Shown here piece after piece: positions 1-64,000 of a stretch of 64,000 bases of DNA; positions within the stretch are counted from its first letter, which is position 1; every line of letters starts with the position of its first letter. The position numbers were made by a program, and so were the translations under genes. Location of the stretch: IMG/VR virus record IMGVR_UViG_3300033463_010483, positions 3,523 through 67,522 of that record; one strand, written 5' to 3'. The notes below the pieces were generated by a model. The model was not told where the DNA came from and did not search any database. It saw nothing but the letters and a program-made list of their open reading frames with translations. This DNA is from a virus (Duplodnaviria; Caudoviricetes).

Positions 1-917
1 GGGTCCAGGCGGCGCAGCAAGGGCGCATGGCAGAGATACAACACTCCGTATATGAAGGCCGGATACAGCAGATAGGGTTCAAGCGCCGTGCCCCTCAAAG
101 CAAGATAGGCTGCACATAATCCTATAGCGACGTAGCCGCTGATAAACACTTGGGCTCTGAACACATAAAAGAGCGACCCAAGCAAGAAAAAGGGTATCGG
201 ATAAAACGAATATCCGCCCAGCATCGCAAAATCATTGTAGATATAGTTCATTTCCGGCTTTGGTGGGTTCGTTGTTATTGCAAGGAACGTGACAAAGACC
301 AGCGAAAGTGCGGTCAGGGTGCAGACTTTCGATTTGAACGATCCCATCATGCCGAGAACCATGACCAAAAAGTAGCAATGTGCCTCAACGAGAACAGTCC
401 AGAGGGGATAGTTGATAGCCCCGGCCATTGGGAGACTTTCGAATGCAATGGACATCGCTATGCACATGCCGGAAACCATTGTTAGATCGTGATACACGCA
501 TCTCAAGGTCTCGTCTGACGTGACGAATGTCATATAGTCCACGTCGTCAGCGAGTGGAATTATCACGAAGAACGTGAGGATTGTAGCGACCGCCAAAGCC
601 GGCCAAATTCTCGCAAAACGATTTAACAGATAGTGCCAGGGTGTCCTTGATTGCTCAAAACTTCGAGTGATCAGAATCCCCGAAATCATGAAGAAGGCAT
701 AGACTGCTAAGCTTCCTCCATATTCAAAGACGAAGAATGATCTCACGGGATCGGAAAACGGTGCCGACTTGAAAAGCGCTATATTGTGGCCCCAGATTAC
801 TGAAATTGCAGCTGCAAGGCGCACCAATCCGAAATTGTTAGAACCTCTGCTGAGGATATCGCTTAGTCTGGTCACTATCTGCTCATTTATGTGAAGGTTG
901 AACGGCACGAAATGCAT
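1..917 (-). CDS. Acyltransferase-3 (OafA-like) surface polysaccharide O-acyltransferase, truncated by the window edge
   Basis: Not in the ORF track; translated by hand and open to position 1: ...NNFGLVRLAAAISVIWGH...GSLAVYAFFMISGILIT...RFARIWPAL...GAINYPLWTVLVEAHCY...; multiple hydrophobic helices; AT-richer than its flanks. Confidence 0.9.
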   Translation of the reverse strand, partial: MHFVPFNLHINEQIVTRLSDILSRGSNNFGLVRLAAAISVIWGHNIALFKSAPFSDPVRSFFVFEYGGSLAVYAFFMISGILITRSFEQSRTPWHYLLNRFARIWPALAVATILTFFVIIPLADDVDYMTFVTSDETLRCVYHDLTMVSGMCIAMSIAFESLPMAGAINYPLWTVLVEAHCYFLVMVLGMMGSFKSKVCTLTALSLVFVTFLAITTNPPKPEMNYIYNDFAMLGGYSFYPIPFFLLGSLFYVFRAQVFISGYVAIGLCAAYLALRGTALEPYLLYPAFIYGVLYLCHAPLLRRLD

Positions 918-1164
918 GCCGGAAAACACTTATAGGAAAGCCAAGCGCCATTTCCAGTAAAAACAATGGTTTCACCCAGAATTCTGAATAACTTTTCCAG
1001 CCGTGTTGCCTTTCGGCGGTTAGTGACCGAAAGTAAACCGTCAATATCCAAAGAACATTTTAGTCCGACCCCAATCTTAACACTTAATTTTGCGATAAAA
1101 CGAAACGAGGGAGGCTACATCAATGGCAATGGGGCGGCTCCGCTAACTACAAGTCTATAAACGC

Positions 1165-1204
1165 AAAAAAGGCGCCCTCCATCCCGAAGGACAGAGGGCG
1201 CTTT
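1165..1204 (-). terminator. Rho-independent terminator ending the late operon
   Basis: Minus strand GCGCCCTC..TCC-TTCG-GGA..GAGGGCGC followed by a T6 run; UUCG-capped hairpin. Confidence 0.85.
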
Positions 1205-1247
1205 GTATTATCCCTGTTTCAGGGATTAAGTATTCCGGCAGGGATAA

Positions 1248-1400
1248 TTACTGCATCAATCGGTCAAACTCACTTGGTTTTGGCTTTGTCTGTTCCAGCA
1301 TCCACGCCAGCATTATGGCGATGCGCCTGTCTTTTTGGGAACCGCCGCGGAGATTGGTAATCTCGCGTTCGATTTCCTCCGGCTTAATCTTCATGGCCAT
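1248..1400 (-). CDS. Small phage hypothetical protein
   Basis: MAMKIKPEEIERE...; AGGAG RBS upstream of 1400; overlaps the upstream stop. Confidence 0.55.
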   Translation of the reverse strand: MAMKIKPEEIEREITNLRGGSQKDRRIAIMLAWMLEQTKPKPSEFDRLMQ

Positions 1401-1629
1401 GCTCCTGCATGATGGCGGTATAAGCGCCGGACAACGCATTGTTCCATGCCCTGGCGATATTGGCGACATCGATCGGATGCAATGGATGCTCCATTCCATC
1501 AACGACTATCGAAATTCGAGAGCCGTTTCTGATGGGATAAGCCGTATGAGCTGGCATGCTTACTGGCTCGATTTTACGGCTGATTCTTGATTTGAGTGCG
1601 TCCAATTCAAAGTCACTCCTCGTCACCAT
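1384..1629 (-). CDS. Phage hypothetical protein
   Basis: 81-aa ORF overlapping its neighbours in the operon. Confidence 0.55.
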   Translation of the reverse strand: MVTRSDFELDALKSRISRKIEPVSMPAHTAYPIRNGSRISIVVDGMEHPLHPIDVANIARAWNNALSGAYTAIMQEHGHED

Positions 1630-1831
1630 CTGGCGGGTCGATATCTATTGGATCGTCGTGGAGATTTATCGGGCGAATGAGGGCCGCTGGAGCGCATCGG
1701 ACGAAGCCGCCTGACGTTGACTTAGCAAACGTCAACATGTCGTCCACGGCCTTTACCAGGGCTTTATTTACATCTCCGTCAGCCTTGGCCAGATAATCAT
1801 TGACCACCTGTCGCTTGGATAGGCGCTTCAT
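1613..1831 (-). CDS. Phage hypothetical protein
   Basis: 72 aa; ATGA overlap with the upstream gene. Confidence 0.6.
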   Translation of the reverse strand: MKRLSKRQVVNDYLAKADGDVNKALVKAVDDMLTFAKSTSGGFVRCAPAALIRPINLHDDPIDIDPPDGDEE

Positions 1832-3075
1832 GTTGTGACCATTTCTGGAGAAAGGGTAATACGACCCACCTCACCCCATTGCTTGTGATAGGTGATCACT
1901 TTGGCTGATCGCTTGCTAAGCCAGCCACCGCGGGCGGCATAGGCATCCCTTGCAGCGAGGGTTTCGTGGCGCTCAACCTTCATGAGATTGGTTGAAATAA
2001 CCTCATCGGAATGCAAATGGCCGACATGGGCATAACTATGTTTGGTTGAACCGTAGAGTTCACGGAACTGACCAGCGAAGACATGATCGATATTTTTCAC
2101 GCCGCGTTTATGGCCATGGTGGAAAAACAATGACGTTTCACCATGAGAATACGAATAGTACGTGCTGGCGCTCGTATCGACTGACACGCGAGGCTCATTC
2201 TCATAGAGAACGCATAGAAATTCCCTAAGCCAAGTTTCAGACGCCGGATCGTGGTTAGCATCTGCCATAATGATGTGGACATGTTCATGGCTGCTCAGAA
2301 GCATCGAAATGATGCGCCGGAACACCCTGATCGCCGCCCGTACCATCTTGGGGAAACGACTGTCAGCATCAAGCACATGCCGATTGGCTGGTGTCTCACT
2401 ATCAAGGCTGTCATAGTGAAGAAGATCGCCCAATTGCGCCAGAACGGCTGTATGGGCATTCGGGGCCATGGCAATCGCCGCCGAGAACCAATCAGTGAGA
2501 AGCTTTTCGGCAATCTGCAGATCATAATCTGCGCCGGACTCTTCACCCCATGCCAATGCCCCCATATGCACATCGGTAACTGTGAACTGATTGAGTAGAA
2601 GAGAGTTGCAATGATCCGGACCCTTCATGGGGCCTATGGGAATGACTTCTTCCTTGAGGGCGTCTATGACTGCCCGCATTGCCAAATCGCGCTGTGCGGC
2701 CTCTACGCTGGTTTTATACCACGCCTGAACCTGGTGGCCATTTGCGTCAACAAGGGCTGACATCCCCTTGATGGTGTGGCCTTGTGGAAGATTGAACGGG
2801 GAGAGTTCTCGCTCTGGCCGCTGTCGAATGTGATGTTTGGTGGCGTTTCCATCATCATCAACTGAAGAACTAATGCTTGAAATCTCAAAGCCCTGAAGAA
2901 CCGGGGAGTATCCCATCATTCCGCGCCTGGCTGCTACGACAATTCTAGACTGAAGAGTGGCCCTTGCTATACCAAGTATGCGTGCGGCTTCCGCTTGGTT
3001 GCCATCCGCAGTTTTAAGTGCATCAACTGCCTCTAGGCATTGTTCGTCGGTCAAGGGTGCAACACCCATTTTCAC
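1828..3075 (-). CDS. Calcineurin-like metallophosphoesterase with N-terminal HTH
   Basis: Motifs TDVH, GDLLHYD, ANHD, HHGH, GHLH; N-terminal NQAEAARILGIARATL helix-turn-helix. Confidence 0.75.
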   Translation of the reverse strand: MKMGVAPLTDEQCLEAVDALKTADGNQAEAARILGIARATLQSRIVVAARRGMMGYSPVLQGFEISSISSSVDDDGNATKHHIRQRPERELSPFNLPQGHTIKGMSALVDANGHQVQAWYKTSVEAAQRDLAMRAVIDALKEEVIPIGPMKGPDHCNSLLLNQFTVTDVHMGALAWGEESGADYDLQIAEKLLTDWFSAAIAMAPNAHTAVLAQLGDLLHYDSLDSETPANRHVLDADSRFPKMVRAAIRVFRRIISMLLSSHEHVHIIMADANHDPASETWLREFLCVLYENEPRVSVDTSASTYYSYSHGETSLFFHHGHKRGVKNIDHVFAGQFRELYGSTKHSYAHVGHLHSDEVISTNLMKVERHETLAARDAYAARGGWLSKRSAKVITYHKQWGEVGRITLSPEMVTT

Positions 3076-3099
3076 CGCCTATATGTTATTTCGGGGGAT

Positions 3100-3756
3100 T
3101 TACGAGCGAGCCAACAACTTGCAGATCGTCGCACCGGGGACTGCGAAGCCAATACCTGTTAGGGATGGGGACTGACCGAACGGAAATGTTGCAACGCCCA
3201 CGGCGATCCCGACGACATTCCCATGTTTATCGAACAATGGGCCACCGCTGATACCTGGGACGATTGTCATGTCGAGAGAGATAATCTCTTTCCACATCCC
3301 GCTTTTGAACATGCCGCTGTTCACGTGCCCCCAATAACTGGTGAATTCAGTATTGAGCGGAGAACCGGTTGCGATAACCTCTTCACCCACATTAGGTATA
3401 CGGCAAGACAGCGGTGAATTGCCAAGGATTTCAGGCTTGGAAGCCATGATCACCGAGACGTCATAGTCCCTGTTGTACCAGAGGACTTCCGCGGGCTGTT
3501 CAACGCCAAGGCTGTTCTTGAGAGATACAACGCCATCAACTGCGACATGACCGGCAGTGAGGACGTAGCCACCACCGATGGAAACGCCGGACCCATGACC
3601 ATTGGCGAGAATGACTTTAACGACAGACGATGGACGTGGCTTTGGGGGGGGCATGGTGGGGAAATTCGCTGCAACACCAATAGATACCGCGGCAATGGCA
3701 GCAAAAATGCACATGAAGACGCGCTGAAACGCGTTCAGTCGGGGAGCAAATGACAT
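3100..3756 (-). CDS. Exported trypsin-like (S1) serine protease
   Basis: Catalytic triad motifs LTAGHV, DYDVSVI, GISGGP; N-terminal hydrophobic signal/anchor. Confidence 0.88.
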   Translation of the reverse strand: MSFAPRLNAFQRVFMCIFAAIAAVSIGVAANFPTMPPPKPRPSSVVKVILANGHGSGVSIGGGYVLTAGHVAVDGVVSLKNSLGVEQPAEVLWYNRDYDVSVIMASKPEILGNSPLSCRIPNVGEEVIATGSPLNTEFTSYWGHVNSGMFKSGMWKEIISLDMTIVPGISGGPLFDKHGNVVGIAVGVATFPFGQSPSLTGIGFAVPGATICKLLARS

Positions 3757-3810
3757 GGGAGGATGCCTTTGAAAGCTACCATGTAGCCGCTGGCAGCGAG
3801 CGGAATTGTT

Positions 3811-4104
3811 CTAGCGCGATGGCCGAGTTGGCTTGGCGGGCACAAATGCCTGATCGATCCGCTCATTGGTTCGATCAATCTTGGCCCCGAGGCCCTCTAT
3901 CGCCTTCATCATGCGGTCGGTCTGTTCAGTCATCCCAGCCTTTGTGATGTACATTTCAGCGATATGAATCTTGAACTCATAGAGCTTTTTGTCGGCCGAT
4001 GCCTGATTGGTACTAATCTGGCTTTGAAGGCGCCACCAAAGGCCACCAAGCGCGCCAATCACCAAGACCAGCGTTGCGATTTGATCCCACGTGATTGGGC
4101 CCAT
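3811..4104 (-). CDS. Single-TM lysis-cassette membrane protein
   Basis: MGPITWDQIATLVLVIGALGGLWW then coiled coil; TAATG overlap with the o-spanin stop. Confidence 0.7.
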   Translation of the reverse strand: MGPITWDQIATLVLVIGALGGLWWRLQSQISTNQASADKKLYEFKIHIAEMYITKAGMTEQTDRMMKAIEGLGAKIDRTNERIDQAFVPAKPTRPSR

Positions 4105-4295
4105 TATGGCTTTACCCCGCAAAGCTGGGTTAGCTTACGATTATGGGAGAGAATTGCCGAAACTTCCGCATCCGTCAGATGGGCGATGGTCTCTTTGCTC
4201 GGGCGAATAGGTTTTGCGATAGAACAGAATGAACCGCCCGTGGTCTGGCAGGATGCCAGTGTCAGCATCAAGAGCACCCCGATAGCAATCTTCAT
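4104..4295 (-). CDS. o-spanin (Rz1-like lipoprotein)
   Basis: MKIAIGVLLMLTLAS-C lipobox; ATGA overlap with the i-spanin. Confidence 0.8.
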   Translation of the reverse strand: MKIAIGVLLMLTLASCQTTGGSFCSIAKPIRPSKETIAHLTDAEVSAILSHNRKLTQLCGVKP

Positions 4296-4534
4296 GATTT
4301 CGACCACTTCGAAAGCTCAGCGCGATTGGCTTCCGGTGTGTTTCCAGCCACGGCCTCATCGATCTTCTGCGCCTCAGTCATCGCGGCAGCATCGCGTGAT
4401 GTTTGCTTGTCACGTTCTGATTTGACGCCACTGGAGCGCCCTTTGAACCAAGCAGCGCCGACGGCAGCCAGAACCGCAAGAAGGCCAGCAATAAGCGTGT
4501 TTGAGCCGGTAAACAGCGAAAGGAGCGCAGTCAT
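4292..4534 (-). CDS. i-spanin (Rz-like)
   Basis: N-terminal TM then helical periplasmic segment; between holin and lipoprotein. Confidence 0.75.
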   Translation of the reverse strand: MTALLSLFTGSNTLIAGLLAVLAAVGAAWFKGRSSGVKSERDKQTSRDAAAMTEAQKIDEAVAGNTPEANRAELSKWSKS

Positions 4535-4746
4535 TTGGGGTTCTCCGGAGTTAGCGACAACAAAGCCCGAGTGGCACGGTTAATGCGCCACCGGTCAAAG
4601 AACCACCATCCCAAGGTGAAGGCATTCACACCCAAACCGATAAATGCATCAGATGCACTCGAATTGAGCAAACCGTGCCCCATCAATACGCCAGCAAGCA
4701 TGGTGAGAATTTGCCGAAAGATCGGAATAAACAGGTCAATCGTCAT
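4531..4746 (-). CDS. Putative holin
   Basis: 71 aa, two TM segments, basic C-terminus; directly after the endolysin. Confidence 0.7.
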   Translation of the reverse strand: MTIDLFIPIFRQILTMLAGVLMGHGLLNSSASDAFIGLGVNAFTLGWWFFDRWRINRATRALLSLTPENPK

Positions 4747-5425
4747 GATTGGGTCCTCTTAATAGTGATGAGATGAGGGAAAGAAAAGACGACACAACCG
4801 AACTGGATGCTGGAACCGCGGGAGCAGATGACTGAACCGGAGCGGCAGCTGGTGCTGTTGCTACAGGTGATGTCACCGGAGGCTGAATCGGTGCTGGTGC
4901 GGCTGGAGTGACTATAGGTGGCGCAACAGGCGGCGTCTCACCATATCCATCGGTCTTGAGCAGAGCGTCATATTGAGTGGCGTATCCAGCAATCAGGCCA
5001 AATGTCTTATAGTCCTTGGGATTGACGATTTTGCGCGCATTGGAAAAGTCCGAGGCGGCAAGCGTCATGTAGTCCGATAGCTTTTTGCCCGTGAACCATC
5101 CTTCACTCATGCCAAGCACGATGATTTCGGCAGAATATGCTGGGATCAGAAGCTTCTTGGGATCAGATACAAAATCGATGCCAAGTTCCTTAGTGGCGCG
5201 CTGGTAGTTGTACAACCATGTAAGCTGAACGAAACCCATCCCAACATACGGATAATAGGATTTGCTCTTGAGGTATGTTTCGCCACCATATTCGCGCACC
5301 GGCACCATTGTATGCGCAGTCTCGTGGTAAGCGGTTGCAAGCACATATGCTGCCTGATTGCGAAAAAGCCCATGCTTCAGGCATGAATCTACGATCAACC
5401 GCGTGTTACCGAGGGTGAGGTTCAT
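4736..5425 (-). CDS. Endolysin, GH19-like lysozyme fold
   Basis: AYVLATAYHET...GMGFVQLTWLYNY; start reassigned to 5425 (AGGA RBS); Pro/Ala-rich tail. Confidence 0.85.
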   Translation of the reverse strand: MNLTLGNTRLIVDSCLKHGLFRNQAAYVLATAYHETAHTMVPVREYGGETYLKSKSYYPYVGMGFVQLTWLYNYQRATKELGIDFVSDPKKLLIPAYSAEIIVLGMSEGWFTGKKLSDYMTLAASDFSNARKIVNPKDYKTFGLIAGYATQYDALLKTDGYGETPPVAPPIVTPAAPAPIQPPVTSPVATAPAAAPVQSSAPAVPASSSVVSSFLSLISSLLRGPNHDD

Positions 5426-5609
5426 TGTGATTTCCTGTTTTGCGGGTAAACAACGATGTAGAGCAGCAACATCCAAATGATGATTGCTGTCAGCCGTTTC
5501 ATGGGATTGGGCAGCCGCTTGGTTTACTGGAGGTGAGCGTGGTCTGGGTGGCGCAATTTCATTTTGTCGAAGACCACGAGCACCAATTAGCGGAGCAGAT
5601 TACGAGTCT

Positions 5610-6941
5610 TCAAAGTGCAATGTTGTTTGCGATAGCAGCGGTTCCAGAGGCCCCATTAGAGACCCTACCCTGCATGTGATTGCCGGTTATGATCGGGGAA
5701 ACGCTCGCCGAATCCACACTCACGCTGAAATAAGTGCCCCAACAAAAATTGCTACTTATGACTGGTGCATAGCAGCCTGCAAGTTGGACATTCCAGCCAT
5801 GACTTCCATCCGAGCCCTGCATATGGTTGCCGATAATCTTGAGAGAGTCACTTGATGACGCAAAAATATGAGCAAACTGAGTATTAGCTGGAGACGTGGC
5901 ATCCTGATAGAGTAGGCAATTTGTAATAAATGTCTGCGGGAATCGCCAGATATCGATGCCGCGTATGGTATTCCCGGAGTGACAGTTTGAAATGAACCCA
6001 GACACCCCACCGGCGGCTCCTGCAACAGGTGGATTGGAATTCCACAAGCGTATGAACACATTGCACGACAGGCCGGTACAGTGGTCGATATTGAACCCTT
6101 CAAGTTCGCCAACCTTAAAGACCGCTACGTTGTGGAATTGGAGAATGCAATTCACAAGCCTGAGATCTACCGTCCAACCCGTCAGATAGATTCCAACGCT
6201 ATCTTTGGTTGAATACCTTCCGCGGACATGAACATTATCAATAGTCAGACCGGCCACGTTGTTACAACTGATGCCGATGCCCCAACGTGCAGCGCCCTGA
6301 GAAACGTTGGTACTTTGATAGGCTGCAATGCTGGAACTTCCATCAAAAATCATGTCTCTGATGGTGCAGTTCTTCCACGATGAACCGAGATTCACTGGGA
6401 ATGATACGTTGAGGCCAGTGGTCGTCCCATTTGAAAGCGAAATGACAGAAAAGCCTTCAATCGTAAGCGTCTGGGATAAATCGCTCCCAGAATATACGAT
6501 CCCATCTGTTGTTCCGGTGAAAAACAGCATTGTGATTTTCACGCCCGCGCCGCGGATCGTGACTGGTTTGTTCGATAGCTGCCAGCTTTGGCTCAATGAA
6601 TAGCAACCGGCCGGGATATAAATTTCACCGCCGGTAACAGGTAATAGGGTGTTTATGGCATTGAATGCGGCCTGATCATCGCTCGACGCGTCCCCCTTGG
6701 CACCAAACCAGAGCACATTGTATTCAAGATTTGTGCGTGATCTCACCCAGGCACCGGTTGTGGTAGGGATCGAACTAGAGCAGACGTACATTGCGTTCTG
6801 GACGTCAGAAGATACGAGTGACGACAAATCTCCCGACGTCCACCTAAAGACACCAGATCGCAACTCATCTCCCAAATAAATAACAGGATTGATTGCGGGG
6901 TCCACCGCCATGAGTGCGGCGCAATCACATACTGATATCAT
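5610..6941 (-). CDS. Tailspike/depolymerase with pectate-lyase-like beta-helix
   Basis: YNVLWFGAKGD...DDQAAFN, GGEIYIPAGCY, followed by Asn/Gly-rich beta-helix rungs. Confidence 0.82.
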   Translation of the reverse strand: MISVCDCAALMAVDPAINPVIYLGDELRSGVFRWTSGDLSSLVSSDVQNAMYVCSSSIPTTTGAWVRSRTNLEYNVLWFGAKGDASSDDQAAFNAINTLLPVTGGEIYIPAGCYSLSQSWQLSNKPVTIRGAGVKITMLFFTGTTDGIVYSGSDLSQTLTIEGFSVISLSNGTTTGLNVSFPVNLGSSWKNCTIRDMIFDGSSSIAAYQSTNVSQGAARWGIGISCNNVAGLTIDNVHVRGRYSTKDSVGIYLTGWTVDLRLVNCILQFHNVAVFKVGELEGFNIDHCTGLSCNVFIRLWNSNPPVAGAAGGVSGFISNCHSGNTIRGIDIWRFPQTFITNCLLYQDATSPANTQFAHIFASSSDSLKIIGNHMQGSDGSHGWNVQLAGCYAPVISSNFCWGTYFSVSVDSASVSPIITGNHMQGRVSNGASGTAAIANNIAL

Positions 6942-6974
6942 TGGGTTCTCAATTCATTGCTGCTACAAGCTAGC

Positions 6975-7535
6975 TTATTGTGGAGTTGGCCAGGTGAGAT
7001 TTACCACTGCGGCCTGTGCTGCGGCGGCGTCTTTGGCATCAGTGATGGCCTTCTTCGCCGACAGTCGAGTTGTCTCGATTGCGGAACCGATCTGTTGCCA
7101 TTGGAGATAAGCAGCCTTAACCACGGCCGCCACGCCGGCGATGTCCTTGGCTGTAATGCCAACCTCTGCCGACAAGAGTGGATAGTCGCTCGCAATCGGA
7201 TTGGATGCAGATAAATAGGCGAGTGCCTCGGCGGACTTTTGGCTGTAGGTCATCGACTGGCCTGCGCCGGTCGTAATGTACTTCAAACGCTCGATCTCTG
7301 CATCAGCATCGATTTGTGATTTCAAACCTGCTTTCAGGGCATCAAGTGTCAGAACAGCTCCACGATGCTCAAATGCTTTCGTCACAAGATCGACATGGGT
7401 CGCATACATAACCTGTGAGGCCTGACGCCACGTTTCATCATCCACTTCAATGTATGATCCGGTGATTTCGTCCAGTCGATCTTCTGTATACCAGCCAAGA
7501 ATTTTGCCAGCGTCATCATGCGCACAAAGATACAT
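6975..7535 (-). CDS. Tail fibre assembly-like protein (DUF4376-like)
   Basis: Follows the fibre gene; start reassigned to 7535 (AAGGA RBS). Confidence 0.7.
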   Translation of the reverse strand: MYLCAHDDAGKILGWYTEDRLDEITGSYIEVDDETWRQASQVMYATHVDLVTKAFEHRGAVLTLDALKAGLKSQIDADAEIERLKYITTGAGQSMTYSQKSAEALAYLSASNPIASDYPLLSAEVGITAKDIAGVAAVVKAAYLQWQQIGSAIETTRLSAKKAITDAKDAAAAQAAVVNLTWPTPQ

Positions 7536-7546
7536 CGTGTTTTTCC

Positions 7547-8761
7547 TTAAACCTGACCGAGCCCAAGCCAAAAGAACGGCTGTGTAGCCTCACCGACTGT
7601 GCCACCATTATTGACGTAGCGCTTCTCCACGGTGAACCCTGTCGCTGACGATGCAGATACCGGATACGCGAGCGACTGAGTTGTTGCGAGCGCTCCTGAA
7701 TTATTCGGCAACACAAGAATGCTCGGGAGGGTGCCTGTTTTGAATGCGATTGGAAATGTCACATTGGTCGTGCCGGTACCGGCCGCATTGTAGAATCCAT
7801 ACTCCACTTGATGTCGATAGAGGCCATCCGTCACCGTAAAATGACCGGAGCCCGTAGCCCCCGCCAACAACATCACGCTGGTAAGAATGGACCCAAGCCC
7901 ATTTGGCACTCTCAATCCGCCATATGTCAGGTCATAGGCAACGCGGTCGTTGAAAGAACTGTCCTGGATGGAAAACGGATTTGCTGACTGACTTGCGGCC
8001 ATAATCAGTTTTAGAATTGTCGTAGAGGCATCTGCCGCCACCATCGTATCGCCGTTGCGACGCACGAAATTCTGTAATCGAAACGCTGACCCATCATAAG
8101 TTAGGTCAACGATCTGACCTGCCATGAGATAGTTCTTGGGAATGGCAGTTCCATCACCTGCTTGAATTGCAACTGGAGTTAACCCGTTAACGGTGAGTGT
8201 TGCAGCCCCAGTGTTGGTGGTCGAGATTTTCAACCGGATAGACATGCCAGCCACAAGTGCTGTTGGTATCGGGGAGAGCGTTGCAGTCAGCGCATTCGCT
8301 GTGCCGCCCGCAACGGCAAAGTTATACTGGTTGTTTTGAATGGCAGTGGAAGTCGCAATATTGATCCAATTGGCACCGCCGGTATTAGGATTTGATGTAT
8401 TGTCGTCAACGATGCTGAGCCATACCGTTCCTGCAGTTGCACCCGCGAGAACCGCCCCTTGGGGATACCCGCCAATGGAGGTGGAAAACGCGGAATCGTA
8501 TGGAAGCGGACCACCCGCATTTTGCCACTGAAGCCATTGAGTAATCTGGTTCAAGACACCATTCATATCCTGCCCAAACGGCGGTACGCCACCCGAACCA
8601 ACCGGCAGGAAATTCAACGGAGGAAATCCATCGGTGAGTGATGCGGCACCATTCGTAATACCGATCTGAGAATTCACCGGTATTGAGCGCTTGTATCCCG
8701 CTCCGGCAGAGTTCGCGAAAGGAATCGGGAACTTGCTTGCCGGCAGGTTGGCAATTTTCAT
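7547..8761 (-). CDS. Tail fibre protein
   Basis: N-terminal baseplate anchor (KFPIPFA..DGFPP..GQDMNG..IGGYP) and gp53-like C-terminus (VTFPIAF); start 8761 with AGGAG RBS. Confidence 0.85.
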   Translation of the reverse strand: MKIANLPASKFPIPFANSAGAGYKRSIPVNSQIGITNGAASLTDGFPPLNFLPVGSGGVPPFGQDMNGVLNQITQWLQWQNAGGPLPYDSAFSTSIGGYPQGAVLAGATAGTVWLSIVDDNTSNPNTGGANWINIATSTAIQNNQYNFAVAGGTANALTATLSPIPTALVAGMSIRLKISTTNTGAATLTVNGLTPVAIQAGDGTAIPKNYLMAGQIVDLTYDGSAFRLQNFVRRNGDTMVAADASTTILKLIMAASQSANPFSIQDSSFNDRVAYDLTYGGLRVPNGLGSILTSVMLLAGATGSGHFTVTDGLYRHQVEYGFYNAAGTGTTNVTFPIAFKTGTLPSILVLPNNSGALATTQSLAYPVSASSATGFTVEKRYVNNGGTVGEATQPFFWLGLGQV

Positions 8762-8771
8762 AACTATGCTC

Positions 8772-9479
8772 CTAGGGGACGATAACCGACGACGAGACGC
8801 CGGTTGATTTGGGCAACACGCCGGATTGCTGGACAATCGCTAGCTCCACGGGCGTGAGTGGGAATTCAAAGACGTATGCCATCGTCATCGGGTGGATGGC
8901 TGAACCGGAATAAAAGGCCGCTTGGTTGAATCCTGTTGCATTCAACGATTCTGTAAATCCAAACCAAACGCCGTTCAGATTGCCCTCAGTCACATAGCAA
9001 TTGCCGCGACCCGGAAAGAGATTTCTAAGGATCTGATTGATGGCCTGAATAGAACCGTTCGTTATGTTTGCCGCGGCTTTTGCGAAAATCAGAAGTCGGT
9101 ATGCATCATCTGAAAGCGCAAAATTGCTTGTCAGAGGGTCTCCGGAATAGAAGGCGCCTTGCCCAAAAGTGAATGATCCAGGCAATGCTTCGTCATAGCC
9201 GAACCAATTTGTAAGCGTGATTTTGACAACACGATTGACGCCAACAATGCGACCCCACACATCAAGTCCATAGCCCTGTGCGGTATCAACATTCCAAATG
9301 AAATTATAGAAAGCATCAAGGTTTGCAGTCTGGTCGAGATAAGCATCGATATTCAGAATGAGTTGCGTAAGGATTTTTGAGTTTGCGTACTGGCTGATCA
9401 CGGTTTGCCAAACATCGAAGGGCACGCCGAAGCCTGCCGTGGCAGTTCCCGGCGGGTAGTCTCGACCACTATCTGTCAT
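8772..9479 (-). CDS. Baseplate protein (DUF2612-like)
   Basis: SQYANS...AQGYGLDVWGRIVGV...LSDDAYR; position after baseplate J. Confidence 0.85.
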   Translation of the reverse strand: MTDSGRDYPPGTATAGFGVPFDVWQTVISQYANSKILTQLILNIDAYLDQTANLDAFYNFIWNVDTAQGYGLDVWGRIVGVNRVVKITLTNWFGYDEALPGSFTFGQGAFYSGDPLTSNFALSDDAYRLLIFAKAAANITNGSIQAINQILRNLFPGRGNCYVTEGNLNGVWFGFTESLNATGFNQAAFYSGSAIHPMTMAYVFEFPLTPVELAIVQQSGVLPKSTGVSSSVIVP

Positions 9480-9482
9480 GGA

Positions 9483-10919
9483 TTAACTCAGCGTTATGGC
9501 GATGTTGGCGGCAGAGATGGTTGGTATTTGATCAACCCGAGGCAGGATATCGAACAGATTGGCAACTGCAGATTTCATAGGTTCAGATGCCACGGTTTGA
9601 GTATTGCTGATTGTATAGGTGCCGATACCTCCAGTTCCCGTGCCAAGTGCCGTTATGGTTGTGCCTGGCACGATGCCGCCAGCAGAATCTGAAACGGTTT
9701 GTCCAACTGCCAGTGTTCCAGATGAAACAGCCGTCACCGTCAAAATCGTTCCAGAGATGGAGCCCGAAAAGGAGGCCGAGGGTGTGTTGATTGATCCAAC
9801 CTTAATTGAAACGATTTGCACCCAAGATCCCAACAAAGAAATGGGTAGGTAAAACCGGCTGGCGTAGAGCATGGTGCCAATTTTGGCTCGAGCACCACCA
9901 TCACCGCCGGCGAATGCATTGATGATGGCATTCTGGATTTGAACCGCAGCATCAGATGGAACGAGAGTGCTATTGGTGATCTCAACCGCAAACAGAATCG
10001 GAAGTGCCGAAGGAATTTGATAGGATACCTGATATGAAGGATATGGCGGTATGTAGCCTGGGCTTTGATCGAGAACGGTGACAGTCGTGTTCCCGTTATA
10101 AGCACATCCTGGCGCCTTCCGAGACCATATGGCTCGAGCGATATCAGCAGGTGCACCACCGACAGCGGCCACGTAGATCGAATGGGCAAAAAGCGTGACA
10201 CCGCCGATGACTTGAATAGTATCAGTGTTGTTTTCCGTCACAAATGCATCAATCACATTCGGGACCGTCAGAACCGCACCCTTTACTGATGGTAATGAAC
10301 CGTTCGAATTGAGCGCAACAGAAGCAGCGCGGCGTGCTTCGAAAGCAGCCCGACTCTCGACATTGTTTCCAATCACACCATCCGAGACGTTATTGATTGA
10401 ATCCCAACCGGGAATGGACCGATAAATCTGATTTAGTGTGCCTGCGGGGCATGCAATCGGGCCAGTATTTATGCAAGCAAACGTAAGCGTGATGTTTCCC
10501 GTGACTGGAATAGTTCCAGCTTGAGTACAAATATATTGATTGCTGTCCGCCGCGATAGTCAATGCGCCGACAGGAATGTTAACTCCCGCAAGGCCCGTAC
10601 AAACAGCTTGAACCACAGTGGGCTGGGCCGGATTGCGTTCAATGAAATAAATACGAGCGATACCATCCTGCATGCGTCCGGTGGCATATGCTGGATCAAC
10701 TTGCTGGGTGTAATAGAGAAAGGTCTGATTAACTTCATCAATGACCGCTGTTTCACTCGAGGCAATCTGACCCTGCGGGGTATCCAATGCTGGATTGAGA
10801 TTTCCCCCGAAGGCACCGTTGATATCCTGAATGACGCCATTCAACACATCGGTAGTTGCAGGCACAATAAAGCCCGTAGGCCCAAACGTTGGTTTGGGCA
10901 CATTCGTGGAAACTACCAT
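9483..10919 (-). CDS. Baseplate J-like wedge protein with inserted accessory module
   Basis: [32 protein letters not shown]; Gly/Thr-rich insert near the C-terminus. Confidence 0.88.
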
Positions 10920-10922
10920 TGC

Positions 10923-11276
10923 TTAGAATCCTGCTGCTGAGACGTTTCCGTTGGCGTCTTCGACCTGCACCTGCCCCGTAATGACGCGGTCGGTCCAAGA
11001 GGTGATAAAGCAACGTGCTTTCACCACCCCTGGAACCGTAAGGGCGGCGTTGACGAAGTAAGATTTGATCAGGGATATCGGGGGTGCCTGCCCCAATATC
11101 TGATTGAAGTATGGAATTCCCTGTGATGTGTCGTAGTACAACTCACCCTTGAACAGCCGGATGGCGCTCGCCGCATCCTGAGCCAATGAATACGGCTCCG
11201 TCGCGACTGCAATATTCCCCGCAGCATCAACGGCCAGATCCCATGCCAAGGTATCCAGCAACAGCGTCGATGCCAT
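10923..11276 (-). CDS. Baseplate wedge (gp25/gp46-like) protein
   Basis: 117 aa, LFKGELYYDTSQGIPY; synteny. Confidence 0.75.
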   Translation of the reverse strand: MASTLLLDTLAWDLAVDAAGNIAVATEPYSLAQDAASAIRLFKGELYYDTSQGIPYFNQILGQAPPISLIKSYFVNAALTVPGVVKARCFITSWTDRVITGQVQVEDANGNVSAAGF

Positions 11277-11278
11277 GA

Positions 11279-11947
11279 TTAGGTTCCCGCTACTGGTGAA
11301 TTTGTATTGGCGCCGCCCGGCAGAATTCCCGAGTGCACATGGGTTTGAACATTGACTGAATCGCCACCACCGAAACCGGCGATGATTTCACCCGTGACGT
11401 GCAAATTCCCGATGACTTTTACCGAGCCTGGGCTCGTGATGATCGAATTGCCATTCTTGTCCTGAATGGTCACGCCATCATCGCGGAAGTGAAAGTACTG
11501 GTCGGGATTCCCCTGATTGAAGAGGTTTCCGTGATAGACACCGTCCGCCATATCGTGGGTTCGAAAGGACCCCGGATTTGACTGGACACCCTTATTACTT
11601 TTCAGGGACGAGATATCGCGATCTGCGACAGACATGTGACCGATATCGCCGACCTTAGGATCATTGATGACGGCATTGCCACCTCCTTGGCTGCGTGACA
11701 CCGGAACGCCATAGATGATGCCGTGGTCAGTTTTGTTTCCAAGCCCATCGATCTGATTGACCACGGGTTGAACGTCTACCGTAGGTGCTGGCCCAACTCC
11801 ACCGCCGTGAACAGCAATGATTGTCACTGGTATCAGCGTGCGAACTTCATTGAGCGCCTGTTGAATGGCAAACTGAAGCGTGTTGGACTCTGATGTGTCA
11901 GATGCCAAACCCTGCTGGCCGAAATACCCCTTAGGTTTGTTGGTCAT
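11279..11947 (-). CDS. Baseplate spike (Gp138/gp45-like)
   Basis: OB-fold-like N-terminus, DRDIS motif, C-terminal THVH metal tip; start 11947 coupled by ATGA. Confidence 0.82.
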   Translation of the reverse strand: MTNKPKGYFGQQGLASDTSESNTLQFAIQQALNEVRTLIPVTIIAVHGGGVGPAPTVDVQPVVNQIDGLGNKTDHGIIYGVPVSRSQGGGNAVINDPKVGDIGHMSVADRDISSLKSNKGVQSNPGSFRTHDMADGVYHGNLFNQGNPDQYFHFRDDGVTIQDKNGNSIITSPGSVKVIGNLHVTGEIIAGFGGGDSVNVQTHVHSGILPGGANTNSPVAGT

Positions 11948-12813
11948 GGTGTACCTGCCGGTGCGTTTGCTGGAATAGCATCCAAGATCATGAACCAGCG
12001 CCCATTTGGGACCATGGATTCTAGTTCGAGCGTGACGCGCCGTACCGTCCAAATTCCACAAGCCGGCGTCAGGTCGCTTCGCACTTCGATTTTTCCATAG
12101 TGCTTGACATTTGGATTGAACAGAACGGCGACAATAATCCCGGACTGGTTGAACGCGGGATAAGAAACCATGCCAGTTTCTGGAGAAATTAGAACCGGGT
12201 CTGCAGAGCGGGCTTTTCCGGGTTGGACGATTGCAAGCGTTCCGCGATCAACTGTCCAATCGAACCCACTATGTCGGGCAATCTTTTGCGCTTGTGTCCA
12301 AAGTGTCCCGGCGAAGTATGGATTGGCAAGCTTGGCAGTTACACCAGCATTCTCGAAACTCAGTCCCATCTTTCCGGCGATGTCTTTCATCAGATCGGCC
12401 GCGTTGGCCGATCCTCTTACACTGATCGGGGTTGCCGGAACGACCGCATGATATAGTCCCGGCTTTGCATAAATCCGGAATGCGACGTCCGGCATTGCCT
12501 GAGCATCAACGAAGGCGCTGAATATCGTACCTTCAAATACGACCGACATTCCGGTTTCAGCATCGCCGGCAAGAACTGCTACATTGTTTTTGTTCTGCAA
12601 ATTGAGCTGAGTACCGACTGTACTCATTTGATTCATCAACTGCAGTGGAAGCCCGTAGATTGATATCTCAGCGGTGCCCTGCTCCTGCCCACCAACAAAC
12701 GTTCCCGTGAAGGAAACACGCAAGCCGGAAACGGTAACTGTATTGCCGCCGCCCTGAAACTGACCATTTGCCAGATTGAGTTGGACGTCGATCAGCTTTT
12801 GCGTAAAGGCCAT
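11944..12813 (-). CDS. Baseplate hub protein
   Basis: 289 aa; LISPETGMVSYP motif; synteny. Confidence 0.78.
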   Translation of the reverse strand: MAFTQKLIDVQLNLANGQFQGGGNTVTVSGLRVSFTGTFVGGQEQGTAEISIYGLPLQLMNQMSTVGTQLNLQNKNNVAVLAGDAETGMSVVFEGTIFSAFVDAQAMPDVAFRIYAKPGLYHAVVPATPISVRGSANAADLMKDIAGKMGLSFENAGVTAKLANPYFAGTLWTQAQKIARHSGFDWTVDRGTLAIVQPGKARSADPVLISPETGMVSYPAFNQSGIIVAVLFNPNVKHYGKIEVRSDLTPACGIWTVRRVTLELESMVPNGRWFMILDAIPANAPAGTP

Positions 12814-12911
12814 CGCACCCTCTCACCCCCGGATAACATGGGCATGTTTTCTATTTGTTCTCGACATTTCTCAAATGTGCGATAAGAATTCCCTCCCCAA
12901 AGGAGAGGCTC

Positions 12912-13295
12912 ATGCTCAAGACATATTTGGTAATTCTGGCGTCAATCATCTGCGGTGCAGTTATTTTGGGGGCTCAAACCGCATCGGCTCAATCGTGTAC
13001 CGGGGCGGCCGAGACTTCGCCGGAGTGCATCGCAAAGCTTGATTTTTGCAGTAATGTCGCCTCGATCAGTATCAGTGCAATCAATGCGAGGGCATCTGGG
13101 TCAGTAGAGAAGGATGAATTGCTCAGCCTTTATCAGACCGATCCATTCAACATGGCTCATTCGGACGTCGTAAAATCAGTTGTCCATGGAATTTTTTCAG
13201 ATGACGACGCATATCAAGCGGGCAAGCTACTCATTGATCGTGGTGGCACGGCGGCATTCTCACAAATTCGGCAAAGTTGCGTGGAATCGCTATAA
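12912..13295 (+). CDS. Secreted Cys-containing hypothetical protein (moron, opposite strand)
   Basis: AGGAGA RBS, signal peptide ending ASA-Q, four Cys in the mature part; inserted between baseplate genes. Confidence 0.75.
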   Translation: MLKTYLVILASIICGAVILGAQTASAQSCTGAAETSPECIAKLDFCSNVASISISAINARASGSVEKDELLSLYQTDPFNMAHSDVVKSVVHGIFSDDDAYQAGKLLIDRGGTAAFSQIRQSCVESL

Positions 13296-13333
13296 ACTCG
13301 GTGCATAGGTGCCCCCCCGTCATGTTCGTTTGA

Positions 13334-13630
13334 TTATGTTGTTCCCTGATAGACTAGACTGAACCTACCCCCCAATCCCATGTAGTTTGGGTCATCAGAA
13401 CCCTGATTGTCGAGGAAGAATAGATCCCCGACAAATCCAAGATAGGCCGATCTGACAATCCAGTTCTGGTTTTCAGCGATCACCCCGCCAATGATCAGCA
13501 GATTGTCGACGTACAGATCGATATAGAGGCCCGTAGGCTTCTGATAGACATTGACCTGACAATTCTGCTGTCCAAGTTGCACCGACACCGCCTGGTTGGG
13601 TATGGGCTTAAGCGGGATGATTTCCATCAC
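13334..13630 (-). CDS. Baseplate plug-like protein
   Basis: 98 aa, IIPLKPIPNQ...GDLFFLD; synteny. Confidence 0.72.
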   Translation of the reverse strand: MMEIIPLKPIPNQAVSVQLGQQNCQVNVYQKPTGLYIDLYVDNLLIIGGVIAENQNWIVRSAYLGFVGDLFFLDNQGSDDPNYMGLGGRFSLVYQGTT

Positions 13631-14265
13631 TCTTTATTCCCATCGTTGAATGGCCGCGGCGGAACGCTTGCTTCCTGTTTGGATGTGGCGGATGTCGTTT
13701 GAACCGCACCGCCATTCACCTGTCCGGCAGAAGTCGGACTTTGCGTATTTGACATCATAGCCGTTGCAGTTACCCTGATTTCCTGCAACGCAATATCGAC
13801 AGTGAGCAAACCTACACCGTTTGTAGCCGTACGGTGCAGGTCATATCTGGATATATTGCAGGATGTATAGACCGCTTCCGGCGTCACCACGTCGAAAAGT
13901 TCCAGTGTGCCGGCTATGGCGTCAATCGATCCTAGAAACGCTTCACGGTCGCTCTGTGAGCCGCCAGCAGACATTCTAACGCGGGTATCGAATGGAGTTG
14001 CGACTTTGTCGTAGCTTTCGAAGGCACCCCGCTCCACGAGATAGTCGGCAATCTGCCATTGCTGCCGGTATTCAACTGCAACACAATTATCGGCTAAAAC
14101 GACTGGGGCACCGCCTTGGTAAATGCCCCACCTTTGATTGGCGGATGCCCCGCCAAAGAGTGCCAGAACATCACGCGTGATCAGTGAGACTATGCTGGTG
14201 AATCCTGGAGGCCGGAGCACTGCCGGCACCCCCGGAACATTTGGCACATTGACGAAGAATGCCAT
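13627..14265 (-). CDS. Baseplate/tail tube initiator-like protein
   Basis: Follows the tape measure; VERGAFESYDKV, FDVVTPE motifs. Confidence 0.72.
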   Translation of the reverse strand: MAFFVNVPNVPGVPAVLRPPGFTSIVSLITRDVLALFGGASANQRWGIYQGGAPVVLADNCVAVEYRQQWQIADYLVERGAFESYDKVATPFDTRVRMSAGGSQSDREAFLGSIDAIAGTLELFDVVTPEAVYTSCNISRYDLHRTATNGVGLLTVDIALQEIRVTATAMMSNTQSPTSAGQVNGGAVQTTSATSKQEASVPPRPFNDGNKE

Positions 14266-14268
14266 AAA

Positions 14269-16419
14269 TCACCTCGGGCCATAGTTTGCCGATGAGGCGA
14301 GGCCTCTTCGCTTGAGTGCGTCGTTCATTTCTTTGGCAATGCCGTGAGCATCCTTGGCCTGTGTATGGATTACAACTTTGCCGATTTTAGTCTCAGATGT
14401 GCTGGAGTTGGTTGTCGACGGCCGATTGTCATTGGTAGTGTTGTTGGCCGCAACGCGCGCACCAGCAGTCGAACCATTCAAACCAAGGCCATTAAAGTAG
14501 CCCATACGCTGGCGAATTGCTTGGGATGAATTTGCTGGCCTCTCGTAATCAGTGACTAGCGAGGCAACCATTTCTCCTCCAGACTTTCCGTTCTGTAGAC
14601 TGTTCCAGGTAGCCTTATAGAAATTCTTCATTTCCCAGATTGCAGCCTTGGTTTGGTCAGCAACGCTCATATGATGGGGCATCTGACCAAACTGGCCTTT
14701 AATCCTTGCCGCGCGGAAATCATCCCACTGAACTATGCCGTGAGCTTTCTGATTTGGATTTTTCCAGCTGGGATCGGAATGCACATTGCCAGGATCATGG
14801 AGAGCCTCGCCTGACATATTTGCAACAAGTGACCTTGCCGCGAGATCAGACAATCCTTCCGCTCGAGCAGCAGCGTAGGCCTCCTTCTGGTTCTTTGCCA
14901 GTGTTCCCTTCGCAACACGGGGGCTGGCATTGGATGCCCCACTCGAAAGAGCGTTTGCTAGCCCACCAAACAGACCGCCGCCGGATGAACCACCGTCACC
15001 AGTGAACCATTTCCCTAGGGTCTGTAGCCAGTTTTCGCCACCAGCCTGAGAATTGGCGAGAAATACCGGCATGGGATTGACCTTTGAAACGGGCCTTCCA
15101 TCAACAGATGTATCGCCAGTGCCGGACAACGATGAACCGCCGCCACCGCCATTTGGAACAATAGTTCCGCTGGAACCAGCAACAAACAATTCAGGGCCAT
15201 TCTCACCGACGAGATAAGTCTTGCCGCCACTAACCGGGCCACCCTTGGCTCGAGCGCCATCGATCTTGTTATCGGAACCGCCATTCCACCACTGCATCAG
15301 GCTGTCAGCAATGGAGCCCTTACGGACATCGACAGCACTGTTGACCTTGTAGCTTTCATCAAAACCGACATCGTCACGAGACTTGTTGCTGGACTGTTTG
15401 CCCGGAGAAAGGGCAGCCGCCGCTCCAACAACCGACTTCACGCCATCAGCCAAGTCCATAACAAACTTGGCAATATCTTTGATTTCACTCGCAAACTCAC
15501 GAAAACCTTGAAGGGTTTCCGGCTTTGCTATCCACACGGCCAAGTCCTGAAGTGCTTGCCCCAACTTGCCCATGTATTCAACGACCTGGTCATTGATCAG
15601 ATCCTTGTTGGCATTGACCCACGCATCCATCTTTTCAAGGATGCGCATAAGACCCGGTTCGATAGTGCGAAATGCCCGCTCAAAGACATTCTGCAGCGTT
15701 TGTGTTGACGCAATCCAGCGTTCTTGAAACTCCTGAGCCTGCTTGGCTTCTTCGGCTGTTGGACCAAGACCTTTCAGGCTTTCGATATATTTGTTCGTCG
15801 CTGCGCCGTAGCGCTCCATTATGGACAGGGTCGCGTCGTCAACACCCATGCCGTGAGCAAGGAATGCGGCCTTGGCGGGATCAATTGCGTTCAAACGCTG
15901 AAGCGCTGCCGCAATACTGTCCATATAAGCAGCTGGGCCACGGTCGGTCTGGATATTCATTCCAGCCGCAGCCTGAAGCTGATAGAACGCGTCCGGGAGT
16001 GCCTTGCCGTTTACCCGTAGATCGAGCAAAGATTCTGACAGTTTGGAGATGGTCGCAGCGGCGGTCTGTGCGCTACCGCCGGCACGTTCCGCAGCCTTCT
16101 GCCATGCTGAGATGGTCTGCGGTGCTTCACTGAGGTTATGACCAAACCGACCAAGAGCCGCATCGGCAGAAGTCAGATCATCGACAAAGCTCTTGACGCT
16201 TCGTGCCCCGGTAAAAAGAGCAAACAGAGCAAGAGCTTCAACGGCAATCTTCTTGATTCCATCAGCCGCTTTTTTCCCGGCATCCTCGATCTGTTTCGAA
16301 GACTTGACCGCTTCTTCTCGGGTTTTGACAAATGCTGCACCGGCGGCCTTTTGACCCTTGGTAAATTCCGTGGGGTCGAGACCTAGCGTGACAATAAGTG
16401 CGTCGATGACGGTAGCCAT
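14269..16419 (-). CDS. Tape measure protein with C-terminal tail-lysozyme domain
   Basis: Long Ala-rich helical protein; C-terminal LVANMSGE...AHGIVQW...YERP resembles Phage_lysozyme2. Confidence 0.88.
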   Translation of the reverse strand: MATVIDALIVTLGLDPTEFTKGQKAAGAAFVKTREEAVKSSKQIEDAGKKAADGIKKIAVEALALFALFTGARSVKSFVDDLTSADAALGRFGHNLSEAPQTISAWQKAAERAGGSAQTAAATISKLSESLLDLRVNGKALPDAFYQLQAAAGMNIQTDRGPAAYMDSIAAALQRLNAIDPAKAAFLAHGMGVDDATLSIMERYGAATNKYIESLKGLGPTAEEAKQAQEFQERWIASTQTLQNVFERAFRTIEPGLMRILEKMDAWVNANKDLINDQVVEYMGKLGQALQDLAVWIAKPETLQGFREFASEIKDIAKFVMDLADGVKSVVGAAAALSPGKQSSNKSRDDVGFDESYKVNSAVDVRKGSIADSLMQWWNGGSDNKIDGARAKGGPVSGGKTYLVGENGPELFVAGSSGTIVPNGGGGGSSLSGTGDTSVDGRPVSKVNPMPVFLANSQAGGENWLQTLGKWFTGDGGSSGGGLFGGLANALSSGASNASPRVAKGTLAKNQKEAYAAARAEGLSDLAARSLVANMSGEALHDPGNVHSDPSWKNPNQKAHGIVQWDDFRAARIKGQFGQMPHHMSVADQTKAAIWEMKNFYKATWNSLQNGKSGGEMVASLVTDYERPANSSQAIRQRMGYFNGLGLNGSTAGARVAANNTTNDNRPSTTNSSTSETKIGKVVIHTQAKDAHGIAKEMNDALKRRGLASSANYGPR

Positions 16420-16421
16420 GT

Positions 16422-16679
16422 CTATTGGTCCCTCATCTTTTCCTGATGTTCGGTCACGCGGCTGCGGTTATGCGCATCGATCCCGCTGATTTCCAGAATG
16501 TCATAGACATCCTCGACCGATAGGACCGTTTGCATGTCTATCAGGGCAGCAGTCTTGTTGGGAGAGATTGAAAGGACGGTACCTATGGTTGTCGGGATAT
16601 TGGCGTATTCGAGGAGTCCGGCGATGTCGTCGGCATCTGAGAAGTCTGTGCCGGTAGGCTTCCGCCGAAAGAAAAACCC
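16422..16679 (-). CDS. -1 frameshift extension of the tail assembly chaperone (GT-type)
   Basis: The -1 frame is open from the slippery site to TAG at 16422: GFFFRRKP...LLEYANIP...LSVEDVYDILEI... Confidence 0.78.
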   Translation of the reverse strand, partial: GFFFRRKPTGTDFSDADDIAGLLEYANIPTTIGTVLSISPNKTAALIDMQTVLSVEDVYDILEISGIDAHNRSRVTEHQEKMRDQ

Positions 16680-17044
16680 GTATGGAGTTCCAAGACGGAC
16701 TGCTTCAGTTTGATCCGGGTTGCAACCTCTTCTATGTCTTCCTCAATCAATGCCCGCACCACACTCGGGCTTGGCTTAAAGGTAACACAATCCATCAGTT
16801 CATCAAGCAAGGGTTCTGCATCACCGAAATTCATGCGAACCAATGCATAAGCGCCGAGGATTGCGACATTTTTCATGCCGCCGACCGCGAAACCCTCACC
16901 GATGTCAATGCCAGATTTGCCAACCGCCATGAGCGCCCGCATTGCCCATTTTTCGGCCTGAGAGGCAGGCATTTCACGTATGTGAAACACCTTTCCGCAA
17001 TCGCGCCCCTCATCGGAGATCGTGATATCTATCTCTTTACGCAT
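16583..17044 (-). CDS. Tail assembly chaperone (G-type)
   Basis: Between tube and tape measure; carries an in-frame slippery heptamer. Confidence 0.82.
   Translation of the reverse strand: MRKEIDITISDEGRDCGKVFHIREMPASQAEKWAMRALMAVGKSGIDIGEGFAVGGMKNVAILGAYALVRMNFGDAEPLLDELMDCVTFKPSPSVVRALIEEDIEEVATRIKLKQSVLELHTGFSFGGSLPAQTSQMPTTSPDSSNTPISRQP
16673..16679 (-). other. Programmed -1 frameshift heptamer G-GGT-TTT
   Basis: X-XXY-YYZ pattern in the correct phase (ACG GGT TTT TCT). Confidence 0.78.
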
Positions 17045-17059
17045 TTGAGATCACTCCGA

Positions 17060-17491
17060 TCAATTCGGCGATGGTACGATGCGGTTCCAGGTGACTGTGT
17101 ACTTGCGCGGCGCAAGCAATTTCTTGACTGACGGAACCGTGGTATGCGTCGTCAGGAAGCCGCGGGTCATGGTGTAGGTCTTGCCTGTCGCGACAATATT
17201 TGTATTGCCATTCGCAACGAACGACTCGACGGCGATGCGCTGCTGCTGTGCCCACGTTTCAAAGAAAAAGTTCGATTCGGAGTCGGCCTGAAGTGTGAAT
17301 GTCTGTTTCACCGGTACAAAGACGAAGCCGCCCGACAAAATGCCGTCAACGCCCATGGATACTTCGGTGATTTCCTGAGCATCGGTGTCGAAAACATCAT
17401 CTGCCGCGAAACCTTGTAGTTGTACCGGGGCATTGAATATCCCCGGCACGGTAAGCGTAATGATTGCACTGGCGCCTGTAAGCGTTGCCAT
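17060..17491 (-). CDS. Tail tube protein
   Basis: 143 aa directly after the sheath; LQGFAADD, MGVDG, TLQADS. Confidence 0.82.
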   Translation of the reverse strand: MATLTGASAIITLTVPGIFNAPVQLQGFAADDVFDTDAQEITEVSMGVDGILSGGFVFVPVKQTFTLQADSESNFFFETWAQQQRIAVESFVANGNTNIVATGKTYTMTRGFLTTHTTVPSVKKLLAPRKYTVTWNRIVPSPN

Positions 17492-17523
17492 TGTGAATTC
17501 TCCTGATTGTTAGGAATGGTCGC

Positions 17524-19467
17524 TTACTGGACCAGAACGCTGTTCAGAGTGATCTGCTGAACGGACTGACCGTCCATGTACCAGAGGTTAATCGGTGGCG
17601 TGGTACGCGCCTGACGGCTCTGCGGTGAGGCATCCAGCACCTGGAGATACCAGCCCTGCTGTTGCAGCACGTCGTCAACCTTGCGGCCAGCCGCGGCGTT
17701 GATTTCCGCAGCCTGCGCTTTGGACAATGTCACTCCCTGTCTCATTGCACCGTAGTTCAGCGCCTGATTGATCGGATCTGCACAAGCAGCTTTGATAAGG
17801 TCGTAGCCAGCCTGATTGTATGGGACTGAATTGACGTTCTGCAGGAGAACCATAAGCGCGAGTTGCAATTGATTGCTAAACCAAATCTGATTAACATAAC
17901 TATCGGCCCACTGGAATTTACCAGTGACCTGACCTGGCTGATACTCCAAGAACAACTGATTGGCCGTGGCATAGGCACCATAGAAGTTGTAGCCGTTTGC
18001 AATCAGGTTATTGGCAACCGTTGCATTGGTAACACCAGCAACAAGACCGTCCTGACCACGGAACGCGAAGGTTGCGCGCCCGTTGGTGGCATTGAAATCA
18101 AGCGATGCAGCAACACCGCATGTAAATGCAGCGATGTGCTGATCACCTGTTTCATAGACAACGATCGTACCGCTGACTGCTGATGCCTGAAGAATGTTGC
18201 CAAGACTGGAAGTCGCATTGTTACTGAGCGTTGGCGAGATATCCAGATCCCATGCGACATAAGCATATCGCTGGTTCTGTGTGTTGTTCCAATTTGCGAA
18301 CGCCTGCTTCTGAACTGAACCAACGCCACCATCCGGATCGAATAGAGTCATGAAAGTCGCCCAGTTTTGTGTGATCTGAGTGATGCCTGTCATAAACACC
18401 GCCGGTGTGGCGGCATATGCTCCCTGAGACACTACAGCGCCGGTTGCCGCTGATAGGTAAAGCGCATCGGCAAGTGTGCCGGTCACATAGGCAATGGTCG
18501 AGGACGATCCGACAATGCCGGATGAAATGATGAAGCCGCCCGATACGGAGTCATAAGACACCACGACTGGCGTCGAAGATGCCGTTACCGTGCCGCTAGC
18601 TGCCGTCTGTGACGTTTGAACATTGTACGTGCCCGTGAGGCCCGTACCCGTGCCAAGACTGGTGATTTGCGTCCCCACCGTGATGCCCGCACCGCTCAGG
18701 GTCTGACCAACGGAGAGTGTGCCGGAGGTGACTGCGGTGACGGTAAGAATGCCGTAGCCCGCGGTAACTGTGCCGCTGACAACCGTCTGAGAGACCGACA
18801 CGGCATAGGTGCCAACGCCACCAGTCGTTCCCGAGAGCTGCGACGTGATCTGTGTGCCGGCAGTAATGCCCGTACCCGCTATGATCGCACCACCAACAAG
18901 CGTGCCGGATGTGATGGCCGTGACAGTCAGGATATTCCCGGCAATAGAACCAGTGACCGAAGCTGTGGCCGAAGCTATTGCGCCTGTGACAGACGCTGCC
19001 GACACAGGGGTTGCATTCAGTCCAGTCTGGATCAGTGCTGCCGCAGCGGAATAACTGGTTGCTGCTGACAGGGTCACAGATGGAGCCGAACGGGCATATC
19101 CATCGACAAGCACCGTCAATGAGCCAGACAGGCCCTGCAACTGAGGAATGGTCAACTGATTGACCGGGCCGCCGCGCAGATAAGCCGGGACGGCCGCTAC
19201 GTTGTACTGTGTGAACAACAAGGTTGCGGGTTTCTGGGTCGAGCCATTGAAGCCTGCAAAATAGACATTGGCTTCATCGACTTCATGCGACGATGCGCCA
19301 AAGTACTTGGCAACCGATACGCCATCATTCGGGAATGACAGCACCTGTCCGATTGGGACGCGGCTGTTCTTCGTCAGAAAAAGGCCGTTGAGAACCAGGG
19401 CACTGCCACCAGCACTCAGGACATTGGGAATGACGTTCACAATTTGTGAAGCTGGGATCGTGCTCAA
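17524..19467 (-). CDS. Tail sheath protein (DUF3383-like) with two inserted accessory modules
   Basis: [11 protein letters not shown] start, [27 protein letters not shown]. Confidence 0.9.
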
Positions 19468-19503
19468 GGTTTTAATCCTTTCGGATGTTTCGGAGAAAGG
19501 GGA

Positions 19504-20229
19504 TTAAGCGGGAAAGTCCGCTTCGACATTGTTCGGGTTTGCGTGAAGCTGGTCTGCGAATTGCTGAGGCGCGCGAACGATCTGGTTCGCCTGGATTGCG
19601 GCGTCGATCACCCATCGGTTTTCGACCTGCTGTTCTCCATTTAGGAACGGCATCTGCTTCGGGTCGTCCGCATACAGCGGCGCCACATCGAAGCCTGACG
19701 TCTTGAAAAACTGGAATGCATAGTCATCCCGAAACAGGGTCGAGATGGTCTGTGAGTTATCCGCACTGTTCGGCCCGTGCACATCCAGTTGGATGATGAC
19801 TTTTGTCGGCTGGAGAAACAGCTCCTGTCCTGTCGATAGTTTTGCGCTGGCAATGGTCTGGGATTGGCTGACTGTATATGTCCCCATTCCGCCCGTACCA
19901 GTTCCCAGAGTGGTGATAACGGTTTGCGGGGTAACACCCACCCCAAACACTGTCTGGCCTACTGCAAGCGCCCCTAGGGCAACTGCGGTCACGTTCAGGG
20001 TGGTTCCAGTGATGAACCCGGTGAAACTACTATCCTGATAAGTGTCCACGTTCGTGGATAGCCGCTGATAGAGCAGTGGCGTCATTGCCACAAAATCAGG
20101 AACCGACGGTTCGGGAACGCGATTGTCCTGCGCTTGGATGATTTCCACGCCTTGAGGCAGGATGTAGATCAACAAAGAACGGAGTGCCGCCAACACATTC
20201 GATTGCGTCGGAGACGGAGCAAAACTCAT
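19504..20229 (-). CDS. Tail completion/terminator protein with inserted accessory module
   Basis: [30 protein letters not shown] motifs; synteny. Confidence 0.78.
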
Positions 20230-20241
20230 CTTCGTTTCCGA

Positions 20242-20619
20242 TCAACTGTTTTGGAGAACAACTGCAACCTTGCACCACCCGGACCACTGCTCCAGCACTT
20301 GGACTATGAGCCAGGTTCCAACATTTGGACCATCGGTAAGCGCTATCGTGTCGCCGCCCTTTTGTGCGGGACGAACGACGCCATTGAATACACCGAAGAA
20401 GTAGATAGCGCGGGCACTTCCATTCAAGTTAAGGCCATCAACCTGGGTCAGATCCTTGAAAGTGAGTGGCTGCACCTGAGCGTCACCGGTAACGATGGTA
20501 TAGGTCGGGGTTCGAGAACCGTCTGGATTGGTGATAGAGCCCGTACTTACTTTCATTGTGGCCGCAACATGCGGGTTAACCGCACCGATAGCGCTATGAA
20601 CAATCCCGTGCAGATTCAT
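20242..20619 (-). CDS. Head-tail adaptor/closure protein
   Basis: MNLHGIV..AI..VNP; synteny. Confidence 0.75.
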   Translation of the reverse strand: MNLHGIVHSAIGAVNPHVAATMKVSTGSITNPDGSRTPTYTIVTGDAQVQPLTFKDLTQVDGLNLNGSARAIYFFGVFNGVVRPAQKGGDTIALTDGPNVGTWLIVQVLEQWSGWCKVAVVLQNS

Positions 20620-20643
20620 ATCTCAATCCCCTGCCCGTCTCGG

Positions 20644-21087
20644 TCACTTGACCTCAAAATCAACGCTGTTGATCATCACGCCAGTATCGATGAGCTGTTT
20701 GGATGATCCCTTTTTGGCGATAGTTGCCTCTGACAACGGTACACCATTGAAATCAGCAATTGACTGCTGCAACTGCCCTTTGATAGCCGCACCAGTCTGA
20801 CCCAAGGTCTTCGATGCGTCGTAATCATTGGAAATCAAGAGTTCGCCAACGGCCTCTGGCCATTCGGGGCTTTTGGCCGCGATCATGTTGCGAAAGAACG
20901 GTCTGGGCGGGATATTGCGAGCGGGCGCACCGAATTCCTGAATGGCGGCAACCATCGGAATGGAGGTTCCATCTGGATATGTGGCGCCATCAAGCAACCC
21001 AATATCTACCGATGAAGCCTGTGTGACCCTCTTGGCAATCTCAGCAAGTGCCGCCTCAAGTTTATTCCCGCCGCTAATCTTGACCAT
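20644..21087 (-). CDS. Neck/tail completion protein (HK97 gp10-like)
   Basis: AAIQEFG...IPPRPF...LIDTG motifs. Confidence 0.8.
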   Translation of the reverse strand: MVKISGGNKLEAALAEIAKRVTQASSVDIGLLDGATYPDGTSIPMVAAIQEFGAPARNIPPRPFFRNMIAAKSPEWPEAVGELLISNDYDASKTLGQTGAAIKGQLQQSIADFNGVPLSEATIAKKGSSKQLIDTGVMINSVDFEVK

Positions 21088-21314
21088 TATTCGGCCGGTG
21101 CTGGTTCTTCGGCCTTTGGCTCTTCTGCAGCTGGAGCTTCTGGCGCGGCTTCTATCGCTGGAGCCTCAGCGACCGGCTCAACACCCAGATGCTCAGCAAC
21201 TGGAGCCAGATCGGCTGCCATAACTGCGGGGGCAGCAAGTGCCACAAGCGCATCGACATATGGAAGCAGCGCGGAAAGGGCCTGCACACGCTTGTCGAGA
21301 ACATCGATATCCAT
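21087..21314 (-). CDS. Ala/Glu/Pro-rich hypothetical protein
   Basis: 75 aa, TAATG-coupled to the next gene. Confidence 0.6.
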   Translation of the reverse strand: MDIDVLDKRVQALSALLPYVDALVALAAPAVMAADLAPVAEHLGVEPVAEAPAIEAAPEAPAAEEPKAEEPAPAE

Positions 21315-21346
21315 TGAGATTATCCTTTGGTGGTTGAGACGGGCGC

Positions 21347-21523
21347 TTAATCAGCCACAGAGGCGTCAGCACTCGATTTCTTCGACTGTGGCTGGGACGC
21401 TGCCGCTGCGGTCGCTTTCGCGTCAGTAGAGCCCGCAGCGGCCTCCAGGCGATCAAGCCGGTCCAGCACTTCGGTCATGAAATTACGAAGCTCTTTCGCG
21501 AGCATGGAAATTCTATCGTCCAT
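21347..21523 (-). CDS. Small hypothetical protein (58 aa)
   Basis: Below the track cutoff; hand translation MDDRISMLAKELRNF...; AGGA RBS. Confidence 0.6.
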   Translation of the reverse strand: MDDRISMLAKELRNFMTEVLDRLDRLEAAAGSTDAKATAAAASQPQSKKSSADASVAD

Positions 21524-21541
21524 TGTGTGTATTCCTGATTG

Positions 21542-21964
21542 TTAATAGAAGCAGCGGCCATAGGCCCGTCTTGGGCCGGGAATATAGCGAGCAGTTCTAT
21601 AGGGTGCTGTGGCTGCCCAGAATGCAGCCCCAAATGGCGTCTGCAGATACCAAGCGCTGTTTGCCGTGGACATGTAATCCGTTGAGACGGACACACTGCC
21701 CTCCGTTGCGTCACTGATGCGACCAACAACACCCGATGGCGGCTGTCCATTCACGCCATACATAATCTGGCAGATGTGGGCCACCATGAGATTAAGCAAG
21801 GTGGTTTGAATGGCCGCAGTACCGACAGGACCACCACCATCATTGCGGCAATAGAGTTCAGCGATCGGCAACGCGCCGTTGATGACCTGTGTCTGCAATA
21901 CATTCGGGAACATCGGGTAGATGGCGGCCCAACTGGCATAGTCGAACGTGACCTGAACGCCCAT
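21542..21964 (-). CDS. Head-tail connector (DUF4054-like)
   Basis: [29 protein letters not shown]. Confidence 0.82.
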
Positions 21965-21993
21965 GAGCCGCCCTCCTTATTTGAAGGCCCTGA

Positions 21994-22440
21994 TCAGGCC
22001 GGTACTTCAATGTCGAGAAACTTCTGCTCATCCGCGGTCTGAATTTTGCCTTTGAGGCGCTTCGGATCGATCGGCTCCAGGCCGGAGCGTGTATCATTGC
22101 GTTCCTTGGAGGCGCCAACCGTATCCTTGCTGTGCGCAAGAATCAGGCCGTTGACCACGGCATCCAGATCAGAATTCTGCTTCAGCCATTCGTCAAAGAA
22201 GTTCTTGTCGACATTGTGCGTGAAGGCATAGCTTGAACCGCGAGCAGCCGGGGCAAGACCGGGATCATACTTGTCCAGATAGCCCTTGAGGGTGACCGTT
22301 GGCTTGGATGCGTCAGCGATCCATTTGTCAACGGCGCGTGTACCGCCGCCGGGAAGCGGATCCTGCACCTCGATCTTTTTATGAAGACGAAGAACGAGAC
22401 CATGAGGGAGTTTGCAAGCAACTGTGATAGTTCCGGGCAT
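21994..22440 (-). CDS. Conserved head-associated phage protein
   Basis: MPGTITVACKLPHGL start at 22440 with AAGGAG RBS; follows the capsid gene. Confidence 0.75.
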   Translation of the reverse strand: MPGTITVACKLPHGLVLRLHKKIEVQDPLPGGGTRAVDKWIADASKPTVTLKGYLDKYDPGLAPAARGSSYAFTHNVDKNFFDEWLKQNSDLDAVVNGLILAHSKDTVGASKERNDTRSGLEPIDPKRLKGKIQTADEQKFLDIEVPA

Positions 22441-22561
22441 GTGATGCTCCTTTCGTTGAAAATTCGGCGTCACGTGACAGGCAGGTGCCGTGGAGTGATT
22501 GCGGGCCACCTGTCCGTCAAGATGCGCGTCCGCATCGGCCGATTAAGTTGGTTGAGATTTG

Positions 22562-23659
22562 TTAGACGCCCAGCATCTGGGAGATACCCATTGGCTGGCG
22601 GATGATCGCCCCCCAAGTGCCGGCAGTCATCTTCTTCTTCCATGAAGACATTGCGCGGATGATTGGGTGAGCGCGAAGCTTTTCGTTGAATGCGCAGTAA
22701 CCGGTTGCCTGGCCCTCCATCGCGTCAGCAATGAGCTGAACGACATTGCCTGCAGCCACACCAACCGGATTGGTTGCACTCTGTGCACCATATTGGACGG
22801 CCGAGACAATGCGCAGGTTCGGGAAGTTTTTGGCAAGAAGTTCAGAGACATTGACACCGAACGAGTTGGTTGCCGTCAGAGCAAGTTCCGAACCAGGAGA
22901 AAGTGCCAGGGTCATCTTGGTCTTCTGATCAACCAAGCCATTAGCCTGCTGACCCTGAAGCTGATACCAAAGCGCCTGGATATCGGCGAAGATTTCATTG
23001 GCTGTTGCGACGATCTGACCGTTGTTGACCCATTTCACGCCGCCATAAGCCTTGGAAGCCGGTGTCAGCGGAGCAGAAAGGTTCGGATCATTGAGCAGAC
23101 CATAGTTCTGCAGGCCCTGAACACCAAAGAAGTAGGTCTGGTTCAGAAAGCGATACAGAACCTGTGTGCCGGCGCCATCGACTTCGCCAACCCAGTTGAC
23201 GCGACCGAGACCAGCACGCTCGATTTCCAGCTCGCCATATTCCGAAATGGTCTGGAACAGATAGGACTGACGCTGCGGCCAGTTCATGTTGGCGCCGGAT
23301 TTACCATTCTCATTGTAGTCGCCATAGCTGGAAACTTCGCCAGTGGCTTCGACAACCGGGAACATTGCCGTCTGATCAACCCACGTGCCCTTGCGAACTT
23401 CGCCGAGCACTTCTGCGGCCGCTGTTGGCGAAAACAGAATCTTGTAAACTTCCGGGTCAATGAGTGTGGTCAAAAATGCGGGGATGCCGGCGTTCGATGT
23501 GGTCGCCAATGCAGGCTGCGCGTCCAGGGCAAGAGAGTTGCGCTTGAACTCTTCGGTAACGTAGGATTTTGCACCAGGCAGATAGATGCCGGCCGCTTCG
23601 AACATCGGGCGATGTGCGTTCCAGGCTGCGGCGGCCTGATGATAGTCATGAAATTCCAT
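22562..23659 (-). CDS. Major capsid protein (DUF2184-like)
   Basis: 365 aa; YGELEIERAG, GLLNDPNL; synteny. Confidence 0.88.
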   Translation of the reverse strand: MEFHDYHQAAAAWNAHRPMFEAAGIYLPGAKSYVTEEFKRNSLALDAQPALATTSNAGIPAFLTTLIDPEVYKILFSPTAAAEVLGEVRKGTWVDQTAMFPVVEATGEVSSYGDYNENGKSGANMNWPQRQSYLFQTISEYGELEIERAGLGRVNWVGEVDGAGTQVLYRFLNQTYFFGVQGLQNYGLLNDPNLSAPLTPASKAYGGVKWVNNGQIVATANEIFADIQALWYQLQGQQANGLVDQKTKMTLALSPGSELALTATNSFGVNVSELLAKNFPNLRIVSAVQYGAQSATNPVGVAAGNVVQLIADAMEGQATGYCAFNEKLRAHPIIRAMSSWKKKMTAGTWGAIIRQPMGISQMLGV

Positions 23660-23722
23660 TGTAATTCTCCTCAGGAGCCGCCGGCGCGAACGCGACCGGC
23701 GTTAAGTTGGATTGAAAGGTGA

Positions 23723-24664
23723 TTAGCCCTGCAGATGCGAGCCGATCTTGACGAGTTCACCCGGAAGGCCGGATGTGCGGCAGAACCACTTGGTTTCGAC
23801 ATTGGTTGCCGAAGTGATGGCCGTCGAAGCGACAATGGTATTGTTGTTGACAACGTAGGTGCCAGCGCCGCCAGTCGTACCGGTCAACTGCTGGGTGATG
23901 GCCGTGCCAGCCACAACGCCAGTGCCCGACAGGGTATTGCCGACGCCAAACACACCAACAACAGTGCCGCCAACTGTCAGAACACCGTAAGTGCCGCTGA
24001 TCGTGGTGGATGCGACGGTCTGTTCAGGAATGCTGAGCGAATAGGTACCGATGCCGCCCGGAGTACCGGAAAGCTGGCTGACAACAACAGTACCCGATGC
24101 AACACCCGTACCGGAGATTGTCGTGCCGGCGTAAACAGAGCCGGAACCGACAGCCGTAACCGTCAGGACGTTGCCCGCAATGGAGCCGGTCGTGGATGAA
24201 GTGGCGGCCGCGACGGAGCTTGCCGAGCCGGATGCACCGGCAGGCGCGCCGGTTGCTGCAAATGTTGCCTTGCCGTCCGCATAGTTGGCATAAGCCTTCA
24301 TGCCTGGAAGAGCCTGGGCTGCACCGTTGTTTTTCACCCAGAAGTCACCGCCATCAAAGACGGTGATCGGGAAGCCTGCCGGAATCTGCATGGATGCTTC
24401 CTGCAGATAGTTCTGGATCAGCGCCTGACCTTCACGGTGAATGAAGCCGGTCACTGGACCGGAGCCGAATGCATTGACAACGGCAGGTGCGCCATCGCCG
24501 TCGATGAACGAACTCGTTGCCCAAGCAAAGCGACCGACAATCGCAGAAGTACCCGCCACCAGACCACCAGGTCCGGCAAGCACGACTGCGCGTGGATTGG
24601 TGCTGGCGAAATCGCCTTCTACCGCCGGAGCGGGATTATAAACAGCCTGTGTCTGGAATCCCAT
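23723..24664 (-). CDS. Head decoration/cement protein with two inserted accessory modules
   Basis: MGFQTQ..PAPAVEGDFASTNP start; gene immediately upstream of the capsid gene. Confidence 0.8.
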   Translation of the reverse strand: MGFQTQAVYNPAPAVEGDFASTNPRAVVLAGPGGLVAGTSAIVGRFAWATSSFIDGDGAPAVVNAFGSGPVTGFIHREGQALIQNYLQEASMQIPAGFPITVFDGGDFWVKNNGAAQALPGMKAYANYADGKATFAATGAPAGASGSASSVAAATSSTTGSIAGNVLTVTAVGSGSVYAGTTISGTGVASGTVVVSQLSGTPGGIGTYSLSIPEQTVASTTISGTYGVLTVGGTVVGVFGVGNTLSGTGVVAGTAITQQLTGTTGGAGTYVVNNNTIVASTAITSATNVETKWFCRTSGLPGELVKIGSHLQG

Positions 24665-24680
24665 GTGGGATACTCCTCAT

Positions 24681-24704
24681 AAAAAAGGCCACTCAATGGT
24701 GGCC
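24681..24704 (-). terminator. Putative intrinsic terminator inside the head operon
   Basis: Minus strand GGCCAC-CATTGA-GTGGCC then T6. Confidence 0.6.
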
Positions 24705-24730
24705 GATGACTGGTGAATGATAAGAAGCGC

Positions 24731-26518
24731 TTAGAGCGTCTTGACGGGATTAGTTTTTGCGGCCGGGAACATTTCGTGGAACGAATTGACACCCTTGGCA
24801 TCCATGGCAACGCGCGGCGTGGCCTGAACCTGCGAACCTGGCAGCGGCTGGCTCTTCAGGATTGCCTTGAATGCGGAAGGATGAACACCTTCAATATCAA
24901 CATTCAGCGATGAGAGAGCCGTGCGGAAGACATCATCGGCGCTATCGTGAGCCATTGCGAGATTGCCGACATAGGGACGAACAAATTCCAGAGCGGCAAA
25001 GGTTTCGCGCTGGTTCTTGCGCTCGGCAATCTGCGCTTTTTTCACAGCGATTTGAATGGCGCTGTCCATGGCCTTCTGTGTGATGGTTTCCTTCTTGTCG
25101 TCTTCTTCATCTTCGGCCTTTTTATCCGCGTCTTCTTCGGATTCGTCCTCAGCCTTTGCTACCTTGTCGTCCTCGTTGCCATCCATGGCTTCGGCCGCTT
25201 CTTCATCGTCCTCGTCTTCCGCCGCATTCTTCGGAAGATCGTCATCGAGGGCCATCAGCTTCTTCACGACTTCATCAATGTTGGCATCCTGAGCAAGGAC
25301 ACCGGTCAGGGCAGTGGTGAGCGCGGCCTGCTTGGCTTTACTCGATGTGTTCTTTGCAGCCATGTCGGCCTCCTTCAAAGGTTCAATTGCTGAATCGCCG
25401 ATAACAACGTCGGGCCCGGCGCGACCCTCACGTACCAAGGCGACATGATTTCCGCCTATGTCTCGCATTATGCCGTCGAAGGTTTCCCCGTTGACGGTTC
25501 CCGATGTCATGTCGGCCCGATATCGGTAGCCACACGACAATTCTTTTTGCTCATCGGTTTCGATTAGTTCGATGGCCTCACCGTCCCAGATGTTGAGCGG
25601 GGCCATCAGATAGGGCGCTTTGAACTCAACCGTGTTTCCGACCGATCCAATCACAACTTCACGCGGATGCTCATCAGCGCTAACTGGGGTATGGATAAGC
25701 AGTATGGGCTTGCCTGCAAACGATCCGGCGGCCTTCGCAAGCTCTTTTGGATCGCGATAGAGCTTGTAAACACGCTCAGGATCGAGCCCCATCTGAGCCG
25801 CATTTGGTATTTCCTTGCCGTAATATGGGCAAATGTTTGCCTTGCTGATTGGCGTCATCTCAACGAAGAGATGTCCATCCTGATCAACACGCCGGATGCT
25901 ATTGCGGTCCATGGCGATTGAATCCATGGCCTCACCATGTTCTGGCTCGCCTTCTTCCTCACGGGTCCATTTGGCAAAGCCCTGTCGCAGACAATCCCAG
26001 TCTTCCGAGCTCATATCGGCGGCGATATCCAGCCGATCGCCAAGCATCTGCTTGAAGCCGGGATGCAATGGTTCCGGTAGTTGGTTCAGCGGTGCCCAGG
26101 CATAACCACTGTGTTCATCATTCAGTTTTGGAACAAACTTCTCACCTACCGCCTGCGCATAGGTATGAAATGCCATGCCATTTGGCGTAACGCGGCTGTC
26201 CAGCAGCTTTCGCTTGCCATTTGGTACGTCGCCCACTTCCTCATCGGATTCGCGCTGTGCGGTCTGCTCTGGTGTTTCACCATCTTCGGCTACACCACCG
26301 GGCAAAGCCCAATGGCCCGCATAGTTCTCTTCGCTTGAGGACCGGCGCAGCACCAGAACATCACCATCCGGCGCTACATAAAGTGTGCCGCATGCATGCC
26401 CATTGGTGGCATCTGCCGCGATAAATTCCTCGCCGACATCTTTTGGAATGCCCAGACGCGATTTTCCCTCAGCGGCGGCATACATGGCCCGCTTCTGCTT
26501 CTCTGATACGGCTGGCAT
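24731..26518 (-). CDS. Nudix hydrolase fused to DUF2213-type prohead protease/scaffold
   Basis: Nudix box G-VAEDG-E-TPEQTAQ-RESDEEVG; then ISKANICPYYG...ELSCGY...NHVALVREGRAG; acidic scaffold-like C-terminal region. Confidence 0.88.
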   Translation of the reverse strand: MPAVSEKQKRAMYAAAEGKSRLGIPKDVGEEFIAADATNGHACGTLYVAPDGDVLVLRRSSSEENYAGHWALPGGVAEDGETPEQTAQRESDEEVGDVPNGKRKLLDSRVTPNGMAFHTYAQAVGEKFVPKLNDEHSGYAWAPLNQLPEPLHPGFKQMLGDRLDIAADMSSEDWDCLRQGFAKWTREEEGEPEHGEAMDSIAMDRNSIRRVDQDGHLFVEMTPISKANICPYYGKEIPNAAQMGLDPERVYKLYRDPKELAKAAGSFAGKPILLIHTPVSADEHPREVVIGSVGNTVEFKAPYLMAPLNIWDGEAIELIETDEQKELSCGYRYRADMTSGTVNGETFDGIMRDIGGNHVALVREGRAGPDVVIGDSAIEPLKEADMAAKNTSSKAKQAALTTALTGVLAQDANIDEVVKKLMALDDDLPKNAAEDEDDEEAAEAMDGNEDDKVAKAEDESEEDADKKAEDEEDDKKETITQKAMDSAIQIAVKKAQIAERKNQRETFAALEFVRPYVGNLAMAHDSADDVFRTALSSLNVDIEGVHPSAFKAILKSQPLPGSQVQATPRVAMDAKGVNSFHEMFPAAKTNPVKTL

Positions 26519-26555
26519 CTAAAACCCCAAGAAAAAGCCGCACATTGCGGTGAAA

Positions 26556-26798
26556 TCAATTGTCGTTGTGATTATCGCGGTGATTGAACAGCCCACCCTC
26601 GCGGCCCCCGGTGGCATCCTCAAAGCTCAAGCGGTCATCGCCCTTAAGTGCTTTTTCAACGGATGCTATTTGGTCGGAAACCGATGTTCCTGGGACGATG
26701 TTCCCAACATTGGTAAAGGCCTGCCAGATCATTCCGGACGTGCGTGGTCCATGACGCGCAATCAATTCATGCGCGAAGTCTTGCAGATGAGAATGCAT
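26556..26798 (-). CDS. Hypothetical protein inserted in the head module
   Basis: 80-aa ORF between the MuF-like and protease genes. Confidence 0.55.
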   Translation of the reverse strand: MHSHLQDFAHELIARHGPRTSGMIWQAFTNVGNIVPGTSVSDQIASVEKALKGDDRLSFEDATGGREGGLFNHRDNHNDN

Positions 26799-26815
26799 GG
26801 ATTACTCCGGTTGAT

Positions 26816-27670
26816 TTAGCTAAAGCCTTTGATGAGCGGTCGCCCAACACATCGGCAATGGATCAATTCTCCGGGTTGGATGTGCTCACCAACATCTGGA
26901 TCAAGCCAACCTTCAGATATCTTGTAACGAGTCTTCTCTCGACCCGCCTTGAGGTGTGATGGCCTTGGTTCCCGCCCTCCACCTGAATGGGCCCATACAG
27001 CTTCATCCAAGCCAAGCTCTACATATCGTGCGCGGGTCATTGCCGCCGTCGCCTTGGCGTTTTGATCTTGGCTGATTAGGGCGGCACGGCGCTTCGTTAT
27101 GCCCAATCGTTCCTGCAGGTCTTTCGATACTTGACCAAGATCACGGCCCGTTTGAACACCTCGCATGACAATACCCTCCACCTGAGACAGGTATTGCTCA
27201 GGGATGGATTTGATTAGCGATACATTGGCATTCACGGTGGCGTCGAGAACATCACGCATGGCTGGCGTCATCTTGAACTCTACAGTCCAGCCACCATCCT
27301 TCATGATCCTCTTGAGTGATGCGGCGGTGCGACGTTCAACAGACTGGGCGAAATACCCGGCCATTTTGCTCGCCATTTCGTCAAAGCGCTTCGTCCAGCG
27401 CAATGACAGGTCTTTCATGGACTTTCGCAGCGCTTCGGCCGGGGTCTCGTCCTGAGCGATCCTTGGGGTGTTCTGGCGATAGGTTGCCTCGATCCAGTAT
27501 TGAACCGATTTGGCCATCTCATCGATCAGGACATTCAGGCGACGACGATAATCAGCTTCAATCCCGGCGTTCGGGTGTGTCGGACGGAGTGTCTTTTCCC
27601 TCGTCCTGCTTTTTCGCTGGATCGTCGGCAACATCGTTCTCCGGGGTTTCAAGACTGTCCCGGATATCAC
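26816..27670 (-). CDS. Head morphogenesis protein (SPP1 gp7/MuF-like)
   Basis: RRAALISQDQNAKA, W.HS, PGELIHCRC. Confidence 0.88.
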   Translation of the reverse strand: MISGTVLKPRRTMLPTIQRKSRTREKTLRPTHPNAGIEADYRRRLNVLIDEMAKSVQYWIEATYRQNTPRIAQDETPAEALRKSMKDLSLRWTKRFDEMASKMAGYFAQSVERRTAASLKRIMKDGGWTVEFKMTPAMRDVLDATVNANVSLIKSIPEQYLSQVEGIVMRGVQTGRDLGQVSKDLQERLGITKRRAALISQDQNAKATAAMTRARYVELGLDEAVWAHSGGGREPRPSHLKAGREKTRYKISEGWLDPDVGEHIQPGELIHCRCVGRPLIKGFS

Positions 27671-27721
27671 CCATTGCCTTGGTATTCTTGGCGTTGATGA
27701 TATCCCATAGATCCAGTTTGA

Positions 27722-27958
27722 TCATGATGCCATGATTTCGCGACGGAGTTGCACCCTGTGCCCATGCTCGCAACGAAACCTATCAGCTGCGATCCAAATG
27801 TCTTTTTCATTTTCCGCAGACGGATTTGATCGATAGGTATCTGTGGCTACTGAAAATGCCTTAGACAGAGTCAAAGCGCGTCGCATGTTTGGACAATCCG
27901 TAGTGAAGCCACTGCGAACGAGCGCCTTAATTGTTTGCGGTGTCGCCATGGTCATCAC
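27722..27958 (-). CDS. Hypothetical protein between portal and MuF-like gene
   Basis: 78 aa, ATGA-coupled to the portal stop. Confidence 0.55.
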   Translation of the reverse strand: MMTMATPQTIKALVRSGFTTDCPNMRRALTLSKAFSVATDTYRSNPSAENEKDIWIAADRFRCEHGHRVQLRREIMAS

Positions 27959-29553
27959 GCTGCCGTTGCCTTTCCGAAGAGATGATCCCCTACCGTATCA
28001 TCCGATTTGCCCTTTTCGGCAAGTCCATTCATGAGATGACCACCCTTCGGCGCCAGCCCATGTTCTTCCTCATCAAGAAGGTCGGGTACGTCATCGACAT
28101 CGATAAAGGCATATTTTGACCCCGGCTCATCTGCGATCCGCTTGCGGGTTTCCTCAGGAGAAATAGCGCCAGTATCAACTAGGATCTGATCTGTTTCCGC
28201 CTCGATCTTATCGACCTCAGCTTCGGACTTTTCATCGAGAGACCACAGCGGCACAAATTCGAAGTCAATGGTCTTGTCTACCTTCCCCCAAAGGGAGATC
28301 ATAATCAGACCAAGCAATCTGCGAAGCTGATCCCGATAAAGATGTTCCTGGTACGCGCCGATGTAGTCGTAGAAACTGCGCATGACCCCTTCGGAGTCCG
28401 CATTCAGCCCTGCCGGCTGTATTCCCAGCAATTTCACAGTAGGGATATGGCTAACAGCTGCCATGTGCTCCTGTGACTGGGCCTGCAATTGGTCCAAGCC
28501 GCCAAGGGGCGCGGAGACGTTGGCGAATGTCTCGCTGTCCTTATTGATCATCATCAGTCCGCGGTTATCCCGCAGATTGTTGAAGAGTTCAGCGCGAGCA
28601 AAAAGCTGCTGCCCGTCAGCTTGAACGATTGTTTCCATGTCTGTTCCCAGAACAAACACAGAAAAGGCCGAAATGATGTCGTTGACGCTCTGGCGGGTCT
28701 GCAGCCAGTTATCAACATATGGTTTGGCCATCTGCGAAATCGATAGGCCGCCGAATGAATAGGTCGGCTTCAGCAGGTCCGGCACTTCGCGTCCGATGAA
28801 GGTCAGAAGCCGTGATGAATGTACCGTCTTGGCCTGTACGAACCAACTATCAGGACGATACCAATTGTCCTTTAGCGGATCATTCGAATTGTAACTGGTC
28901 GGATAGCACCATACCGCTTCAACAGTTCGCAGTGCCTTGATCGGCTTTTTCTTCATCTTGGCAACGCTGAGTTTATCCCAACCGTTGCCGATGGATTTAT
29001 TCAACTCTTCTGGATCGTCGGTATCACCCGTATCAATGTAGATGTGTCCACGCCCAAAGAAACCATCCTGCTCGGTGGCCCGGCAGAACAGATCACGCAC
29101 GTTCAGCCGCTTAAACTCGGCCTCAAGCTCCTTGATGCGCTCTGATTTGTCCTCGCCCTCATCTGCACTTGATGTGAACTGGATCCATTTGCGGGTCATT
29201 TCCGAAGCAATGGTTTCAGACATCACCCGATATTCTGGCCGCTGGGCAAGTTCCGACAAGTAGGCATAGCCGAGAAAGGTAATACCCTCGGTCATGTACC
29301 CAGCAGATGCAAAGCTATTCGCCCAGCTCTGGACACCATCAATGGCGTTATCCATAGCCATACCACCAGCGGGGCCAACCCCATCCGGATGCTTAGCAAT
29401 AGTAAAGACCTGCGTTGGCGCGATGTTGGGCTTGATGTTGGAATTAGTAACGACGCCTTCACCAATTTTCATTGGACGCTTGGCCGGAGCGGCTTGTGTA
29501 GCAGGAGCCTCAACAGCAACCTTGCCTTTCCACCATTTCGACCAGAACGCCAT
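27955..29553 (-). CDS. Portal protein (DUF1073-type)
   Basis: Follows terL; ELAQRPEYR, IP.VKLLGIQPAGLNA; start reassigned to 29553. Confidence 0.88.
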   Translation of the reverse strand: MAFWSKWWKGKVAVEAPATQAAPAKRPMKIGEGVVTNSNIKPNIAPTQVFTIAKHPDGVGPAGGMAMDNAIDGVQSWANSFASAGYMTEGITFLGYAYLSELAQRPEYRVMSETIASEMTRKWIQFTSSADEGEDKSERIKELEAEFKRLNVRDLFCRATEQDGFFGRGHIYIDTGDTDDPEELNKSIGNGWDKLSVAKMKKKPIKALRTVEAVWCYPTSYNSNDPLKDNWYRPDSWFVQAKTVHSSRLLTFIGREVPDLLKPTYSFGGLSISQMAKPYVDNWLQTRQSVNDIISAFSVFVLGTDMETIVQADGQQLFARAELFNNLRDNRGLMMINKDSETFANVSAPLGGLDQLQAQSQEHMAAVSHIPTVKLLGIQPAGLNADSEGVMRSFYDYIGAYQEHLYRDQLRRLLGLIMISLWGKVDKTIDFEFVPLWSLDEKSEAEVDKIEAETDQILVDTGAISPEETRKRIADEPGSKYAFIDVDDVPDLLDEEEHGLAPKGGHLMNGLAEKGKSDDTVGDHLFGKATAA

Positions 29554-29557
29554 TGTA

Positions 29558-31138
29558 TTACCTTCTATATGGTTGCCCCGCTCTACGGAGAACTTCATCG
29601 CTGATGACCATGGGGCGCTTGACGTTCATCAATTGCCCGAAAGCACCAGATGAAGCGTCGACCTGATCCTTGAATGACCCGCCTGGGAACAGGCAGAGTT
29701 CATCGAGATAGTCGTCGTTCCAGCTACCTTCGAGGAGATAGACGTTCCCGGCCTCACATTGACTGGAGAAGGGCTCGGCCCTTGTGATCTTGTCGCCGGT
29801 TTCAGGTTCAGCCGATACTTTCCAGCCTGCCAGCATGGACACCATGTCCTGGGCTTGGACTTTGCCCGCCTGTCCTGGGTCTTGCGGAAGGCTAATCCGA
29901 ACTTCCTTGCCATCCGTTTCAGCAACGGCGCGAATAAGGGATCGAACCCGATTACCCTCTTCCTGTGTCTTTACGGTGTGACCGACGATAAAGCGTCCGT
30001 CTGGAGCGCGGCCAATCTTTACACCCGCTGTACGGGCTGCTGTGACCTTCTTTGTCGCAGCCAAATCCCAGTGACGTACCCAAACGGTGCCTTCCGGCGC
30101 CATGTTGAGTATCTTGCCCTCGAACCACTGGCGCTTGAACAGGCCGCCTTCTCGCGGTGTCGGACGCTGCTGGTATTGGCCGGCGTAGGCATAGGAGCCC
30201 ATATCCCGTTTCAGTTTTTCAACTTCGTCGCGAGGAAAGCGGACCGGATCGAGCAATTCGCCATCGTCTGACCTGGGATCAATAAAGCCGATTGGCGTCG
30301 AGCACCGTCGTTCCGGCTCAAACTCCATCGGTAGCATGACGTGGATGTATTCCATCCCGAGTTTCTTGATCACACCCGACACATCTTCGTCGTGCAACCG
30401 CTGCATGATGACAACAATTGCCGATACAGCCTGATCATTCAATCGGTTCTGCGCACCTTCACGGAAACGGCGTGTCGTGCCTGCCCTATCAACTTGGCTT
30501 TCCGCCGTTTCGGTCGAATGCGGATCGTCGATGATAAGTCGGTCGCCACGTTGTGACGTCAGAGACCCGAATGGGACGCCCTCACGCGTTCCAGTCGACG
30601 TATTCGAGAATGACATTTCGCCGGTACGATTCAGTTTAACTTCCGGCCAGAGCGACTGATACCAGTCTGACATGATCAGATCGCGGCATTTACGCGTATC
30701 GCGTTTGACCGGCGTCTCGTTGAAAGCCGTAGTCAGGTAACGCATCGACCGCAGACCGATCGACCATTCCCATGCCTGCCACATCACAGAGACGAGCAGA
30801 GACTTGGATGAACCGGGCGGGACGTTAATCAGCAGCCGGTTGGATAAACCCATGGCGAGGAATGTGCCGTGGGTAATGGCCTCCAAATGGCTACAGATTG
30901 CATCAATATGCCAGCCGTGAATATAGGGCTGTGTCGGCTCCAGCACATGCCAAGCCTCTCGCACAAACCCAGATAAGGTCTTACAGCGCGCCCGAATGCG
31001 TTCAGCGTCTTTAGATACCCGCTCCCGTTCAGCTTCGGCTTCTCTCCGCGCCCGTTCAGCCCTGATCGCTCTCATCATCGTCGCCGGATCCACTGGCAAG
31101 CGGACCGAAGAGAGCTTCGAGGCGTTCGAGGTCATCAA
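29558..31138 (-). CDS. terL: Terminase large subunit
   Basis: INVPPGSSKS Walker A, IIDDPH Walker B, QQRP, WDLAAT, DQVDA nuclease motifs; exact start uncertain. Confidence 0.92.
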   Translation of the reverse strand: MMTSNASKLSSVRLPVDPATMMRAIRAERARREAEAERERVSKDAERIRARCKTLSGFVREAWHVLEPTQPYIHGWHIDAICSHLEAITHGTFLAMGLSNRLLINVPPGSSKSLLVSVMWQAWEWSIGLRSMRYLTTAFNETPVKRDTRKCRDLIMSDWYQSLWPEVKLNRTGEMSFSNTSTGTREGVPFGSLTSQRGDRLIIDDPHSTETAESQVDRAGTTRRFREGAQNRLNDQAVSAIVVIMQRLHDEDVSGVIKKLGMEYIHVMLPMEFEPERRCSTPIGFIDPRSDDGELLDPVRFPRDEVEKLKRDMGSYAYAGQYQQRPTPREGGLFKRQWFEGKILNMAPEGTVWVRHWDLAATKKVTAARTAGVKIGRAPDGRFIVGHTVKTQEEGNRVRSLIRAVAETDGKEVRISLPQDPGQAGKVQAQDMVSMLAGWKVSAEPETGDKITRAEPFSSQCEAGNVYLLEGSWNDDYLDELCLFPGGSFKDQVDASSGAFGQLMNVKRPMVISDEVLRRAGQPYRR

Positions 31139-31415
31139 TACTCACATTTGTAAGGTCGACCGTCTGGATGGGACCACCCTTTGGGCCAGAATGCTGAATC
31201 GCTGCAAGCTTAGGATGCATATATGGTGCCGCATCTTTTGCCAACGCCGCTGCTTGGTCCCACTCTTCGGCATCGACATGCACGTTCATAGCCTTCAGGA
31301 TGACTTCCAGCGGCGTCAAACCGTGAGCGGTAGCTTGGTCAGCAATTGCGCGAGTTCGCTTTGTAGCGGCCCCTGCTTTACGCCCAGCGCCTATTCTCCT
31401 GCCACCACGCGCCAC
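31056..31415 (-). CDS. Probable terminase small subunit
   Basis: RGGRRIGAGRK..., APYMHPKL; directly upstream of terL. Confidence 0.7.
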   Translation of the reverse strand: MARGGRRIGAGRKAGAATKRTRAIADQATAHGLTPLEVILKAMNVHVDAEEWDQAAALAKDAAPYMHPKLAAIQHSGPKGGPIQTVDLTNVSIDDLERLEALFGPLASGSGDDDESDQG

Positions 31416-31421
31416 GTTTGA

Positions 31422-32048
31422 TTACCTTTGATTGATTTCAAAAACAGACGCGCCAAATTTTTCCGCGATTGTCGCAATGATAGACGCCCGCGTTTCCTGC
31501 ATCTCGTCTAGCAATTTATCATAGAAAGCTTCACCGCATAGTTCTGGTGGCAAGTCCTTACGTTTCGCTGCATAAGACAGCCACTCTGCCTTGGGTCGCA
31601 CGGTCCGAATAAGGTCATCCAGTCGCTGCAGTGAAATTAAATCGGCATTTCGGATGCCAGATCCACTGTTGAGCAAATGGCTTTTCCCAATTGATCGGAT
31701 TAGTTTGCGTTCCAATTCATATGCTTGATGCTCATTCAATCCGATGAAAATAGTATAAGCCTGCGGTACTACTCCTGCCTGCATCAACTTGGATAGTCCC
31801 TGGTATTTCTTTAAACCGCTGATCCTTCCAGCCCTCACGTCTCTGACGTGCTGGAACATGCGATTGTTCTTGCCTTTTCCGACATAAACAATCTCATCGG
31901 TATCGGGACGCACTAAGATGTAAACGTAGTAGCCGCTCGATGGGGGCACTGGCATCAGTTGAATATCAGCATCATGAGCGGCGAACCATGCATTACCCAA
32001 TTCGGTGTATGCGCGGGCGAACGCCTCTTGCTTTCCGGTTAGTGACAC
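31422..32048 (-). CDS. GIY-YIG endonuclease with TerS-like N-terminal 20 aa
   Basis: GYYVYIL...YVGKG..NRM..H motif; N-terminus MSLTGKQEAFARAYTELGNA. Confidence 0.82.
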   Translation of the reverse strand: MSLTGKQEAFARAYTELGNAWFAAHDADIQLMPVPPSSGYYVYILVRPDTDEIVYVGKGKNNRMFQHVRDVRAGRISGLKKYQGLSKLMQAGVVPQAYTIFIGLNEHQAYELERKLIRSIGKSHLLNSGSGIRNADLISLQRLDDLIRTVRPKAEWLSYAAKRKDLPPELCGEAFYDKLLDEMQETRASIIATIAEKFGASVFEINQR

Positions 32049-32057
32049 TGCGATATC

Positions 32058-32318
32058 CTACTTCTGCCTTGACTGTGGCGGCGGAGCGCATGGATTGTGC
32101 ACCTGTGGTACATCACCGGCATTGTCGCGATATTCCCAAACAAATTGGAGATACTCACTTTGGCCATATCTGACCCACCTCCAATCTCCGCGGCGCACAA
32201 CATATTCTAGCCAACAGATGGTATTGTCATCTGTACGCACGGGATACCAGGCGAACCACTCATGCCATCCAGCACGTCGCAAATCGCGACCTACGAGGCT
32301 CTCAGAGGAGAATTTCAT
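32058..32318 (-). CDS. Phage hypothetical protein
   Basis: Trp-rich 86 aa (WHEWFAWYPV); ATGA-coupled. Confidence 0.6.
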   Translation of the reverse strand: MKFSSESLVGRDLRRAGWHEWFAWYPVRTDDNTICWLEYVVRRGDWRWVRYGQSEYLQFVWEYRDNAGDVPQVHNPCAPPPQSRQK

Positions 32319-32728
32319 ATACTGAATGCCCTCTCACCAACCGGGTTAGCCTGTTCGGTTGACGCCGGCTGATCAATTACAGGATCAATCCGTGCGTTGA
32401 GCGCAGCAAAGTCGGCATCGGACATGTGTGTTGCGTCGATCACAACGCTAATCTTTATCGGTTGTGCGGCGTTCACGGCCTCGTCAATCGCAGAGACAAC
32501 TGGAGCTGCGACCCTTACTTCTGCCCACTGATATTCATCAGGTCTGCTTTCGACATCAATGGCAGGCGCGACAACATTAACGGTCGCTATCTCTTTCGCA
32601 TGTGCGATCTCGGTATTCAGCACCTGGTCGAACTTTTCGACAATGGCCTTAAACTGGGCGACGCTCATTGTTTCCCGGAGCATCAGCTCCACGCCATCGA
32701 GATAACAATCGAACTGTTCGCGGTTCAT
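32315..32728 (-). CDS. Phage hypothetical protein
   Basis: 137 aa; AAGGA RBS. Confidence 0.6.
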   Translation of the reverse strand: MNREQFDCYLDGVELMLRETMSVAQFKAIVEKFDQVLNTEIAHAKEIATVNVVAPAIDVESRPDEYQWAEVRVAAPVVSAIDEAVNAAQPIKISVVIDATHMSDADFAALNARIDPVIDQPASTEQANPVGERAFSI

Positions 32729-32731
32729 GTT

Positions 32732-32938
32732 TTATCCTTGATTGAGCGGATGACGTACAAAGCCAATGGGCGCACGATCTTCCATCCGGTACAATTTCAC
32801 GCCATCTGCATTCAGTAGGCCCGTATCGACCGGAGCGTTTTCCTGCTCAACGATTGTGCGGGGGATAAAATCTTGTGCTCGTGCTTCCCACTCATCATTC
32901 GCATTAGGAACCGGCTTGCCGATGGCGATGTATTTCAT
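32732..32938 (-). CDS. Phage hypothetical protein
   Basis: 68 aa; operon context. Confidence 0.6.
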   Translation of the reverse strand: MKYIAIGKPVPNANDEWEARAQDFIPRTIVEQENAPVDTGLLNADGVKLYRMEDRAPIGFVRHPLNQG

Positions 32939-32950
32939 CTTTGGCCCTTA

Positions 32951-32994
32951 TTGCATTTTCGTAAGCGAACAATTATTATTGTAAGCGAACAATT
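32951..32994 (+). promoter_or_regulatory. Sigma70-like promoter with two overlapping 14-bp repeats (candidate operator)
   Basis: TTGCAT-17-TATTAT; GTAAGCGAACAATT at 32961-32974 and 32981-32994. Confidence 0.65.
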
Positions 32995-33007
32995 CGAAAG
33001 GTCTGTT

Positions 33008-33484
33008 ATGGCAATTGCATTTAAGAATGCGACAATTCCACCGATTGCGACGGCAGAGACGACTGATCAACCCGTTGAAGCCTCAGTCAGCAATGTGAAG
33101 CGCGGCAGGGGCAGACCACATTCCGGGAAGTCACCCGTCACCATTCGCCTCGATGCGGATGTGATTGCGAAATTCAAAGAAGGCGGCGAAGGCTGGCAGG
33201 CCAAGCTGAATGGGGCGCTGCGAGAAGCCATCACTCCAAATGGAGGACTAGAACAGCAGGCCATAGAAGCGCGACGCATCTTCAAAACAATTCAGGCCGC
33301 ATTGCCTGACGATTGTAAGGCATCTCATGTGAGCCCCTATGGACTAGGCGCCCCGATATACCGTGTGGAGATACCCCGTGATCTTGAGACAGAGCAGAAA
33401 TTGAAGGCTGAGCGCGCTTTAGCTGATATCAAAGAGACAAATGCATTCTTTATTGACTGGGTAGTCGTACCTAGAAAACCCTAG
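33008..33484 (+). CDS. BrnA-antitoxin-like RHH protein with C-terminal extension, no adjacent toxin
   Basis: RGRP..GK.PVTIRLDADVIAKFK..G.GWQAKLNGALR; start reassigned to 33008. Confidence 0.78.
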   Translation: MAIAFKNATIPPIATAETTDQPVEASVSNVKRGRGRPHSGKSPVTIRLDADVIAKFKEGGEGWQAKLNGALREAITPNGGLEQQAIEARRIFKTIQAALPDDCKASHVSPYGLGAPIYRVEIPRDLETEQKLKAERALADIKETNAFFIDWVVVPRKP

Positions 33485-33879
33485 ACCTTCTTGGCCAGCG
33501 CTACGATTTCATCCCAGATCGGAATGTCGTGGCCATAGAAATCGAGGAGCTTCTTGACCTCGAATAGTTTGGCATCAACCTCAGCTTCGATCTGTGCCAC
33601 AGCGCTGGCCACTTCAGCTTTTGCCTCATCAAGTGCCGACTGAACGGCGGAAGTATCTACGGCAAGCGTAATTGTGGTCGGGGCAACCGATGCTGATGCA
33701 GGCGCATCTGGGGCTGGATCAGCCACAACCGACACGACAGGCGCCGGCACAACTTCTGCAGCCGGAATGCTTGAATTCGAAACGTTATCCATTTCGGCTT
33801 TTCCTTTTGAGAACAGGCTTTTCAGCCATGTCCATAGCTTGGTGAACATTGGGATGCCTTCAGGTTTCAACAGGTCCAC
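33481..33879 (-). CDS. Ala/Val/Pro-rich hypothetical protein
   Basis: ORF track; start uncertain. Confidence 0.6.
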   Translation of the reverse strand: MDLLKPEGIPMFTKLWTWLKSLFSKGKAEMDNVSNSSIPAAEVVPAPVVSVVADPAPDAPASASVAPTTITLAVDTSAVQSALDEAKAEVASAVAQIEAEVDAKLFEVKKLLDFYGHDIPIWDEIVALAKKV

Positions 33880-34127
33880 GTGGCTGGAGCAACAAACGGC
33901 GAATCCTTACTGGTATTGGGTCCGAACCAAACTCTATCAAATGGCGGATATCTGTTCGGCTCATTGATCGGTAGCGGCTTGGGCTTGTATTCAATTGCAA
34001 CGGCAACGTTCGCCAGCTTTTCCTTGATGACGACATATTGCTTGGCGCTTGGAACGCCGTCCACGAAAGAGGCCTCATAGCCTTCCAGAAAGGCCTTGAA
34101 TTCATTTAGCGTCATGGTGCTATCCAA
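33867..34127 (-). CDS. Phage hypothetical protein
   Basis: MTLNEFKAFLEG...; operon context. Confidence 0.6.
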   Translation of the reverse strand: MDSTMTLNEFKAFLEGYEASFVDGVPSAKQYVVIKEKLANVAVAIEYKPKPLPINEPNRYPPFDRVWFGPNTSKDSPFVAPATWTC

Positions 34128-34168
34128 AATGGTTGTGATAGGGTTCCAGCAGATACTGGAGGTAAGCG

Positions 34169-34393
34169 ATGCCCGGACGAAAGAAAGAACCCAACCGCTT
34201 AATGCAGTCAGATATCGTCAAATTCAGCGACGATCCCCTGTTGGGGGCGCTCGTCCTTCAAACCGCGAACGGCACTATTGATATGGCAATCAATCGGCTG
34301 GGAGCGGCTGAATTGCGCGACGAGCTAAACCTTTTCTTGGATGGAAAAAGTCTGACACTCGCTGAACTGGAGCTAAAGAACCAATCATCCTAA
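34169..34393 (+). CDS. Hypothetical protein on the opposite strand
   Basis: 74 aa with GGAGG RBS upstream. Confidence 0.6.
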   Translation: MPGRKKEPNRLMQSDIVKFSDDPLLGALVLQTANGTIDMAINRLGAAELRDELNLFLDGKSLTLAELELKNQSS

Positions 34394-34413
34394 GTGGCCA
34401 AGCGATTTGCTCA

Positions 34414-34725
34414 TCACTCAGCCCCCACATGCATGACCAATCCTTTGAACTGATCATAGAAGTCAGCGCCCTCACTTGGGCAGCAGGATAGATACAACTT
34501 CATTCCGTCGATCTGCCATGCGAACATAAGCCGATCCGGGCCCGATGCTGTGATGTGCGGTACTGGAAACCGCAGCAGTTCGAACATATCAACTATCCGA
34601 AGCGCGGCGTCTCTAACGTCTGGCTCGATGTACCCGTCTTCATCACTCGGCTGATCAGCGGACCATTCAATGGCCTCCCTCACCTGGATGTATGCGCCAG
34701 ATGAAGTTGCCCGAACCAATTCCAT
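34414..34725 (-). CDS. Hypothetical protein
   Basis: 103-aa ORF in operon orientation. Confidence 0.55.
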   Translation of the reverse strand: MELVRATSSGAYIQVREAIEWSADQPSDEDGYIEPDVRDAALRIVDMFELLRFPVPHITASGPDRLMFAWQIDGMKLYLSCCPSEGADFYDQFKGLVMHVGAE

Positions 34726-34740
34726 TTAATGAATGCCCGC

Positions 34741-34965
34741 TTAGCGTCCGTTGCCGCCAACGACATCAATTCCGATAAGATCATAGACGCCTTTGACAAC
34801 GTCATCCTTGGTCAGCTTGGCATACTGCATGTGAATGTCGGCGATCAGATCCAGCATGTCATCTTCACATGTCAGGCGAGCGTATTCGCTACAAGCCTTC
34901 ACAACCGCGTCGTGGGCATGATCAACGGACCTGTCGAGATAGTCCTTACTTGACGACATGTTCAA
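34741..34965 (-). CDS. Hypothetical protein
   Basis: 74 aa, overlapping the upstream stop. Confidence 0.55.
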   Translation of the reverse strand: MNMSSSKDYLDRSVDHAHDAVVKACSEYARLTCEDDMLDLIADIHMQYAKLTKDDVVKGVYDLIGIDVVGGNGR

Positions 34966-35165
34966 TCGTCCCTTGCAAGTTCGGCCATGACCTTGGGGTA
35001 TCTGGCTATAACTGCTTTTGTGAATTCGGTATAAAATGCGGGATCTCCGTGATTTTCTGGACCACGATATTCGAGAATGGCGGACTTCTGCTCTTCAGTT
35101 AATCCCGACCAAAATCCCTTCATGATGACTTCTCTTTCAAGTGAAAAGTACCAATCCTGCGACAT
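34962..35165 (-). CDS. Hypothetical protein
   Basis: 67 aa, first ORF after the tRNA. Confidence 0.55.
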   Translation of the reverse strand: MSQDWYFSLEREVIMKGFWSGLTEEQKSAILEYRGPENHGDPAFYTEFTKAVIARYPKVMAELARDD

Positions 35166-35373
35166 GAATTAATCCCCACTGAATGGAGAGGATGGATTGA
35201 AGGTTTGCTGGCGGCTTTTAGGGACCGCGACCTACTGCCCGGCTTCGACGTGCCTCTGGGATTCAGTATGACTACCAGCAAATAATATTCTGGTGGACGA
35301 GATTCCCCATCCCTTAGCCACGAGGCTATCCGAATTAAGAGGGAACACTGAGAACCCCTCAACGGACCAGAAT

Positions 35374-35445
35374 TGGAGCGGATGACCGGAATCGAACCGA
35401 TCTTCACAGCTTGGAAGGCTGTTGCATCTCCTTGATGACACCCGC
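35374..35445 (-). tRNA. Phage tRNA-Gly(TCC), CCA encoded, short D-arm
   Basis: GCGGGTG/CATCCGC acceptor stem, ACAGC-CTTCCAA-GCTGT anticodon arm, ATCGG-TTCGATT-CCGGT T-arm, 3' TCCA; 72 nt. Confidence 0.9.
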
Positions 35446-35477
35446 GAAATTGATTGGGGCTGGTATTCGTCAGGTCT

Positions 35478-35684
35478 TCAGGCTTGGCTACTGGCCAGTT
35501 TCGCATCCCCAAGGCATCTAGGCGTCTTCACTCTTTTGAGCACTTCCACTCTGCCACTACGGTTGCGAGAATCTAACACGCGGCCTCGGTCGCAACACTG
35601 TACCGCCGCGTGGATATTAGGACGGAACGGCCGTGCACAGCCTCTACAGCATCCAGGTTCCCAAGGTTTACCTGACCTCGCCAT
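35478..35684 (-). CDS. Possible small Cys-rich (zinc-finger-like) protein
   Basis: CRGC-x12-CC pattern; coding status uncertain because the region is also hairpin-rich. Confidence 0.3.
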   Translation of the reverse strand: MARSGKPWEPGCCRGCARPFRPNIHAAVQCCDRGRVLDSRNRSGRVEVLKRVKTPRCLGDAKLASSQA

Positions 35685-36082
35685 AGTAGCGAACCATGGC
35701 CGTATATCTATGCTGCCGTCCTAATAAGTAACCCGACTGGGTGCGCTTCTACGAGAGGCGTGTCGGGTCTTGTTTTGAATTGGATGGGCTGCCTTCGCCG
35801 ATATTTAGGCTACGTGGGGCTTCCATGCCCTCGGAACCTCGGCAGCGCAGTTGTCCTCACCTCTTGCGAGCCATCCAAATTGAAATCTTACCCTAGTCGG
35901 CCCTATTGGGAGCGTTCCTCACGAGGATTTCCAAACGCAATTAACCAACTGATTGTAGACCAAGCCATACGAATGTTTCAGCCTTCGCGTTCCATCGGGC
36001 TTCGCTTGGTATTGAATAGCCAATGACCCCGCTTTTGTGATCAACAACATCGTTTCCGCGAGGCCATCAGTGGCTGTCTGTA

Positions 36083-36820
36083 TTACGCTGCACATTGCCT
36101 GAGCTTTTCCTCACGCTGACGGCGCTGTTCCTTGCGGCCCTCATAATACGAGAAGTCCTGCAGCTTTTCATCAAAAGCGAGAGGCTTTGCATCTTCAGCC
36201 ATCCAGTGTGTCGGCTGCTTTGCTTCGTAGTCATGATCCGCGATTGTATCTGCAATATGCCCGATTTCAGTGTCAGGTTGCAAGGTGCCCAAAGTGGCAT
36301 TATCGTTATGCTGCAATGGCTTACACCGTAAAGCGAATGAAATTTCGAGCAAAGCGCGCTTTTTGCAGTCTATTCCGTACACCCGATGCACATGTTCGAC
36401 ATCACGACACCACTTTGAAAATGACCGGCCCCCGGCCTTTGAAGATGCCCACGCCCAAAGACAACGGCGATCCCGCTCACGTTTAACCATCTTGATCAGG
36501 TCCATGCAACGCTCCCATTGAGTGACGTCCTGCGGCTTGAGCTTGTCGGTTTTACCGTCCCAGAAATCACGGCTATCCTGGTCGAGGCGCCCTTGATCCC
36601 CCATCTCCAATTGATCTCCAGCTTCGCGCTTGCGACGGATCATTGTGCTTAGCGGATCATCCTTGCGGTGCGGTGCAGGCCAACTGTTCATATCAGCCTG
36701 ATCATGCACAAAAGCCAGTGATTGCGATCTCAGTTTTGCGGGACGTTCACCTGCCGGTGGCATCTTCCGCTCGATCTCGGCCGCAACAATGAAAAGTTCT
36801 GCGATTTCTGCGTCAGTCAT
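36083..36820 (-). CDS. Putative late-gene regulator (Q-position protein)
   Basis: Last gene of the delayed-early operon before a long non-coding leader; start 36820 with GAGG RBS; function inferred from position. Confidence 0.55.
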   Translation of the reverse strand: MTDAEIAELFIVAAEIERKMPPAGERPAKLRSQSLAFVHDQADMNSWPAPHRKDDPLSTMIRRKREAGDQLEMGDQGRLDQDSRDFWDGKTDKLKPQDVTQWERCMDLIKMVKRERDRRCLWAWASSKAGGRSFSKWCRDVEHVHRVYGIDCKKRALLEISFALRCKPLQHNDNATLGTLQPDTEIGHIADTIADHDYEAKQPTHWMAEDAKPLAFDEKLQDFSYYEGRKEQRRQREEKLRQCAA

Positions 36821-36821
36821 T

Positions 36822-37274
36822 TTAACCTCGCCTATCATCTAACAAGTCAGGTTGCTGTGAAAGTGGTCCGAATTTCCGTTTCAATCTCTCATACATCATT
36901 CCGGCAAGGGCATGGCGCTTGGACACAACACCCTCCAAATCGAGACACCAGAACTGCAAGACACCAAGAGGCATTGAATCAAAGAATGAGTACCAAGCCT
37001 CAACGTTGTTGTTGATGATCTCGGGAAAGTTCTTCTCAGCAGCAGTCACCAGATCGTTCACTGCCCACATAACCGTCTCATCAAGGCACACGCGGTTGTT
37101 TGCAGTATCTGCCAGCGTTCCAAGAACAAAACGCGCCCTTGCCTCTCCATGGCGTCTTATGATGCGTTCTATGGTATTCGGTGCGCGCGTCTGCCCTCCT
37201 TTAGGAGCAACATTCGCCGGCACAACCGTGATGTTGAATTCCTGACAGATCTCAATAGCGCGCACAGTATTCAT
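36822..37274 (-). CDS. Conserved phage hypothetical protein
   Basis: 150 aa; ATGA-coupled. Confidence 0.65.
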   Translation of the reverse strand: MNTVRAIEICQEFNITVVPANVAPKGGQTRAPNTIERIIRRHGEARARFVLGTLADTANNRVCLDETVMWAVNDLVTAAEKNFPEIINNNVEAWYSFFDSMPLGVLQFWCLDLEGVVSKRHALAGMMYERLKRKFGPLSQQPDLLDDRRG

Positions 37275-37630
37275 TCAGTACGCGCCCCATTGGTTGCCGA
37301 CCTATGAAGGAACGCGGCTAACTCAAGGGCTTTCTCTTTCGTGAGAATAATATCGGCTTCTACAAGCCTCTCTCGGCCAAACACGTATTTTACGGCTACG
37401 CTGAGCCGAGTGAGAAAACTAGGGTTTTGACCACCAACGAATGATGCGGTGATCTCATCACCCCATTTATCGTCCGGCCAGAAATCGAAATCGATGAAAT
37501 GCAACGGGTGGTGGCATTCACACCGGACATGAAGATATCTTTCACTCACTATGGATATCCTTCCATTGCGGGAGTTGGCTTTGCAGATTTGATTTGTGAG
37601 GCTCGGGACATACCCACCAGCCAATTGCAC
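37271..37630 (-). CDS. Phage hypothetical protein
   Basis: 119 aa; CECHHP motif. Confidence 0.55.
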   Translation of the reverse strand: MQLAGGYVPSLTNQICKANSRNGRISIVSERYLHVRCECHHPLHFIDFDFWPDDKWGDEITASFVGGQNPSFLTRLSVAVKYVFGRERLVEADIILTKEKALELAAFLHRSATNGARTE

Positions 37631-37666
37631 TGATGATCTTGAATAGGCGCCAGCGAAGAGTGTCCA

Positions 37667-38152
37667 TCATCCTGCATCCTTATCTGGCACACCCGTAGGT
37701 GGCAGTTGATAGAAAATGAAATCTCCATCGTCACCGACGCCCGCAACCTTGGCTTTACCGGGTTTTGCACCCTTCTTCGGTGTTCCCGATACGGGAATGC
37801 CCCGGCCCTTGGCGGCCTGCGCTTGAGCGAACTGTTTTTTGTTCTGCTCGTAATTATCGGTGATGGCGTAGAGCCTTGGCACAGACGCACCAGGCTCAAC
37901 GATCAGCGCATAGACCGTGTGAATCTTGTCATCCGCATAGGCAAATACCAGTCTGAAATCTGCAGGGATGCGGGCGGCAATCGAGTAGCCCAGCAGTGAT
38001 CCGCCATACTGATAGACTGCAAATGGCCACGCAAATGCGAGCGGAATAAACACGGCCAGATAGAGGCGGTAGCGTGGATCGACCCGCAGGACCAATAGCC
38101 ACAGCGCGAGCGATGACGTGAGAACACCGGAGAGGATGGTGAGGGTAATCAT
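37667..38152 (-). CDS. Two-TM membrane protein, last gene of the ExbB/MotA-like cluster
   Basis: Hydrophobic residues about 2-24 and 29-50, then a soluble domain; ATGA-coupled. Confidence 0.72.
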   Translation of the reverse strand: MITLTILSGVLTSSLALWLLVLRVDPRYRLYLAVFIPLAFAWPFAVYQYGGSLLGYSIAARIPADFRLVFAYADDKIHTVYALIVEPGASVPRLYAITDNYEQNKKQFAQAQAAKGRGIPVSGTPKKGAKPGKAKVAGVGDDGDFIFYQLPPTGVPDKDAG

Positions 38153-38379
38153 GGTTCAACTTCCCTCCCATCGAAGTGGCGCTCTATCCATTCAAGCTCT
38201 ATCGGTCGCCACACCTGCCACCAATGGACGCGGCGCTTTCTGGGCTTCCAGTTCCCATCCTTGTAGGCTTCCTCGTAGAGCGAGATCAGGGACGGCCCTA
38301 AATCAGGGCTCAGGACTTCTCGTTCGTAGTACTTTCCCCGGAAGGTACGATCCACTTTAGTGATGGTAAGCTGCATCAT
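38149..38379 (-). CDS. Soluble hypothetical protein inside the membrane cluster
   Basis: 76 aa, ATGA overlaps at both ends. Confidence 0.6.
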   Translation of the reverse strand: MMQLTITKVDRTFRGKYYEREVLSPDLGPSLISLYEEAYKDGNWKPRKRRVHWWQVWRPIELEWIERHFDGREVEP

Positions 38380-38963
38380 TTCGCGGCTCCTATGAGTTGA
38401 ACCGGCGACACATAGACAGAGTCCACACGCCCATCCTGAGTGATGGTGAAGTTGACGAAAGTCTGTTCCTGTCCCTGCTCGGTGAATTCCTTTGTAGCCT
38501 GTGTCACATTGGAGAATGGATTGAGCTTGGTGACTCTGATGGTCACATGGTCAACAAATTCAGGCGCGCTATTCTTACGGTACTGGTGGGCATTGACGAC
38601 GTATTCACCCGGAACGATCGCCCGAAGTGTTACGGTTTCCTGCCGAGATTTGGATTCTATGGTTGAGCCATCAGCCTGTATGACCGTGTTGTTGCGGCCC
38701 ATGTTGTCCTGATCATAGGTCATATAGCCGTTGCGGGTCTTACCGAAGAAAACAATCTCACCGGTCGGTCCACGGACATACAAGTCCATATCGTCCGCGC
38801 TGCCGTCATCCCATGTCATCTGGATTGAGAATTCAGCCTTCGTGGGGATACCGACCTCTTCGGCTTTCTTTGGCTTGCCAGCCTCCATAACAACGATGGT
38901 TGCTAGGAGAGCGAACACAACACCCATGGCAAGGTCAAAGAATGGCGTTGGGAGTGCCTTCAT
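38376..38963 (-). CDS. MotB/ExbD/TolR-like Asp-bearing TM helix fused to a YfaP/DUF2135-like domain
   Basis: MKALPTPFF-D-LAMGVVFALLATIVVM; then MTWDDGSADDMDLYVRGPTG..V.F; start 38963 by ATGA coupling. Confidence 0.72.
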   Translation of the reverse strand: MKALPTPFFDLAMGVVFALLATIVVMEAGKPKKAEEVGIPTKAEFSIQMTWDDGSADDMDLYVRGPTGEIVFFGKTRNGYMTYDQDNMGRNNTVIQADGSTIESKSRQETVTLRAIVPGEYVVNAHQYRKNSAPEFVDHVTIRVTKLNPFSNVTQATKEFTEQGQEQTFVNFTITQDGRVDSVYVSPVQLIGAAK

Positions 38964-39385
38964 GGCTCCCGCACTCCCAAAATCTTGAGCTGCGTCCGCA
39001 GAAATAGAGCCGCGAAAATACCTGTAATGGAGCAAAGGAATTTGGTGCTCACACCCTCAAGCAAGTGCTGCCGCCACTCACCGGCGGCGTCCATATCGCG
39101 CAATGCCTGAAAGGCCAGCACCAGACCGATAAAAGTCCCGGCGATTCCAACTCTTTCGAAGACATCGCAGAGATACCAAAAGGCACTTCCAGATGCATAA
39201 CGTGGTCGATATAGTTCATATCCAACCGCTGCTGTTGCCAATAAATAGGCCGCTAGGATGGTCAGTCCGAGATAGGTCACGTCTTGGGTCCACAGCGCCA
39301 CGATAAACCCCATCAGCGCCGCAACGCCAACGACGGTTAGAGTGAGGCATACGAATATAAGCCACTGCAATGTCATGCGGGTCAT
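38960..39385 (-). CDS. MotA/TolQ/ExbB proton-channel-like membrane protein
   Basis: Four hydrophobic segments; GIAGTFIGLVLAF and GVSTKFLCSITGIFAAL match the GxxGTxxG and TxxG channel helices. Confidence 0.78.
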   Translation of the reverse strand: MTRMTLQWLIFVCLTLTVVGVAALMGFIVALWTQDVTYLGLTILAAYLLATAAVGYELYRPRYASGSAFWYLCDVFERVGIAGTFIGLVLAFQALRDMDAAGEWRQHLLEGVSTKFLCSITGIFAALFLRTQLKILGVREP

Positions 39386-39690
39386 ACTTCAAACTCCTCG
39401 TTTTGATCTGCCGAAACATTGATGGGCTTAAACAGCGCTTCCGCCGCATTGCGATGTTGGCTGGATACCCGTTCACCTGCCCGGAGCATTACCGGTTGTT
39501 CCGTCTCATAAAGTGCCCGCCAAGCGGCACATTCGGCTTCCGCTTTTGATGGAAACACTTCCGGCGAGCTGGTCCTGCGGCCATCTGATCCAACCTTCTT
39601 CACCTCGTAATACTCAGCCTTCCAGACCAGACGGTATTCACCGATCCAGCCGAAACCCTTGTCAATCGCACGTGCATCTGAGCGGTTCAT
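39382..39690 (-). CDS. Phage hypothetical protein
   Basis: 102 aa, ATGA-coupled to the helicase. Confidence 0.6.
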   Translation of the reverse strand: MNRSDARAIDKGFGWIGEYRLVWKAEYYEVKKVGSDGRRTSSPEVFPSKAEAECAAWRALYETEQPVMLRAGERVSSQHRNAAEALFKPINVSADQNEEFEV

Positions 39691-41144
39691 TCGAAAAATC
39701 CTTCAAAGGATTCTGGCATGTCGGCCGTACTGGATGTGAATGAGGTGTATTCAGCCTCGAAGTTGATCTGCTGACTTTGACCAGGCTCGCCTCTTCGGCG
39801 CTTGTGGTTGATGATCCAAGCTTTTCCGCGTGATGTTTCATAATCACGGATCATCTTGTCTCGCTTGGTCTCCACACCATCGCGGGCTCGTTCTGGCGGA
39901 CAGATTGGGATAAGCTCTTTGTAGAGTGGCTCCGGCCGATAGAGCGAAACCCAGATGTCAAGGTTTTGCTTCACGCTGCCACCACCGTATGCGTCACCCA
40001 TCATTGGGCGAATTGATCCACCAGTACGCCACCGCGCTTTCCAATCGTCATTTCTTTGGATGAGGGTAACAACCGCAACATCGAGCGATTTCCCGATGCC
40101 CTTGAGCCCACGATAAAGAGCATTGATGCGCTCGGCGAAAATATCTTTTGGATTGGGTAGAGCGATCATTTTAGCATGGTCGATGACAACCACGTCGAGC
40201 CCGACTGATTTCTTCATCGCCTCCATTTTGATGCGGATGTCGGATAGTGAGCAATCAGCAAATCCAACGATATCAAACGGGATATCGACAGATTTCATCA
40301 TCTCAGCTTCGATGCGGTCCTTCTCCCGTGAATCCAGATTGAATGCGTCAAGGCGATCGAGACTGATCCGGCTGGCTTGAGCCGCGGCCTGAAGAGCCGC
40401 TTCCTCGTCTGTGATCTCGATAGAGAAAAATGCCGACCGGAACCCTGCCAATGCGGCATGTCTGCATTGTTGGAGAGCGAATGAGGTTTTGCCGCCGCCC
40501 GAGTCCGACATGACACCGATGTGATTGCCGCGCCTGATATCCCCTGCCACACGGGTAATCTCCGGGAGAAACCATGGAATGAGCGATGTGGTTGACAGAG
40601 AAGCCTTAGCAACGCGATCAATGGCTTTGGGGAGCAATACCCCGTACTTGAGTGAACCGGCGCGCTCGTTGCCTTCCTGTGCGATCTTCGTGAGAATATC
40701 CGCAGTGGACGATATTATCTTCTCGGGCGTCATATCGACTGGCATATTTCTCGCCAAGCCGTCTAGGTCATGCGCAGCGGTGATCAGCATCCGGCGTGAC
40801 CAGATTTCAATGATCGCGCGTCCAAAATCATATACACCCACAGTATTCACGGCATTCGCCGCCAAGCTGGCCATGTACTCATTTACGCTCATGTCACCAA
40901 TCATCAGATCGGTTGGCAAGTAACCCTTCATGGTAACGGGATTGGCTGCCCTGCCCTCGGCAATCATCTTGCCAGCAGTGTCGTAAATGGCTTGATGCAA
41001 CTCTTCGGTGAAATGCTGGGGCTTGAGAAAACCGGCAACGCGCCAATATGTTTCATTCGAGATCAGAATGGATCCAAGCAATGCCTGTTCGGCTTCCATC
41101 GCGTCGGGTAGTGCGGGTCGGATGTTAGCTGCCTGATAATTCAT
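39687..41144 (-). CDS. dnaB: Replicative helicase, DnaB-like
   Basis: EAEQALLGSIL N-terminal domain, SGGGKT Walker A, FFSIE, VVVIDH Walker B, GGGSVKQNLD. Confidence 0.88.
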   Translation of the reverse strand: MNYQAANIRPALPDAMEAEQALLGSILISNETYWRVAGFLKPQHFTEELHQAIYDTAGKMIAEGRAANPVTMKGYLPTDLMIGDMSVNEYMASLAANAVNTVGVYDFGRAIIEIWSRRMLITAAHDLDGLARNMPVDMTPEKIISSTADILTKIAQEGNERAGSLKYGVLLPKAIDRVAKASLSTTSLIPWFLPEITRVAGDIRRGNHIGVMSDSGGGKTSFALQQCRHAALAGFRSAFFSIEITDEEAALQAAAQASRISLDRLDAFNLDSREKDRIEAEMMKSVDIPFDIVGFADCSLSDIRIKMEAMKKSVGLDVVVIDHAKMIALPNPKDIFAERINALYRGLKGIGKSLDVAVVTLIQRNDDWKARWRTGGSIRPMMGDAYGGGSVKQNLDIWVSLYRPEPLYKELIPICPPERARDGVETKRDKMIRDYETSRGKAWIINHKRRRGEPGQSQQINFEAEYTSFTSSTADMPESFEGFFE

Positions 41145-41145
41145 A

Positions 41146-42498
41146 CTATTCCCCCATCATCCGAACAAGGCGAGCTGCGCCGGCGGAGCCTCTTGTGGCG
41201 AGGCGAGTTGAGAGAGTGCGGAACGCATACGCTGATTCCAGCGGGACAACTCCGTTGCCGAGCATGCGAAGTCTGTCCACGCGAGCAACGTCCAACCTTG
41301 AGGCCAGCCCATTAGCCACTCGACGAAAAGCGGGTTCAAGCTCCGGCGCTCTTTCGAGGACGTTTCGCCAACTTGTAAGATCGTTGGGTCCGGGTGGGAA
41401 AAGGCCTGTCCCGTTAACGTGAGTGTCTTCTTCGTTTGTTGCGGGTTTGCGTACTGCCACTGTCCCACTTCGTTCGATCGAGGTGTCGCCCATTGATCTG
41501 ACAGTGCAAACGCCTGCCCCTTCAGCAATGGTTCGTCCGATCTCATTCCCGACCGAGCCATCCTGCCGCCTGTCGTGTCTGCTACCGATGGAGTTGACCA
41601 TTGGGAGGCTTGCGCTGGCAGAGGCACCCCTCCCGCTCCGAAACTCTGATTGGGACCGCCCTTCTCCCCGTCCGACGCGCGAGGTGTACTCCATACATCC
41701 GAACTCTTGGAATTCACTGTAGATGTCGAGGGCTGATCGTCGATCGACCAAACTTGCTCCGTCGCGTAATCCAGCCGATCCCCGCGCATCTTGCCGTCCG
41801 ATCGTTCCATCGTCGGGCCGCTCCCCTTCCAATCGTTCGCTGTTGGCGTCGGCCAGGCCGACGGATGAAACTTCTGTACGGCCGTTTGAAGGTTGTCTCC
41901 GCCGTCCCTGCCGTTCGATCCTGGCCCCGTCACCATATTGGCCGTCGGCGTTGGCCTGGCCAACGTTTCGGTCTGAGACTGCGAGGATGAAGAGGCGCTC
42001 TCTCTCATGAGACGCGCCGACTTCTGACGCCGTGAACAATCCTCCCTCAACCGCAAAGCCCAATCGGTGAAGGTCTCGTCTGACCCGCTCAGCGCCGCCC
42101 GATGAGAGCATTCCTCGAACGTTTTCAATGAGGACGAACCAGACACCAGACTGGACGATGATGCGACGTGCCGTTGACCAGAGATCGCGCTCGTCTTCTT
42201 CGGCAAGCCGTTTTCCGGCAAGACTATGCGGCTGGCACGGGATGCCGCCAATGAGGCCGTCCACTGCGCCACGCCATTGGCGGCCGTTAAATGTTCTGGC
42301 ATCGCTCCATATAGGCGCTGAAGCCAAGAGGCACGCCTCCATAGCTGATACCAATTGCGCGACCGCGAAGGCTTCCCTCTCGACCATGCAGACAGTTCGA
42401 GCGCCTTGAACTGCCAGTTCGAGGCCGAGATCGAGACCAGCTCCACCGGTGCAGATGGAGAGAATGTTGAGACTGTCGGAACGAAGAGCCACATTCAT
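41146..42498 (-). CDS. DNA cytosine-5 methyltransferase, catalytic frame
   Basis: Motif I SICTGGAGLD, IV GGIPCQPHS, VI ENV, VIII HERERLF, X RLRMLGNGVVP. Confidence 0.9.
   Translation of the reverse strand: MNVALRSDSLNILSICTGGAGLDLGLELAVQGARTVCMVEREAFAVAQLVSAMEACLLASAPIWSDARTFNGRQWRGAVDGLIGGIPCQPHSLAGKRLAEEDERDLWSTARRIIVQSGVWFVLIENVRGMLSSGGAERVRRDLHRLGFAVEGGLFTASEVGASHERERLFILAVSDRNVGQANADGQYGDGARIERQGRRRQPSNGRTEVSSVGLADANSERLEGERPDDGTIGRQDARGSAGLRDGASLVDRRSALDIYSEFQEFGCMEYTSRVGRGEGRSQSEFRSGRGASASASLPMVNSIGSRHDRRQDGSVGNEIGRTIAEGAGVCTVRSMGDTSIERSGTVAVRKPATNEEDTHVNGTGLFPPGPNDLTSWRNVLERAPELEPAFRRVANGLASRLDVARVDRLRMLGNGVVPLESAYAFRTLSTRLATRGSAGAARLVRMMGE
41157..42494 (-). CDS. Alternative-frame polypeptide nested in the C5-MTase gene (WxTP repeats plus motif-IX-like segment)
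   Basis: 445 codons open on the same strand; RPTP/WPTP/WSTP/WSTP/WATP repeats; SLNPLFVEWLMGWPQGWT; ATG directly follows the upstream TGA. Confidence 0.72.
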   Translation of the reverse strand: MWLFVPTVSTFSPSAPVELVSISASNWQFKALELSAWSRGKPSRSRNWYQLWRRASWLQRLYGAMPEHLTAANGVAQWTASLAASRASRIVLPENGLPKKTSAISGQRHVASSSSLVSGSSSLKTFEECSHRAALSGSDETFTDWALRLREDCSRRQKSARLMRESASSSSQSQTETLARPTPTANMVTGPGSNGRDGGDNLQTAVQKFHPSAWPTPTANDWKGSGPTMERSDGKMRGDRLDYATEQVWSIDDQPSTSTVNSKSSDVWSTPRASDGEKGGPNQSFGAGGVPLPAQASQWSTPSVADTTGGRMARSGMRSDEPLLKGQAFALSDQWATPRSNEVGQWQYANPQQTKKTLTLTGQAFSHPDPTILQVGETSSKERRSLNPLFVEWLMGWPQGWTLLAWTDFACSATELSRWNQRMRSALSQLASPQEAPPAQLALFG

Positions 42499-43064
42499 GC
42501 CGCCCTCATCTTCATCATCTTCACGACATCGAGCCCAGACCCGGCAAAGGCGATTCCCACCGCTTCACCTTGATCGTCGTTGGTCACTTTGATTTTCAAT
42601 TGGGTGCAGCGATCACGCGCTGCTTTCTTCCAGTCCTTTCGCTCCCATCCCTTATGAGTGCCGAAGCCAAGGAAGGCTTTGCGCCAACTCACAGAAGCGA
42701 TTGTCTCGAATGGGATGTTGTATGCCCCAATGATCGCCGAAGCTGCTCCGACGAGCTGATTCGAGGATATAACCGCATTGATGCCGGAGCCCTTGGCTTC
42801 GACGGTCTGTTCCTCACCCATGAACTTCACAGTGCGCTTTCCGCCAATCGGCTGGGCGCGCATCGGCCGCTCAATGAGAACGAAATCTGGACGGTCAGAC
42901 TTGATGAGTTTGACCAATGCCTTGCCGAGAAAAGCTGACTTGTCCTCGAACTCCTCACCCTCGCATTGGATGTGTCCGACACGAATGGCGGACAGGGAAG
43001 CTTTGTCATCGTAGTAGGCCCAGCCGGTGCGGGAAGCGATATCTAAACCGAGGATCACAGTCAT
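42495..43064 (-). CDS. RuvC-like Holliday junction resolvase
   Basis: ILGLDIASRTGWA, VLIERP, NDDQGEAVGIA. Confidence 0.75.
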   Translation of the reverse strand: MTVILGLDIASRTGWAYYDDKASLSAIRVGHIQCEGEEFEDKSAFLGKALVKLIKSDRPDFVLIERPMRAQPIGGKRTVKFMGEEQTVEAKGSGINAVISSNQLVGAASAIIGAYNIPFETIASVSWRKAFLGFGTHKGWERKDWKKAARDRCTQLKIKVTNDDQGEAVGIAFAGSGLDVVKMMKMRAA

Positions 43065-43369
43065 CGCCCGTAACCCTCCGGCTGAACCGAATAGAGTTCC
43101 GCACCATCTTCTGACCGGACAATCTTCAATCCCTTGCGGGCAAGACTGATGTTGGCGCGGATAATCGCATTGTGAAATTCAGCACCGAACGGATCGACCT
43201 TCATGCTCTCAAACCCGCATTTGAAGATGATGCGATCACGCGCAAACCAGCCGCCCCGTTTGGATTTCAGGAAGTCGATCAGGCCATTGCGCAGTTTAAG
43301 CTGGCGCTCTGTGAGTGGATGAGAATCCGGGTGATTTCGGGCGAGGTTCTTCATTCTGCAGCCTCCCAC
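43061..43369 (-). CDS. Hypothetical (possibly winged-helix) protein
   Basis: 102 aa, ATGA-coupled. Confidence 0.6.
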   Translation of the reverse strand: MGGCRMKNLARNHPDSHPLTERQLKLRNGLIDFLKSKRGGWFARDRIIFKCGFESMKVDPFGAEFHNAIIRANISLARKGLKIVRSEDGAELYSVQPEGYGR

Positions 43370-43950
43370 GACAAACGATGAAGTTCAGTTGGGCCGACAT
43401 ATCCGCGCTGCCAGACAAACCAAGCGAAAGCCATGGTGCTGGTGGTTTTGTTACCTTCCCAGCCGTCGCGATGCATCATCGGAAGTCGATTGCGGAATAC
43501 GTGAACGCGGGCGAGTGGAGCATTATCAATGATTGATCGGCGCTTCTCGCTTTCCAGAAAATTCAAACGCATGAGCATCGCGACGTAAGGCACCATATCA
43601 AGGGCGCGCTCTACGAATTCCAATGCGTTCTTAAACGGGGGGTTGGTGACGATACCTTGCTGTCCGGTTGCATAGCTTTCAGCCAAGCCGGGAATAAGAA
43701 AATCCACACCAAAAGCATCCTGATCTGGGCTATCGTAATCAACCAGATCGGTCGCAAGGACGTCGAAATCTGCTGACCGAAGTTCTCGAACGATTGATCC
43801 CGGTCCGCATGCAGGCTCCCAAAGACGCAATGGGAGTGTTTCAACACGCATCAGGGCGTGTACGGCCTCTGGCGGCGTCTCATACAAATCGTTCTTGCGA
43901 TTAGCGAGAAGATCCCGTGTATTGCCGGCGGTTGTCGCGAGGATTGACAT
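43351..43950 (-). CDS. SAM-dependent amino-type (probably m6A) DNA methyltransferase
   Basis: DLYETP, WEPACGPGSI motif I, TNPPF motif IV. Confidence 0.82.
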   Translation of the reverse strand: MSILATTAGNTRDLLANRKNDLYETPPEAVHALMRVETLPLRLWEPACGPGSIVRELRSADFDVLATDLVDYDSPDQDAFGVDFLIPGLAESYATGQQGIVTNPPFKNALEFVERALDMVPYVAMLMRLNFLESEKRRSIIDNAPLARVHVFRNRLPMMHRDGWEGNKTTSTMAFAWFVWQRGYVGPTELHRLSWEAAE

Positions 43951-44121
43951 CTATCGGCACCTCGCGACCTGAACAGGGTTTACGGCGCGTGGAAGTGCGT
44001 CGGCGGGCTCGACATGACACTGAACGAAGGCCAGCAGAAGCACTGCGACCGCAATCAGTGAGTACATGAAGACATAAGTGCCTGTGTCGGATTGGTTGTT
44101 GTCATTGTCTGGAGGGGTCAT
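43951..44121 (-). CDS. Small single-TM protein (56 aa)
   Basis: Hand translation MTPPDND...YVFMYSLIAVAVLLLAFV...; coupled to both neighbours. Confidence 0.55.
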   Translation of the reverse strand: MTPPDNDNNQSDTGTYVFMYSLIAVAVLLLAFVQCHVEPADALPRAVNPVQVARCR

Positions 44122-44636
44122 GCCACCCTCCTCGCAATATGCTCAGCCTTGGCTTTTGCCCGAAGCGTTTCAGTGCGCGGTTGGAAGACAAGTTTGCGAT
44201 GATGCGGGCACCAGGATTGACCTTCGTCTGTTTCTTTGCCGCAGAAGCGATATTCCCCGCCCTGCGCTGGACTATCGACCTCATATCGGCACTGTCTGAC
44301 ACCGCATTCGTGGATTAGAAGACGAAGGCAATCAGCCTCATATTCCTTGGTCGTGATTGCTGGCTTGGGTGCTTCAAACAATGGATCGAGCGCACGATTG
44401 GCTTTCTTGACAGCCAGATTTGTTGAATTGAATGTGTGCTTGGTGATTTTGCCGACGAGCGCTGCCGAAGTCTTGGACGTCGTTTTCATGTTCAGCCGGA
44501 ACATCTTGCCAAGAACGGCGCTTCGGGTTGTGCCAAGCTCACGAGCGATGACTGAACCGGACTGACCGTCGAGCACCATCGTCTTCATGCGCGCTACCGC
44601 TTCATCGGTCCATTGGAAGGGATTGTGCATGTTCAT
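44118..44636 (-). CDS. gcrA: GcrA-family regulator
   Basis: WTDEAV..MK.M...G.S...IARELG.TRSAVLGK..RL; C-terminal C..RY...FCG..T....SWC.HH. Confidence 0.85.
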   Translation of the reverse strand: MNMHNPFQWTDEAVARMKTMVLDGQSGSVIARELGTTRSAVLGKMFRLNMKTTSKTSAALVGKITKHTFNSTNLAVKKANRALDPLFEAPKPAITTKEYEADCLRLLIHECGVRQCRYEVDSPAQGGEYRFCGKETDEGQSWCPHHRKLVFQPRTETLRAKAKAEHIARRVA

Positions 44637-45241
44637 AGCGCCTCCACAATTGCCTGAGAGGGTTTTGTGGCCCTGCGAATGGTCTCGACAGCGAAGCCGA
44701 GTTTCTTGGCGATCTGATCAGTGGTCATACCGTTTCGATGCAGTCGTTGAGCCTCTACGGGATCAAAACGACGCCGCGGGACACACCGAACTCCGCGCTT
44801 GCGAAGAGCTGACAAAATGGATGTGTGATCTTTATCGAATTCGCGAGCGATCTGCGGAAGGGTGAGTTCTGGTCGCCGAATATGCGTTTCCAGAATGGCG
44901 TCATATTTCACCTCAACGAGGTGCCTGAGACGACAGTCACCCTTGAGTGCTTTTACCGAAAGTCCATTCTCACGGGCATGATATTCCTGAATGGCTGCAA
45001 CACTGGGATTCGAACTGCGATAGTCAGCCATAAGCAGCCAAGTATTCAGGCGTTCGCGCTCCTCCTTATCATCTTCTTCTTGTATTTTGGTCTCAACAAT
45101 TTTCTTCACTTCCTGATAGGTAGGAAGCTGTACAACTTCATTGTCCAACCGGCGTTCGCGCTCCTTTGCGCGCTGCAAGGCGACTGCCCGCTGATAGGCC
45201 GGCGATGCCTCAAGAACTTGTCCGTATCTGAGTTGGGCCAT
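44633..45241 (-). CDS. DnaA C-terminal-like HTH protein with a second HTH
   Basis: TLPQIAREFDKDHTSILSAL matches DnaA domain IV; C-terminal TTDQIAKKLG. Confidence 0.72.
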   Translation of the reverse strand: MAQLRYGQVLEASPAYQRAVALQRAKERERRLDNEVVQLPTYQEVKKIVETKIQEEDDKEERERLNTWLLMADYRSSNPSVAAIQEYHARENGLSVKALKGDCRLRHLVEVKYDAILETHIRRPELTLPQIAREFDKDHTSILSALRKRGVRCVPRRRFDPVEAQRLHRNGMTTDQIAKKLGFAVETIRRATKPSQAIVEAL

Positions 45242-45775
45242 TTACGCAGCCTCCTCATCGGAAAAGTCTGGATCGCCGTCATCATTGTCTGCCGCGGCAT
45301 TTCGCTTCTCCATGACGATCTTGAGAGATTCCCGAGCAATTTCCTGCTCTTTGGACCATTCCTCAGCCCATGCACGTCCCATCGGACTGTGCTCGTCATA
45401 TGGGTTGGAGCCAATACCGGTTGCGCCTGCGGCCTTACCCTGACGCCGTGCAAGGTCTTCTCCGGGCTCACGTTCGAAATTCCCGAACATGTCAGGCTGA
45501 AAATCAACGGGAAGAGCAAACCAGGATGCGATCTCGGCCTGCTGTTTGAGAGTATCAATGATTATCTGGCCATCTTCGATGTCTGCACAACGGAACATGA
45601 AATCGATATCTGCCAGCTTGATCTTCTCAGCCTTGGCCAGCTTCCGCCGCTTGTTGTATTCCTTGCGGGCTTCCTCAAGCTTTTCTTTCGCCTCACCGAT
45701 GTTCCGGTAATGGTCCATCATAAGCGCTTTGCGCTGTTCCGGTGTAAGCTCCGAATTATGTCCGACTTCGGCCAT
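45242..45775 (-). CDS. GapR-like coiled-coil protein with RMF-like C-terminal motif (tentative)
   Basis: GHNS start, E...AR..Y......AK helix, NPY..W.EEW tail; AAGGAG RBS. Confidence 0.55.
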   Translation of the reverse strand: MAEVGHNSELTPEQRKALMMDHYRNIGEAKEKLEEARKEYNKRRKLAKAEKIKLADIDFMFRCADIEDGQIIIDTLKQQAEIASWFALPVDFQPDMFGNFEREPGEDLARRQGKAAGATGIGSNPYDEHSPMGRAWAEEWSKEQEIARESLKIVMEKRNAAADNDDGDPDFSDEEAA

Positions 45776-45817
45776 GCTAATTCTCCTTTCCATTGATCGA
45801 TTCAGCCGATTGGTGGG

Positions 45818-46165
45818 TCAGTCGGCGACGCGCCGGGCCTGTTCGGAAAATGGGTCAAACTCCCGGCTCACGCGGAACTCATAAATGCCGGGTTCAAGAT
45901 TGTAGCCGCCGTGCGGGTTGGCAGCGTCCTGCACAAATTCTTCAGGGTTTTCGAGGATTGCGAAAAACACCTGCATGCCCTCCGGAACGTTGTCGATACG
46001 CTCCATGACATCGCCGCCTGTGACACAGTGATGATGGCCGCTTTCGCTGTGTGAGATCACAAAACCTTTTGCGATGCGGTCTACATTCTTTGTCTGCATG
46101 GCTTCTGGAAGAGCATCGATCTTGATAATGCGTACTTCGCCCTGCTGGCCAATTACCTGTTTCAT
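45818..46165 (-). CDS. Small beta-barrel/cupin-like protein
   Basis: QQGEV, SESGHHH, H...LEPGIYE..REFDP. Confidence 0.7.
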   Translation of the reverse strand: MKQVIGQQGEVRIIKIDALPEAMQTKNVDRIAKGFVISHSESGHHHCVTGGDVMERIDNVPEGMQVFFAILENPEEFVQDAANPHGGYNLEPGIYEFRVSREFDPFSEQARRVAD

Positions 46166-46184
46166 TTCAATTTCCTTTCAAGGA

Positions 46185-47540
46185 TTAAGTTCTGCGGGTT
46201 GGATGCATGTATTCGGATTGCGGGTCACCGATGCGCCAAGCCTGTGCAGCCAAGGCCGTTTCAATTGGCAGGCCATCAATGTCGGAAACCTTTGGAACGC
46301 CTTCGAATATCGTCCCGTTTCTCGGGCATTTTGCCTGAAGGTATCGACCCGTCTCGGGGAATCCTGGGAGTGTCACCTCTACCAGAGCCCCCATGTCGCT
46401 TGTCGGGTCGCCGTCAATAATGCGAGGCTTGAGTGCTGGGATCATGCGAGCGCCAAGAATCTGCATTCCCGCTGCACGTTGTTCCACATTCTCTGCCTTC
46501 AATACTTCGACCGGGTCTAGATTCTTACGATCCTCGATCCAATGCGACGGAACCTTGACGCCATGCCAAAAATACAAAGCCCAGCCGTCGCGCCATCTGT
46601 GGGATGGTCCTGTTTCACAATGTGGCCGGTTCTGATCGTCAACGCGCAAAACTTCAGGAAAATCTGACACAAGGCAGAATTCCTCATGCATCACGCGGAA
46701 GCCGCCATGGATCGCTGCTTGTTCCCAATGCGCATAGGCCTCGTGGCTGCTTAATTCCAAACCAAGGATGTCGCGGCACGATGTGAGATAGCAATCGTAT
46801 CCGGCCCACATATTGCCGCCTTGGTACGCACCGTACCAACGCTTTGAACATTCAATGCCGAGCTGTCCGGCCAAGTCATGACAAGCGACCGCTTCACGTT
46901 TTTCTACATCATCGGTTGCTGCATCGGTTGCTGCACGGGTTGCTGCACCGGTTGCTGCATCGGTTGCTGCACGGGTTGCTGCACGGGTTGCTGCACCGGT
47001 TGCTGCACCGGTTGCTGCATCGGTTGCTGCACGGGTTGCTGCATAGGTTGCTGCATAGGTTGCTGCACGGGTTGCTGCACGGGTTGCTGCACGGGTTGCT
47101 GCATAGGTTGCTGCATCGGTTGCTGCATCGGTTGCTGCATCGGTTGCTGCATCGGTTGCTGCATCGGTTGCTGCATAGGTTGCTGCACGGGTTGCTGCAT
47201 CGGTTGCTGCACCCTTACCATTCTTCCTCACATGCCAAATGGCTGCTGACGCTCCATAAGCAAAAGCCATAACCATTGGTGATGGAACGATAATGACTCG
47301 CGGTTCTTTCAGATTGGCTGCAGCATAAATGCCCTTGATCGCCGGAATGATTTTGTCCGGTTCAATCGGATCGGTGCGCATGGCAATGCCAATCCATTTT
47401 TGGGAATGCTCATCCATGCGGAGCTTTTCTTCGGGCGTAATCCCGCCGTGGGCCTTGGATGGTGTGCGAATGATTTTTGACATGCTCAATGCTTTCTTCG
47501 TTGACGTCGCTTTTCCAAACCGAGCAGCAGCCATTGCCAT
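46185..47540 (-). CDS. DUF6745-like protein with central (AATx)25 repeat
   Basis: C-terminal RPHCETGPSHRWRDGWALYFWHGV..ENVEQR; alternative start at 47483. Confidence 0.78.
   Translation of the reverse strand: MAMAAARFGKATSTKKALSMSKIIRTPSKAHGGITPEEKLRMDEHSQKWIGIAMRTDPIEPDKIIPAIKGIYAAANLKEPRVIIVPSPMVMAFAYGASAAIWHVRKNGKGAATDAATRAATYAATDAATDAATDAATDAATDAATYAATRAATRAATRAATYAATYAATRAATDAATGAATGAATRAATRAATDAATGAATRAATDAATDDVEKREAVACHDLAGQLGIECSKRWYGAYQGGNMWAGYDCYLTSCRDILGLELSSHEAYAHWEQAAIHGGFRVMHEEFCLVSDFPEVLRVDDQNRPHCETGPSHRWRDGWALYFWHGVKVPSHWIEDRKNLDPVEVLKAENVEQRAAGMQILGARMIPALKPRIIDGDPTSDMGALVEVTLPGFPETGRYLQAKCPRNGTIFEGVPKVSDIDGLPIETALAAQAWRIGDPQSEYMHPTRRT
46911..47210 (-). repeat. 25 x 12-bp tandem repeat GCAGCAACC-(GAT/CGT/TAT/GGT)
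   Basis: Exactly 300 bp; variation confined to one codon per unit. Confidence 0.95.
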
Positions 47541-47546
47541 GCTCGA

Positions 47547-47930
47547 TTAAGCAGACTTCTGATGAGCCTCATTTGATTTCCTAAGTTCGTGCCGCTCGGC
47601 CATGTAACCGTCAGCGGCCTCGTTGTTGCGCTGGACCATTTCCTCGTATGCCAGCATGAGTTTGATGACCGTCTCGCCACCAACGTCATTCATAGATTTC
47701 CAGCGCTTCCAGATGCGTTCGGCCATCGGCAGTTCAACACCTGCCTTCTTGGCTGCGCGATCCCGAGCTGCAGTCCATGTGTCGTGTCGGCCCTTGTGAT
47801 GGGCCTTCGTGATCGTCTCGAGCCAGTAGTTTGCTTTCTGGGGAACTGGCATCCCCTGAGTGTCAGCAAGTGCACGCATTACTAATTCGCCCCGTGTTGG
47901 GTCAGATTTGACCCGTCTTGTGTCGGACAT
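47547..47930 (-). CDS. Phage hypothetical (possibly regulatory HTH) protein
   Basis: 127 aa; AAKKAGV...AERIW. Confidence 0.65.
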   Translation of the reverse strand: MSDTRRVKSDPTRGELVMRALADTQGMPVPQKANYWLETITKAHHKGRHDTWTAARDRAAKKAGVELPMAERIWKRWKSMNDVGGETVIKLMLAYEEMVQRNNEAADGYMAERHELRKSNEAHQKSA

Positions 47931-48063
47931 TTTTTCTTTTCCTCGATAGATTGAGACCTATCGAAGACGCGGATTTGACCGCGATTTGTGGAAGGAACTG
48001 ATGGTGAAAAAGCGCACGCGTAAGGCCTGGAAAACTCAAACGGGTGTGCAATTGTCTTTGTTC

Positions 48064-48255
48064 TCATGGGAGCAATCTCCCCCGCAGAAAGTTCGCCAAG
48101 CCAAGAACGGTGGCGCCAACCACCGTGGCAGGCCAAGCGAGTATGAAGACCCATTCACGCAAGCCCGTGGGCGCATCCCTCTGTACGGAAGCGCAAGCAC
48201 CAATGGGGCCGAGTGAATAAAGGCTGATTGCTAGGATTGTCATGCCGGCGCCCAA
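48064..48255 (-). CDS. Small membrane protein
   Basis: Two hydrophobic stretches. Confidence 0.45.
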   Translation of the reverse strand: MGAGMTILAISLYSLGPIGACASVQRDAPTGLREWVFILAWPATVVGATVLGLANFLRGRLLP

Positions 48256-48413
48256 TGAGTTGGGCGGTAATAGACATACATACTGCCGTCAGGAATGAAC
48301 CACAGGTTGCCACTGCGTTTAAGGTTCTGCTCGTTGCGGGACCCGTTCTCATCGTGGATTTTTGTTTTAACGACAATGCCTTCTGGCGCCGTTTCTATAT
48401 CGAGCCAATTCAT
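48240..48413 (-). CDS. DUF551-like small phage protein
   Basis: MNWLDIETAP...PTHWAP; ATGA-coupled start at 48413. Confidence 0.65.
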   Translation of the reverse strand: MNWLDIETAPEGIVVKTKIHDENGSRNEQNLKRSGNLWFIPDGSMYVYYRPTHWAPA

Positions 48414-48793
48414 GCCGCCACCTGCTCTTTCAGAACCGGTGAAGTCGGCCAAGGCATCCACGCAATCGGCGGGACGGCTTTCGTGAACATTTCCCAACGC
48501 TCTTCATTGGGCAGCCAGCGTCCCACCGTCACAACACCGCAAGGGCTGGCAAGGATGACCTTCTGATGCTGATAGACGGTTTTCTCTACCTTCTTGCCTT
48601 TGCCATTCGTGTACGTCGTGGTGACGTATTCTCCGCGAGGCGCAGCATCCATGTCATAATTCCAGGGGAATTGGCCGGACGACGGCATTTCAACGCATGT
48701 GGCGTTCGCAAGTCGGGCATATCCTGTCACTTCAGCGATTTCGCCGTCGTCCGATTGGAAATCTTGGGGGTTGATCACGCCTTTGCTCTCCAT
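48410..48793 (-). CDS. DUF551-like phage protein
   Basis: WNYDMDAAPR...PIAWMPWP. Confidence 0.6.
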   Translation of the reverse strand: MESKGVINPQDFQSDDGEIAEVTGYARLANATCVEMPSSGQFPWNYDMDAAPRGEYVTTTYTNGKGKKVEKTVYQHQKVILASPCGVVTVGRWLPNEERWEMFTKAVPPIAWMPWPTSPVLKEQVAA

Positions 48794-49254
48794 TTTTCAG
48801 GAATGGCATCACGGCGAGCCAATGCCGACCGCTGCTTCTTTGACATGCTTTGGATTTGTGAAAGGATTCCGCCGATATGACCGGTTTCATTGCGCTTGAT
48901 GACGGAAGGCCAGAGAAGCATTGCAACTTCCCAATACTCGTCATCTGTCTTGAGGCTGGATACCTTTACGCCCCTCACACCGAGACAGGCCTTGAGGCTA
49001 TCAAACCAAGCGCCTTGGTGTTTATTTTTGGTCTGGCGCTTGCGATTTGGGAACAATGTTTCGAGGCCGGCAAGGATTTCCTCACCTCTCATCGTATCAA
49101 AATTCACCGTTCCCGCTTTCACCAGCTCATCATCATCAAATGCAGCATCAGCGACGATCACGGCGAACCAATAGTCGGTCATTGCCGGATCATTGAGTTT
49201 GACGCGCATTCCTTTCAGATAGCCTGCGCAACGTGGAAAGGAATGAATGCTCAT
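48775..49254 (-). CDS. Phage hypothetical protein
   Basis: 159 aa, ATGA-coupled. Confidence 0.6.
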   Translation of the reverse strand: MSIHSFPRCAGYLKGMRVKLNDPAMTDYWFAVIVADAAFDDDELVKAGTVNFDTMRGEEILAGLETLFPNRKRQTKNKHQGAWFDSLKACLGVRGVKVSSLKTDDEYWEVAMLLWPSVIKRNETGHIGGILSQIQSMSKKQRSALARRDAIPEKWRAKA

Positions 49255-49547
49255 TTCGCTTTCCTCGCCTTGTCTGCAGCCATAACCTCGTCCATCAACC
49301 GAACACCCTCGGCGTTCAACACACCGATGCTTTCACCTAGTGGGATGAGAGCACATCGAAGTTTGAGGAGGGATTCACGTTGACTTGGATGGGCCCATTT
49401 AGGCTCGCTTCCAGATTCGAATATGGTGTGGAGGAAATTGTCAGACTCCTCAATGACAACAGCTATTGTCTTTTTCTGCTGTGCATCAGCTATCGACCGA
49501 TCAAACGCATCCCAGTCCGTGTATCCCAAATTGAGATGTCTGCTCAT
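49251..49547 (-). CDS. Phage hypothetical protein
   Basis: 98 aa directly after cro. Confidence 0.6.
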   Translation of the reverse strand: MSRHLNLGYTDWDAFDRSIADAQQKKTIAVVIEESDNFLHTIFESGSEPKWAHPSQRESLLKLRCALIPLGESIGVLNAEGVRLMDEVMAADKARKAK

Positions 49548-49747
49548 GCCGCAGCCTCATCGATTAAGAACCAGTCTGAAACCCTCACTTTACCTTTCGT
49601 AGCGGCTTCAACCTTTCGAATTACATCTGGCGACGGGAAGCGCTTTTTATTGATGTATCGATTGATGGTTGCCTGCTTGACGCCGATCAGTTCGGCGAAA
49701 GCAGTCTCCGTCAGTGATTTTTCATCTAGGTATTGTGCTAGGGTCAT
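49544..49747 (-). CDS. cro: Cro-like XRE repressor
   Basis: 67-aa HTH (AFAELIGVKQATINRY), divergent from cI. Confidence 0.88.
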   Translation of the reverse strand: MTLAQYLDEKSLTETAFAELIGVKQATINRYINKKRFPSPDVIRKVEAATKGKVRVSDWFLIDEAAA

Positions 49748-49754
49748 GATGCTT

Positions 49755-49806
49755 TATACCAACTGGGTATATCATTGTAAACAGGTTTTTATACCATTTT
49801 GGTTTT
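49755..49806. promoter_or_regulatory. OR operators and divergent promoters
   Basis: TATACC-AACTG-GGTATA (49755-49771), half-site (49772-49789), TATACC-ATTTT-GGTTTT (49790-49806); minus-strand TTTACA-17-TATAAA. Confidence 0.8.
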
Positions 49807-49840
49807 TGACAGCATTTTTTATTGGCCTTAGCGATTGAGC

Positions 49841-50482
49841 ATGAAGAATCTCAAGGAAATTCGAGACCAGCTCAAACTCACACAAGCCGAAATGGCTAAG
49901 CGTTTAGGCACGTCGCAACCGCAGTATCAACGGCTTGAACGCGGGAAACGGCCCATGTCAAAAAAGTGGGCTCTTAAAATAGAATCTGAGTTTGGTATCC
50001 CAGCTGCGCAAATATTGTTTACTGATGAGGATGATACTTCTGTCCCAGCCCGCATGGTTAAAGTTCTAGGATATGTGCAAGCGGGCGAATGGGAGGAGAC
50101 TTGGGAGTTGTCAGAAGAAGATCAATACGATGTACCTATACCGCATGATACTTCACTAAACGGATATCCACTATATGCTGCGGAAACACGCGGCCCCTCG
50201 ATGAACAGGCGATACCCTGAAGGAACTGTATTAGTTTTTACTCACATCATCGAAACGCATGAGGATCTGATACCTGGGAAACGCTACATTGTTGAGCGCG
50301 AACGGTCAGACGGCTTGAAAGAGGCAACCGTAAAGATTTTATGGTTTGATGATCAAAGGAAACCATGGCTCCTGCCGGAATCGACAGACCCGAGGTTTCA
50401 AGAACCAATCGCTTTGAATGGCGATGATGGTGATACAATCCGCATAGTTGGACGCGTCCGGTATGCCGTTTCTAGAGAATAG
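49841..50482 (+). CDS. cI: CI-like repressor (XRE HTH plus S24 peptidase)
   Basis: LTQAEMAKRLGTSQPQYQRLERG; VQAG cleavage site, GPSM serine and TVK lysine motifs. Confidence 0.92.
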   Translation: MKNLKEIRDQLKLTQAEMAKRLGTSQPQYQRLERGKRPMSKKWALKIESEFGIPAAQILFTDEDDTSVPARMVKVLGYVQAGEWEETWELSEEDQYDVPIPHDTSLNGYPLYAAETRGPSMNRRYPEGTVLVFTHIIETHEDLIPGKRYIVERERSDGLKEATVKILWFDDQRKPWLLPESTDPRFQEPIALNGDDGDTIRIVGRVRYAVSRE

Positions 50483-50566
50483 CTCTTTGACAGAGCCATA
50501 TTCTGAAGCCTCTTTACCCTATGAAAGAGAATATAGGTATTAATCAGATTGTAGGTTTATATCTGT

Positions 50567-50609
50567 GTTGCTGTGCAGCAACCAATAATTAGTTGCTGTG
50601 CAGCAACCA
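50567..50609. repeat. Two 18-bp direct repeats, each a near-palindrome
   Basis: GTTGCTGTGCAGCAACCA at 50567-50584 and 50592-50609, next to an AT-rich stretch. Confidence 0.9.
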
Positions 50610-50960
50610 TTAGCTATACGGCCACTTAAAAATGTAAATGTTACCCGCTCGCGCCTTACTCTCAATTTCCAACAATTGCGCGGCTTTTAATTTTCTTGTC
50701 GCCCGAAAAACAACGGTTCGATCACAACCTGTCTGCTTTTCGATGTATGACATGCCGGCAACACAGTATGGCCGGTCTGGCGAACACACCATTCCAATGA
50801 AAATTGCGGCCACGCGTTCGTGATGGGTGAGATCGGTCATAGTCGTCACCCTCCTCACCCACGCACGCTGATCAGCAAGAAATAGCCCCGCATCAACTGG
50901 CGGAAAGCGCTCTTCAAGGTCTTTAAATCGGGAAGCTATTAGATCGGGTCTTTTAAACAT
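50610..50960 (-). CDS. Winged-HTH protein resembling the N-terminus of phage replication initiators
   Basis: YIEKQTGCDRTVVFRATRKLKAAQLLEI...NIY. Confidence 0.68.
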   Translation of the reverse strand: MFKRPDLIASRFKDLEERFPPVDAGLFLADQRAWVRRVTTMTDLTHHERVAAIFIGMVCSPDRPYCVAGMSYIEKQTGCDRTVVFRATRKLKAAQLLEIESKARAGNIYIFKWPYS

Positions 50961-50970
50961 CGCTCACATT

Positions 50971-51010
50971 TATACCAAACAGGTATTGACGACAATACCA
51001 ACTAGGTATA
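50971..51010. promoter_or_regulatory. OL operators and PL-like promoter
   Basis: TATACC-AAACA-GGTATT and AATACC-AACTA-GGTATA share the OR consensus ATACC-N5-GGTAT; TTGACG at 50986. Confidence 0.8.
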
Positions 51011-51078
51011 AATGTTCCCCATACCAACGAGTACGAAGACGGCCCAGCCTGATCTGCTCAACACATGGGGCAAATGAC

Positions 51079-51300
51079 ATGAACACAGATTTTAACTGGA
51101 TTAAGCATACATCGGATGGACTTCCTGTTCCGGCAGAAGCCATCGTCCATGTTTTGACGAACGTTGACCGTTATCCATCTTTTGATCTTGTTGCGGGTTC
51201 AATACCTGCCGATACTTGGTCAATTGATGGGCACACCTGCCCAAACGGTTTTGTTGGCCGTATCACGCACTACGTCGTCGCGACTGGCGGTGCAGCATGA
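51079..51300 (+). CDS. Early hypothetical protein
   Basis: MNTDFNWIKH...ITHY; first gene after PL. Confidence 0.6.
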   Translation: MNTDFNWIKHTSDGLPVPAEAIVHVLTNVDRYPSFDLVAGSIPADTWSIDGHTCPNGFVGRITHYVVATGGAA

Positions 51301-51596
51301 ACGCGCACCTTTCCAATCTCGTTTTCAAGGCCGTCAATGCGGCGGTGAAGTCTGAAACCCTTCGTCAGGTCTGTGACCGGATGGAACGCGGCGGTCATAC
51401 ATTGTTCGTTCTGACCGACATTCTTCACATCGATGAAGAGACGGAAATCCACTCGGCCATTCGGACGCTGGATAAGCTTCTCATCCGCGAACACGCCAAG
51501 CGCGGACACTGGTCATTCAATCAAAACCAGATGGCCATGCTCAAGCAGCATCACGATGCGCTGTGCAAGGCCGTAGGCAGGCAGGAGGCAGCATAA
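51297..51596 (+). CDS. Early hypothetical protein
   Basis: ATGA-coupled, 99 aa. Confidence 0.6.
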   Translation: MNAHLSNLVFKAVNAAVKSETLRQVCDRMERGGHTLFVLTDILHIDEETEIHSAIRTLDKLLIREHAKRGHWSFNQNQMAMLKQHHDALCKAVGRQEAA

Positions 51597-51687
51597 TGCG
51601 CGATTTTCTCGACGCACTGGCTGAGGGCATGGCCCTCGCCGTGTTCCTCTCAGCAGTCATCTTTATCGCAATGGGAGCAATGTAATT

Positions 51688-52014
51688 ATGGAAAAATTCC
51701 GAAAGGGCGACAGGGTTCTCATTGAAGCTATTATCGCTTCCGACTTTGGCCACGAAGGTAAACAAAAGGTCAAGGTCCTCTATGACGAGTTTTACGCCGT
51801 CATCAAGGATATGACCATGGTTCATCCGGTTATTGTCCTTGGTGACACACTGCGCCTCAAGGATGGAAGTGGCCCATCTGGTGCGACGGTCCTTGCTATC
51901 GCAGATGACCATGCATGGGTGTCATTCGGAGATGGGAACTACGCGACGTGGTGGCTCAATCTCGTGGAACGGGTTGATGCATCCGAAGCGGAAGAATTGG
52001 CGGTGGCATCATGA
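51688..52014 (+). CDS. Early hypothetical protein
   Basis: 108 aa with two KOW-like halves. Confidence 0.6.
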   Translation: MEKFRKGDRVLIEAIIASDFGHEGKQKVKVLYDEFYAVIKDMTMVHPVIVLGDTLRLKDGSGPSGATVLAIADDHAWVSFGDGNYATWWLNLVERVDASEAEELAVAS

Positions 52015-52241
52015 CTAAAGCCACTCGTGAACGCATGGAACGCTTCATCAATAGTTTTGGCTATCGGGCCGAGCGTGAAGCCGTTGAAACCCTATTTGAT
52101 CGCTACGGCCTCGCGATGCTCACCGATGAGCAGGTTGAGGAAGTTGTTGACGACTGGAGCCGTTCGGAACGGAACCGGATCAAGCACAACCGCGAAAACC
52201 GACTGATCGCATCGCATCAGGCCGAAAGGATGTCGTCATGA
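52011..52241 (+). CDS. Early hypothetical protein
   Basis: ATGA-coupled. Confidence 0.6.
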   Translation: MTKATRERMERFINSFGYRAEREAVETLFDRYGLAMLTDEQVEEVVDDWSRSERNRIKHNRENRLIASHQAERMSS

Positions 52242-52329
52242 TCACCATCCTTCTCGCGGCAGTTCTCTTCATGCTCGCCTGCATTGTTCGGGCTGCACAG
52301 CTGCTGATTATCAAGCGGAGGCGTGGGCT

Positions 52330-52626
52330 ATGAGCAAGATCAATACAGGTGGTCCGGCGTTTCCATTCGCTTACGAAACCAGTGACGGACTCGATCAGAC
52401 AATCCACATCAATGAAGGAATGTCCCTACGCGACTATGCGGCGATCCATGCCCCGCAGCCGGATATCTCTCAGGTAGAGCTTCATGAGAAGCTTGATCGT
52501 TCGCGCAATCCCCACAACGACAGTTACAAGCCGAAAATTCGATCCAGAGCCGAAATAGTATCGGCCCTTCGATACGAGTTTGCCGACGCCATGATCGCGG
52601 AACGCGAGAAGGGTGGTGCATCATGA
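52330..52626 (+). CDS. Conserved phage protein
   Basis: TGGPAFP...GMSLRDYAA...ADAMIAER motif typical of small phage early proteins. Confidence 0.7.
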   Translation: MSKINTGGPAFPFAYETSDGLDQTIHINEGMSLRDYAAIHAPQPDISQVELHEKLDRSRNPHNDSYKPKIRSRAEIVSALRYEFADAMIAEREKGGAS

Positions 52627-52817
52627 CCGCCAAGACATGGGAAGTTCTCGTAAACGAAACTGATCTGGCAAGCAGCGTTATCATTTCGGATGGCGAAGAT
52701 GATCTGCTGGAAGTGTTTCACCGCGGCAGAGCAACGGTAAGCCGTACCCAGGCTGAAGCGATTGAGGTTGCCCGCAGGATTGTTGCGATGGCACCAGAAA
52801 ATGGCGGTGCGTCATGA
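52623..52817 (+). CDS. Early hypothetical protein
   Basis: ATGA-coupled. Confidence 0.55.
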   Translation: MTAKTWEVLVNETDLASSVIISDGEDDLLEVFHRGRATVSRTQAEAIEVARRIVAMAPENGGAS

Positions 52818-52951
52818 TTTTCCTACAGGAACCAGACCTGATCCGCATCATCCAGACCAACCGCGTTCACCGCTCAATGTGGGCGCTCGCTGTCTTCGGC
52901 GTGGTGATGCTTTCGATCCTGATCATTGGAATTATCGGGAGGGTCGCATGA
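52814..52951 (+). CDS. Small single-TM protein (45 aa)
   Basis: Hand translation MIFLQEPD...WALAVFGVVMLSILIIGII; ATGA overlaps at both ends. Confidence 0.55.
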   Translation: MIFLQEPDLIRIIQTNRVHRSMWALAVFGVVMLSILIIGIIGRVA

Positions 52952-53823
52952 CAGTTTTCAACAAGGCTGAAGAACTCGAACTCTGTGGGTTTGTCGGTAA
53001 ATGTATGGCCAGTCCTCAGAGTTATGAAAGCCATATTCGCTCCTACTATCGCAAGCCTACTAACAAGGAAATTGCGTCGAAAGCGCAATCCGAACTGGAG
53101 GCAGCACGCGCAAAGGACGTCGAAGCTCATGAGCGCAATCTGCTAAAGATTGAGACCAACAAGGTCATTCGTGAGGCTATCACCGATATCATGAAGCAGG
53201 TCGGAATTCCCGACAGCTACAGCGAACGGGACTTCAAAAGCCGCGCGCGAATGCCGAAGCTCATTCGGCATGATGCAGGTTATCTCGGCGATCTCAACCG
53301 GACCGTCAAAATCAACGATGGGTTTGAAGCGGCCACTTTCACCTATGAACGACTGAAAAGAACCTACACCGAATATGCACAGGACGCTGATCGTGTCGAG
53401 GAAGCTCGCGTTCTTGCTGAAGCGCGAGAGATTGAAAACAAGCTCAAGGCGCGACGGGAGAACATCAAACTCGCGGAATTGATCTTGCGATACGCACTTC
53501 CAGAAACGGTTGAGTGGCATGATGTTCTAGAAGCGTTACGCGCCAAGGATCAGAGGTTGGATCTCGCTGTTGCCATGCAGCAAACGCGAGGAGATTGGTC
53601 CGATGGATACTATCGCGTCTCTTCCGCTATCGACCGCTTCACAGTTGTCACTCCTGAAGATGCGGCCATACAGACGGACATTCTGTCTTGTTTCAATGAT
53701 GACATTGACGGACGCGTGTTTCGCGACACGGAATGGAACTATTCACGTCTGTTCTCCGAAGCATCTGGCCAGCAATTGTCGTCTGACATCCAGTATGTGC
53801 TGCAGCATGCAGGTGACGCATGA
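52948..53823 (+). CDS. Coiled-coil phage hypothetical protein
   Basis: Start reassigned to 52948 (GGAGG RBS, ATGA coupling). Confidence 0.7.
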   Translation: MTVFNKAEELELCGFVGKCMASPQSYESHIRSYYRKPTNKEIASKAQSELEAARAKDVEAHERNLLKIETNKVIREAITDIMKQVGIPDSYSERDFKSRARMPKLIRHDAGYLGDLNRTVKINDGFEAATFTYERLKRTYTEYAQDADRVEEARVLAEAREIENKLKARRENIKLAELILRYALPETVEWHDVLEALRAKDQRLDLAVAMQQTRGDWSDGYYRVSSAIDRFTVVTPEDAAIQTDILSCFNDDIDGRVFRDTEWNYSRLFSEASGQQLSSDIQYVLQHAGDA

Positions 53824-54014
53824 CTTCTCCATCCCAATATACACCACCCGAAATGCAAGACCGGATGAAGCGATATGCACAGTCCAGACCATCGGGTTTC
53901 CACGAATATCACCTTCGCCAGAACTACCGCGACCTTTGCCTGATCTACGGCAGGGAAGCTGCGCGGGAACTTCTCAACGAAATCGCTGACACCACTGAGG
54001 AGCGGATGAAATGA
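53820..54014 (+). CDS. Early hypothetical protein
   Basis: ATGA-coupled. Confidence 0.55.
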   Translation: MTSPSQYTPPEMQDRMKRYAQSRPSGFHEYHLRQNYRDLCLIYGREAARELLNEIADTTEERMK

Positions 54015-55054
54015 AAATGGATCGCATTGAACCCGGCGCCATGCAGTCTCTTGGAGCGATTACCGATAAGATCATCGGTGGGTTGGCCGGCGAAATCTCT
54101 TGGGATGGCAAGACCATCAAGGAAAACGGTGTTTATGCCAATATTCCAATGGATGACTACCACGGAAATGTTCATCTGCTGAATGGCCCGTCTGTCTCCA
54201 AGTCCGCCTTGAAGCACATCCTGCCGGTTCATGGTGGAAGCCCGAAGGCTTTCTGGGGCCGGTGGAAATGGAATCCCGGTCACGTGGTTCCGAAGACCAG
54301 TCCTGCCCTTGAGTTCGGCAAAGCAGTGCATTTCCTGCTGCTGGGTGAAGGCACATTTCGCGATCACTATGCGATCCGGCCTGAAACCTATGTCGATGAA
54401 AAAGGCGTTGAAAAGCCTTGGTCTGGCAATTCCAACAAGTGCAAGCAGTGGCTGGCAGATGCCGCGAGCAAGGGCCTAACCGTCCTCACCGATGACCAGC
54501 TCAAGACCATCAATCGTATGGCAGAAGATGCCGCCGACTATCCAGAGGTGCAGCAAGGCATCCTGAATGGCCGTGCAGAGCGCTCGATGCTCTATCGCGA
54601 CCCAGAGACAGGCATCTGGCTTCGTTCGCGTCCTGATGTCATTCCAGCGGCAGACGGTGTGTTTTGTGATCTGAAATCCACGTCCAGCATGGATGAGGAT
54701 TTTCTGCAGCGCCAGATATTCGACTGCGGCTATTACCTTCAAGCTGCAATGAATCGTATGGTTTGCCGCGGTCTTGGCATCCCCTTCGAAACCTTCGCCC
54801 TGCTCTATGTGCTCAACGATGACGTGCCAGATACCGCACACGTTGAGATTGACACGTTCACGATGGATCGTGGTGAAGCATGTGTGCGATGGGCGTTGCG
54901 GAAAATCCGTGAATGCCTTGATGCAGGATATTGGCCCGGCCGTGAACCATTCAATCGCGGCGAACGTCCAATCTCAATGAAGCCATGGGCTGCCGACAAC
55001 ATCGACAATTTCCTTAACCGACAGGCGCAGATCGCCGAGCAGGAGGCAGCATAA
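54011..55054 (+). CDS. RecE/exonuclease VIII-like PD-(D/E)XK nuclease
   Basis: FGKAVH..LL, LRSRPD...DLKST, YYLQAA. Confidence 0.85.
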   Translation: MKMDRIEPGAMQSLGAITDKIIGGLAGEISWDGKTIKENGVYANIPMDDYHGNVHLLNGPSVSKSALKHILPVHGGSPKAFWGRWKWNPGHVVPKTSPALEFGKAVHFLLLGEGTFRDHYAIRPETYVDEKGVEKPWSGNSNKCKQWLADAASKGLTVLTDDQLKTINRMAEDAADYPEVQQGILNGRAERSMLYRDPETGIWLRSRPDVIPAADGVFCDLKSTSSMDEDFLQRQIFDCGYYLQAAMNRMVCRGLGIPFETFALLYVLNDDVPDTAHVEIDTFTMDRGEACVRWALRKIRECLDAGYWPGREPFNRGERPISMKPWAADNIDNFLNRQAQIAEQEAA

Positions 55055-55650
55055 TGCCCACTGGATACACAGCCGTTGTTGGTGACGGCAAAATCACTAC
55101 ACTGCGGGAATTTGCCTTGATCTGCGCGCGCGGCATGGGTGCTTGCATAATGATGCGCGATGAACCTTGGGATGCGCCGATTCCGGAGCGCTTTGAACCC
55201 CAGACAAAATATCACGACGATAAGCTCGAAGAGGCAAAGGCAGTGCTCGAAACGTTGCCCAAACTTTCAGAAGCGGAATGCGAAAGTCGCGCAGTTGAAG
55301 AGTACAAATCTACGATGGCAAGTGACGCCAAGTACAGGGCGGAACGCGAATTGCGCAACTCTCGATACCGCTCGATGCTAGATGCAGTCTCTTCGTGGCA
55401 CACTGATGCAGAGGGCATCAAGGAGTTCATGGTTGAGCAATTGAACATCTCAATCGAGCGAGACTACCCCTCCAAATCCCCAGTAAAGCTAACCGGTGCT
55501 GAGTGGAGGGAAGATAGGTTGAAGCAAGCACATCACGATGTCGCCTATCATGAAAGGGCGCGTGGTGAAGAAATATGGCGCACCCAAGAACGCAACCGCT
55601 GGCTGTCCGATCTGCGCTCAAGTCTTCCGACCAAAGGAAATCAATCATGA
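55054..55650 (+). CDS. Conserved phage hypothetical protein
   Basis: MPTGYTA...FALICARGMGACI.MRD; TAATG coupling. Confidence 0.7.
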   Translation: MPTGYTAVVGDGKITTLREFALICARGMGACIMMRDEPWDAPIPERFEPQTKYHDDKLEEAKAVLETLPKLSEAECESRAVEEYKSTMASDAKYRAERELRNSRYRSMLDAVSSWHTDAEGIKEFMVEQLNISIERDYPSKSPVKLTGAEWREDRLKQAHHDVAYHERARGEEIWRTQERNRWLSDLRSSLPTKGNQS

Positions 55651-56810
55651 ACCAGATCGCACCGCGTGAAACATCAATTAACAGCGTATCGGTATCGACT
55701 GGCGCGAATGGTACGTCAATTGCACCGCAGAACCTGGGTGAAGTCGTTCGCTTCGCAGAAGTCATGTGCAAGGCCGATATTGCCCTACCAAAGCATCTAC
55801 GCGGGAACGCAGGCGCATGCATGGCTGTGGCAATGCAAGCCCTTGAGTGGCAGATGTCGCCATTTGCTGTGGCCTCGAAGTCCTATGCCGTGAATGGCGC
55901 TATCGCTTATGAGGCCCAGCTTATCGCCGCCGTAGTCAATACCCGATCCGGCATTAAGGGGCGCTTGAAGTATGTTTTTGAAGGCACTGGAGCCGCAATG
56001 ACATGCACCGTTACCGGAACGCTTGATGGTGAGGAGTGCGTTTACACGTCTCCATCCATTGGCAGCATCACTACCAAGAACTCGCCATTGTGGAAGTCAG
56101 ATCCACAGCAGCAGCTTGGCTATTTCTCCGCTCGGTCGTGGGCTCGTCGTCATTGCCCCGAAGTTCTTCTCGGCGTGTACGACCGTGACGAAGCCGAACA
56201 GTTCCAAGGTGCAGACAACGCAAAGGATGTAACGCCACGCACGACACTGCAGGCGCGCCTTGCTGCCGCCAAAGAAGCCCATGGAGAGCAGGAAGGCTTT
56301 AATGCCGCCAATGTAGCCCGCGAGACCGGAACGCTCACTGGTGGCGTTCCAGAACAGAATTCAGAAACATCAGCCGACGATCTCCCCACGAAAGCTGATG
56401 CAGGAAGCGACATTGACGCCATCGCCCCCAATGAGCGTGTCGCTTCCGCCCATTTAACCGATGATGAATCGGCACTTGAGTCCAGTGGGGATGATGTCGC
56501 CTCCCCGTCGTCTTCACTGGACTCCGAAATTGACGATTTCACCGAGCAGACAACCGGCAGAAATCCGTCCGTCATCCGTGAACTCAAGCGCGAATGCAAG
56601 GACAAGCTCCTTCAGATCGCCAACAGTGATCTGCCTGCGGGTGAGCGTCGAGGAGTGCTGGAGCGTACCAAGAACGTCTGGAAAGACGAACTGCCGGAAG
56701 GCCTTGAGTTTGTCCGCATCTGCTTTGAAACGACCGACAAGGTGATCAAGAAGGAACTCACGTCAGAGTTTGCCCTCAAGTATCTCAATGGCTTGGTAGG
56801 TGCGATATGA
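55647..56810 (+). CDS. recT: RecT-like single-strand annealing protein
   Basis: ACMAVAMQALEWQMSPFAVA, YEAQLI.AV, W..DP.QQL.Y...R.WAR; start 55647. Confidence 0.82.
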   Translation: MNQIAPRETSINSVSVSTGANGTSIAPQNLGEVVRFAEVMCKADIALPKHLRGNAGACMAVAMQALEWQMSPFAVASKSYAVNGAIAYEAQLIAAVVNTRSGIKGRLKYVFEGTGAAMTCTVTGTLDGEECVYTSPSIGSITTKNSPLWKSDPQQQLGYFSARSWARRHCPEVLLGVYDRDEAEQFQGADNAKDVTPRTTLQARLAAAKEAHGEQEGFNAANVARETGTLTGGVPEQNSETSADDLPTKADAGSDIDAIAPNERVASAHLTDDESALESSGDDVASPSSSLDSEIDDFTEQTTGRNPSVIRELKRECKDKLLQIANSDLPAGERRGVLERTKNVWKDELPEGLEFVRICFETTDKVIKKELTSEFALKYLNGLVGAI

Positions 56811-56986
56811 ACATCAACGCCGACACTATCCGCCTTCGTATCCAATCTTTGCCACCGCATGCCCGCGGCCGGCGCGAATTGGAAAACATAGCCCGCGAAG
56901 CAAAGCACGATGATCTTTATCGAGCAGTACTCGCCCAGGAACTTGAGAATGTTCTTGCCCGTGAAATGTGGGAGGTAAACCGATGA
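56807..56986 (+). CDS. Hypothetical protein (59 aa)
   Basis: Hand translation; ATGA overlaps at both ends. Confidence 0.55.
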   Translation: MNINADTIRLRIQSLPPHARGRRELENIAREAKHDDLYRAVLAQELENVLAREMWEVNR

Positions 56987-57156
56987 GGATCACAGTTTGC
57001 GTAGCCTGCGTCGCACAGGCACTTCAATCGGCCAATTGGGCGAATGGGGGCGGACACCAGTATTTATTCAACGAGGGTGCGCTTTGGATTTATTGGGTTT
57101 TCTCTGTGTTTTGGCTCGCGACGGGTATTAGAGCGCTTTGGAAGGGGGTCGCGTGA
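56983..57156 (+). CDS. Small membrane protein
   Basis: Hydrophobic C-terminal half; ATGA-coupled. Confidence 0.5.
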   Translation: MRITVCVACVAQALQSANWANGGGHQYLFNEGALWIYWVFSVFWLATGIRALWKGVA

Positions 57157-57235
57157 TGACCTATCACCTCCACCACCTGACACAAAACGGCATTTCACCT
57201 GACACAGATCGGGATTCCCGATTGATTGGCGGTGA

Positions 57236-57652
57236 ATGATGGCTGGGTTTCGCATCGCTCACTCATTTTCGGACCAGACTCCGAAAGTCAAACCGACAAA
57301 GAAGGTCAGCTATCTCGCCTTCCTGCATAAACTTCCATGTGTGGTTTCAGGGAAATATGGCGTCCAAGCTGCCCATATCTCATTCGCGAACCCGCATTAC
57401 ATGCACTACGGGCGCGGCAAAGGGCATAAGGCACATGATCTGTGGTGCCTCCCTCTATCCCCAGAAGCCCACAGAGACCAGCACAGTGGCAATGAGGCCG
57501 ATTGGTGGGCCAAGCAACGGATAGACCCGCATGAGCTTGCCCTGACGCTCTATGGGGCTTGGTCGAGCCTCGGTGACCAGGCTGAACCATTTTGCGTGGC
57601 CAGGATCAATAGTGGTCTTGCGCGAAACAATCGTCTCAGGAGCGCGTCATGA
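57236..57652 (+). CDS. HNH-like/DUF968-type nuclease
   Basis: YLAFLHKLPCVVSG...AAH...D.WCLPL...HRDQH. Confidence 0.7.
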   Translation: MMAGFRIAHSFSDQTPKVKPTKKVSYLAFLHKLPCVVSGKYGVQAAHISFANPHYMHYGRGKGHKAHDLWCLPLSPEAHRDQHSGNEADWWAKQRIDPHELALTLYGAWSSLGDQAEPFCVARINSGLARNNRLRSAS

Positions 57653-57990
57653 CAACCAAAATTACGCCAAGCAGCGGCTGCGTATTTACAGACCTTGGCA
57701 TCGAGAAGCCGACCATGACTGAATACGCTGAAAAACTCAAAGCGATGACGGATCTGGAACTGGTTGATGAAATAGGAAGTAAGGTTTGGCTGTCTGCATA
57801 CGCCGCAAACAACCCGCTCTCAAAATATCACGATAAATGTGATTCAACATATTGGGAAGCTGAGAGACGAGAAAAACCATGGTTGTATCAGCAAGGGTGG
57901 AACAAGGCGTGGGTTAGCGCTGGTCATGAACTATCTGATGATGATCGCGAACGTGCCATCGCCAAAGCGGAGGGTCGCCAAGATGACTGA
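57649..57990 (+). CDS. Phage hypothetical protein
   Basis: ATGA-coupled, 113 aa. Confidence 0.6.
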   Translation: MTTKITPSSGCVFTDLGIEKPTMTEYAEKLKAMTDLELVDEIGSKVWLSAYAANNPLSKYHDKCDSTYWEAERREKPWLYQQGWNKAWVSAGHELSDDDRERAIAKAEGRQDD

Positions 57991-58654
57991 TACTGCCCTC
58001 AAGCCGACATTGGAGCCTTTGCGGAAATCTGAAACTGAACCGACTTGGCTTCAAATAAAAAACCTGTTCGAAAAGTATGGGTGCGCACCACCAACCGCCT
58101 TGCGGGATGAGGTCGCCACTCTAGCTATGTGGGCTTGGTACGGAAAAAATCTAGACGCCGCTGTTTCAGCACACCCCCACCCCGTAGAGATGGTACAGGC
58201 GGACGTGCAGCCGGTGGCAATACAGCGTTATGAATTTGACGGCGGTTCCGTTTGGTGCGGAGAAGCTGCAAGTATGACGCCACACGTATCGGGGGACTAT
58301 GTCCTATTCACCGACCACCAAGCAACCGTAGCAGCACTTGAGGCGTATCTGGAACAAAAAAGCCATTTGATACAGGCTGCCCGCGCGGACAGAAAAATCT
58401 ATAGAGAGCGCGCCGAGCAAGCCGAAGCCTCCTTTGCTGAGATGCAGAAGTCGCGTGACGATTGGAAAGAGATTTCGGACTTGCAGGTTGGGGAGCTTGC
58501 TAAGTGCCAGAGGGAGAAAGAGGGGTTGCGGGAGCAGAACGACTGGTTGAAAGACCGGTTGGCATTTCTGCAATTACCTGCCACGCGGCACGATCAGCGC
58601 GAGGAATGGCTTTCGGAATTGGGCATGCCTGCTCTCAAAAGCGAGGGCGCATAG
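57983..58654 (+). CDS. Phage hypothetical protein (Ead-like mosaic, coiled coil)
   Basis: Start reassigned to 57983 (GGAGG RBS). Confidence 0.6.
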   Translation: MTDTALKPTLEPLRKSETEPTWLQIKNLFEKYGCAPPTALRDEVATLAMWAWYGKNLDAAVSAHPHPVEMVQADVQPVAIQRYEFDGGSVWCGEAASMTPHVSGDYVLFTDHQATVAALEAYLEQKSHLIQAARADRKIYRERAEQAEASFAEMQKSRDDWKEISDLQVGELAKCQREKEGLREQNDWLKDRLAFLQLPATRHDQREEWLSELGMPALKSEGA

Positions 58655-58864
58655 ATGGGTAAGCTAATCGCAAGTTACGAAGTCCATTGCACACAATGTG
58701 AATTGCCATTTCTCGGGATTGGCTATCGTCGGGCGGAAGCAGTGCGCACTCTGCGCAAATGCGGATGGAAACAGGCGATCAACGATAACTGGTATTGTGA
58801 AAAGTGCGCCACAACCCCTCGCGCCGCGCTCTCTCCTGAGAACGGGGGCGAGAACCATGGGTGA
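58655..58864 (+). CDS. Small zinc-ribbon protein
   Basis: CTQC ... WYCEKC. Confidence 0.6.
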   Translation: MGKLIASYEVHCTQCELPFLGIGYRRAEAVRTLRKCGWKQAINDNWYCEKCATTPRAALSPENGGENHG

Positions 58865-58935
58865 GTTTATTGGCATCATAATTTTGTCACTACTGTTTCC
58901 TGCGGCGGCTATCCTCATAGTGGAGTGGCTCGATC

Positions 58936-59499
58936 ATGACTGACTTATCAGAACGTATAAAAACTGCTGCCGAAAAAATCGCTCTTGAAAAGGGTCAGCC
59001 ACATTCAACGTGGTTCTGTTTCAAAGACGAAGCCTACGAGCGCATTCACTCAGAAGATTTTGCCGCCCTCTCCGCCGTAGGTCGCCCCTCTGACCTTTCC
59101 CCATTTCGACAGGCGCAGTATGATGCATATGGAGCAGCCCTCTCCGTTCCTTGCTTACAGGAGCCGGACAAAGTGGATCGAATGATCGACTTCATTCTAT
59201 CAGATGAAAGTCCAGTCACAGAAGTGGATCAAAATGACGTCGACATGTTCAATGCGGCAGTAGAAAAAGGCAAGCGTCGAATTGCTGCTTCTAAGATCGT
59301 TGCTTATGCGTCTAGCAGTGAGTTTCGCAAAAATCAGCTTATCTCTGCCGCGCAATACAATAGTGCGCTGCCAAAGAACCGTATTGAATTTGACATTCCC
59401 CTCTACGCCCAACCTATCGAAGTACGCGAGCAGGCGATACGCGAGTGGCATCCGATCAGCACAGTGAAGACTGGAGATGACAATGCCAGCCAAGATTGA
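58936..59499 (+). CDS. Phage hypothetical protein
   Basis: 187 aa; IPLY motif typical of Ea/ead-like genes. Confidence 0.6.
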   Translation: MTDLSERIKTAAEKIALEKGQPHSTWFCFKDEAYERIHSEDFAALSAVGRPSDLSPFRQAQYDAYGAALSVPCLQEPDKVDRMIDFILSDESPVTEVDQNDVDMFNAAVEKGKRRIAASKIVAYASSSEFRKNQLISAAQYNSALPKNRIEFDIPLYAQPIEVREQAIREWHPISTVKTGDDNASQD

Positions 59500-60130
59500 T
59501 GTCATAGGCATGAGATTTGAGCGCCTTCTTGTCTTAGACGATGGCGATAAATCCCCCAACGGACGCAGAACAGTTAAGTGCGTTTGCGATTGCGGGAAAA
59601 TAACCATTGTTGATCCTCGCTCTTTGCGTAGCGGAGACACTAGGAGCTGCGGATGCCTCCAAAAAGAAGCTGTGTCGAGATCAGTTATCGCCCTCCACAC
59701 CACGCATGGTCAGTCCAGATCATCTGAATACAATACGTGGATAAAAATCCGGGATAGGTGTACCAACCCGAGGAACTTAAAGTTCAAGGATTATGGCTAT
59801 AGAGGCATAAAAGTATGCCACGATTGGTTGGAAAGCTTCGACGCATTCTTTCGTGACATGGGAGAAAAACCACGGAAGTCCTGGTCTATAGATCGCATTG
59901 ATGTGAATGGCGACTACGAGCCGAATAATTGCCGTTGGGCTGATCCAAAAACCCAATCTCGCAATAAGCGATCACACAGAATAGTTGAGCTTGAGGGCGT
60001 ATCTATGCCTTTGTCACAGGCCTGTGAGATTGCCGGGGTCAATTACCGTTCTGCTCTTTATCGATTGAATACAGGCAAGCACTGGATGCCATTGCCGCCC
60101 GCTCCCCTCGCGCTTCTGGAGGGCCGGTGA
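59477..60130 (+). CDS. HNH-family homing endonuclease
   Basis: CVCDCG, SCGC, YGYRGIKVC..W, SIDRIDVNGDYEPNNCRWA. Confidence 0.85.
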   Translation: MTMPAKIDVIGMRFERLLVLDDGDKSPNGRRTVKCVCDCGKITIVDPRSLRSGDTRSCGCLQKEAVSRSVIALHTTHGQSRSSEYNTWIKIRDRCTNPRNLKFKDYGYRGIKVCHDWLESFDAFFRDMGEKPRKSWSIDRIDVNGDYEPNNCRWADPKTQSRNKRSHRIVELEGVSMPLSQACEIAGVNYRSALYRLNTGKHWMPLPPAPLALLEGR

Positions 60131-60131
60131 C

Positions 60132-60866
60132 ATGGTGAAGCTATGGCACGGTGATTGTCTTGACCTATTGAAGAACCTGCCTGCAGCAAGCGTGGATATG
60201 ATCTTGTGCGACCTGCCATACGGCACAACTCGCAATTCGTGGGATAGCATCATACCTCTTGAGCCACTGTGGGCTGAATATAAGCGTATCTGCAAAGGCG
60301 CTATTGTTCTGACTGCGCAGACCCCATTCGATAAGGTGCTTGGCGCGTCAAATCTGAACATGCTCCGGTACGAATGGATTTGGAAAAAGTCTCACCCAAC
60401 CGGTCATATGAATGCGAAGAAAATGCCGATGAAGGCACATGAGAATGTGCTCGTCTTCTATAGAAAGTTGCCGACATACAATCCTATCAAGACAACGGGT
60501 CACGTCAAAAAAACTGCCGTGAAGCGGCGTGATACCACAACCAACTATGGCAAGCAGAAGTTCACTGAGCTGCCATACTCATCCACCGAGCGCTATCCGC
60601 GCAGTGTGGTGAGGTTTCCCAGCGACAAGCAGAAATCAGCGCTGCACCCCACTCAAAAGCCACTCGATATGTTTGAGTATTTCATCAGAACCTACACAAA
60701 CCCCGGCGACACTGTTCTTGATAATGCGATGGGGTCAGGAACAACGGGCGTTGCTTGCTGGAACACTGGTCGTGATTTCATTGGGATTGAGAAAGACCAT
60801 GTAATTTTTGAGACTGCCCGAAAGCGCCTCGAAAATCCGCAGCAGTTCGAAGGGATCGCGTCATGA
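60132..60866 (+). CDS. Beta-class amino (m6A/m4C) DNA methyltransferase
   Basis: DLPYG motif IV, HPTQKP, VLDNAMGSGTTG motif I. Confidence 0.9.
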   Translation: MVKLWHGDCLDLLKNLPAASVDMILCDLPYGTTRNSWDSIIPLEPLWAEYKRICKGAIVLTAQTPFDKVLGASNLNMLRYEWIWKKSHPTGHMNAKKMPMKAHENVLVFYRKLPTYNPIKTTGHVKKTAVKRRDTTTNYGKQKFTELPYSSTERYPRSVVRFPSDKQKSALHPTQKPLDMFEYFIRTYTNPGDTVLDNAMGSGTTGVACWNTGRDFIGIEKDHVIFETARKRLENPQQFEGIAS

Positions 60867-61096
60867 GTATGGAATGGGTAAGAAAGTACTACTCTGTCCC
60901 TGCGAAACGCGGCGGTCGCATAAAGTACACCGGTGGATGGAATGATCCGTCCAAATCTATATTCGGAACAATTCGAAGCGCCTCTAATGGTCGGCTGAAC
61001 ATTCAACTCGACGGAGAAAATTACACTTCACAGTTTCATCCGACGTGGGAAATCACGTACCTCAAGGCGCATGGAGGCAGCAATGGTAACGTATGA
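60863..61096 (+). CDS. Phage hypothetical protein
   Basis: YYSVPAKRGGRI...HPTW. Confidence 0.65.
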   Translation: MSMEWVRKYYSVPAKRGGRIKYTGGWNDPSKSIFGTIRSASNGRLNIQLDGENYTSQFHPTWEITYLKAHGGSNGNV

Positions 61097-61391
61097 AGAA
61101 CTGGTCGAGAAGGTGGCGCGGATTATTGATCCAGCATCGTTTGGGACAACACCGGAAATGTATGGATTTCGCGGACCAGACAAACAAGATCGTTTCAAAC
61201 GAACCTTCGGTTACGGTGGGCAGTTAGTAGCTATCGAGCGAGCAGAAAAGATCATAGCCACCATCCTCGAAGCCCTGAGTGAGCCGAGTGAAGCGATGGT
61301 GGCAGCCGCACAGTCAGAATGGCCGGATACTGCCAGAATGCTCAAAGCGGCCCTCGCAGCTAGCCCTCTTGTAGAGGAGGAGCGGAGATGA
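61083..61391 (+). CDS. Phage hypothetical protein
   Basis: EPSEAMVAA motif; GGAGG RBS. Confidence 0.6.
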   Translation: MVTYEELVEKVARIIDPASFGTTPEMYGFRGPDKQDRFKRTFGYGGQLVAIERAEKIIATILEALSEPSEAMVAAAQSEWPDTARMLKAALAASPLVEEERR

Positions 61392-61537
61392 ACAAGCCAT
61401 ACGACAAGGCTTTCGCAGCAATCATCAAATGGCTTCGTGAGCACGGCTACACCGCCCATACCGACCGCTATGGACATACCGAGATGCGGAGGAAGCGACA
61501 GGCGGTGGATATGCAGAACAACGGGGAGAGTATCTAA
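61388..61537 (+). CDS. Small hypothetical protein (49 aa)
   Basis: Hand translation; coupled at both ends. Confidence 0.45.
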   Translation: MNKPYDKAFAAIIKWLREHGYTAHTDRYGHTEMRRKRQAVDMQNNGESI

Positions 61538-61863
61538 TGCCTCTATTGACACCAGAGCAGGCCGCGAATGAACTTGGCATCTCCAACCGTCAGTTATTCC
61601 ACCTCATGGCGGACGGAGACTTGCCGTACATCAATATCGGACGTGGCAATAAAACAGTGCGGCGATACGATCCTTCTGATCTGGAGGCCTTCAAGGCCCA
61701 AAGGAAGCAAACGCAATGCCGATCTTCAAGCGCCGTAACGCACCGTTCTACAGCTACGATTTCCGTGTCAAAGGTAACCGATATACAGGAAATACTGGCA
61801 AAACGACGAAGCGAGAAGCTGAGCAATTCGAGGAATCGGAAAAGCGGCGCATCAAAAGCCTGA
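61537..61863 (+). CDS. xis: Excisionase (HTH_17-like)
   Basis: LLTPEQAANELGIS...LPYI..G...RYDPSDL; overlaps int. Confidence 0.82.
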   Translation: MPLLTPEQAANELGISNRQLFHLMADGDLPYINIGRGNKTVRRYDPSDLEAFKAQRKQTQCRSSSAVTHRSTATISVSKVTDIQEILAKRRSEKLSNSRNRKSGASKA

Positions 61864-62798
61864 CAATCCAGTCAGGCCAGCCTATGACCATGGGTCAAGC
61901 GACTGGCCGATATTGGGATGAAGTCGGCCAATTCCATGTGAATAGCGATACGACAATTACGGTGTTCGCATGGCTAGACAGGCAAGTTGGCAAGAACACA
62001 CTCATTTCATCCATCACTGATGCAGATATTGCAAAACTGATCAGCAAGCGCCGCGCTGAAAAGGATGTACAGCCGTCAACGGTCAATCGATCCGTAACAC
62101 AGCCCATGCGGGCTCTTTTGGCCCGTGCAGCCGATACCTGGGGGCAGGAAGTCAATAAGATCAAATGGTCTAAATTGCTTCTGAAAGAACCTCAGGAGCG
62201 AGTTCGGGAACTCATGCCCGAAGAGGAAACGCGATTATTCGCCAAACTGAGAGCCGACTATCACCCTATCGTCAGATTCTCTCTGTTAACTGGATGCCGC
62301 ATGCAGGAATGTCTTGACCTGACGTGGCGACAGATTGACTGGACCAATCGTCAGATGCGCGTAACCGGCAAGGGCGAAAAGACAAGAACTATTCCCGTCT
62401 CCGATGCCGTGTATGCGCTGCTGCGCGCCCTTCCCATGGCAAAGGACAAGGTATTTACCTATGCCAGCAAGCGCGCGGACAATGCGCCTCGCGGCGATCT
62501 GCTGCCAATCTCGCGCGAAGGCCTCAAGTCAACGTTTGAGCGAACCGTCATCAATGCCAAAATTGAGGATTTCAGCTTCCACGATCTGCGGCATACCTGT
62601 GCCACGCGCCTGCTGCGAGCAACTGGTAATCTGAGGTTGGTAAAGGATCTACTTGGTCACTCTGACATGAATACGACGCTGAAATATGCGCACGTGACCC
62701 AAAGTGATCTGCTCAATGCGATGAATCACACCCAAAACGCCGCACAGGCGAAGGTTGATCAGGCTAACGAATTGAAAGAAAACCAGAAAATAGGCTGA
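61716..62798 (+). CDS. int: Tyrosine integrase
   Basis: TGCR..E, FHDLRH, LLGH, KYAH catalytic motifs intact. Confidence 0.95.
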   Translation: MPIFKRRNAPFYSYDFRVKGNRYTGNTGKTTKREAEQFEESEKRRIKSLTIQSGQPMTMGQATGRYWDEVGQFHVNSDTTITVFAWLDRQVGKNTLISSITDADIAKLISKRRAEKDVQPSTVNRSVTQPMRALLARAADTWGQEVNKIKWSKLLLKEPQERVRELMPEEETRLFAKLRADYHPIVRFSLLTGCRMQECLDLTWRQIDWTNRQMRVTGKGEKTRTIPVSDAVYALLRALPMAKDKVFTYASKRADNAPRGDLLPISREGLKSTFERTVINAKIEDFSFHDLRHTCATRLLRATGNLRLVKDLLGHSDMNTTLKYAHVTQSDLLNAMNHTQNAAQAKVDQANELKENQKIG

Positions 62799-62808
62799 GG
62801 CATCATTT

Positions 62809-62847
62809 CCCCCAGTCAAGTGCGCTACCGGGCTGCGCTACGCTCCG
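62809..62847 (-). pseudogene. 5' half of host tRNA-Pro(GGG), cut at the anticodon loop (right att junction)
   Basis: CGGAGCGTAGCGCAGCCCGGTAGCGCACTTGACTGGGGG followed by non-tRNA sequence 10 bp from the int stop. Confidence 0.85.
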
Positions 62848-62858
62848 CCGGTGCCGAA

Positions 62859-62887
62859 CCCCTAGAATACTGGGGTTTTTTTGGCAA
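62859..62887 (-). promoter_or_regulatory. Probable host tRNA promoter
   Basis: TTGCCA-17-TAGGGG just upstream of the tRNA 5' end. Confidence 0.45.
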
Positions 62888-63056
62888 TAGCCGATTTGGA
62901 AGAAAAAGAACAAACTGCACACAAATGCACGGCGTGGGCGTTTTCGGCACTGAACGTCCCACGGATTTCTTTACCTTCCCCACCCTTACCTCATACTCGC
63001 CGGGCTAAACGGGATGATTCGAATGCGGAATTCGGATTTCATTTTGGAGGACCGTA

Positions 63057-63638
63057 ATGTTGATCGATTTCCAGGGCCGCTATATCGAGAGAGCGGCCCT
63101 CGTCATTATGCACTATCAAGCCGACGTGTTTGCAATCCTGTTCGGGGAGCAGCCGTCGCCCTTGCTGGATCGCTGCAACACTCTGATCAGGCGCTGGCGC
63201 GCCACCGGCCGGCCGGTGCTGTTCCCCAACTTTTCACTGGGTGAAGCCTATGAACACGCACCACCGGCAAGCAACCGCCAGATTTCGCCTTATACATCGT
63301 CCGGACATTTTCGCACCGGCCGCCCCGTTGCGGGGCTTGCGATCGAACCGGGTGACCTTTTCTATGCATGTCCGCGAGCCAGCGTTTTTCACGGTACGTC
63401 GCTCGACGCCGATCTTCGGACGCGCGGTGTAAACACCCTTGTCATGGCCGGAATAAGCACCACCGGCGTCGTTCTTTCCAGCGTCACCTGGGCCAGCGAT
63501 GCGGACTACGATGTGCGCCTGATCGAGGACTGCTGCTACGACCCCGACCAGGAGGCGCATGACGCTCTGTTCCGCTCCGGGTTCGGCGGACGCGTCCAGG
63601 CCCACACACTTCAGGAGAAACCATGTTTGACCATGTGA
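63057..63638 (+). CDS. Isochorismatase-like hydrolase (host)
   Basis: AALVIMHYQ.D, RASVFHGTSL, LVMAGIST.GVV; the canonical catalytic Cys is not evident. Confidence 0.85.
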   Translation: MLIDFQGRYIERAALVIMHYQADVFAILFGEQPSPLLDRCNTLIRRWRATGRPVLFPNFSLGEAYEHAPPASNRQISPYTSSGHFRTGRPVAGLAIEPGDLFYACPRASVFHGTSLDADLRTRGVNTLVMAGISTTGVVLSSVTWASDADYDVRLIEDCCYDPDQEAHDALFRSGFGGRVQAHTLQEKPCLTM

Positions 63639-64000
63639 AATTCGGCGTAAGCGACTATGCAGCCAGCAAGGCGTTCTACCTCAAGGCACTCGAACCGCTC
63701 GGTATCGCTGTCATCGCAGAGGGGACGACGCCGGCGCAGGGTGCCGAGCTCAGCCCAAAGGGCAAGGCCTCCCTGTGCCTGTACCAGACCGAGGAGAAGC
63801 CGGCGCATCTTCATCTGGCGTTCACGGCCGAGAATCGCCAGCAGGTCGAGGCTTTCCATCGGGCGGCTCTGGCCGCGGGCGGTAAAGACAATGGCGCGCC
63901 GGGTCTGCGCCCGCGCTACCACGCGAACTACTATGCGGCCTTCGTCATTGATCCGGACGGGCACAACATCGAAATGGTTTGCCACGAACCCGAGGCCTGA
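63623..64000 (+). CDS. VOC/glyoxalase family protein (host)
   Basis: MFDHV...FY..AL, HLAF.A, GG.DNG.PG.R, YYAAFVIDPDGHNIE. Confidence 0.92.
   Translation: MFDHVKFGVSDYAASKAFYLKALEPLGIAVIAEGTTPAQGAELSPKGKASLCLYQTEEKPAHLHLAFTAENRQQVEAFHRAALAAGGKDNGAPGLRPRYHANYYAAFVIDPDGHNIEMVCHEPEA

Follow-up and report, generated by a model that had tools for sequence, protein, structure and literature searches.

A co-conserved three-gene membrane module of phages and bacteria as a candidate minimal motor of the MotA/ExbB/TolQ superfamily

INTRODUCTION

What does a small protein with channel helices of the MotA, TolQ and ExbB kind do in a phage, directly behind the gene of the replicative helicase, and which of the genes encoded after it belong to the same machine? 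The question is raised by positions 37667–39385 of the window, the whole 64,000-nucleotide stretch of viral DNA analysed here (positions 3,523 to 67,522 of record IMGVR_UViG_3300033463_010483). A reading made from the sequence alone had proposed a phage-encoded ion-channel module of four genes at this place. Our data reduce the conserved module to three of them, A, B and D, and we consider it probable that these encode an autonomous ion-driven inner-membrane motor of the 5:2 type with periplasmic output, a three-component branch of the MotA/ExbB/TolQ superfamily that has not yet been described. In line with the sequence-only reading, which knew of no functional description of such a module, we found no published description of the trio in the literature. 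Surveys of MotAB, ExbBD and TolQR relatives mention uncharacterised homologues, not the A-B-D module or its phage copies (PMC12505986, PMC12204202).

RESULTS

Gene arrangement and genomic setting

Four minus-strand ORFs lie directly downstream of dnaB: A (38960..39385, 141 aa), B (38376..38963, 195 aa), C (38149..38379, 76 aa) and D (37667..38152, 161 aa). The chain of coupled genes is headed by that for a DnaB-like replicative helicase (39687..41144, minus strand; phrog_19, E 1.3e-59). Between it and A stands a 102-aa ORF, up102 (39382..39690, minus strand; phrog_32205, function not assigned, E 4.9e-16), which ATGA overlaps join to both neighbours and which is context, outside the module. All the junctions (dnaB>up102, up102>A, A>B, B>C and C>D) show an ATGA stop/start overlap and an upstream GGAG-type ribosome site. 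The four translationally coupled ORFs are all present where they had been placed.

No convincing internal promoter or terminator was found in the chain after DnaB. The trio directly follows dnaB on the strand opposite to a CI-type repressor (49835-50482), which agrees with its proposed lytic-side placement, and from this arrangement its genes would be co-transcribed with the replication genes on a long lytic-side transcript. Four RNA-seq runs contain the locus, in contigs that span nearly the whole phage at an even depth and show no differences; DNA carry-over is possible, and because of this flat depth over the whole phage transcription cannot be read from those libraries. The trio resides in a prophage, where the neighbours of the locus are DnaB, methyltransferases, RuvC and phage ORFs, and nucleotide searches of GenBank phages and of plasmids gave no match to the locus. 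The right flank is not E. coli; the sole match there is a cysteine-hydrolase gene (84%).

Gene A encodes a minimal subunit of the MotA/ExbB type

The product of A has four hydrophobic segments. Its third TM helix carries G80-x-x-G83-T84-x-x-G87, the GxxGTxxG motif seen earlier, whereas the second motif that had been claimed, TxxG, reads SxxG in this copy: TM4 carries S119-I-T-G122 at the place where the family consensus is T-T-L-x-G. T84 (codon 39134-39136) and position 119 (S119, codon 39029-39031) align on two conserved TolQ threonines (the T145/T178 equivalents), and the two are likely to be the pore residues of A. T84 is conserved in 36/36 viral copies, and position 119 is Thr in 34 of these 36 and Ser in this one. 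Among the 11 bacterial copies sampled, however, 7 carry a Lys in place of this Thr, a point against the motor reading, since their chemistry may not be that of Ton/Tol.

Against the Pfam MotA_ExbB model (PF01618) A scores 21.8 bits (E 1.6e-4), 1.1 bits short of the cut-off of 22.9, which counts against reading the trio as a motor; a relative in locus L159 clears that cut-off with 30.9 bits. PADLOC ZorA models match A (best ZorA2, E 1.2e-8). When the A-family profile (A4) is compared with the PDB, 23 of the 26 matches are TolQ, ZorA, MotA, PomA or ExbB chains, the best at E 1.6e-5. The superfamily match thus holds for the family as a whole and is borderline in the present copy. On these profile comparisons A, only 15–25% identical to other members of its own family, is a divergent protein of the MotA/TolQ/ExbB/ZorA superfamily, and its initial assignment as MotA/ExbB-like stands.

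A is also minimal in its architecture. It terminates 11 residues past the last TM helix, and its cytoplasmic loop measures ∼20 aa (20–45 aa among viral copies), so a sizeable cytoplasmic domain between the TM helices is absent in this copy. Bacterial copies carry a 70–90 aa insert at this loop. We know of no 5:2 motor that lacks a cytoplasmic domain on its A subunit, which also counts against a motor.

Gene B couples an Asp helix to a predicted periplasmic sandwich

The start of B overlaps the stop codon of A (ATGA), and its product is predicted to lead from one TM helix at the N-terminus through a short linker into a β-sandwich in the periplasm. The N-terminus reads M-K-A-L-P-T-P-F-F-D-L-A-M, so the helix of the form F-D-L-x-M with its Asp, noticed earlier, is indeed there (Asp10, codon 38934-38936). 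The residue is kept in 100 of 101 B relatives. In hhalign comparisons of B with ExbD/TolR the sole alignment sets Asp10 on the ExbD/TolR Asp, with P 4.6e-4 and a probability of 33%; the probabilities are low (7–33%). These low values count against a motor, as does the fact that B is not recognised by ExbD and MotB models: this B has no Pfam match to ExbD (PF02472), MotB (PF13677) or OmpA and no PADLOC match. Its 101 relatives yield one ExbD and two MotB_plug matches, all weak (E>0.003), and these speak for a motor, as do the conserved Asp, its alignment on the ExbD/TolR Asp and the overlap with A. No ExbD, TolR or MotB chain appeared in a PDB search with the B-family profile, and phmmer of the first 35 residues of B found no match in the PDB. 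A PF02472 search of five trio-bearing genomes returned only loci distinct from the trio loci.

The model predicted for B (pLDDT 70.8) is an all-β sandwich, whose best structural match is TerD (Z 9.5 and 8.5 over residues 41-193; next match 6.1); at Z 9.5 the superposition takes in B residues 43-192 with an rmsd of 3.5 over 128 residues, and sequence identity to TerD in these matches is 11–14%. Invariant among the B relatives are W51, D58, D60, D86, G89, E109 and G119, which include the acidic motifs of the sandwich (D58, D60, D86, E109). As modelled, the periplasmic part of B is a TerD/PPC-like β-sandwich and not an ExbD or OmpA-like domain; it is acidic and probably binds Ca2+. It shares with TerD both the fold and clustered invariant Asp/Glu as in Ca2+ sites. 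TerD itself, known from tellurite resistance, differs in being soluble, cytoplasmic and without a link to MotA-type genes. Of the earlier description of this region, a β domain that does not bind peptidoglycan stands, and the label 'YfaP/DUF2135-like' holds less well: this B has no PF09906 match at E<=1, and Pfam matches to DUF2135/YfaP and PPC are sub-threshold and confined to few relatives (2/101 for PF09906, E 0.0021 or weaker; 5/101 for PPC). The nearest ESM Atlas clusters of B are auto-named 'YfaP (DUF2135 family)' and have no common Pfam family.

With a threshold of E<=1e-3 the B profile collects 2246 cluster representatives. The gene is present in at least 99 viral contigs and in at least 478 bacterial species-representative genomes among those scanned. 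Ten longer B-family proteins (257–327 aa) contain no Pfam domain.

Gene D encodes the third membrane subunit

D is predicted to form a hairpin of two TM helices with the N-terminus out and a basic cytoplasmic loop, followed by a small domain of β-β-β-α-β order, a disordered linker rich in G, K and P and, at the C-terminus, the conserved strand F-I-F-Y-Q-L-P-P (model pLDDT 83.4). Charge counts put the inter-helix loop in the cytoplasm and the domain outside it, and by this criterion the domain would be periplasmic. No significant fold or family match was obtained for D, Pfam included, and its TM helices hold no conserved His or other conserved polar residue. With its two helices and a relative after B in 84 of 85 viral or metagenome loci, D is the third membrane subunit that had been suspected.

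D-lysozyme fusion is suggested by one structure-only ESM Atlas neighbour, and the support for it is limited to that neighbour. A search for D-family proteins of 386–2000 aa found none, and 39 further viral loci have no D-containing open frame longer than 243 aa; of 48 viral records with the trio just 2 contain PF00959, in neither case fused to D. Two marine D proteins gave no match by tblastn in GenBank phages.

Gene C is not part of the module

The 76-aa soluble ORF noted earlier between B and D is real enough as an ORF, with a good ribosome site and ATGA overlaps at both ends. The four-gene module that was to include it is not: C has no family match and no relative in any other of the 85 viral or metagenome loci, and for want of conservation we rejected it as a module member and as a fourth subunit. 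In L168, the closest relative, the B/D junction holds an unrelated 55-aa ORF and another ORF, of 74 aa, separates A from B, and in phage 16-3 the genes p039 and p041 occupy the trio junctions. C is a lineage-specific filler, and only A, B and D are conserved.

The trio is co-conserved in phages and bacteria

A gene-neighbourhood survey, which the sequence-only reading had suggested, found A-B-D co-conserved in 83/85 and 84/85 of the fetched viral or metagenome loci and all three genes in 75 of 80 fetched bacterial loci. The order A-B-D recurs in more than 150 independent loci. The relatives of A, B and D that we fetched are all annotated as hypothetical, and there is no Pfam, NCBIfam, PHROG or PADLOC family for B or D. 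A PHROGs search with nine proteins of the trio, drawn from three viral lineages, gave no family, save weak phrog_1735 matches of two B proteins (this copy and that of L036).

The module, taken at first for a phage peculiarity, is not confined to phages. Bacterial copies group by taxonomy, and in Burkholderiales, Nevskiaceae and Acetobacteraceae the trio is a chromosomal operon too, passed on by vertical descent. In 52 of the 80 bacterial loci it is followed by a fourth overlapping gene, whose copy in L002 has a lipobox-type signal peptide. The grouping by taxonomy and this fourth gene both speak for an autonomous machine. The distribution bears on the suggestion that the phage poisons host Ton, Tol or Zorya motors, by which a mini-A, alone or with B, would join TolQ, ExbB, MotA or ZorA pentamers of the host and disable them, either as anti-Zorya counter-defence or as a block of Ton/Tol-dependent entry of rival phages and colicins. 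That the best family-level matches of A are ZorA models, that A is cut down to its TM core and that it appears to lie on the lytic side would all suit such a decoy. However, a decoy does not need an Asp partner and a third subunit of its own, and the three proteins are co-conserved over deep divergence, in which B identity falls to about 25–30%. The low identity of A to its own family makes co-assembly with distant host motors unlikely, and the same trio forms a chromosomal operon that tracks taxonomy, in bacteria whose genomes contain canonical ExbD/TolR genes as well. Because the trio is a vertically inherited cellular operon as well, poisoning is disfavoured, and we regard a decoy as highly improbable and an autonomous machine as likely.

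In 11 viral loci (∼7 distinct) the trio is accompanied by an SbmA/BacA-type inner-membrane importer, in ten of them 16–350 bp after D, and B identity among these loci is as low as 36%. This linkage would be expected if the trio were a Ton-like energiser that, in the manner of an auxiliary metabolic gene, powers outer-membrane import for the infected cell with D in the role of TonB; the flexible linker and conserved C-terminal strand of D, which could dock by strand addition, fit too. However, no linked transporter is found in this phage, in the Rhizobium phages or in 16-3, D spans the membrane twice and lacks a conserved His in its TM helices, and neither a TonB-dependent receptor nor a TonB_C domain was found, so uptake is a decidedly unlikely function.

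Profiles confirm the trio also in cultured Rhizobium and Sinorhizobium phages, including phage 16-3 (p038/p040/p042). In 16-3 it belongs to the arm called 'genetically silent' and is 3.7 kb away from immX. Such a position fits a dispensable accessory role and would suit a trio that is no motor at all: a gated ion leak or static membrane complex, serving for example lysis timing, membrane-potential tuning or exclusion of superinfecting DNA without mechanical work. The lack of a cytoplasmic and of a peptidoglycan-anchoring domain points the same way. That viral copies keep the Asp and both pore positions, on the other hand, points to the coupled mechanism of the superfamily, and the strong conservation of the periplasmic domains in B and D suggests that their output is specific, be it mechanical or by binding. 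We therefore consider a complex without motor function unlikely.

DISCUSSION

Relation to known motors

The closest parallels in organisation are Tol-Pal (TolQ-TolR-TolA) and Ton (ExbB-ExbD-TonB). Like the trio, they comprise three adjacent genes, encoding a subunit with a G-x-x-G-T-x-x-G helix and a T-x-x-G helix, a partner whose single N-terminal TM helix bears an essential Asp and a third protein that is periplasmic, anchored in the membrane and equipped with a flexible linker, and they lack a peptidoglycan-anchoring OmpA domain. Differences are nevertheless considerable. A has four TM helices in a MotA-like topology and almost no cytoplasmic domain, B has a TerD/PPC-like sandwich in place of the α-β fold of ExbD/TolR, and none of A, B and D passes Ton/Tol family models. 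D is a two-TM hairpin without an SHLS-type His helix and without a TonB_C or TolA_III domain; since it has the low-complexity linker and fails the other marks of TonB/TolA, its resemblance to them is functional at most.

With MotAB and PomAB the trio shares the four TM helices of A with the N-terminus inside, the Asp in the helix of B and the overlap of the A and B genes. Unlike them, it has no torque-generating cytoplasmic domain, no recognised plug helix and no OmpA-like peptidoglycan-binding domain, and it is phage-borne with an obligatory third subunit. ZorA TM cores are the best profile matches of A; the long ZorA tail, the peptidoglycan-binding domain of ZorB and ZorC/D/E are nonetheless all absent, and the setting is a phage and not a defence island. 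As these defining parts are missing, membership in Zorya was rejected. GldLM/PorLM resemble the trio in a small A-type subunit and a B-type subunit that delivers output through β-rich periplasmic domains; they differ in that the two-TM GldL carries a Glu and GldM an Arg, while the trio has its Asp on B and an A homologous to MotA/TolQ.

A proposed mechanism

If the trio works as a motor, A would pentamerise into a bare ring of four-TM subunits, almost without a cytoplasmic domain, and a dimer of B helices would occupy its pore, in keeping with the 5:2 stoichiometry that we infer. Protonation and deprotonation of B-Asp10 against A-Thr84 and A-Ser119 would convert ion flow into rotation or a power stroke. 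Since A has no cytoplasmic face, the work would be delivered in the periplasm, in a mode that may parallel that of ExbD/TolR working with TonB/TolA. Candidates for the output are the acidic sandwich of B and also D, a putative periplasmic protein that is anchored in the membrane and has both a flexible linker and a conserved strand at its C-terminus. Ion use, topology and the side of output are likewise inferred. A complex prediction for A, B and D at 1:1:1 scored 0.01 for D as partner, a value that counts neither way. In this phage the trio would be translated from the long lytic-side transcript alongside the replication genes and would most likely act during infection on the envelope, be it the peptidoglycan or the outer membrane.

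A bolder version is somewhat less likely than not: many kinds of phage (temperate, T4-like, T7-like and jumbo) might carry a minimal ion-driven rotary motor, the smallest 5:2-type machine known and a class not previously described, whose periplasmic parts would work mechanically on the host wall or outer membrane in the course of infection and might, for instance, position or drive a wall-cutting activity.

Significance

B is widespread, as its 2246 cluster representatives attest, yet both B and D lack a family in the libraries searched. The cultured carriers, Rhizobium phages and the temperate phage 16-3 of Sinorhizobium meliloti, make the trio testable by ordinary genetics. If it is a working motor, it would be the barest natural MotA/ExbB architecture, its ring subunits measuring ∼140 aa each and lacking a cytoplasmic domain, and a compact object on which to study how ion flow becomes movement. 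Membrane energy spent on a mechanical task at the envelope would then be a new kind of phage function.

Conservation of the A-B-D unit

The four translationally coupled ORFs proposed by the sequence-only reading are present in a minus-strand gene chain whose junctions are ATGA stop/start overlaps with a GGAG-type ribosome site at each. The chain runs from dnaB (39687-41144; phrog_19, E 1.3e-59) through a 102-aa ORF (39382-39690), joined by overlaps to dnaB and A, to the likewise overlapping genes A (38960-39385, 141 aa), B (38376-38963, 195 aa), C (38149-38379, 76 aa) and D (37667-38152, 161 aa). As a module, however, this set is conserved just in part: the conserved unit is A-B-D, without C. 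Among 85 viral or metagenome loci an A relative flanks B in 83 and a D relative in 84, while C relatives are found in 0/85; in bacteria all three genes occur in 75 of 80 loci, the other 5 being cut contigs. The closest relative, locus L168 (identity to the window 83% for B, 69% for A and 73% for D), carries unrelated small ORFs at the A-B and B-D junctions. At E<=1e-3 the B profile retrieves 2246 of 1.84 billion cluster representatives, and at the stricter E<=1e-30 it retrieves 581; a B peptide pattern recovers at least 99 viral contigs and, in bacteria, at least 478 species-representative genomes. Among GenBank phages the trio is confined to those of Rhizobium and Sinorhizobium, in up to 29 records, where its genes are annotated throughout as 'hypothetical protein'.

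Setting in the phage genome

The window spans the greater part of an IMG/VR provirus record of 67.5 kb. A CI-type repressor (49835-50482, HTH_3 + Peptidase_S24) is encoded on the plus strand and oriented away from the long lytic chain of the minus strand, and a consensus scan of 35-42 kb gave promoter-like and terminator-like sites in numbers not above shuffles. Together these place the trio on the lytic side, behind the replication genes, in line with its earlier placement after dnaB. In RNA libraries the locus is present just within whole-phage contigs, at flat depth.

Several other features of the genome were observed. Unrelated RNA-seq libraries contain the phage: four runs, from four studies with differently labelled organisms, yield near-complete contigs (100% identity; window 33000-52000). 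One contig of 66,340 nt closes on itself, so the phage exists also as a circular or permuted genome of ~66 kb. In each of the four runs the contigs are interrupted within a 451-aa ORF with a weak tape-measure-like PHROG match (46185-47540), at 46850-47170, where depth doubles and mapping is limited to 40-60-nt pieces, suggesting a short repeat region inside the ORF. A tRNA-Gly(TCC) lies on the minus strand at 35374-35445, within the ORF-poor gap separating early/middle from late genes. The cytosine-methyltransferase gene holds two fully overlapping same-strand frames of 450 aa (41146-42498) and 445 aa (41157-42494), the former matching DNA methyltransferase PHROGs.

Gene A

Gene A has four hydrophobic segments, and its charge distribution fits an N-terminus-in topology, as in MotA. 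The Pfam MotA_ExbB model scores it at 21.8 bits (E 1.6e-4), slightly under the cut-off of 22.9, which a relative from locus L159 clears with 30.9 bits. Its last two helices are matched by 18 PADLOC ZorA models (best E 1.2e-8), and NCBIfam adds weak ZorA and MotA matches. The A4 profile, built from 52 A-family members and searched against all PDB sequences, gave 26 matches, 23 of them TolQ, ZorA, MotA, PomA or ExbB chains (best E 1.6e-5). Here the family motifs G-T-V-x-G and T-T-L-x-G-L align on two conserved TolQ threonines, which face the TolR Asp. The corresponding window residues are T84, kept in 36/36 sampled viral copies, and S119, a position held by Thr in 34 of the 36. These matches and the aligned pore threonines mark A as a divergent member of the MotA/TolQ/ExbB superfamily, as had been proposed from the motifs.

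A is distinguished by its small size, with a TM2-TM3 loop of ~20 aa in the window; bacterial copies have a 70-90 aa insert in this loop. To our knowledge, all characterised A-type subunits possess a substantial cytoplasmic domain. A role of the trio as a non-mechanical channel, or in exclusion, seems to us unlikely.

Genes B and D

B begins with the TM helix P-T-P-F-F-D-L-A-M, and Asp10 is kept in 100 of 101 diverse relatives, so the F-D-L-x-M helix with conserved Asp noted by the sequence-only reading holds. No ExbD, TolR, MotB or ZorB model in Pfam, NCBIfam or PADLOC matches the window B, and among the 101 relatives ExbD matches one and MotB_plug two, all weakly. In five trio-bearing bacterial genomes every PF02472 match lies at a locus distinct from the trio; an ExbD/TolR alignment built from these loci gave, in hhalign, a sole local alignment with B, in which the Asp residues of B and ExbD coincide (probability 33%; P 4.6e-4 over the first 45 residues). 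The register would thus be right, with weak statistics.

The AlphaFold model of B (pLDDT 70.8) consists of a single helix leading into an all-beta domain. Exhaustive structure comparison matched it to TerD (Z 9.5, rmsd 3.5, 128 residues; and Z 8.5), the next match being at 6.1, and Foldseek agrees weakly. D58, D60, D86 and E109 are invariant and D87 and N124 nearly so, which suggests a putative metal-binding (Ca2+) site like those of TerD and PPC domains. The YfaP/DUF2135-like label given to this domain earlier is in spirit not wrong; its backing is weak, consisting of PF09906 matches in 2/101 relatives, PPC matches in 5/101 and automatic 'YfaP' names on ESM Atlas clusters near B.

Neither B nor D belongs to a family in any library searched (Pfam, NCBIfam, PHROGs, PADLOC). 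The D model (pLDDT 83.4) comprises two TM helices, strands 66-74, 79-85 and 93-97, helix 101-116, strand 121-125, a disordered G/K/P-rich stretch and a final strand, 145-149, formed by the conserved C-terminal motif. The inter-helix loop averages 1.5 Lys/Arg per 6 residues and the N-terminus has nearly none; from this bias the soluble domain should be periplasmic. Its strands and helix follow the order of an OB-like barrel. Structure searches with D returned nothing significant (Foldseek best E 0.08; a wide search matched the helical hairpin alone). A structural neighbour of D in the ESM Atlas (TM 0.57 over D residues 6-161) is a 297-aa all-viral cluster with Phage_lysozyme in every member. 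By sequence, no fusion of D to a lysozyme was seen in the loci and proteins sampled.

Cellular and viral copies

A quick, arbitrarily rooted maximum-likelihood analysis of 149 B proteins unites the Burkholderiales, Nevskiaceae and Acetobacteraceae copies in one group (support 87) that tracks taxonomy; viral copies fall into several deeper, more diverse groups, and the window's own B is paired with that of a Xanthobacteraceae MAG contig (99). Near-identical trios from eight marine MAG contigs with an alphaproteobacterial or SAR11 label (L128, L139, L141, L145, L155, L157, L159, L163) nest among viral copies in this tree; the contigs may come from phages that were binned together with their host, or from prophages.

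Bacterial A is longer than viral A, and in 7 of 11 sampled bacterial copies, of Burkholderiales type, Lys replaces the pore Thr at position 84, which is Thr in all viral copies; this would put an intramembrane charge opposite the B Asp. In 52 of the 80 bacterial loci (L093-L167) a further, fourth gene overlaps the end of D; the viral loci all lack it. In locus L002 its product (3994-4791) has a signal peptide of lipobox type and a weak DUF3108-like match. In many of these loci the next genes encode a PQQ methanol/ethanol-type dehydrogenase, a MoxJ-like binding protein and cytochrome c.

Such a combination, of a putative inner-membrane motor, a periplasmic protein and a lipoprotein, resembles Tol-Pal. 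This likeness argues for a self-contained envelope machine and against a decoy, a role that we consider very improbable.

Possible function

In 10 of 11 marine T4-like contigs an SbmA/BacA-type importer (PF05992, E 4.6e-133) follows D at 16-350 bp (L006, L011, L026, L062-L065, L073, L075, L076), and a ClpS gene often stands between the two; B identity among the contigs falls as low as 36%. ClpP, HSP20 and Fe-S assembly genes also lie near the trio in such contigs. The importer, a periplasmic trypsin-like protease close to the trio in phages 16-3 and RHph_N3_13, and the Phage_lysozyme-bearing neighbour of D are hints to a target. A Ton-like role in uptake, to be considered beside the importer, is in our judgement quite unlikely.

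The trio also occurs in the classical temperate phage 16-3 (L242, 21624-24512), where p038, p040 and p042 are the A, B and D homologues (profile E 3.9e-12, 1.9e-30 and 6.8e-12), with small ORFs p039 and p041 interleaved. The tail-fibre/immX region lies to one side of it and attP to the other. Just upstream is p036, the periplasmic trypsin-like protease; in RHph_N3_13 (L086) a p036-like peptidase is encoded 2 kb downstream. PMC10460002 names an arm of 16-3 'silent', genetically silent in classical genetics (Dallmann et al. 1979, as cited there), and by our reading of the coordinates the trio lies inside it, which fits a dispensable accessory function.

As supposed earlier, the literature searched holds no description of the trio; recent surveys of MotAB/ExbBD/TolQR relatives mention uncharacterised homologues, not this module (PMC12505986, PMC12204202). 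A Ton/Tol-like energy transducer is the best-supported reading, resting on homology and co-conservation; beyond these, we infer. A motor-type complex whose output is periplasmic is what we consider the trio probably to be; in it a ring of A subunits would surround an axle of B carrying the Asp, and B's sandwich and D would deliver the output in the periplasm.

What the first reader, a model, noticed from the sequence alone, without database searches (positions are those of the whole stretch)
41146..42498. Fully dual-coding cytosine methyltransferase locus: two ~445-aa proteins from the same 1.35 kb
Seen: frame A (450 aa) has C5-MTase motifs I, IV, VI, VIII and X but no clear motif IX. Frame B (445 aa, same strand) is open throughout, with five WxTP-type repeats and a motif-IX-like LNPLFVEWLMGWPQGWT. 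The upstream stop in GC-ATG-A-ATG-TGG couples to both starts (ATGA overlap and TGA-ATG), and both frames end within 13 bp of the dnaB ATG. Known: M.EcoHK31I is a two-polypeptide C5-MTase whose motif-IX subunit is encoded in an alternative frame. Inference: a heterodimeric MTase with end-to-end overprinting, where expandable WxTP repeats may be modular target-recognition or interaction units.
Basis: partly seen in the sequence, partly recalled or inferred. Interest (0 to 1): 0.85.

Follow-up and report, generated by a model that had tools for sequence, protein, structure and literature searches.

The report
Cytosine methyltransferase gene read in two frames
One 1.35-kb prophage gene is kept open in two overlapping reading frames that most likely give the catalytic chain and the DNA-recognition chain of a single DNA cytosine methyltransferase; one E. 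coli enzyme is known to work this way, and here the layout is end to end and shared by many phages.

Summary
On the minus strand, frame A (41146-42498, 450 aa) and frame B (41157-42494, 445 aa) share 1.35 kb, with start codons 4 nt apart behind one ribosome-binding site.

- **Frame A:** it carries C5-methyltransferase motifs I-VIII and X, joined by about 190 residues that are disordered and not conserved.
- **Frame B:** it has no Pfam or PDB relative. It carries five WxTP modules and a motif-IX-like segment.
- **Conservation:** of 69 complete related loci fetched with A, 67 keep both frames open, and the third frame has 3-22 stops. Synonymous sites show selection on both proteins at the two ends, and on B alone in the middle.
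- **Binding:** a complex model supports A-B binding (score 0.91, best control 0.00). It places B's N-terminus on the catalytic domain.
- **Modules:** WxTP modules fall into discrete types, never twice in one protein, in about 85 combinations among 96 proteins.

My reading is a two-chain enzyme of the M.EcoHK31I kind, with the variable recognition array moved to the second chain. No experiment supports translation or activity.

This scan has reported the same layout on other DNA in at least 38 genomes. I class it as a new variant of a known kind.

The parts
41146..42498 (-). Frame A ORF, 450 aa: the catalytic chain. It has motifs I-VIII, a disordered linker and motif X.
   Evidence: One search lists the ORF. 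Pfam PF00145 covers residues 11-176. The A profile hits M.HaeIII and M.HhaI residues 1-165. AF2 pLDDT is 84-97 for residues 1-180 and 73-97 for 411-450. Foldseek finds the M.HaeIII/M.HhaI large domain.
41157..42494 (-). Frame B ORF, 445 aa: the proposed recognition chain. It has an N-terminal clasp, five WxTP modules and a motif-IX-like segment.
   Evidence: One search lists the ORF. It has no Pfam, NCBIfam or PDB relative, but matches phrog_27243 and phrog_1008. A sequence search found 904 homologues. A profile search found 25,519 cluster representatives at E <= 1e-3.
42492..42507 (-). Shared initiation region. It holds the GAGGG ribosome-binding site (42503-42507), A's ATG (42496-42498), the ruvC-like stop TGA (42495-42497) and B's ATG (42492-42494).
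   Evidence: Read directly from the sequence. NTG-A-ATG-TGG is found in 31 of 53 non-redundant loci, with a purine-rich site upstream. A's start there is GTG 21 times, ATG 7 and TTG 3; B's start is ATG in 30 of the 31.
41959..42498 (-). Zone 1: A residues 1-180 (motifs I-VIII) overlapping B's N-terminal 1-179. Both are under selection.
   Evidence: The same-codon fraction at identical A residues is 0.60, against 0.41-0.46 in flanking ruvC and dnaB. Codon homozygosity is 0.62 against 0.36 expected. A's R41 is always AGG, which is 6% of Arg codons overall. In the complex model B 1-6, 32-40, 55-89 and 137-160 touch A.
41355..41957 (-). Zone 2: B residues 180-380, five WxTP modules of types '.BACD', overlapping A's linker (A 181-370).
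   Evidence: Modules are defined. B's synonymous sites sit at baseline here, 0.45 and 0.40 against 0.38 expected. So A's linker is constrained only to avoid stops, which it does in 47 of 48 loci. A residues 187-363 have pLDDT below 50 and no secondary structure.
41289..41348 (-). B residues 383-402: the motif-IX-like segment (RR-LNPLFVEWLMGWPxGWT).
   Evidence: These columns are invariant or nearly invariant in 94 sequences. In the complex model they touch A 364-371 and 386-420.
41242..41262 (-). A residues 413-419: motif X (LGNGVVP), downstream of B's motif IX on the DNA.
   Evidence: These columns are invariant or nearly invariant in 47 sequences. The same-codon fraction in A's C-terminal zone is 0.77.
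42495..43064 (-). Upstream RuvC-like resolvase gene, whose stop codon sits inside the dual start.
   Evidence: phrog_159 and phrog_1770. The same order ruvC, methyltransferase, dnaB is seen in Synechococcus phage Yong-M2-251, there with one extra gene between the methyltransferase and dnaB.
39687..41144 (-). Downstream DnaB-like helicase gene, starting 1 nt after A's stop.
   Evidence: phrog_19.

Best explanation
This is a prophage C5 DNA cytosine methyltransferase made of two chains translated from the same 1.35 kb in two frames.

**How it is made.** Ribosomes load at one ribosome-binding site and choose between two start codons 4 nt apart.

- **Chain A:** the AdoMet-binding and catalytic large domain. 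It holds motifs I-VIII at its N-terminus and the motif X helix at its C-terminus, tied by a roughly 190-residue disordered linker. That linker is simply the A-frame reading of B's recognition region.
- **Chain B:** it supplies what A lacks, namely the variable DNA-recognition region (five WxTP modules) and motif IX. Its N-terminal 160 or so residues, written over A's catalytic motifs, clasp the catalytic domain.

**Shown here:**
- the layout and its conservation;
- selection on both frames;
- the shared start site;
- the modular make-up of B.

**Inferred, not shown:**
- that both chains are translated;
- that they bind each other;
- that only the pair methylates DNA, and which sites it methylates.
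For: **Conservation of the layout**
- A's N- and C-terminal parts always share one frame. B's two parts always lie in the frame one base further on.
- In 67 of 69 complete loci fetched with A as query, B is open from about 4 nt after A's start to about 17 nt before A's stop. The third frame has 3-22 stops.
- The same layout is seen in Synechococcus phage Yong-M2-251, Burkholderia phage phi1026b and E. coli phage K1ind2. In K1ind2 both ORFs are annotated.

**Selection**
- Stops are avoided against synonymous shuffles.
- The fraction of identical codons at identical residues is 0.60 (A N-terminus), 0.77 (A C-terminus) and 0.76 (B C-terminus). In flanking ruvC and dnaB it is 0.41-0.46, and in B's middle 0.45.
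- Rare codons are fixed where B has invariant residues.
- Frame B is more conserved than the third frame in 46 of 46 comparisons.

**Start site**
- NTG-A-ATG-TGG behind a purine-rich site is found in 31 of 53 loci.

**A alone is incomplete**
- Residues 187-363 have pLDDT below 50.
- TIGR00675 scores 59.6 bits against a cut-off of 100.65.

**Complex model**
- The score is 0.91 in each of three runs, and the best of 3 controls is 0.00.
- That mark was reached by 58 of 80 solved complexes and by 2 of 110 mismatched pairs. These counts hold only roughly here, because my own alignments were used.
- The runs agree in at least 90% of contacts, and the partner's pLDDT is at least 68.
- Halves of a split enzyme can pass from likeness to solved structures such as M.HhaI. 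That caveat applies to the motif IX/X contacts. It applies less to B's N-terminus, which has no PDB relative.

**Precedent**
- M.EcoHK31I needs two chains, and the second lies in another frame of the first chain's gene (PMC2836561, PMC3404938).
Against: - There is no direct evidence of translation of either frame, of binding or of methylation. Everything here is comparative or predicted.
- B's N-terminal zone is only moderately constrained. Its identity to the window is 0.52 against 0.46 for the third frame.
- B folded alone gives a poor model, with mean pLDDT 57.
- The loci are related to one another, so counts of loci overstate the number of independent events.
- The motif-IX assignment rests on a motif-level likeness, not on a profile match.
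- A 446-aa chimera in the protein database (A 1-119 joined to B 121-445) shows that one-base variants of this gene exist, or are produced by sequencing.
Confidence: 0.8

Rival explanations
1. A single canonical polypeptide is made by two programmed ribosomal frameshifts. The ribosome shifts +1 after motif VIII into frame B, then -1 after motif IX back into frame A. The full-length ORFs would then be incidental.
For: The motifs are colinear on the DNA: I-VIII (frame A), then modules and motif IX (frame B), then motif X (frame A). This is the order of a one-chain enzyme. Actinophage relatives carry modules, motif IX and motif X in one frame.
Against: - This model needs neither B's first 180 codons nor A's middle 190 codons to be open, yet both are open in 47-49 of 48-53 lineages.
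- B's ATG and the shared ribosome-binding site are conserved.
- A's synonymous sites are constrained over B's N-terminus.
- No canonical -1 slippery heptamer lies between motif IX and B's stop in any of 44 loci. The window gene has no homopolymer longer than 5.
Confidence: 0.06
2. B is a real protein, but it works on its own, for example as a DNA-binding or anti-restriction factor. It is not a subunit of the methyltransferase.
For: B has no Pfam, NCBIfam or PDB relative. Sources name its homologues 'hypothetical protein'. In phi1026b the B frame runs on into ParB.
Against: - A lacks motif IX and a folded recognition region, which B-like sequences supply in frame in actinophage split enzymes.
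- B's motif-IX-like segment lies on the DNA exactly between motif VIII and motif X.
- The complex model supports binding (score 0.91, best control 0.00).
- B is never found away from A in the loci fetched.
Confidence: 0.08
3. Frame B, or A's linker, is an untranslated passenger kept open by base composition, or the locus is a decaying gene.
For: The window has 55% G+C, which lowers the frequency of stops. Gene callers usually report only one of the two frames.
Against: - The third frame of the same DNA has 3-22 stops.
- Shuffles that keep protein and codon pool give about 2.5 stops per zone.
- B-specific residues fix rare A codons.
- The layout holds in 67 of 69 loci down to about 40% protein identity.
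Confidence: 0.03

Closest known systems
M.EcoHK31I (E. coli HK31, YGGCCR; Lee, Kam and Shaw 1995, as described in PMC2836561 and PMC3404938)
   Same: - It is a C5 methyltransferase that needs two polypeptides.
- The second chain is encoded in another frame of the first chain's gene.
[quoted passage not shown]
   Different: - There the small chain is nested inside the gene. Here the two frames are co-extensive (450 and 445 aa), with starts 4 nt apart.
- There the predicted recognition domain is in the large chain. Here the variable region lies in the second chain, and the large chain has a disordered linker in its place.
- Homology to M.EcoHK31I could not be tested, because no tool gave me its sequence.
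M.AquI-type sequentially split C5 methyltransferases, and the actinophage pairs Colucci gp82/gp83 and Kampy gp78/gp77
   Same: - They are two chains, with motifs I-VIII in the first.
- The actinophage second chains carry the same kind of xLPTP/WxTP modules and the LNPxFxEWMMG segment.
- Module types A and C of this family occur in Colucci gp83.
   Different: - Their genes lie one after the other with a short overlap of 23-35 nt.
- Motif X is in the second chain. In the window, motif X has returned to the first chain's frame, which forces that frame to stay open across the whole recognition region.
Multispecific C5 methyltransferases of Bacillus phages (M.SPRI, M.Phi3TI, M.H2I; Trautner and co-workers, cited from the reference list of PMC8936443)
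   Same: - Several short recognition modules stand in tandem between motifs VIII and IX.
- The modules keep a common relative order. Here 356 ordered pairs are consistent and 18 are not.
- The setting is a phage.
   Different: - Those enzymes are single chains.
- No sequence likeness between their modules and the WxTP units was tested.
- That each WxTP module reads its own site is not shown.

Membership tests
C5 DNA cytosine methyltransferase (Pfam PF00145, TIGR00675) | AdoMet-binding motif I, catalytic Pro-Cys of motif IV, ENV of motif VI and RxR of motif VIII, in that order | tested here: met
   Found in frame A. PF00145 scores 79.6 bits over residues 11-176. G18, G21, P87, C88, Q89, R166 and R168 are invariant and E125-N126-V127 nearly so. 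The A profile matches M.HaeIII residues 1-165 at E 9e-24. Foldseek finds the M.HaeIII/M.HhaI large domain.
C5 DNA cytosine methyltransferase (Pfam PF00145, TIGR00675) | Motif X (GNxVxxP) closing the large domain | tested here: met
   Frame A has L413-G-N-G-V-V-P419, invariant or nearly so. The helix at 404-435 has pLDDT 73-97.
C5 DNA cytosine methyltransferase (Pfam PF00145, TIGR00675) | Recognition domain and motif IX in the same chain, between motifs VIII and X | tested here: not met
   A residues 187-363 are disordered and unconserved. TIGR00675 scores 59.6 bits against a cut-off of 100.65. The motif-IX-like segment lies in frame B.
M.EcoHK31I-type two-chain enzyme with the second chain in another frame | Second ORF on the same strand, in another frame of the same DNA, conserved | tested here: met
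M.EcoHK31I-type two-chain enzyme with the second chain in another frame | Large chain with motifs I-VIII and X; second chain with motif IX | tested here: met
   The motif IX assignment rests on motif-level likeness only.
M.EcoHK31I-type two-chain enzyme with the second chain in another frame | Recognition domain in the large chain (as stated in PMC3404938) | tested here: not met
   The variable, module-bearing region is in B. A's middle is a linker.
M.EcoHK31I-type two-chain enzyme with the second chain in another frame | Both chains required for methylation in vitro | not testable with these tools
   This needs expression and an activity assay. The complex model only supports binding.
M.EcoHK31I-type two-chain enzyme with the second chain in another frame | Sequence homology to M.EcoHK31I alpha and beta | not tested
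   No tool gave the sequence, and the 1995 paper is not held.
Multispecific phage C5 methyltransferases | Several distinct recognition modules in tandem | tested here: inconclusive
   The window's B has five units of different types. In all, 333 units from 96 proteins fall into discrete types, no type occurs twice in one protein, and there are about 85 architectures. Whether the units are recognition domains is not shown.
Multispecific phage C5 methyltransferases | Each module confers one target sequence | not testable with these tools
   This needs methylome reads of module-deletion variants.

The most novel reading that the evidence does not exclude
B is a plug-in specificity subunit. Each WxTP unit would be an independent recognition module, so this prophage enzyme would methylate up to five different sequences. 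Phages would re-programme their protection against host restriction by swapping modules.

The two-frame design would make this cheap. The catalytic chain reads the module region only as a sequence-free linker, so modules can be gained, lost or exchanged without harming catalysis, provided no stop codon arises in frame A.
Probability: 0.4. Interest if true: 0.85.

Novelty: new variant of a known kind. Interest (0 to 1): 0.66.

Why it matters
- **Length of the overlap.** Same-strand overlaps of more than a kilobase with selection on both proteins are very rare in bacteria and phages. This one is widespread: a profile of B finds 2,733 cluster representatives at E <= 1e-30.
- **Annotation gap.** The second protein is mostly unnamed or not annotated, so many phage 'Dcm' genes in databases are described as half an enzyme.
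- **A test case.** The locus offers a natural system for how two proteins share codons. It has three zones with different balances of constraint, and one ribosome-binding site serves two start codons.
- **If the modules prove to be separate recognition domains.** The family would then be a large, unexplored source of cytosine methylation specificities. It would also be a route by which phages evade restriction.

Tried and rejected
- **Family and structure searches with B.** Pfam and NCBIfam give nothing. PDB sequence searches with B alone and with a 94-sequence profile give nothing up to E = 10.
- **Fold search with the B model.** No match rises above Z 3.2, and the matches are single helices. 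The model is of low confidence, so this says nothing about B's fold.
- **ESM Atlas.** Only unnamed, mostly viral clusters come back.
- **Frameshift signals.** No canonical -1 heptamer occurs after motif IX in 44 loci. The window gene has no long homopolymer or simple repeat, so the repeat-switch reading reported for other genomes in this scan does not apply here.
- **Literature.** Searches for a published description of the end-to-end layout found only the M.EcoHK31I and M.AquI precedents. 'Mte8-like' appears only as an annotation label. The held library is incomplete, so this does not show that no description exists. The 1995 M.EcoHK31I paper is not held.

Full report
**Setting.** The window is part of a 67.5-kb provirus record rated complete. 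It carries terminase, head protease and tail genes. The finding lies in the replication module, all on the minus strand. In order of transcription the genes are:
- a GcrA-like gene;
- a small DNA methyltransferase (phrog_799);
- a RuvC-like resolvase (42495-43064);
- the locus in question;
- a DnaB-like helicase (39687-41144).

Named relatives come from Rhizobiales: Sinorhizobium, Phyllobacterium, Rhizobium and Mesorhizobium.

Frame A (41146-42498, 450 aa) and frame B (41157-42494, 445 aa) are both open, with B one base downstream of A's frame.
- The start region reads GAGGG-CGGC-ATG-A-ATG-TGG. The resolvase stop TGA overlaps A's ATG and abuts B's ATG.
- A ends 1 nt before the dnaB ATG, and B ends 12 nt before it.
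- A has motifs I, IV, VI, VIII and X. Pfam PF00145 covers only residues 11-176, and TIGR00675 stays below its cut-off.
- B has no Pfam, NCBIfam or PDB relative. It does match two PHROG families, one unnamed and one called DNA methyltransferase.

**The layout is conserved far beyond this prophage.**
- A tblastn search of phage records placed both frames on the same DNA in Synechococcus phage Yong-M2-251 and Burkholderia phage phi1026b. It also placed B's module region in E. coli Kagunavirus phages.
- Reading those loci shows the same pair of ORFs. In K1ind2 both are annotated, the second as 'Mte8-like'/DNA methyltransferase.
- With A as the only query I fetched 71 further loci. In all of them A's N- and C-terminal parts share one frame, and B's two parts lie in the frame one base on.
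- Two loci are cut by contig ends. Of the 69 complete ones, 67 keep B open from about 4 nt after A's start to about 17 nt before A's stop. The third frame has 3-22 stops.
- The exceptions are L029, where B stops after 144 aa, and L068, where both frames shift mid-gene.
- A profile of B finds 25,519 cluster representatives at E <= 1e-3 among 1.84 billion, and 2,733 at E <= 1e-30. Nearly all named ones are 'hypothetical protein'.

**Selection divides the gene into three zones.**

| Zone | A residues | What A encodes | What B encodes | Constraint |
|---|---|---|---|---|
| 1 | 1-180 | motifs I-VIII | N-terminus | both frames, B weaker |
| 2 | 181-370 | linker | five WxTP modules | B only; A must merely avoid stops |
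| 3 | last ~65 codons | motif X | motif-IX-like segment | both frames, strong |

- **Shuffle test.** Shuffling synonymous codons keeps the protein and the codon pool, so it is a conservative null. It predicts about 2.5 stops in the other frame per zone. None is seen in 49 of 53 loci in zone 1 (B frame) and in 47 of 48 loci in zone 2 (A frame).
- **Zone 1.** At residues identical to the window, the fraction with the identical codon is 0.41-0.46 in the flanking resolvase and helicase genes, and 0.60 in A here. Codon homozygosity at conserved columns is 0.62 against 0.36 expected. Rare codons are fixed where B has invariant residues: A's R41 is always AGG, which is 6% of Arg codons. Frame B beats the third frame in 46 of 46 comparisons, by a modest margin of 0.52 to 0.46.
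- **Zone 2.** B's synonymous sites are at baseline, 0.45 and 0.40 against 0.38 expected. A's reading of this stretch is therefore free apart from avoiding stops.
- **Zone 3.** Both frames are strongly constrained, at 0.77 and 0.76.

**One initiation region serves both frames.** NTG-A-ATG-TGG behind a purine-rich site occurs in 31 of 53 non-redundant loci. A's start there is usually the weaker GTG (21), and B's is ATG in 30 of the 31. I infer that ribosomes partition between the two starts. This is not shown.

**Structure models.**
- *A alone.* The model is confident for residues 1-180 and 411-450 (pLDDT 84-97 and 73-97). It has no structure at 187-363. Its fold matches the large domain of M.HaeIII and M.HhaI.
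- *B alone.* The model is poor, with mean pLDDT 57, but has confident helices at 21-66, 141-160 and 381-445.
- *The complex.* The model supports binding. The score is 0.91 in three runs, and the best of 3 controls is 0.00. That mark was reached by 58 of 80 solved complexes and by 2 of 110 mismatched pairs, counts that hold only roughly with my own alignments. The runs agree in at least 90% of contacts, and the partner's pLDDT is at least 68.
- *A caveat on the complex.* A pass for halves of a split enzyme may come from likeness to solved one-chain methyltransferases. That applies to the contacts between B 383-435 and A 364-436.
- *B's N-terminus.* The contacts of B 1-6, 32-40, 55-89 and 137-160 with A 8-79 and 131-169 have no solved counterpart that I could find by sequence. 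They match the synonymous-site constraint of zone 1. They also give a reason why B starts at A's start.

**Origin.**
- Actinophage relatives (Colucci gp82/gp83, Kampy gp78/gp77) are split into consecutive genes. The second chain carries xLPTP modules, the LNPxFxEWMMG segment and motif X in one frame.
- The window keeps the same order on the DNA, but motif X is back in the first chain's frame.
- I infer a frame-split of a colinear gene. Overprinting added only B's N-terminus and A's linker.

**The WxTP units are modules.**
- I extracted 333 units from 96 B-type proteins. They cluster into discrete types, the largest found in 48, 44, 33 and 27 proteins.
- No type occurs twice in a protein, and about 85 different architectures occur.
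- The relative order of types is mostly kept: 356 ordered pairs are consistent and 18 are not.
- Unit number tracks B's length (r = 0.79; 0 to 9 units).
- The window's array is '.BACD'. Its closest catalytic relatives (88% identity in zone 1) carry 'WAK' and 'MSA.'.
- Types recur in very distant phages: B in K1ind2, A and F in phi1026b, A and C in Colucci, and D in the Synechococcus phage.
- This resembles the tandem recognition domains of multispecific Bacillus phage enzymes. Whether each unit reads its own site is untested.

**Rivals.**
- *Two-frameshift single chain.* It is disfavoured by the open, constrained 'unused' parts of both frames, by the conserved B start and by the absence of slippery sites or repeats.
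- *Passenger ORF.* It is excluded by the third-frame contrast and the fixed rare codons.
- *B with a role independent of A.* It remains possible, but it leaves A without motif IX or a recognition region.

**Standing.**
- The nearest published case is M.EcoHK31I (PMC2836561, PMC3404938).
- The window differs from it in three ways: the overlap is co-extensive, the starts are 4 nt apart behind one ribosome-binding site, and the variable region lies in the second chain.
- Earlier notes of this scan report the same layout on other DNA in at least 38 genomes, and a five-module array in another phage. My tests on this window agree with them.
- No experiment supports translation, binding or activity.

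Noticed in passing
L002:1412-3532 (Burkholderia phage phi1026b): Frame B of the phi1026b methyltransferase gene has no stop before the end of the annotated ParB-like gene. It could therefore be made as a 706-aa fusion of the recognition chain with ParB.
   Followed up: no
window about 42139, minus strand (A codon 120): The protein database holds a 446-aa chimera, P0001, made of A 1-119 joined to B 121-445. It needs the loss of one G in GTCTGGTTC. It may be a sequencing error or a natural one-base variant of this prophage gene.
   Followed up: partly
window 43351-43950 and 44118-44636, minus strand: A small DNA methyltransferase (phrog_799, no NCBIfam match) and a GcrA-like protein (NF050816, 73.9 bits, below its cut-off) lie just upstream. 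The prophage therefore carries a second methyltransferase and a homologue of a methylation-reading cell-cycle factor of alphaproteobacteria.
   Followed up: no
L029:2505-2939; L068:499-1939; L069:2501-3913: These are the rare broken or altered copies. In L029, B stops after 144 aa. In L068, both frames shift by one base in mid-gene. In L069, A runs 347 nt past B's stop.
   Followed up: no
PDB 3g7u (prophage CP-933R methyltransferase, E. coli): This is the only solved chain that aligns with the A profile over nearly its whole length (profile positions 10-337 to chain residues 3-368). Whether its gene also carries a second frame was not checked.
   Followed up: no
L075:315-2355 and L076:1132-2227: In actinophages Colucci and Kampy the two methyltransferase genes overlap by only 23-35 nt. 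The second ORF is open well upstream of its annotated start (Colucci from 868, Kampy from 1493). This may be an intermediate stage of the overlap.
   Followed up: partly
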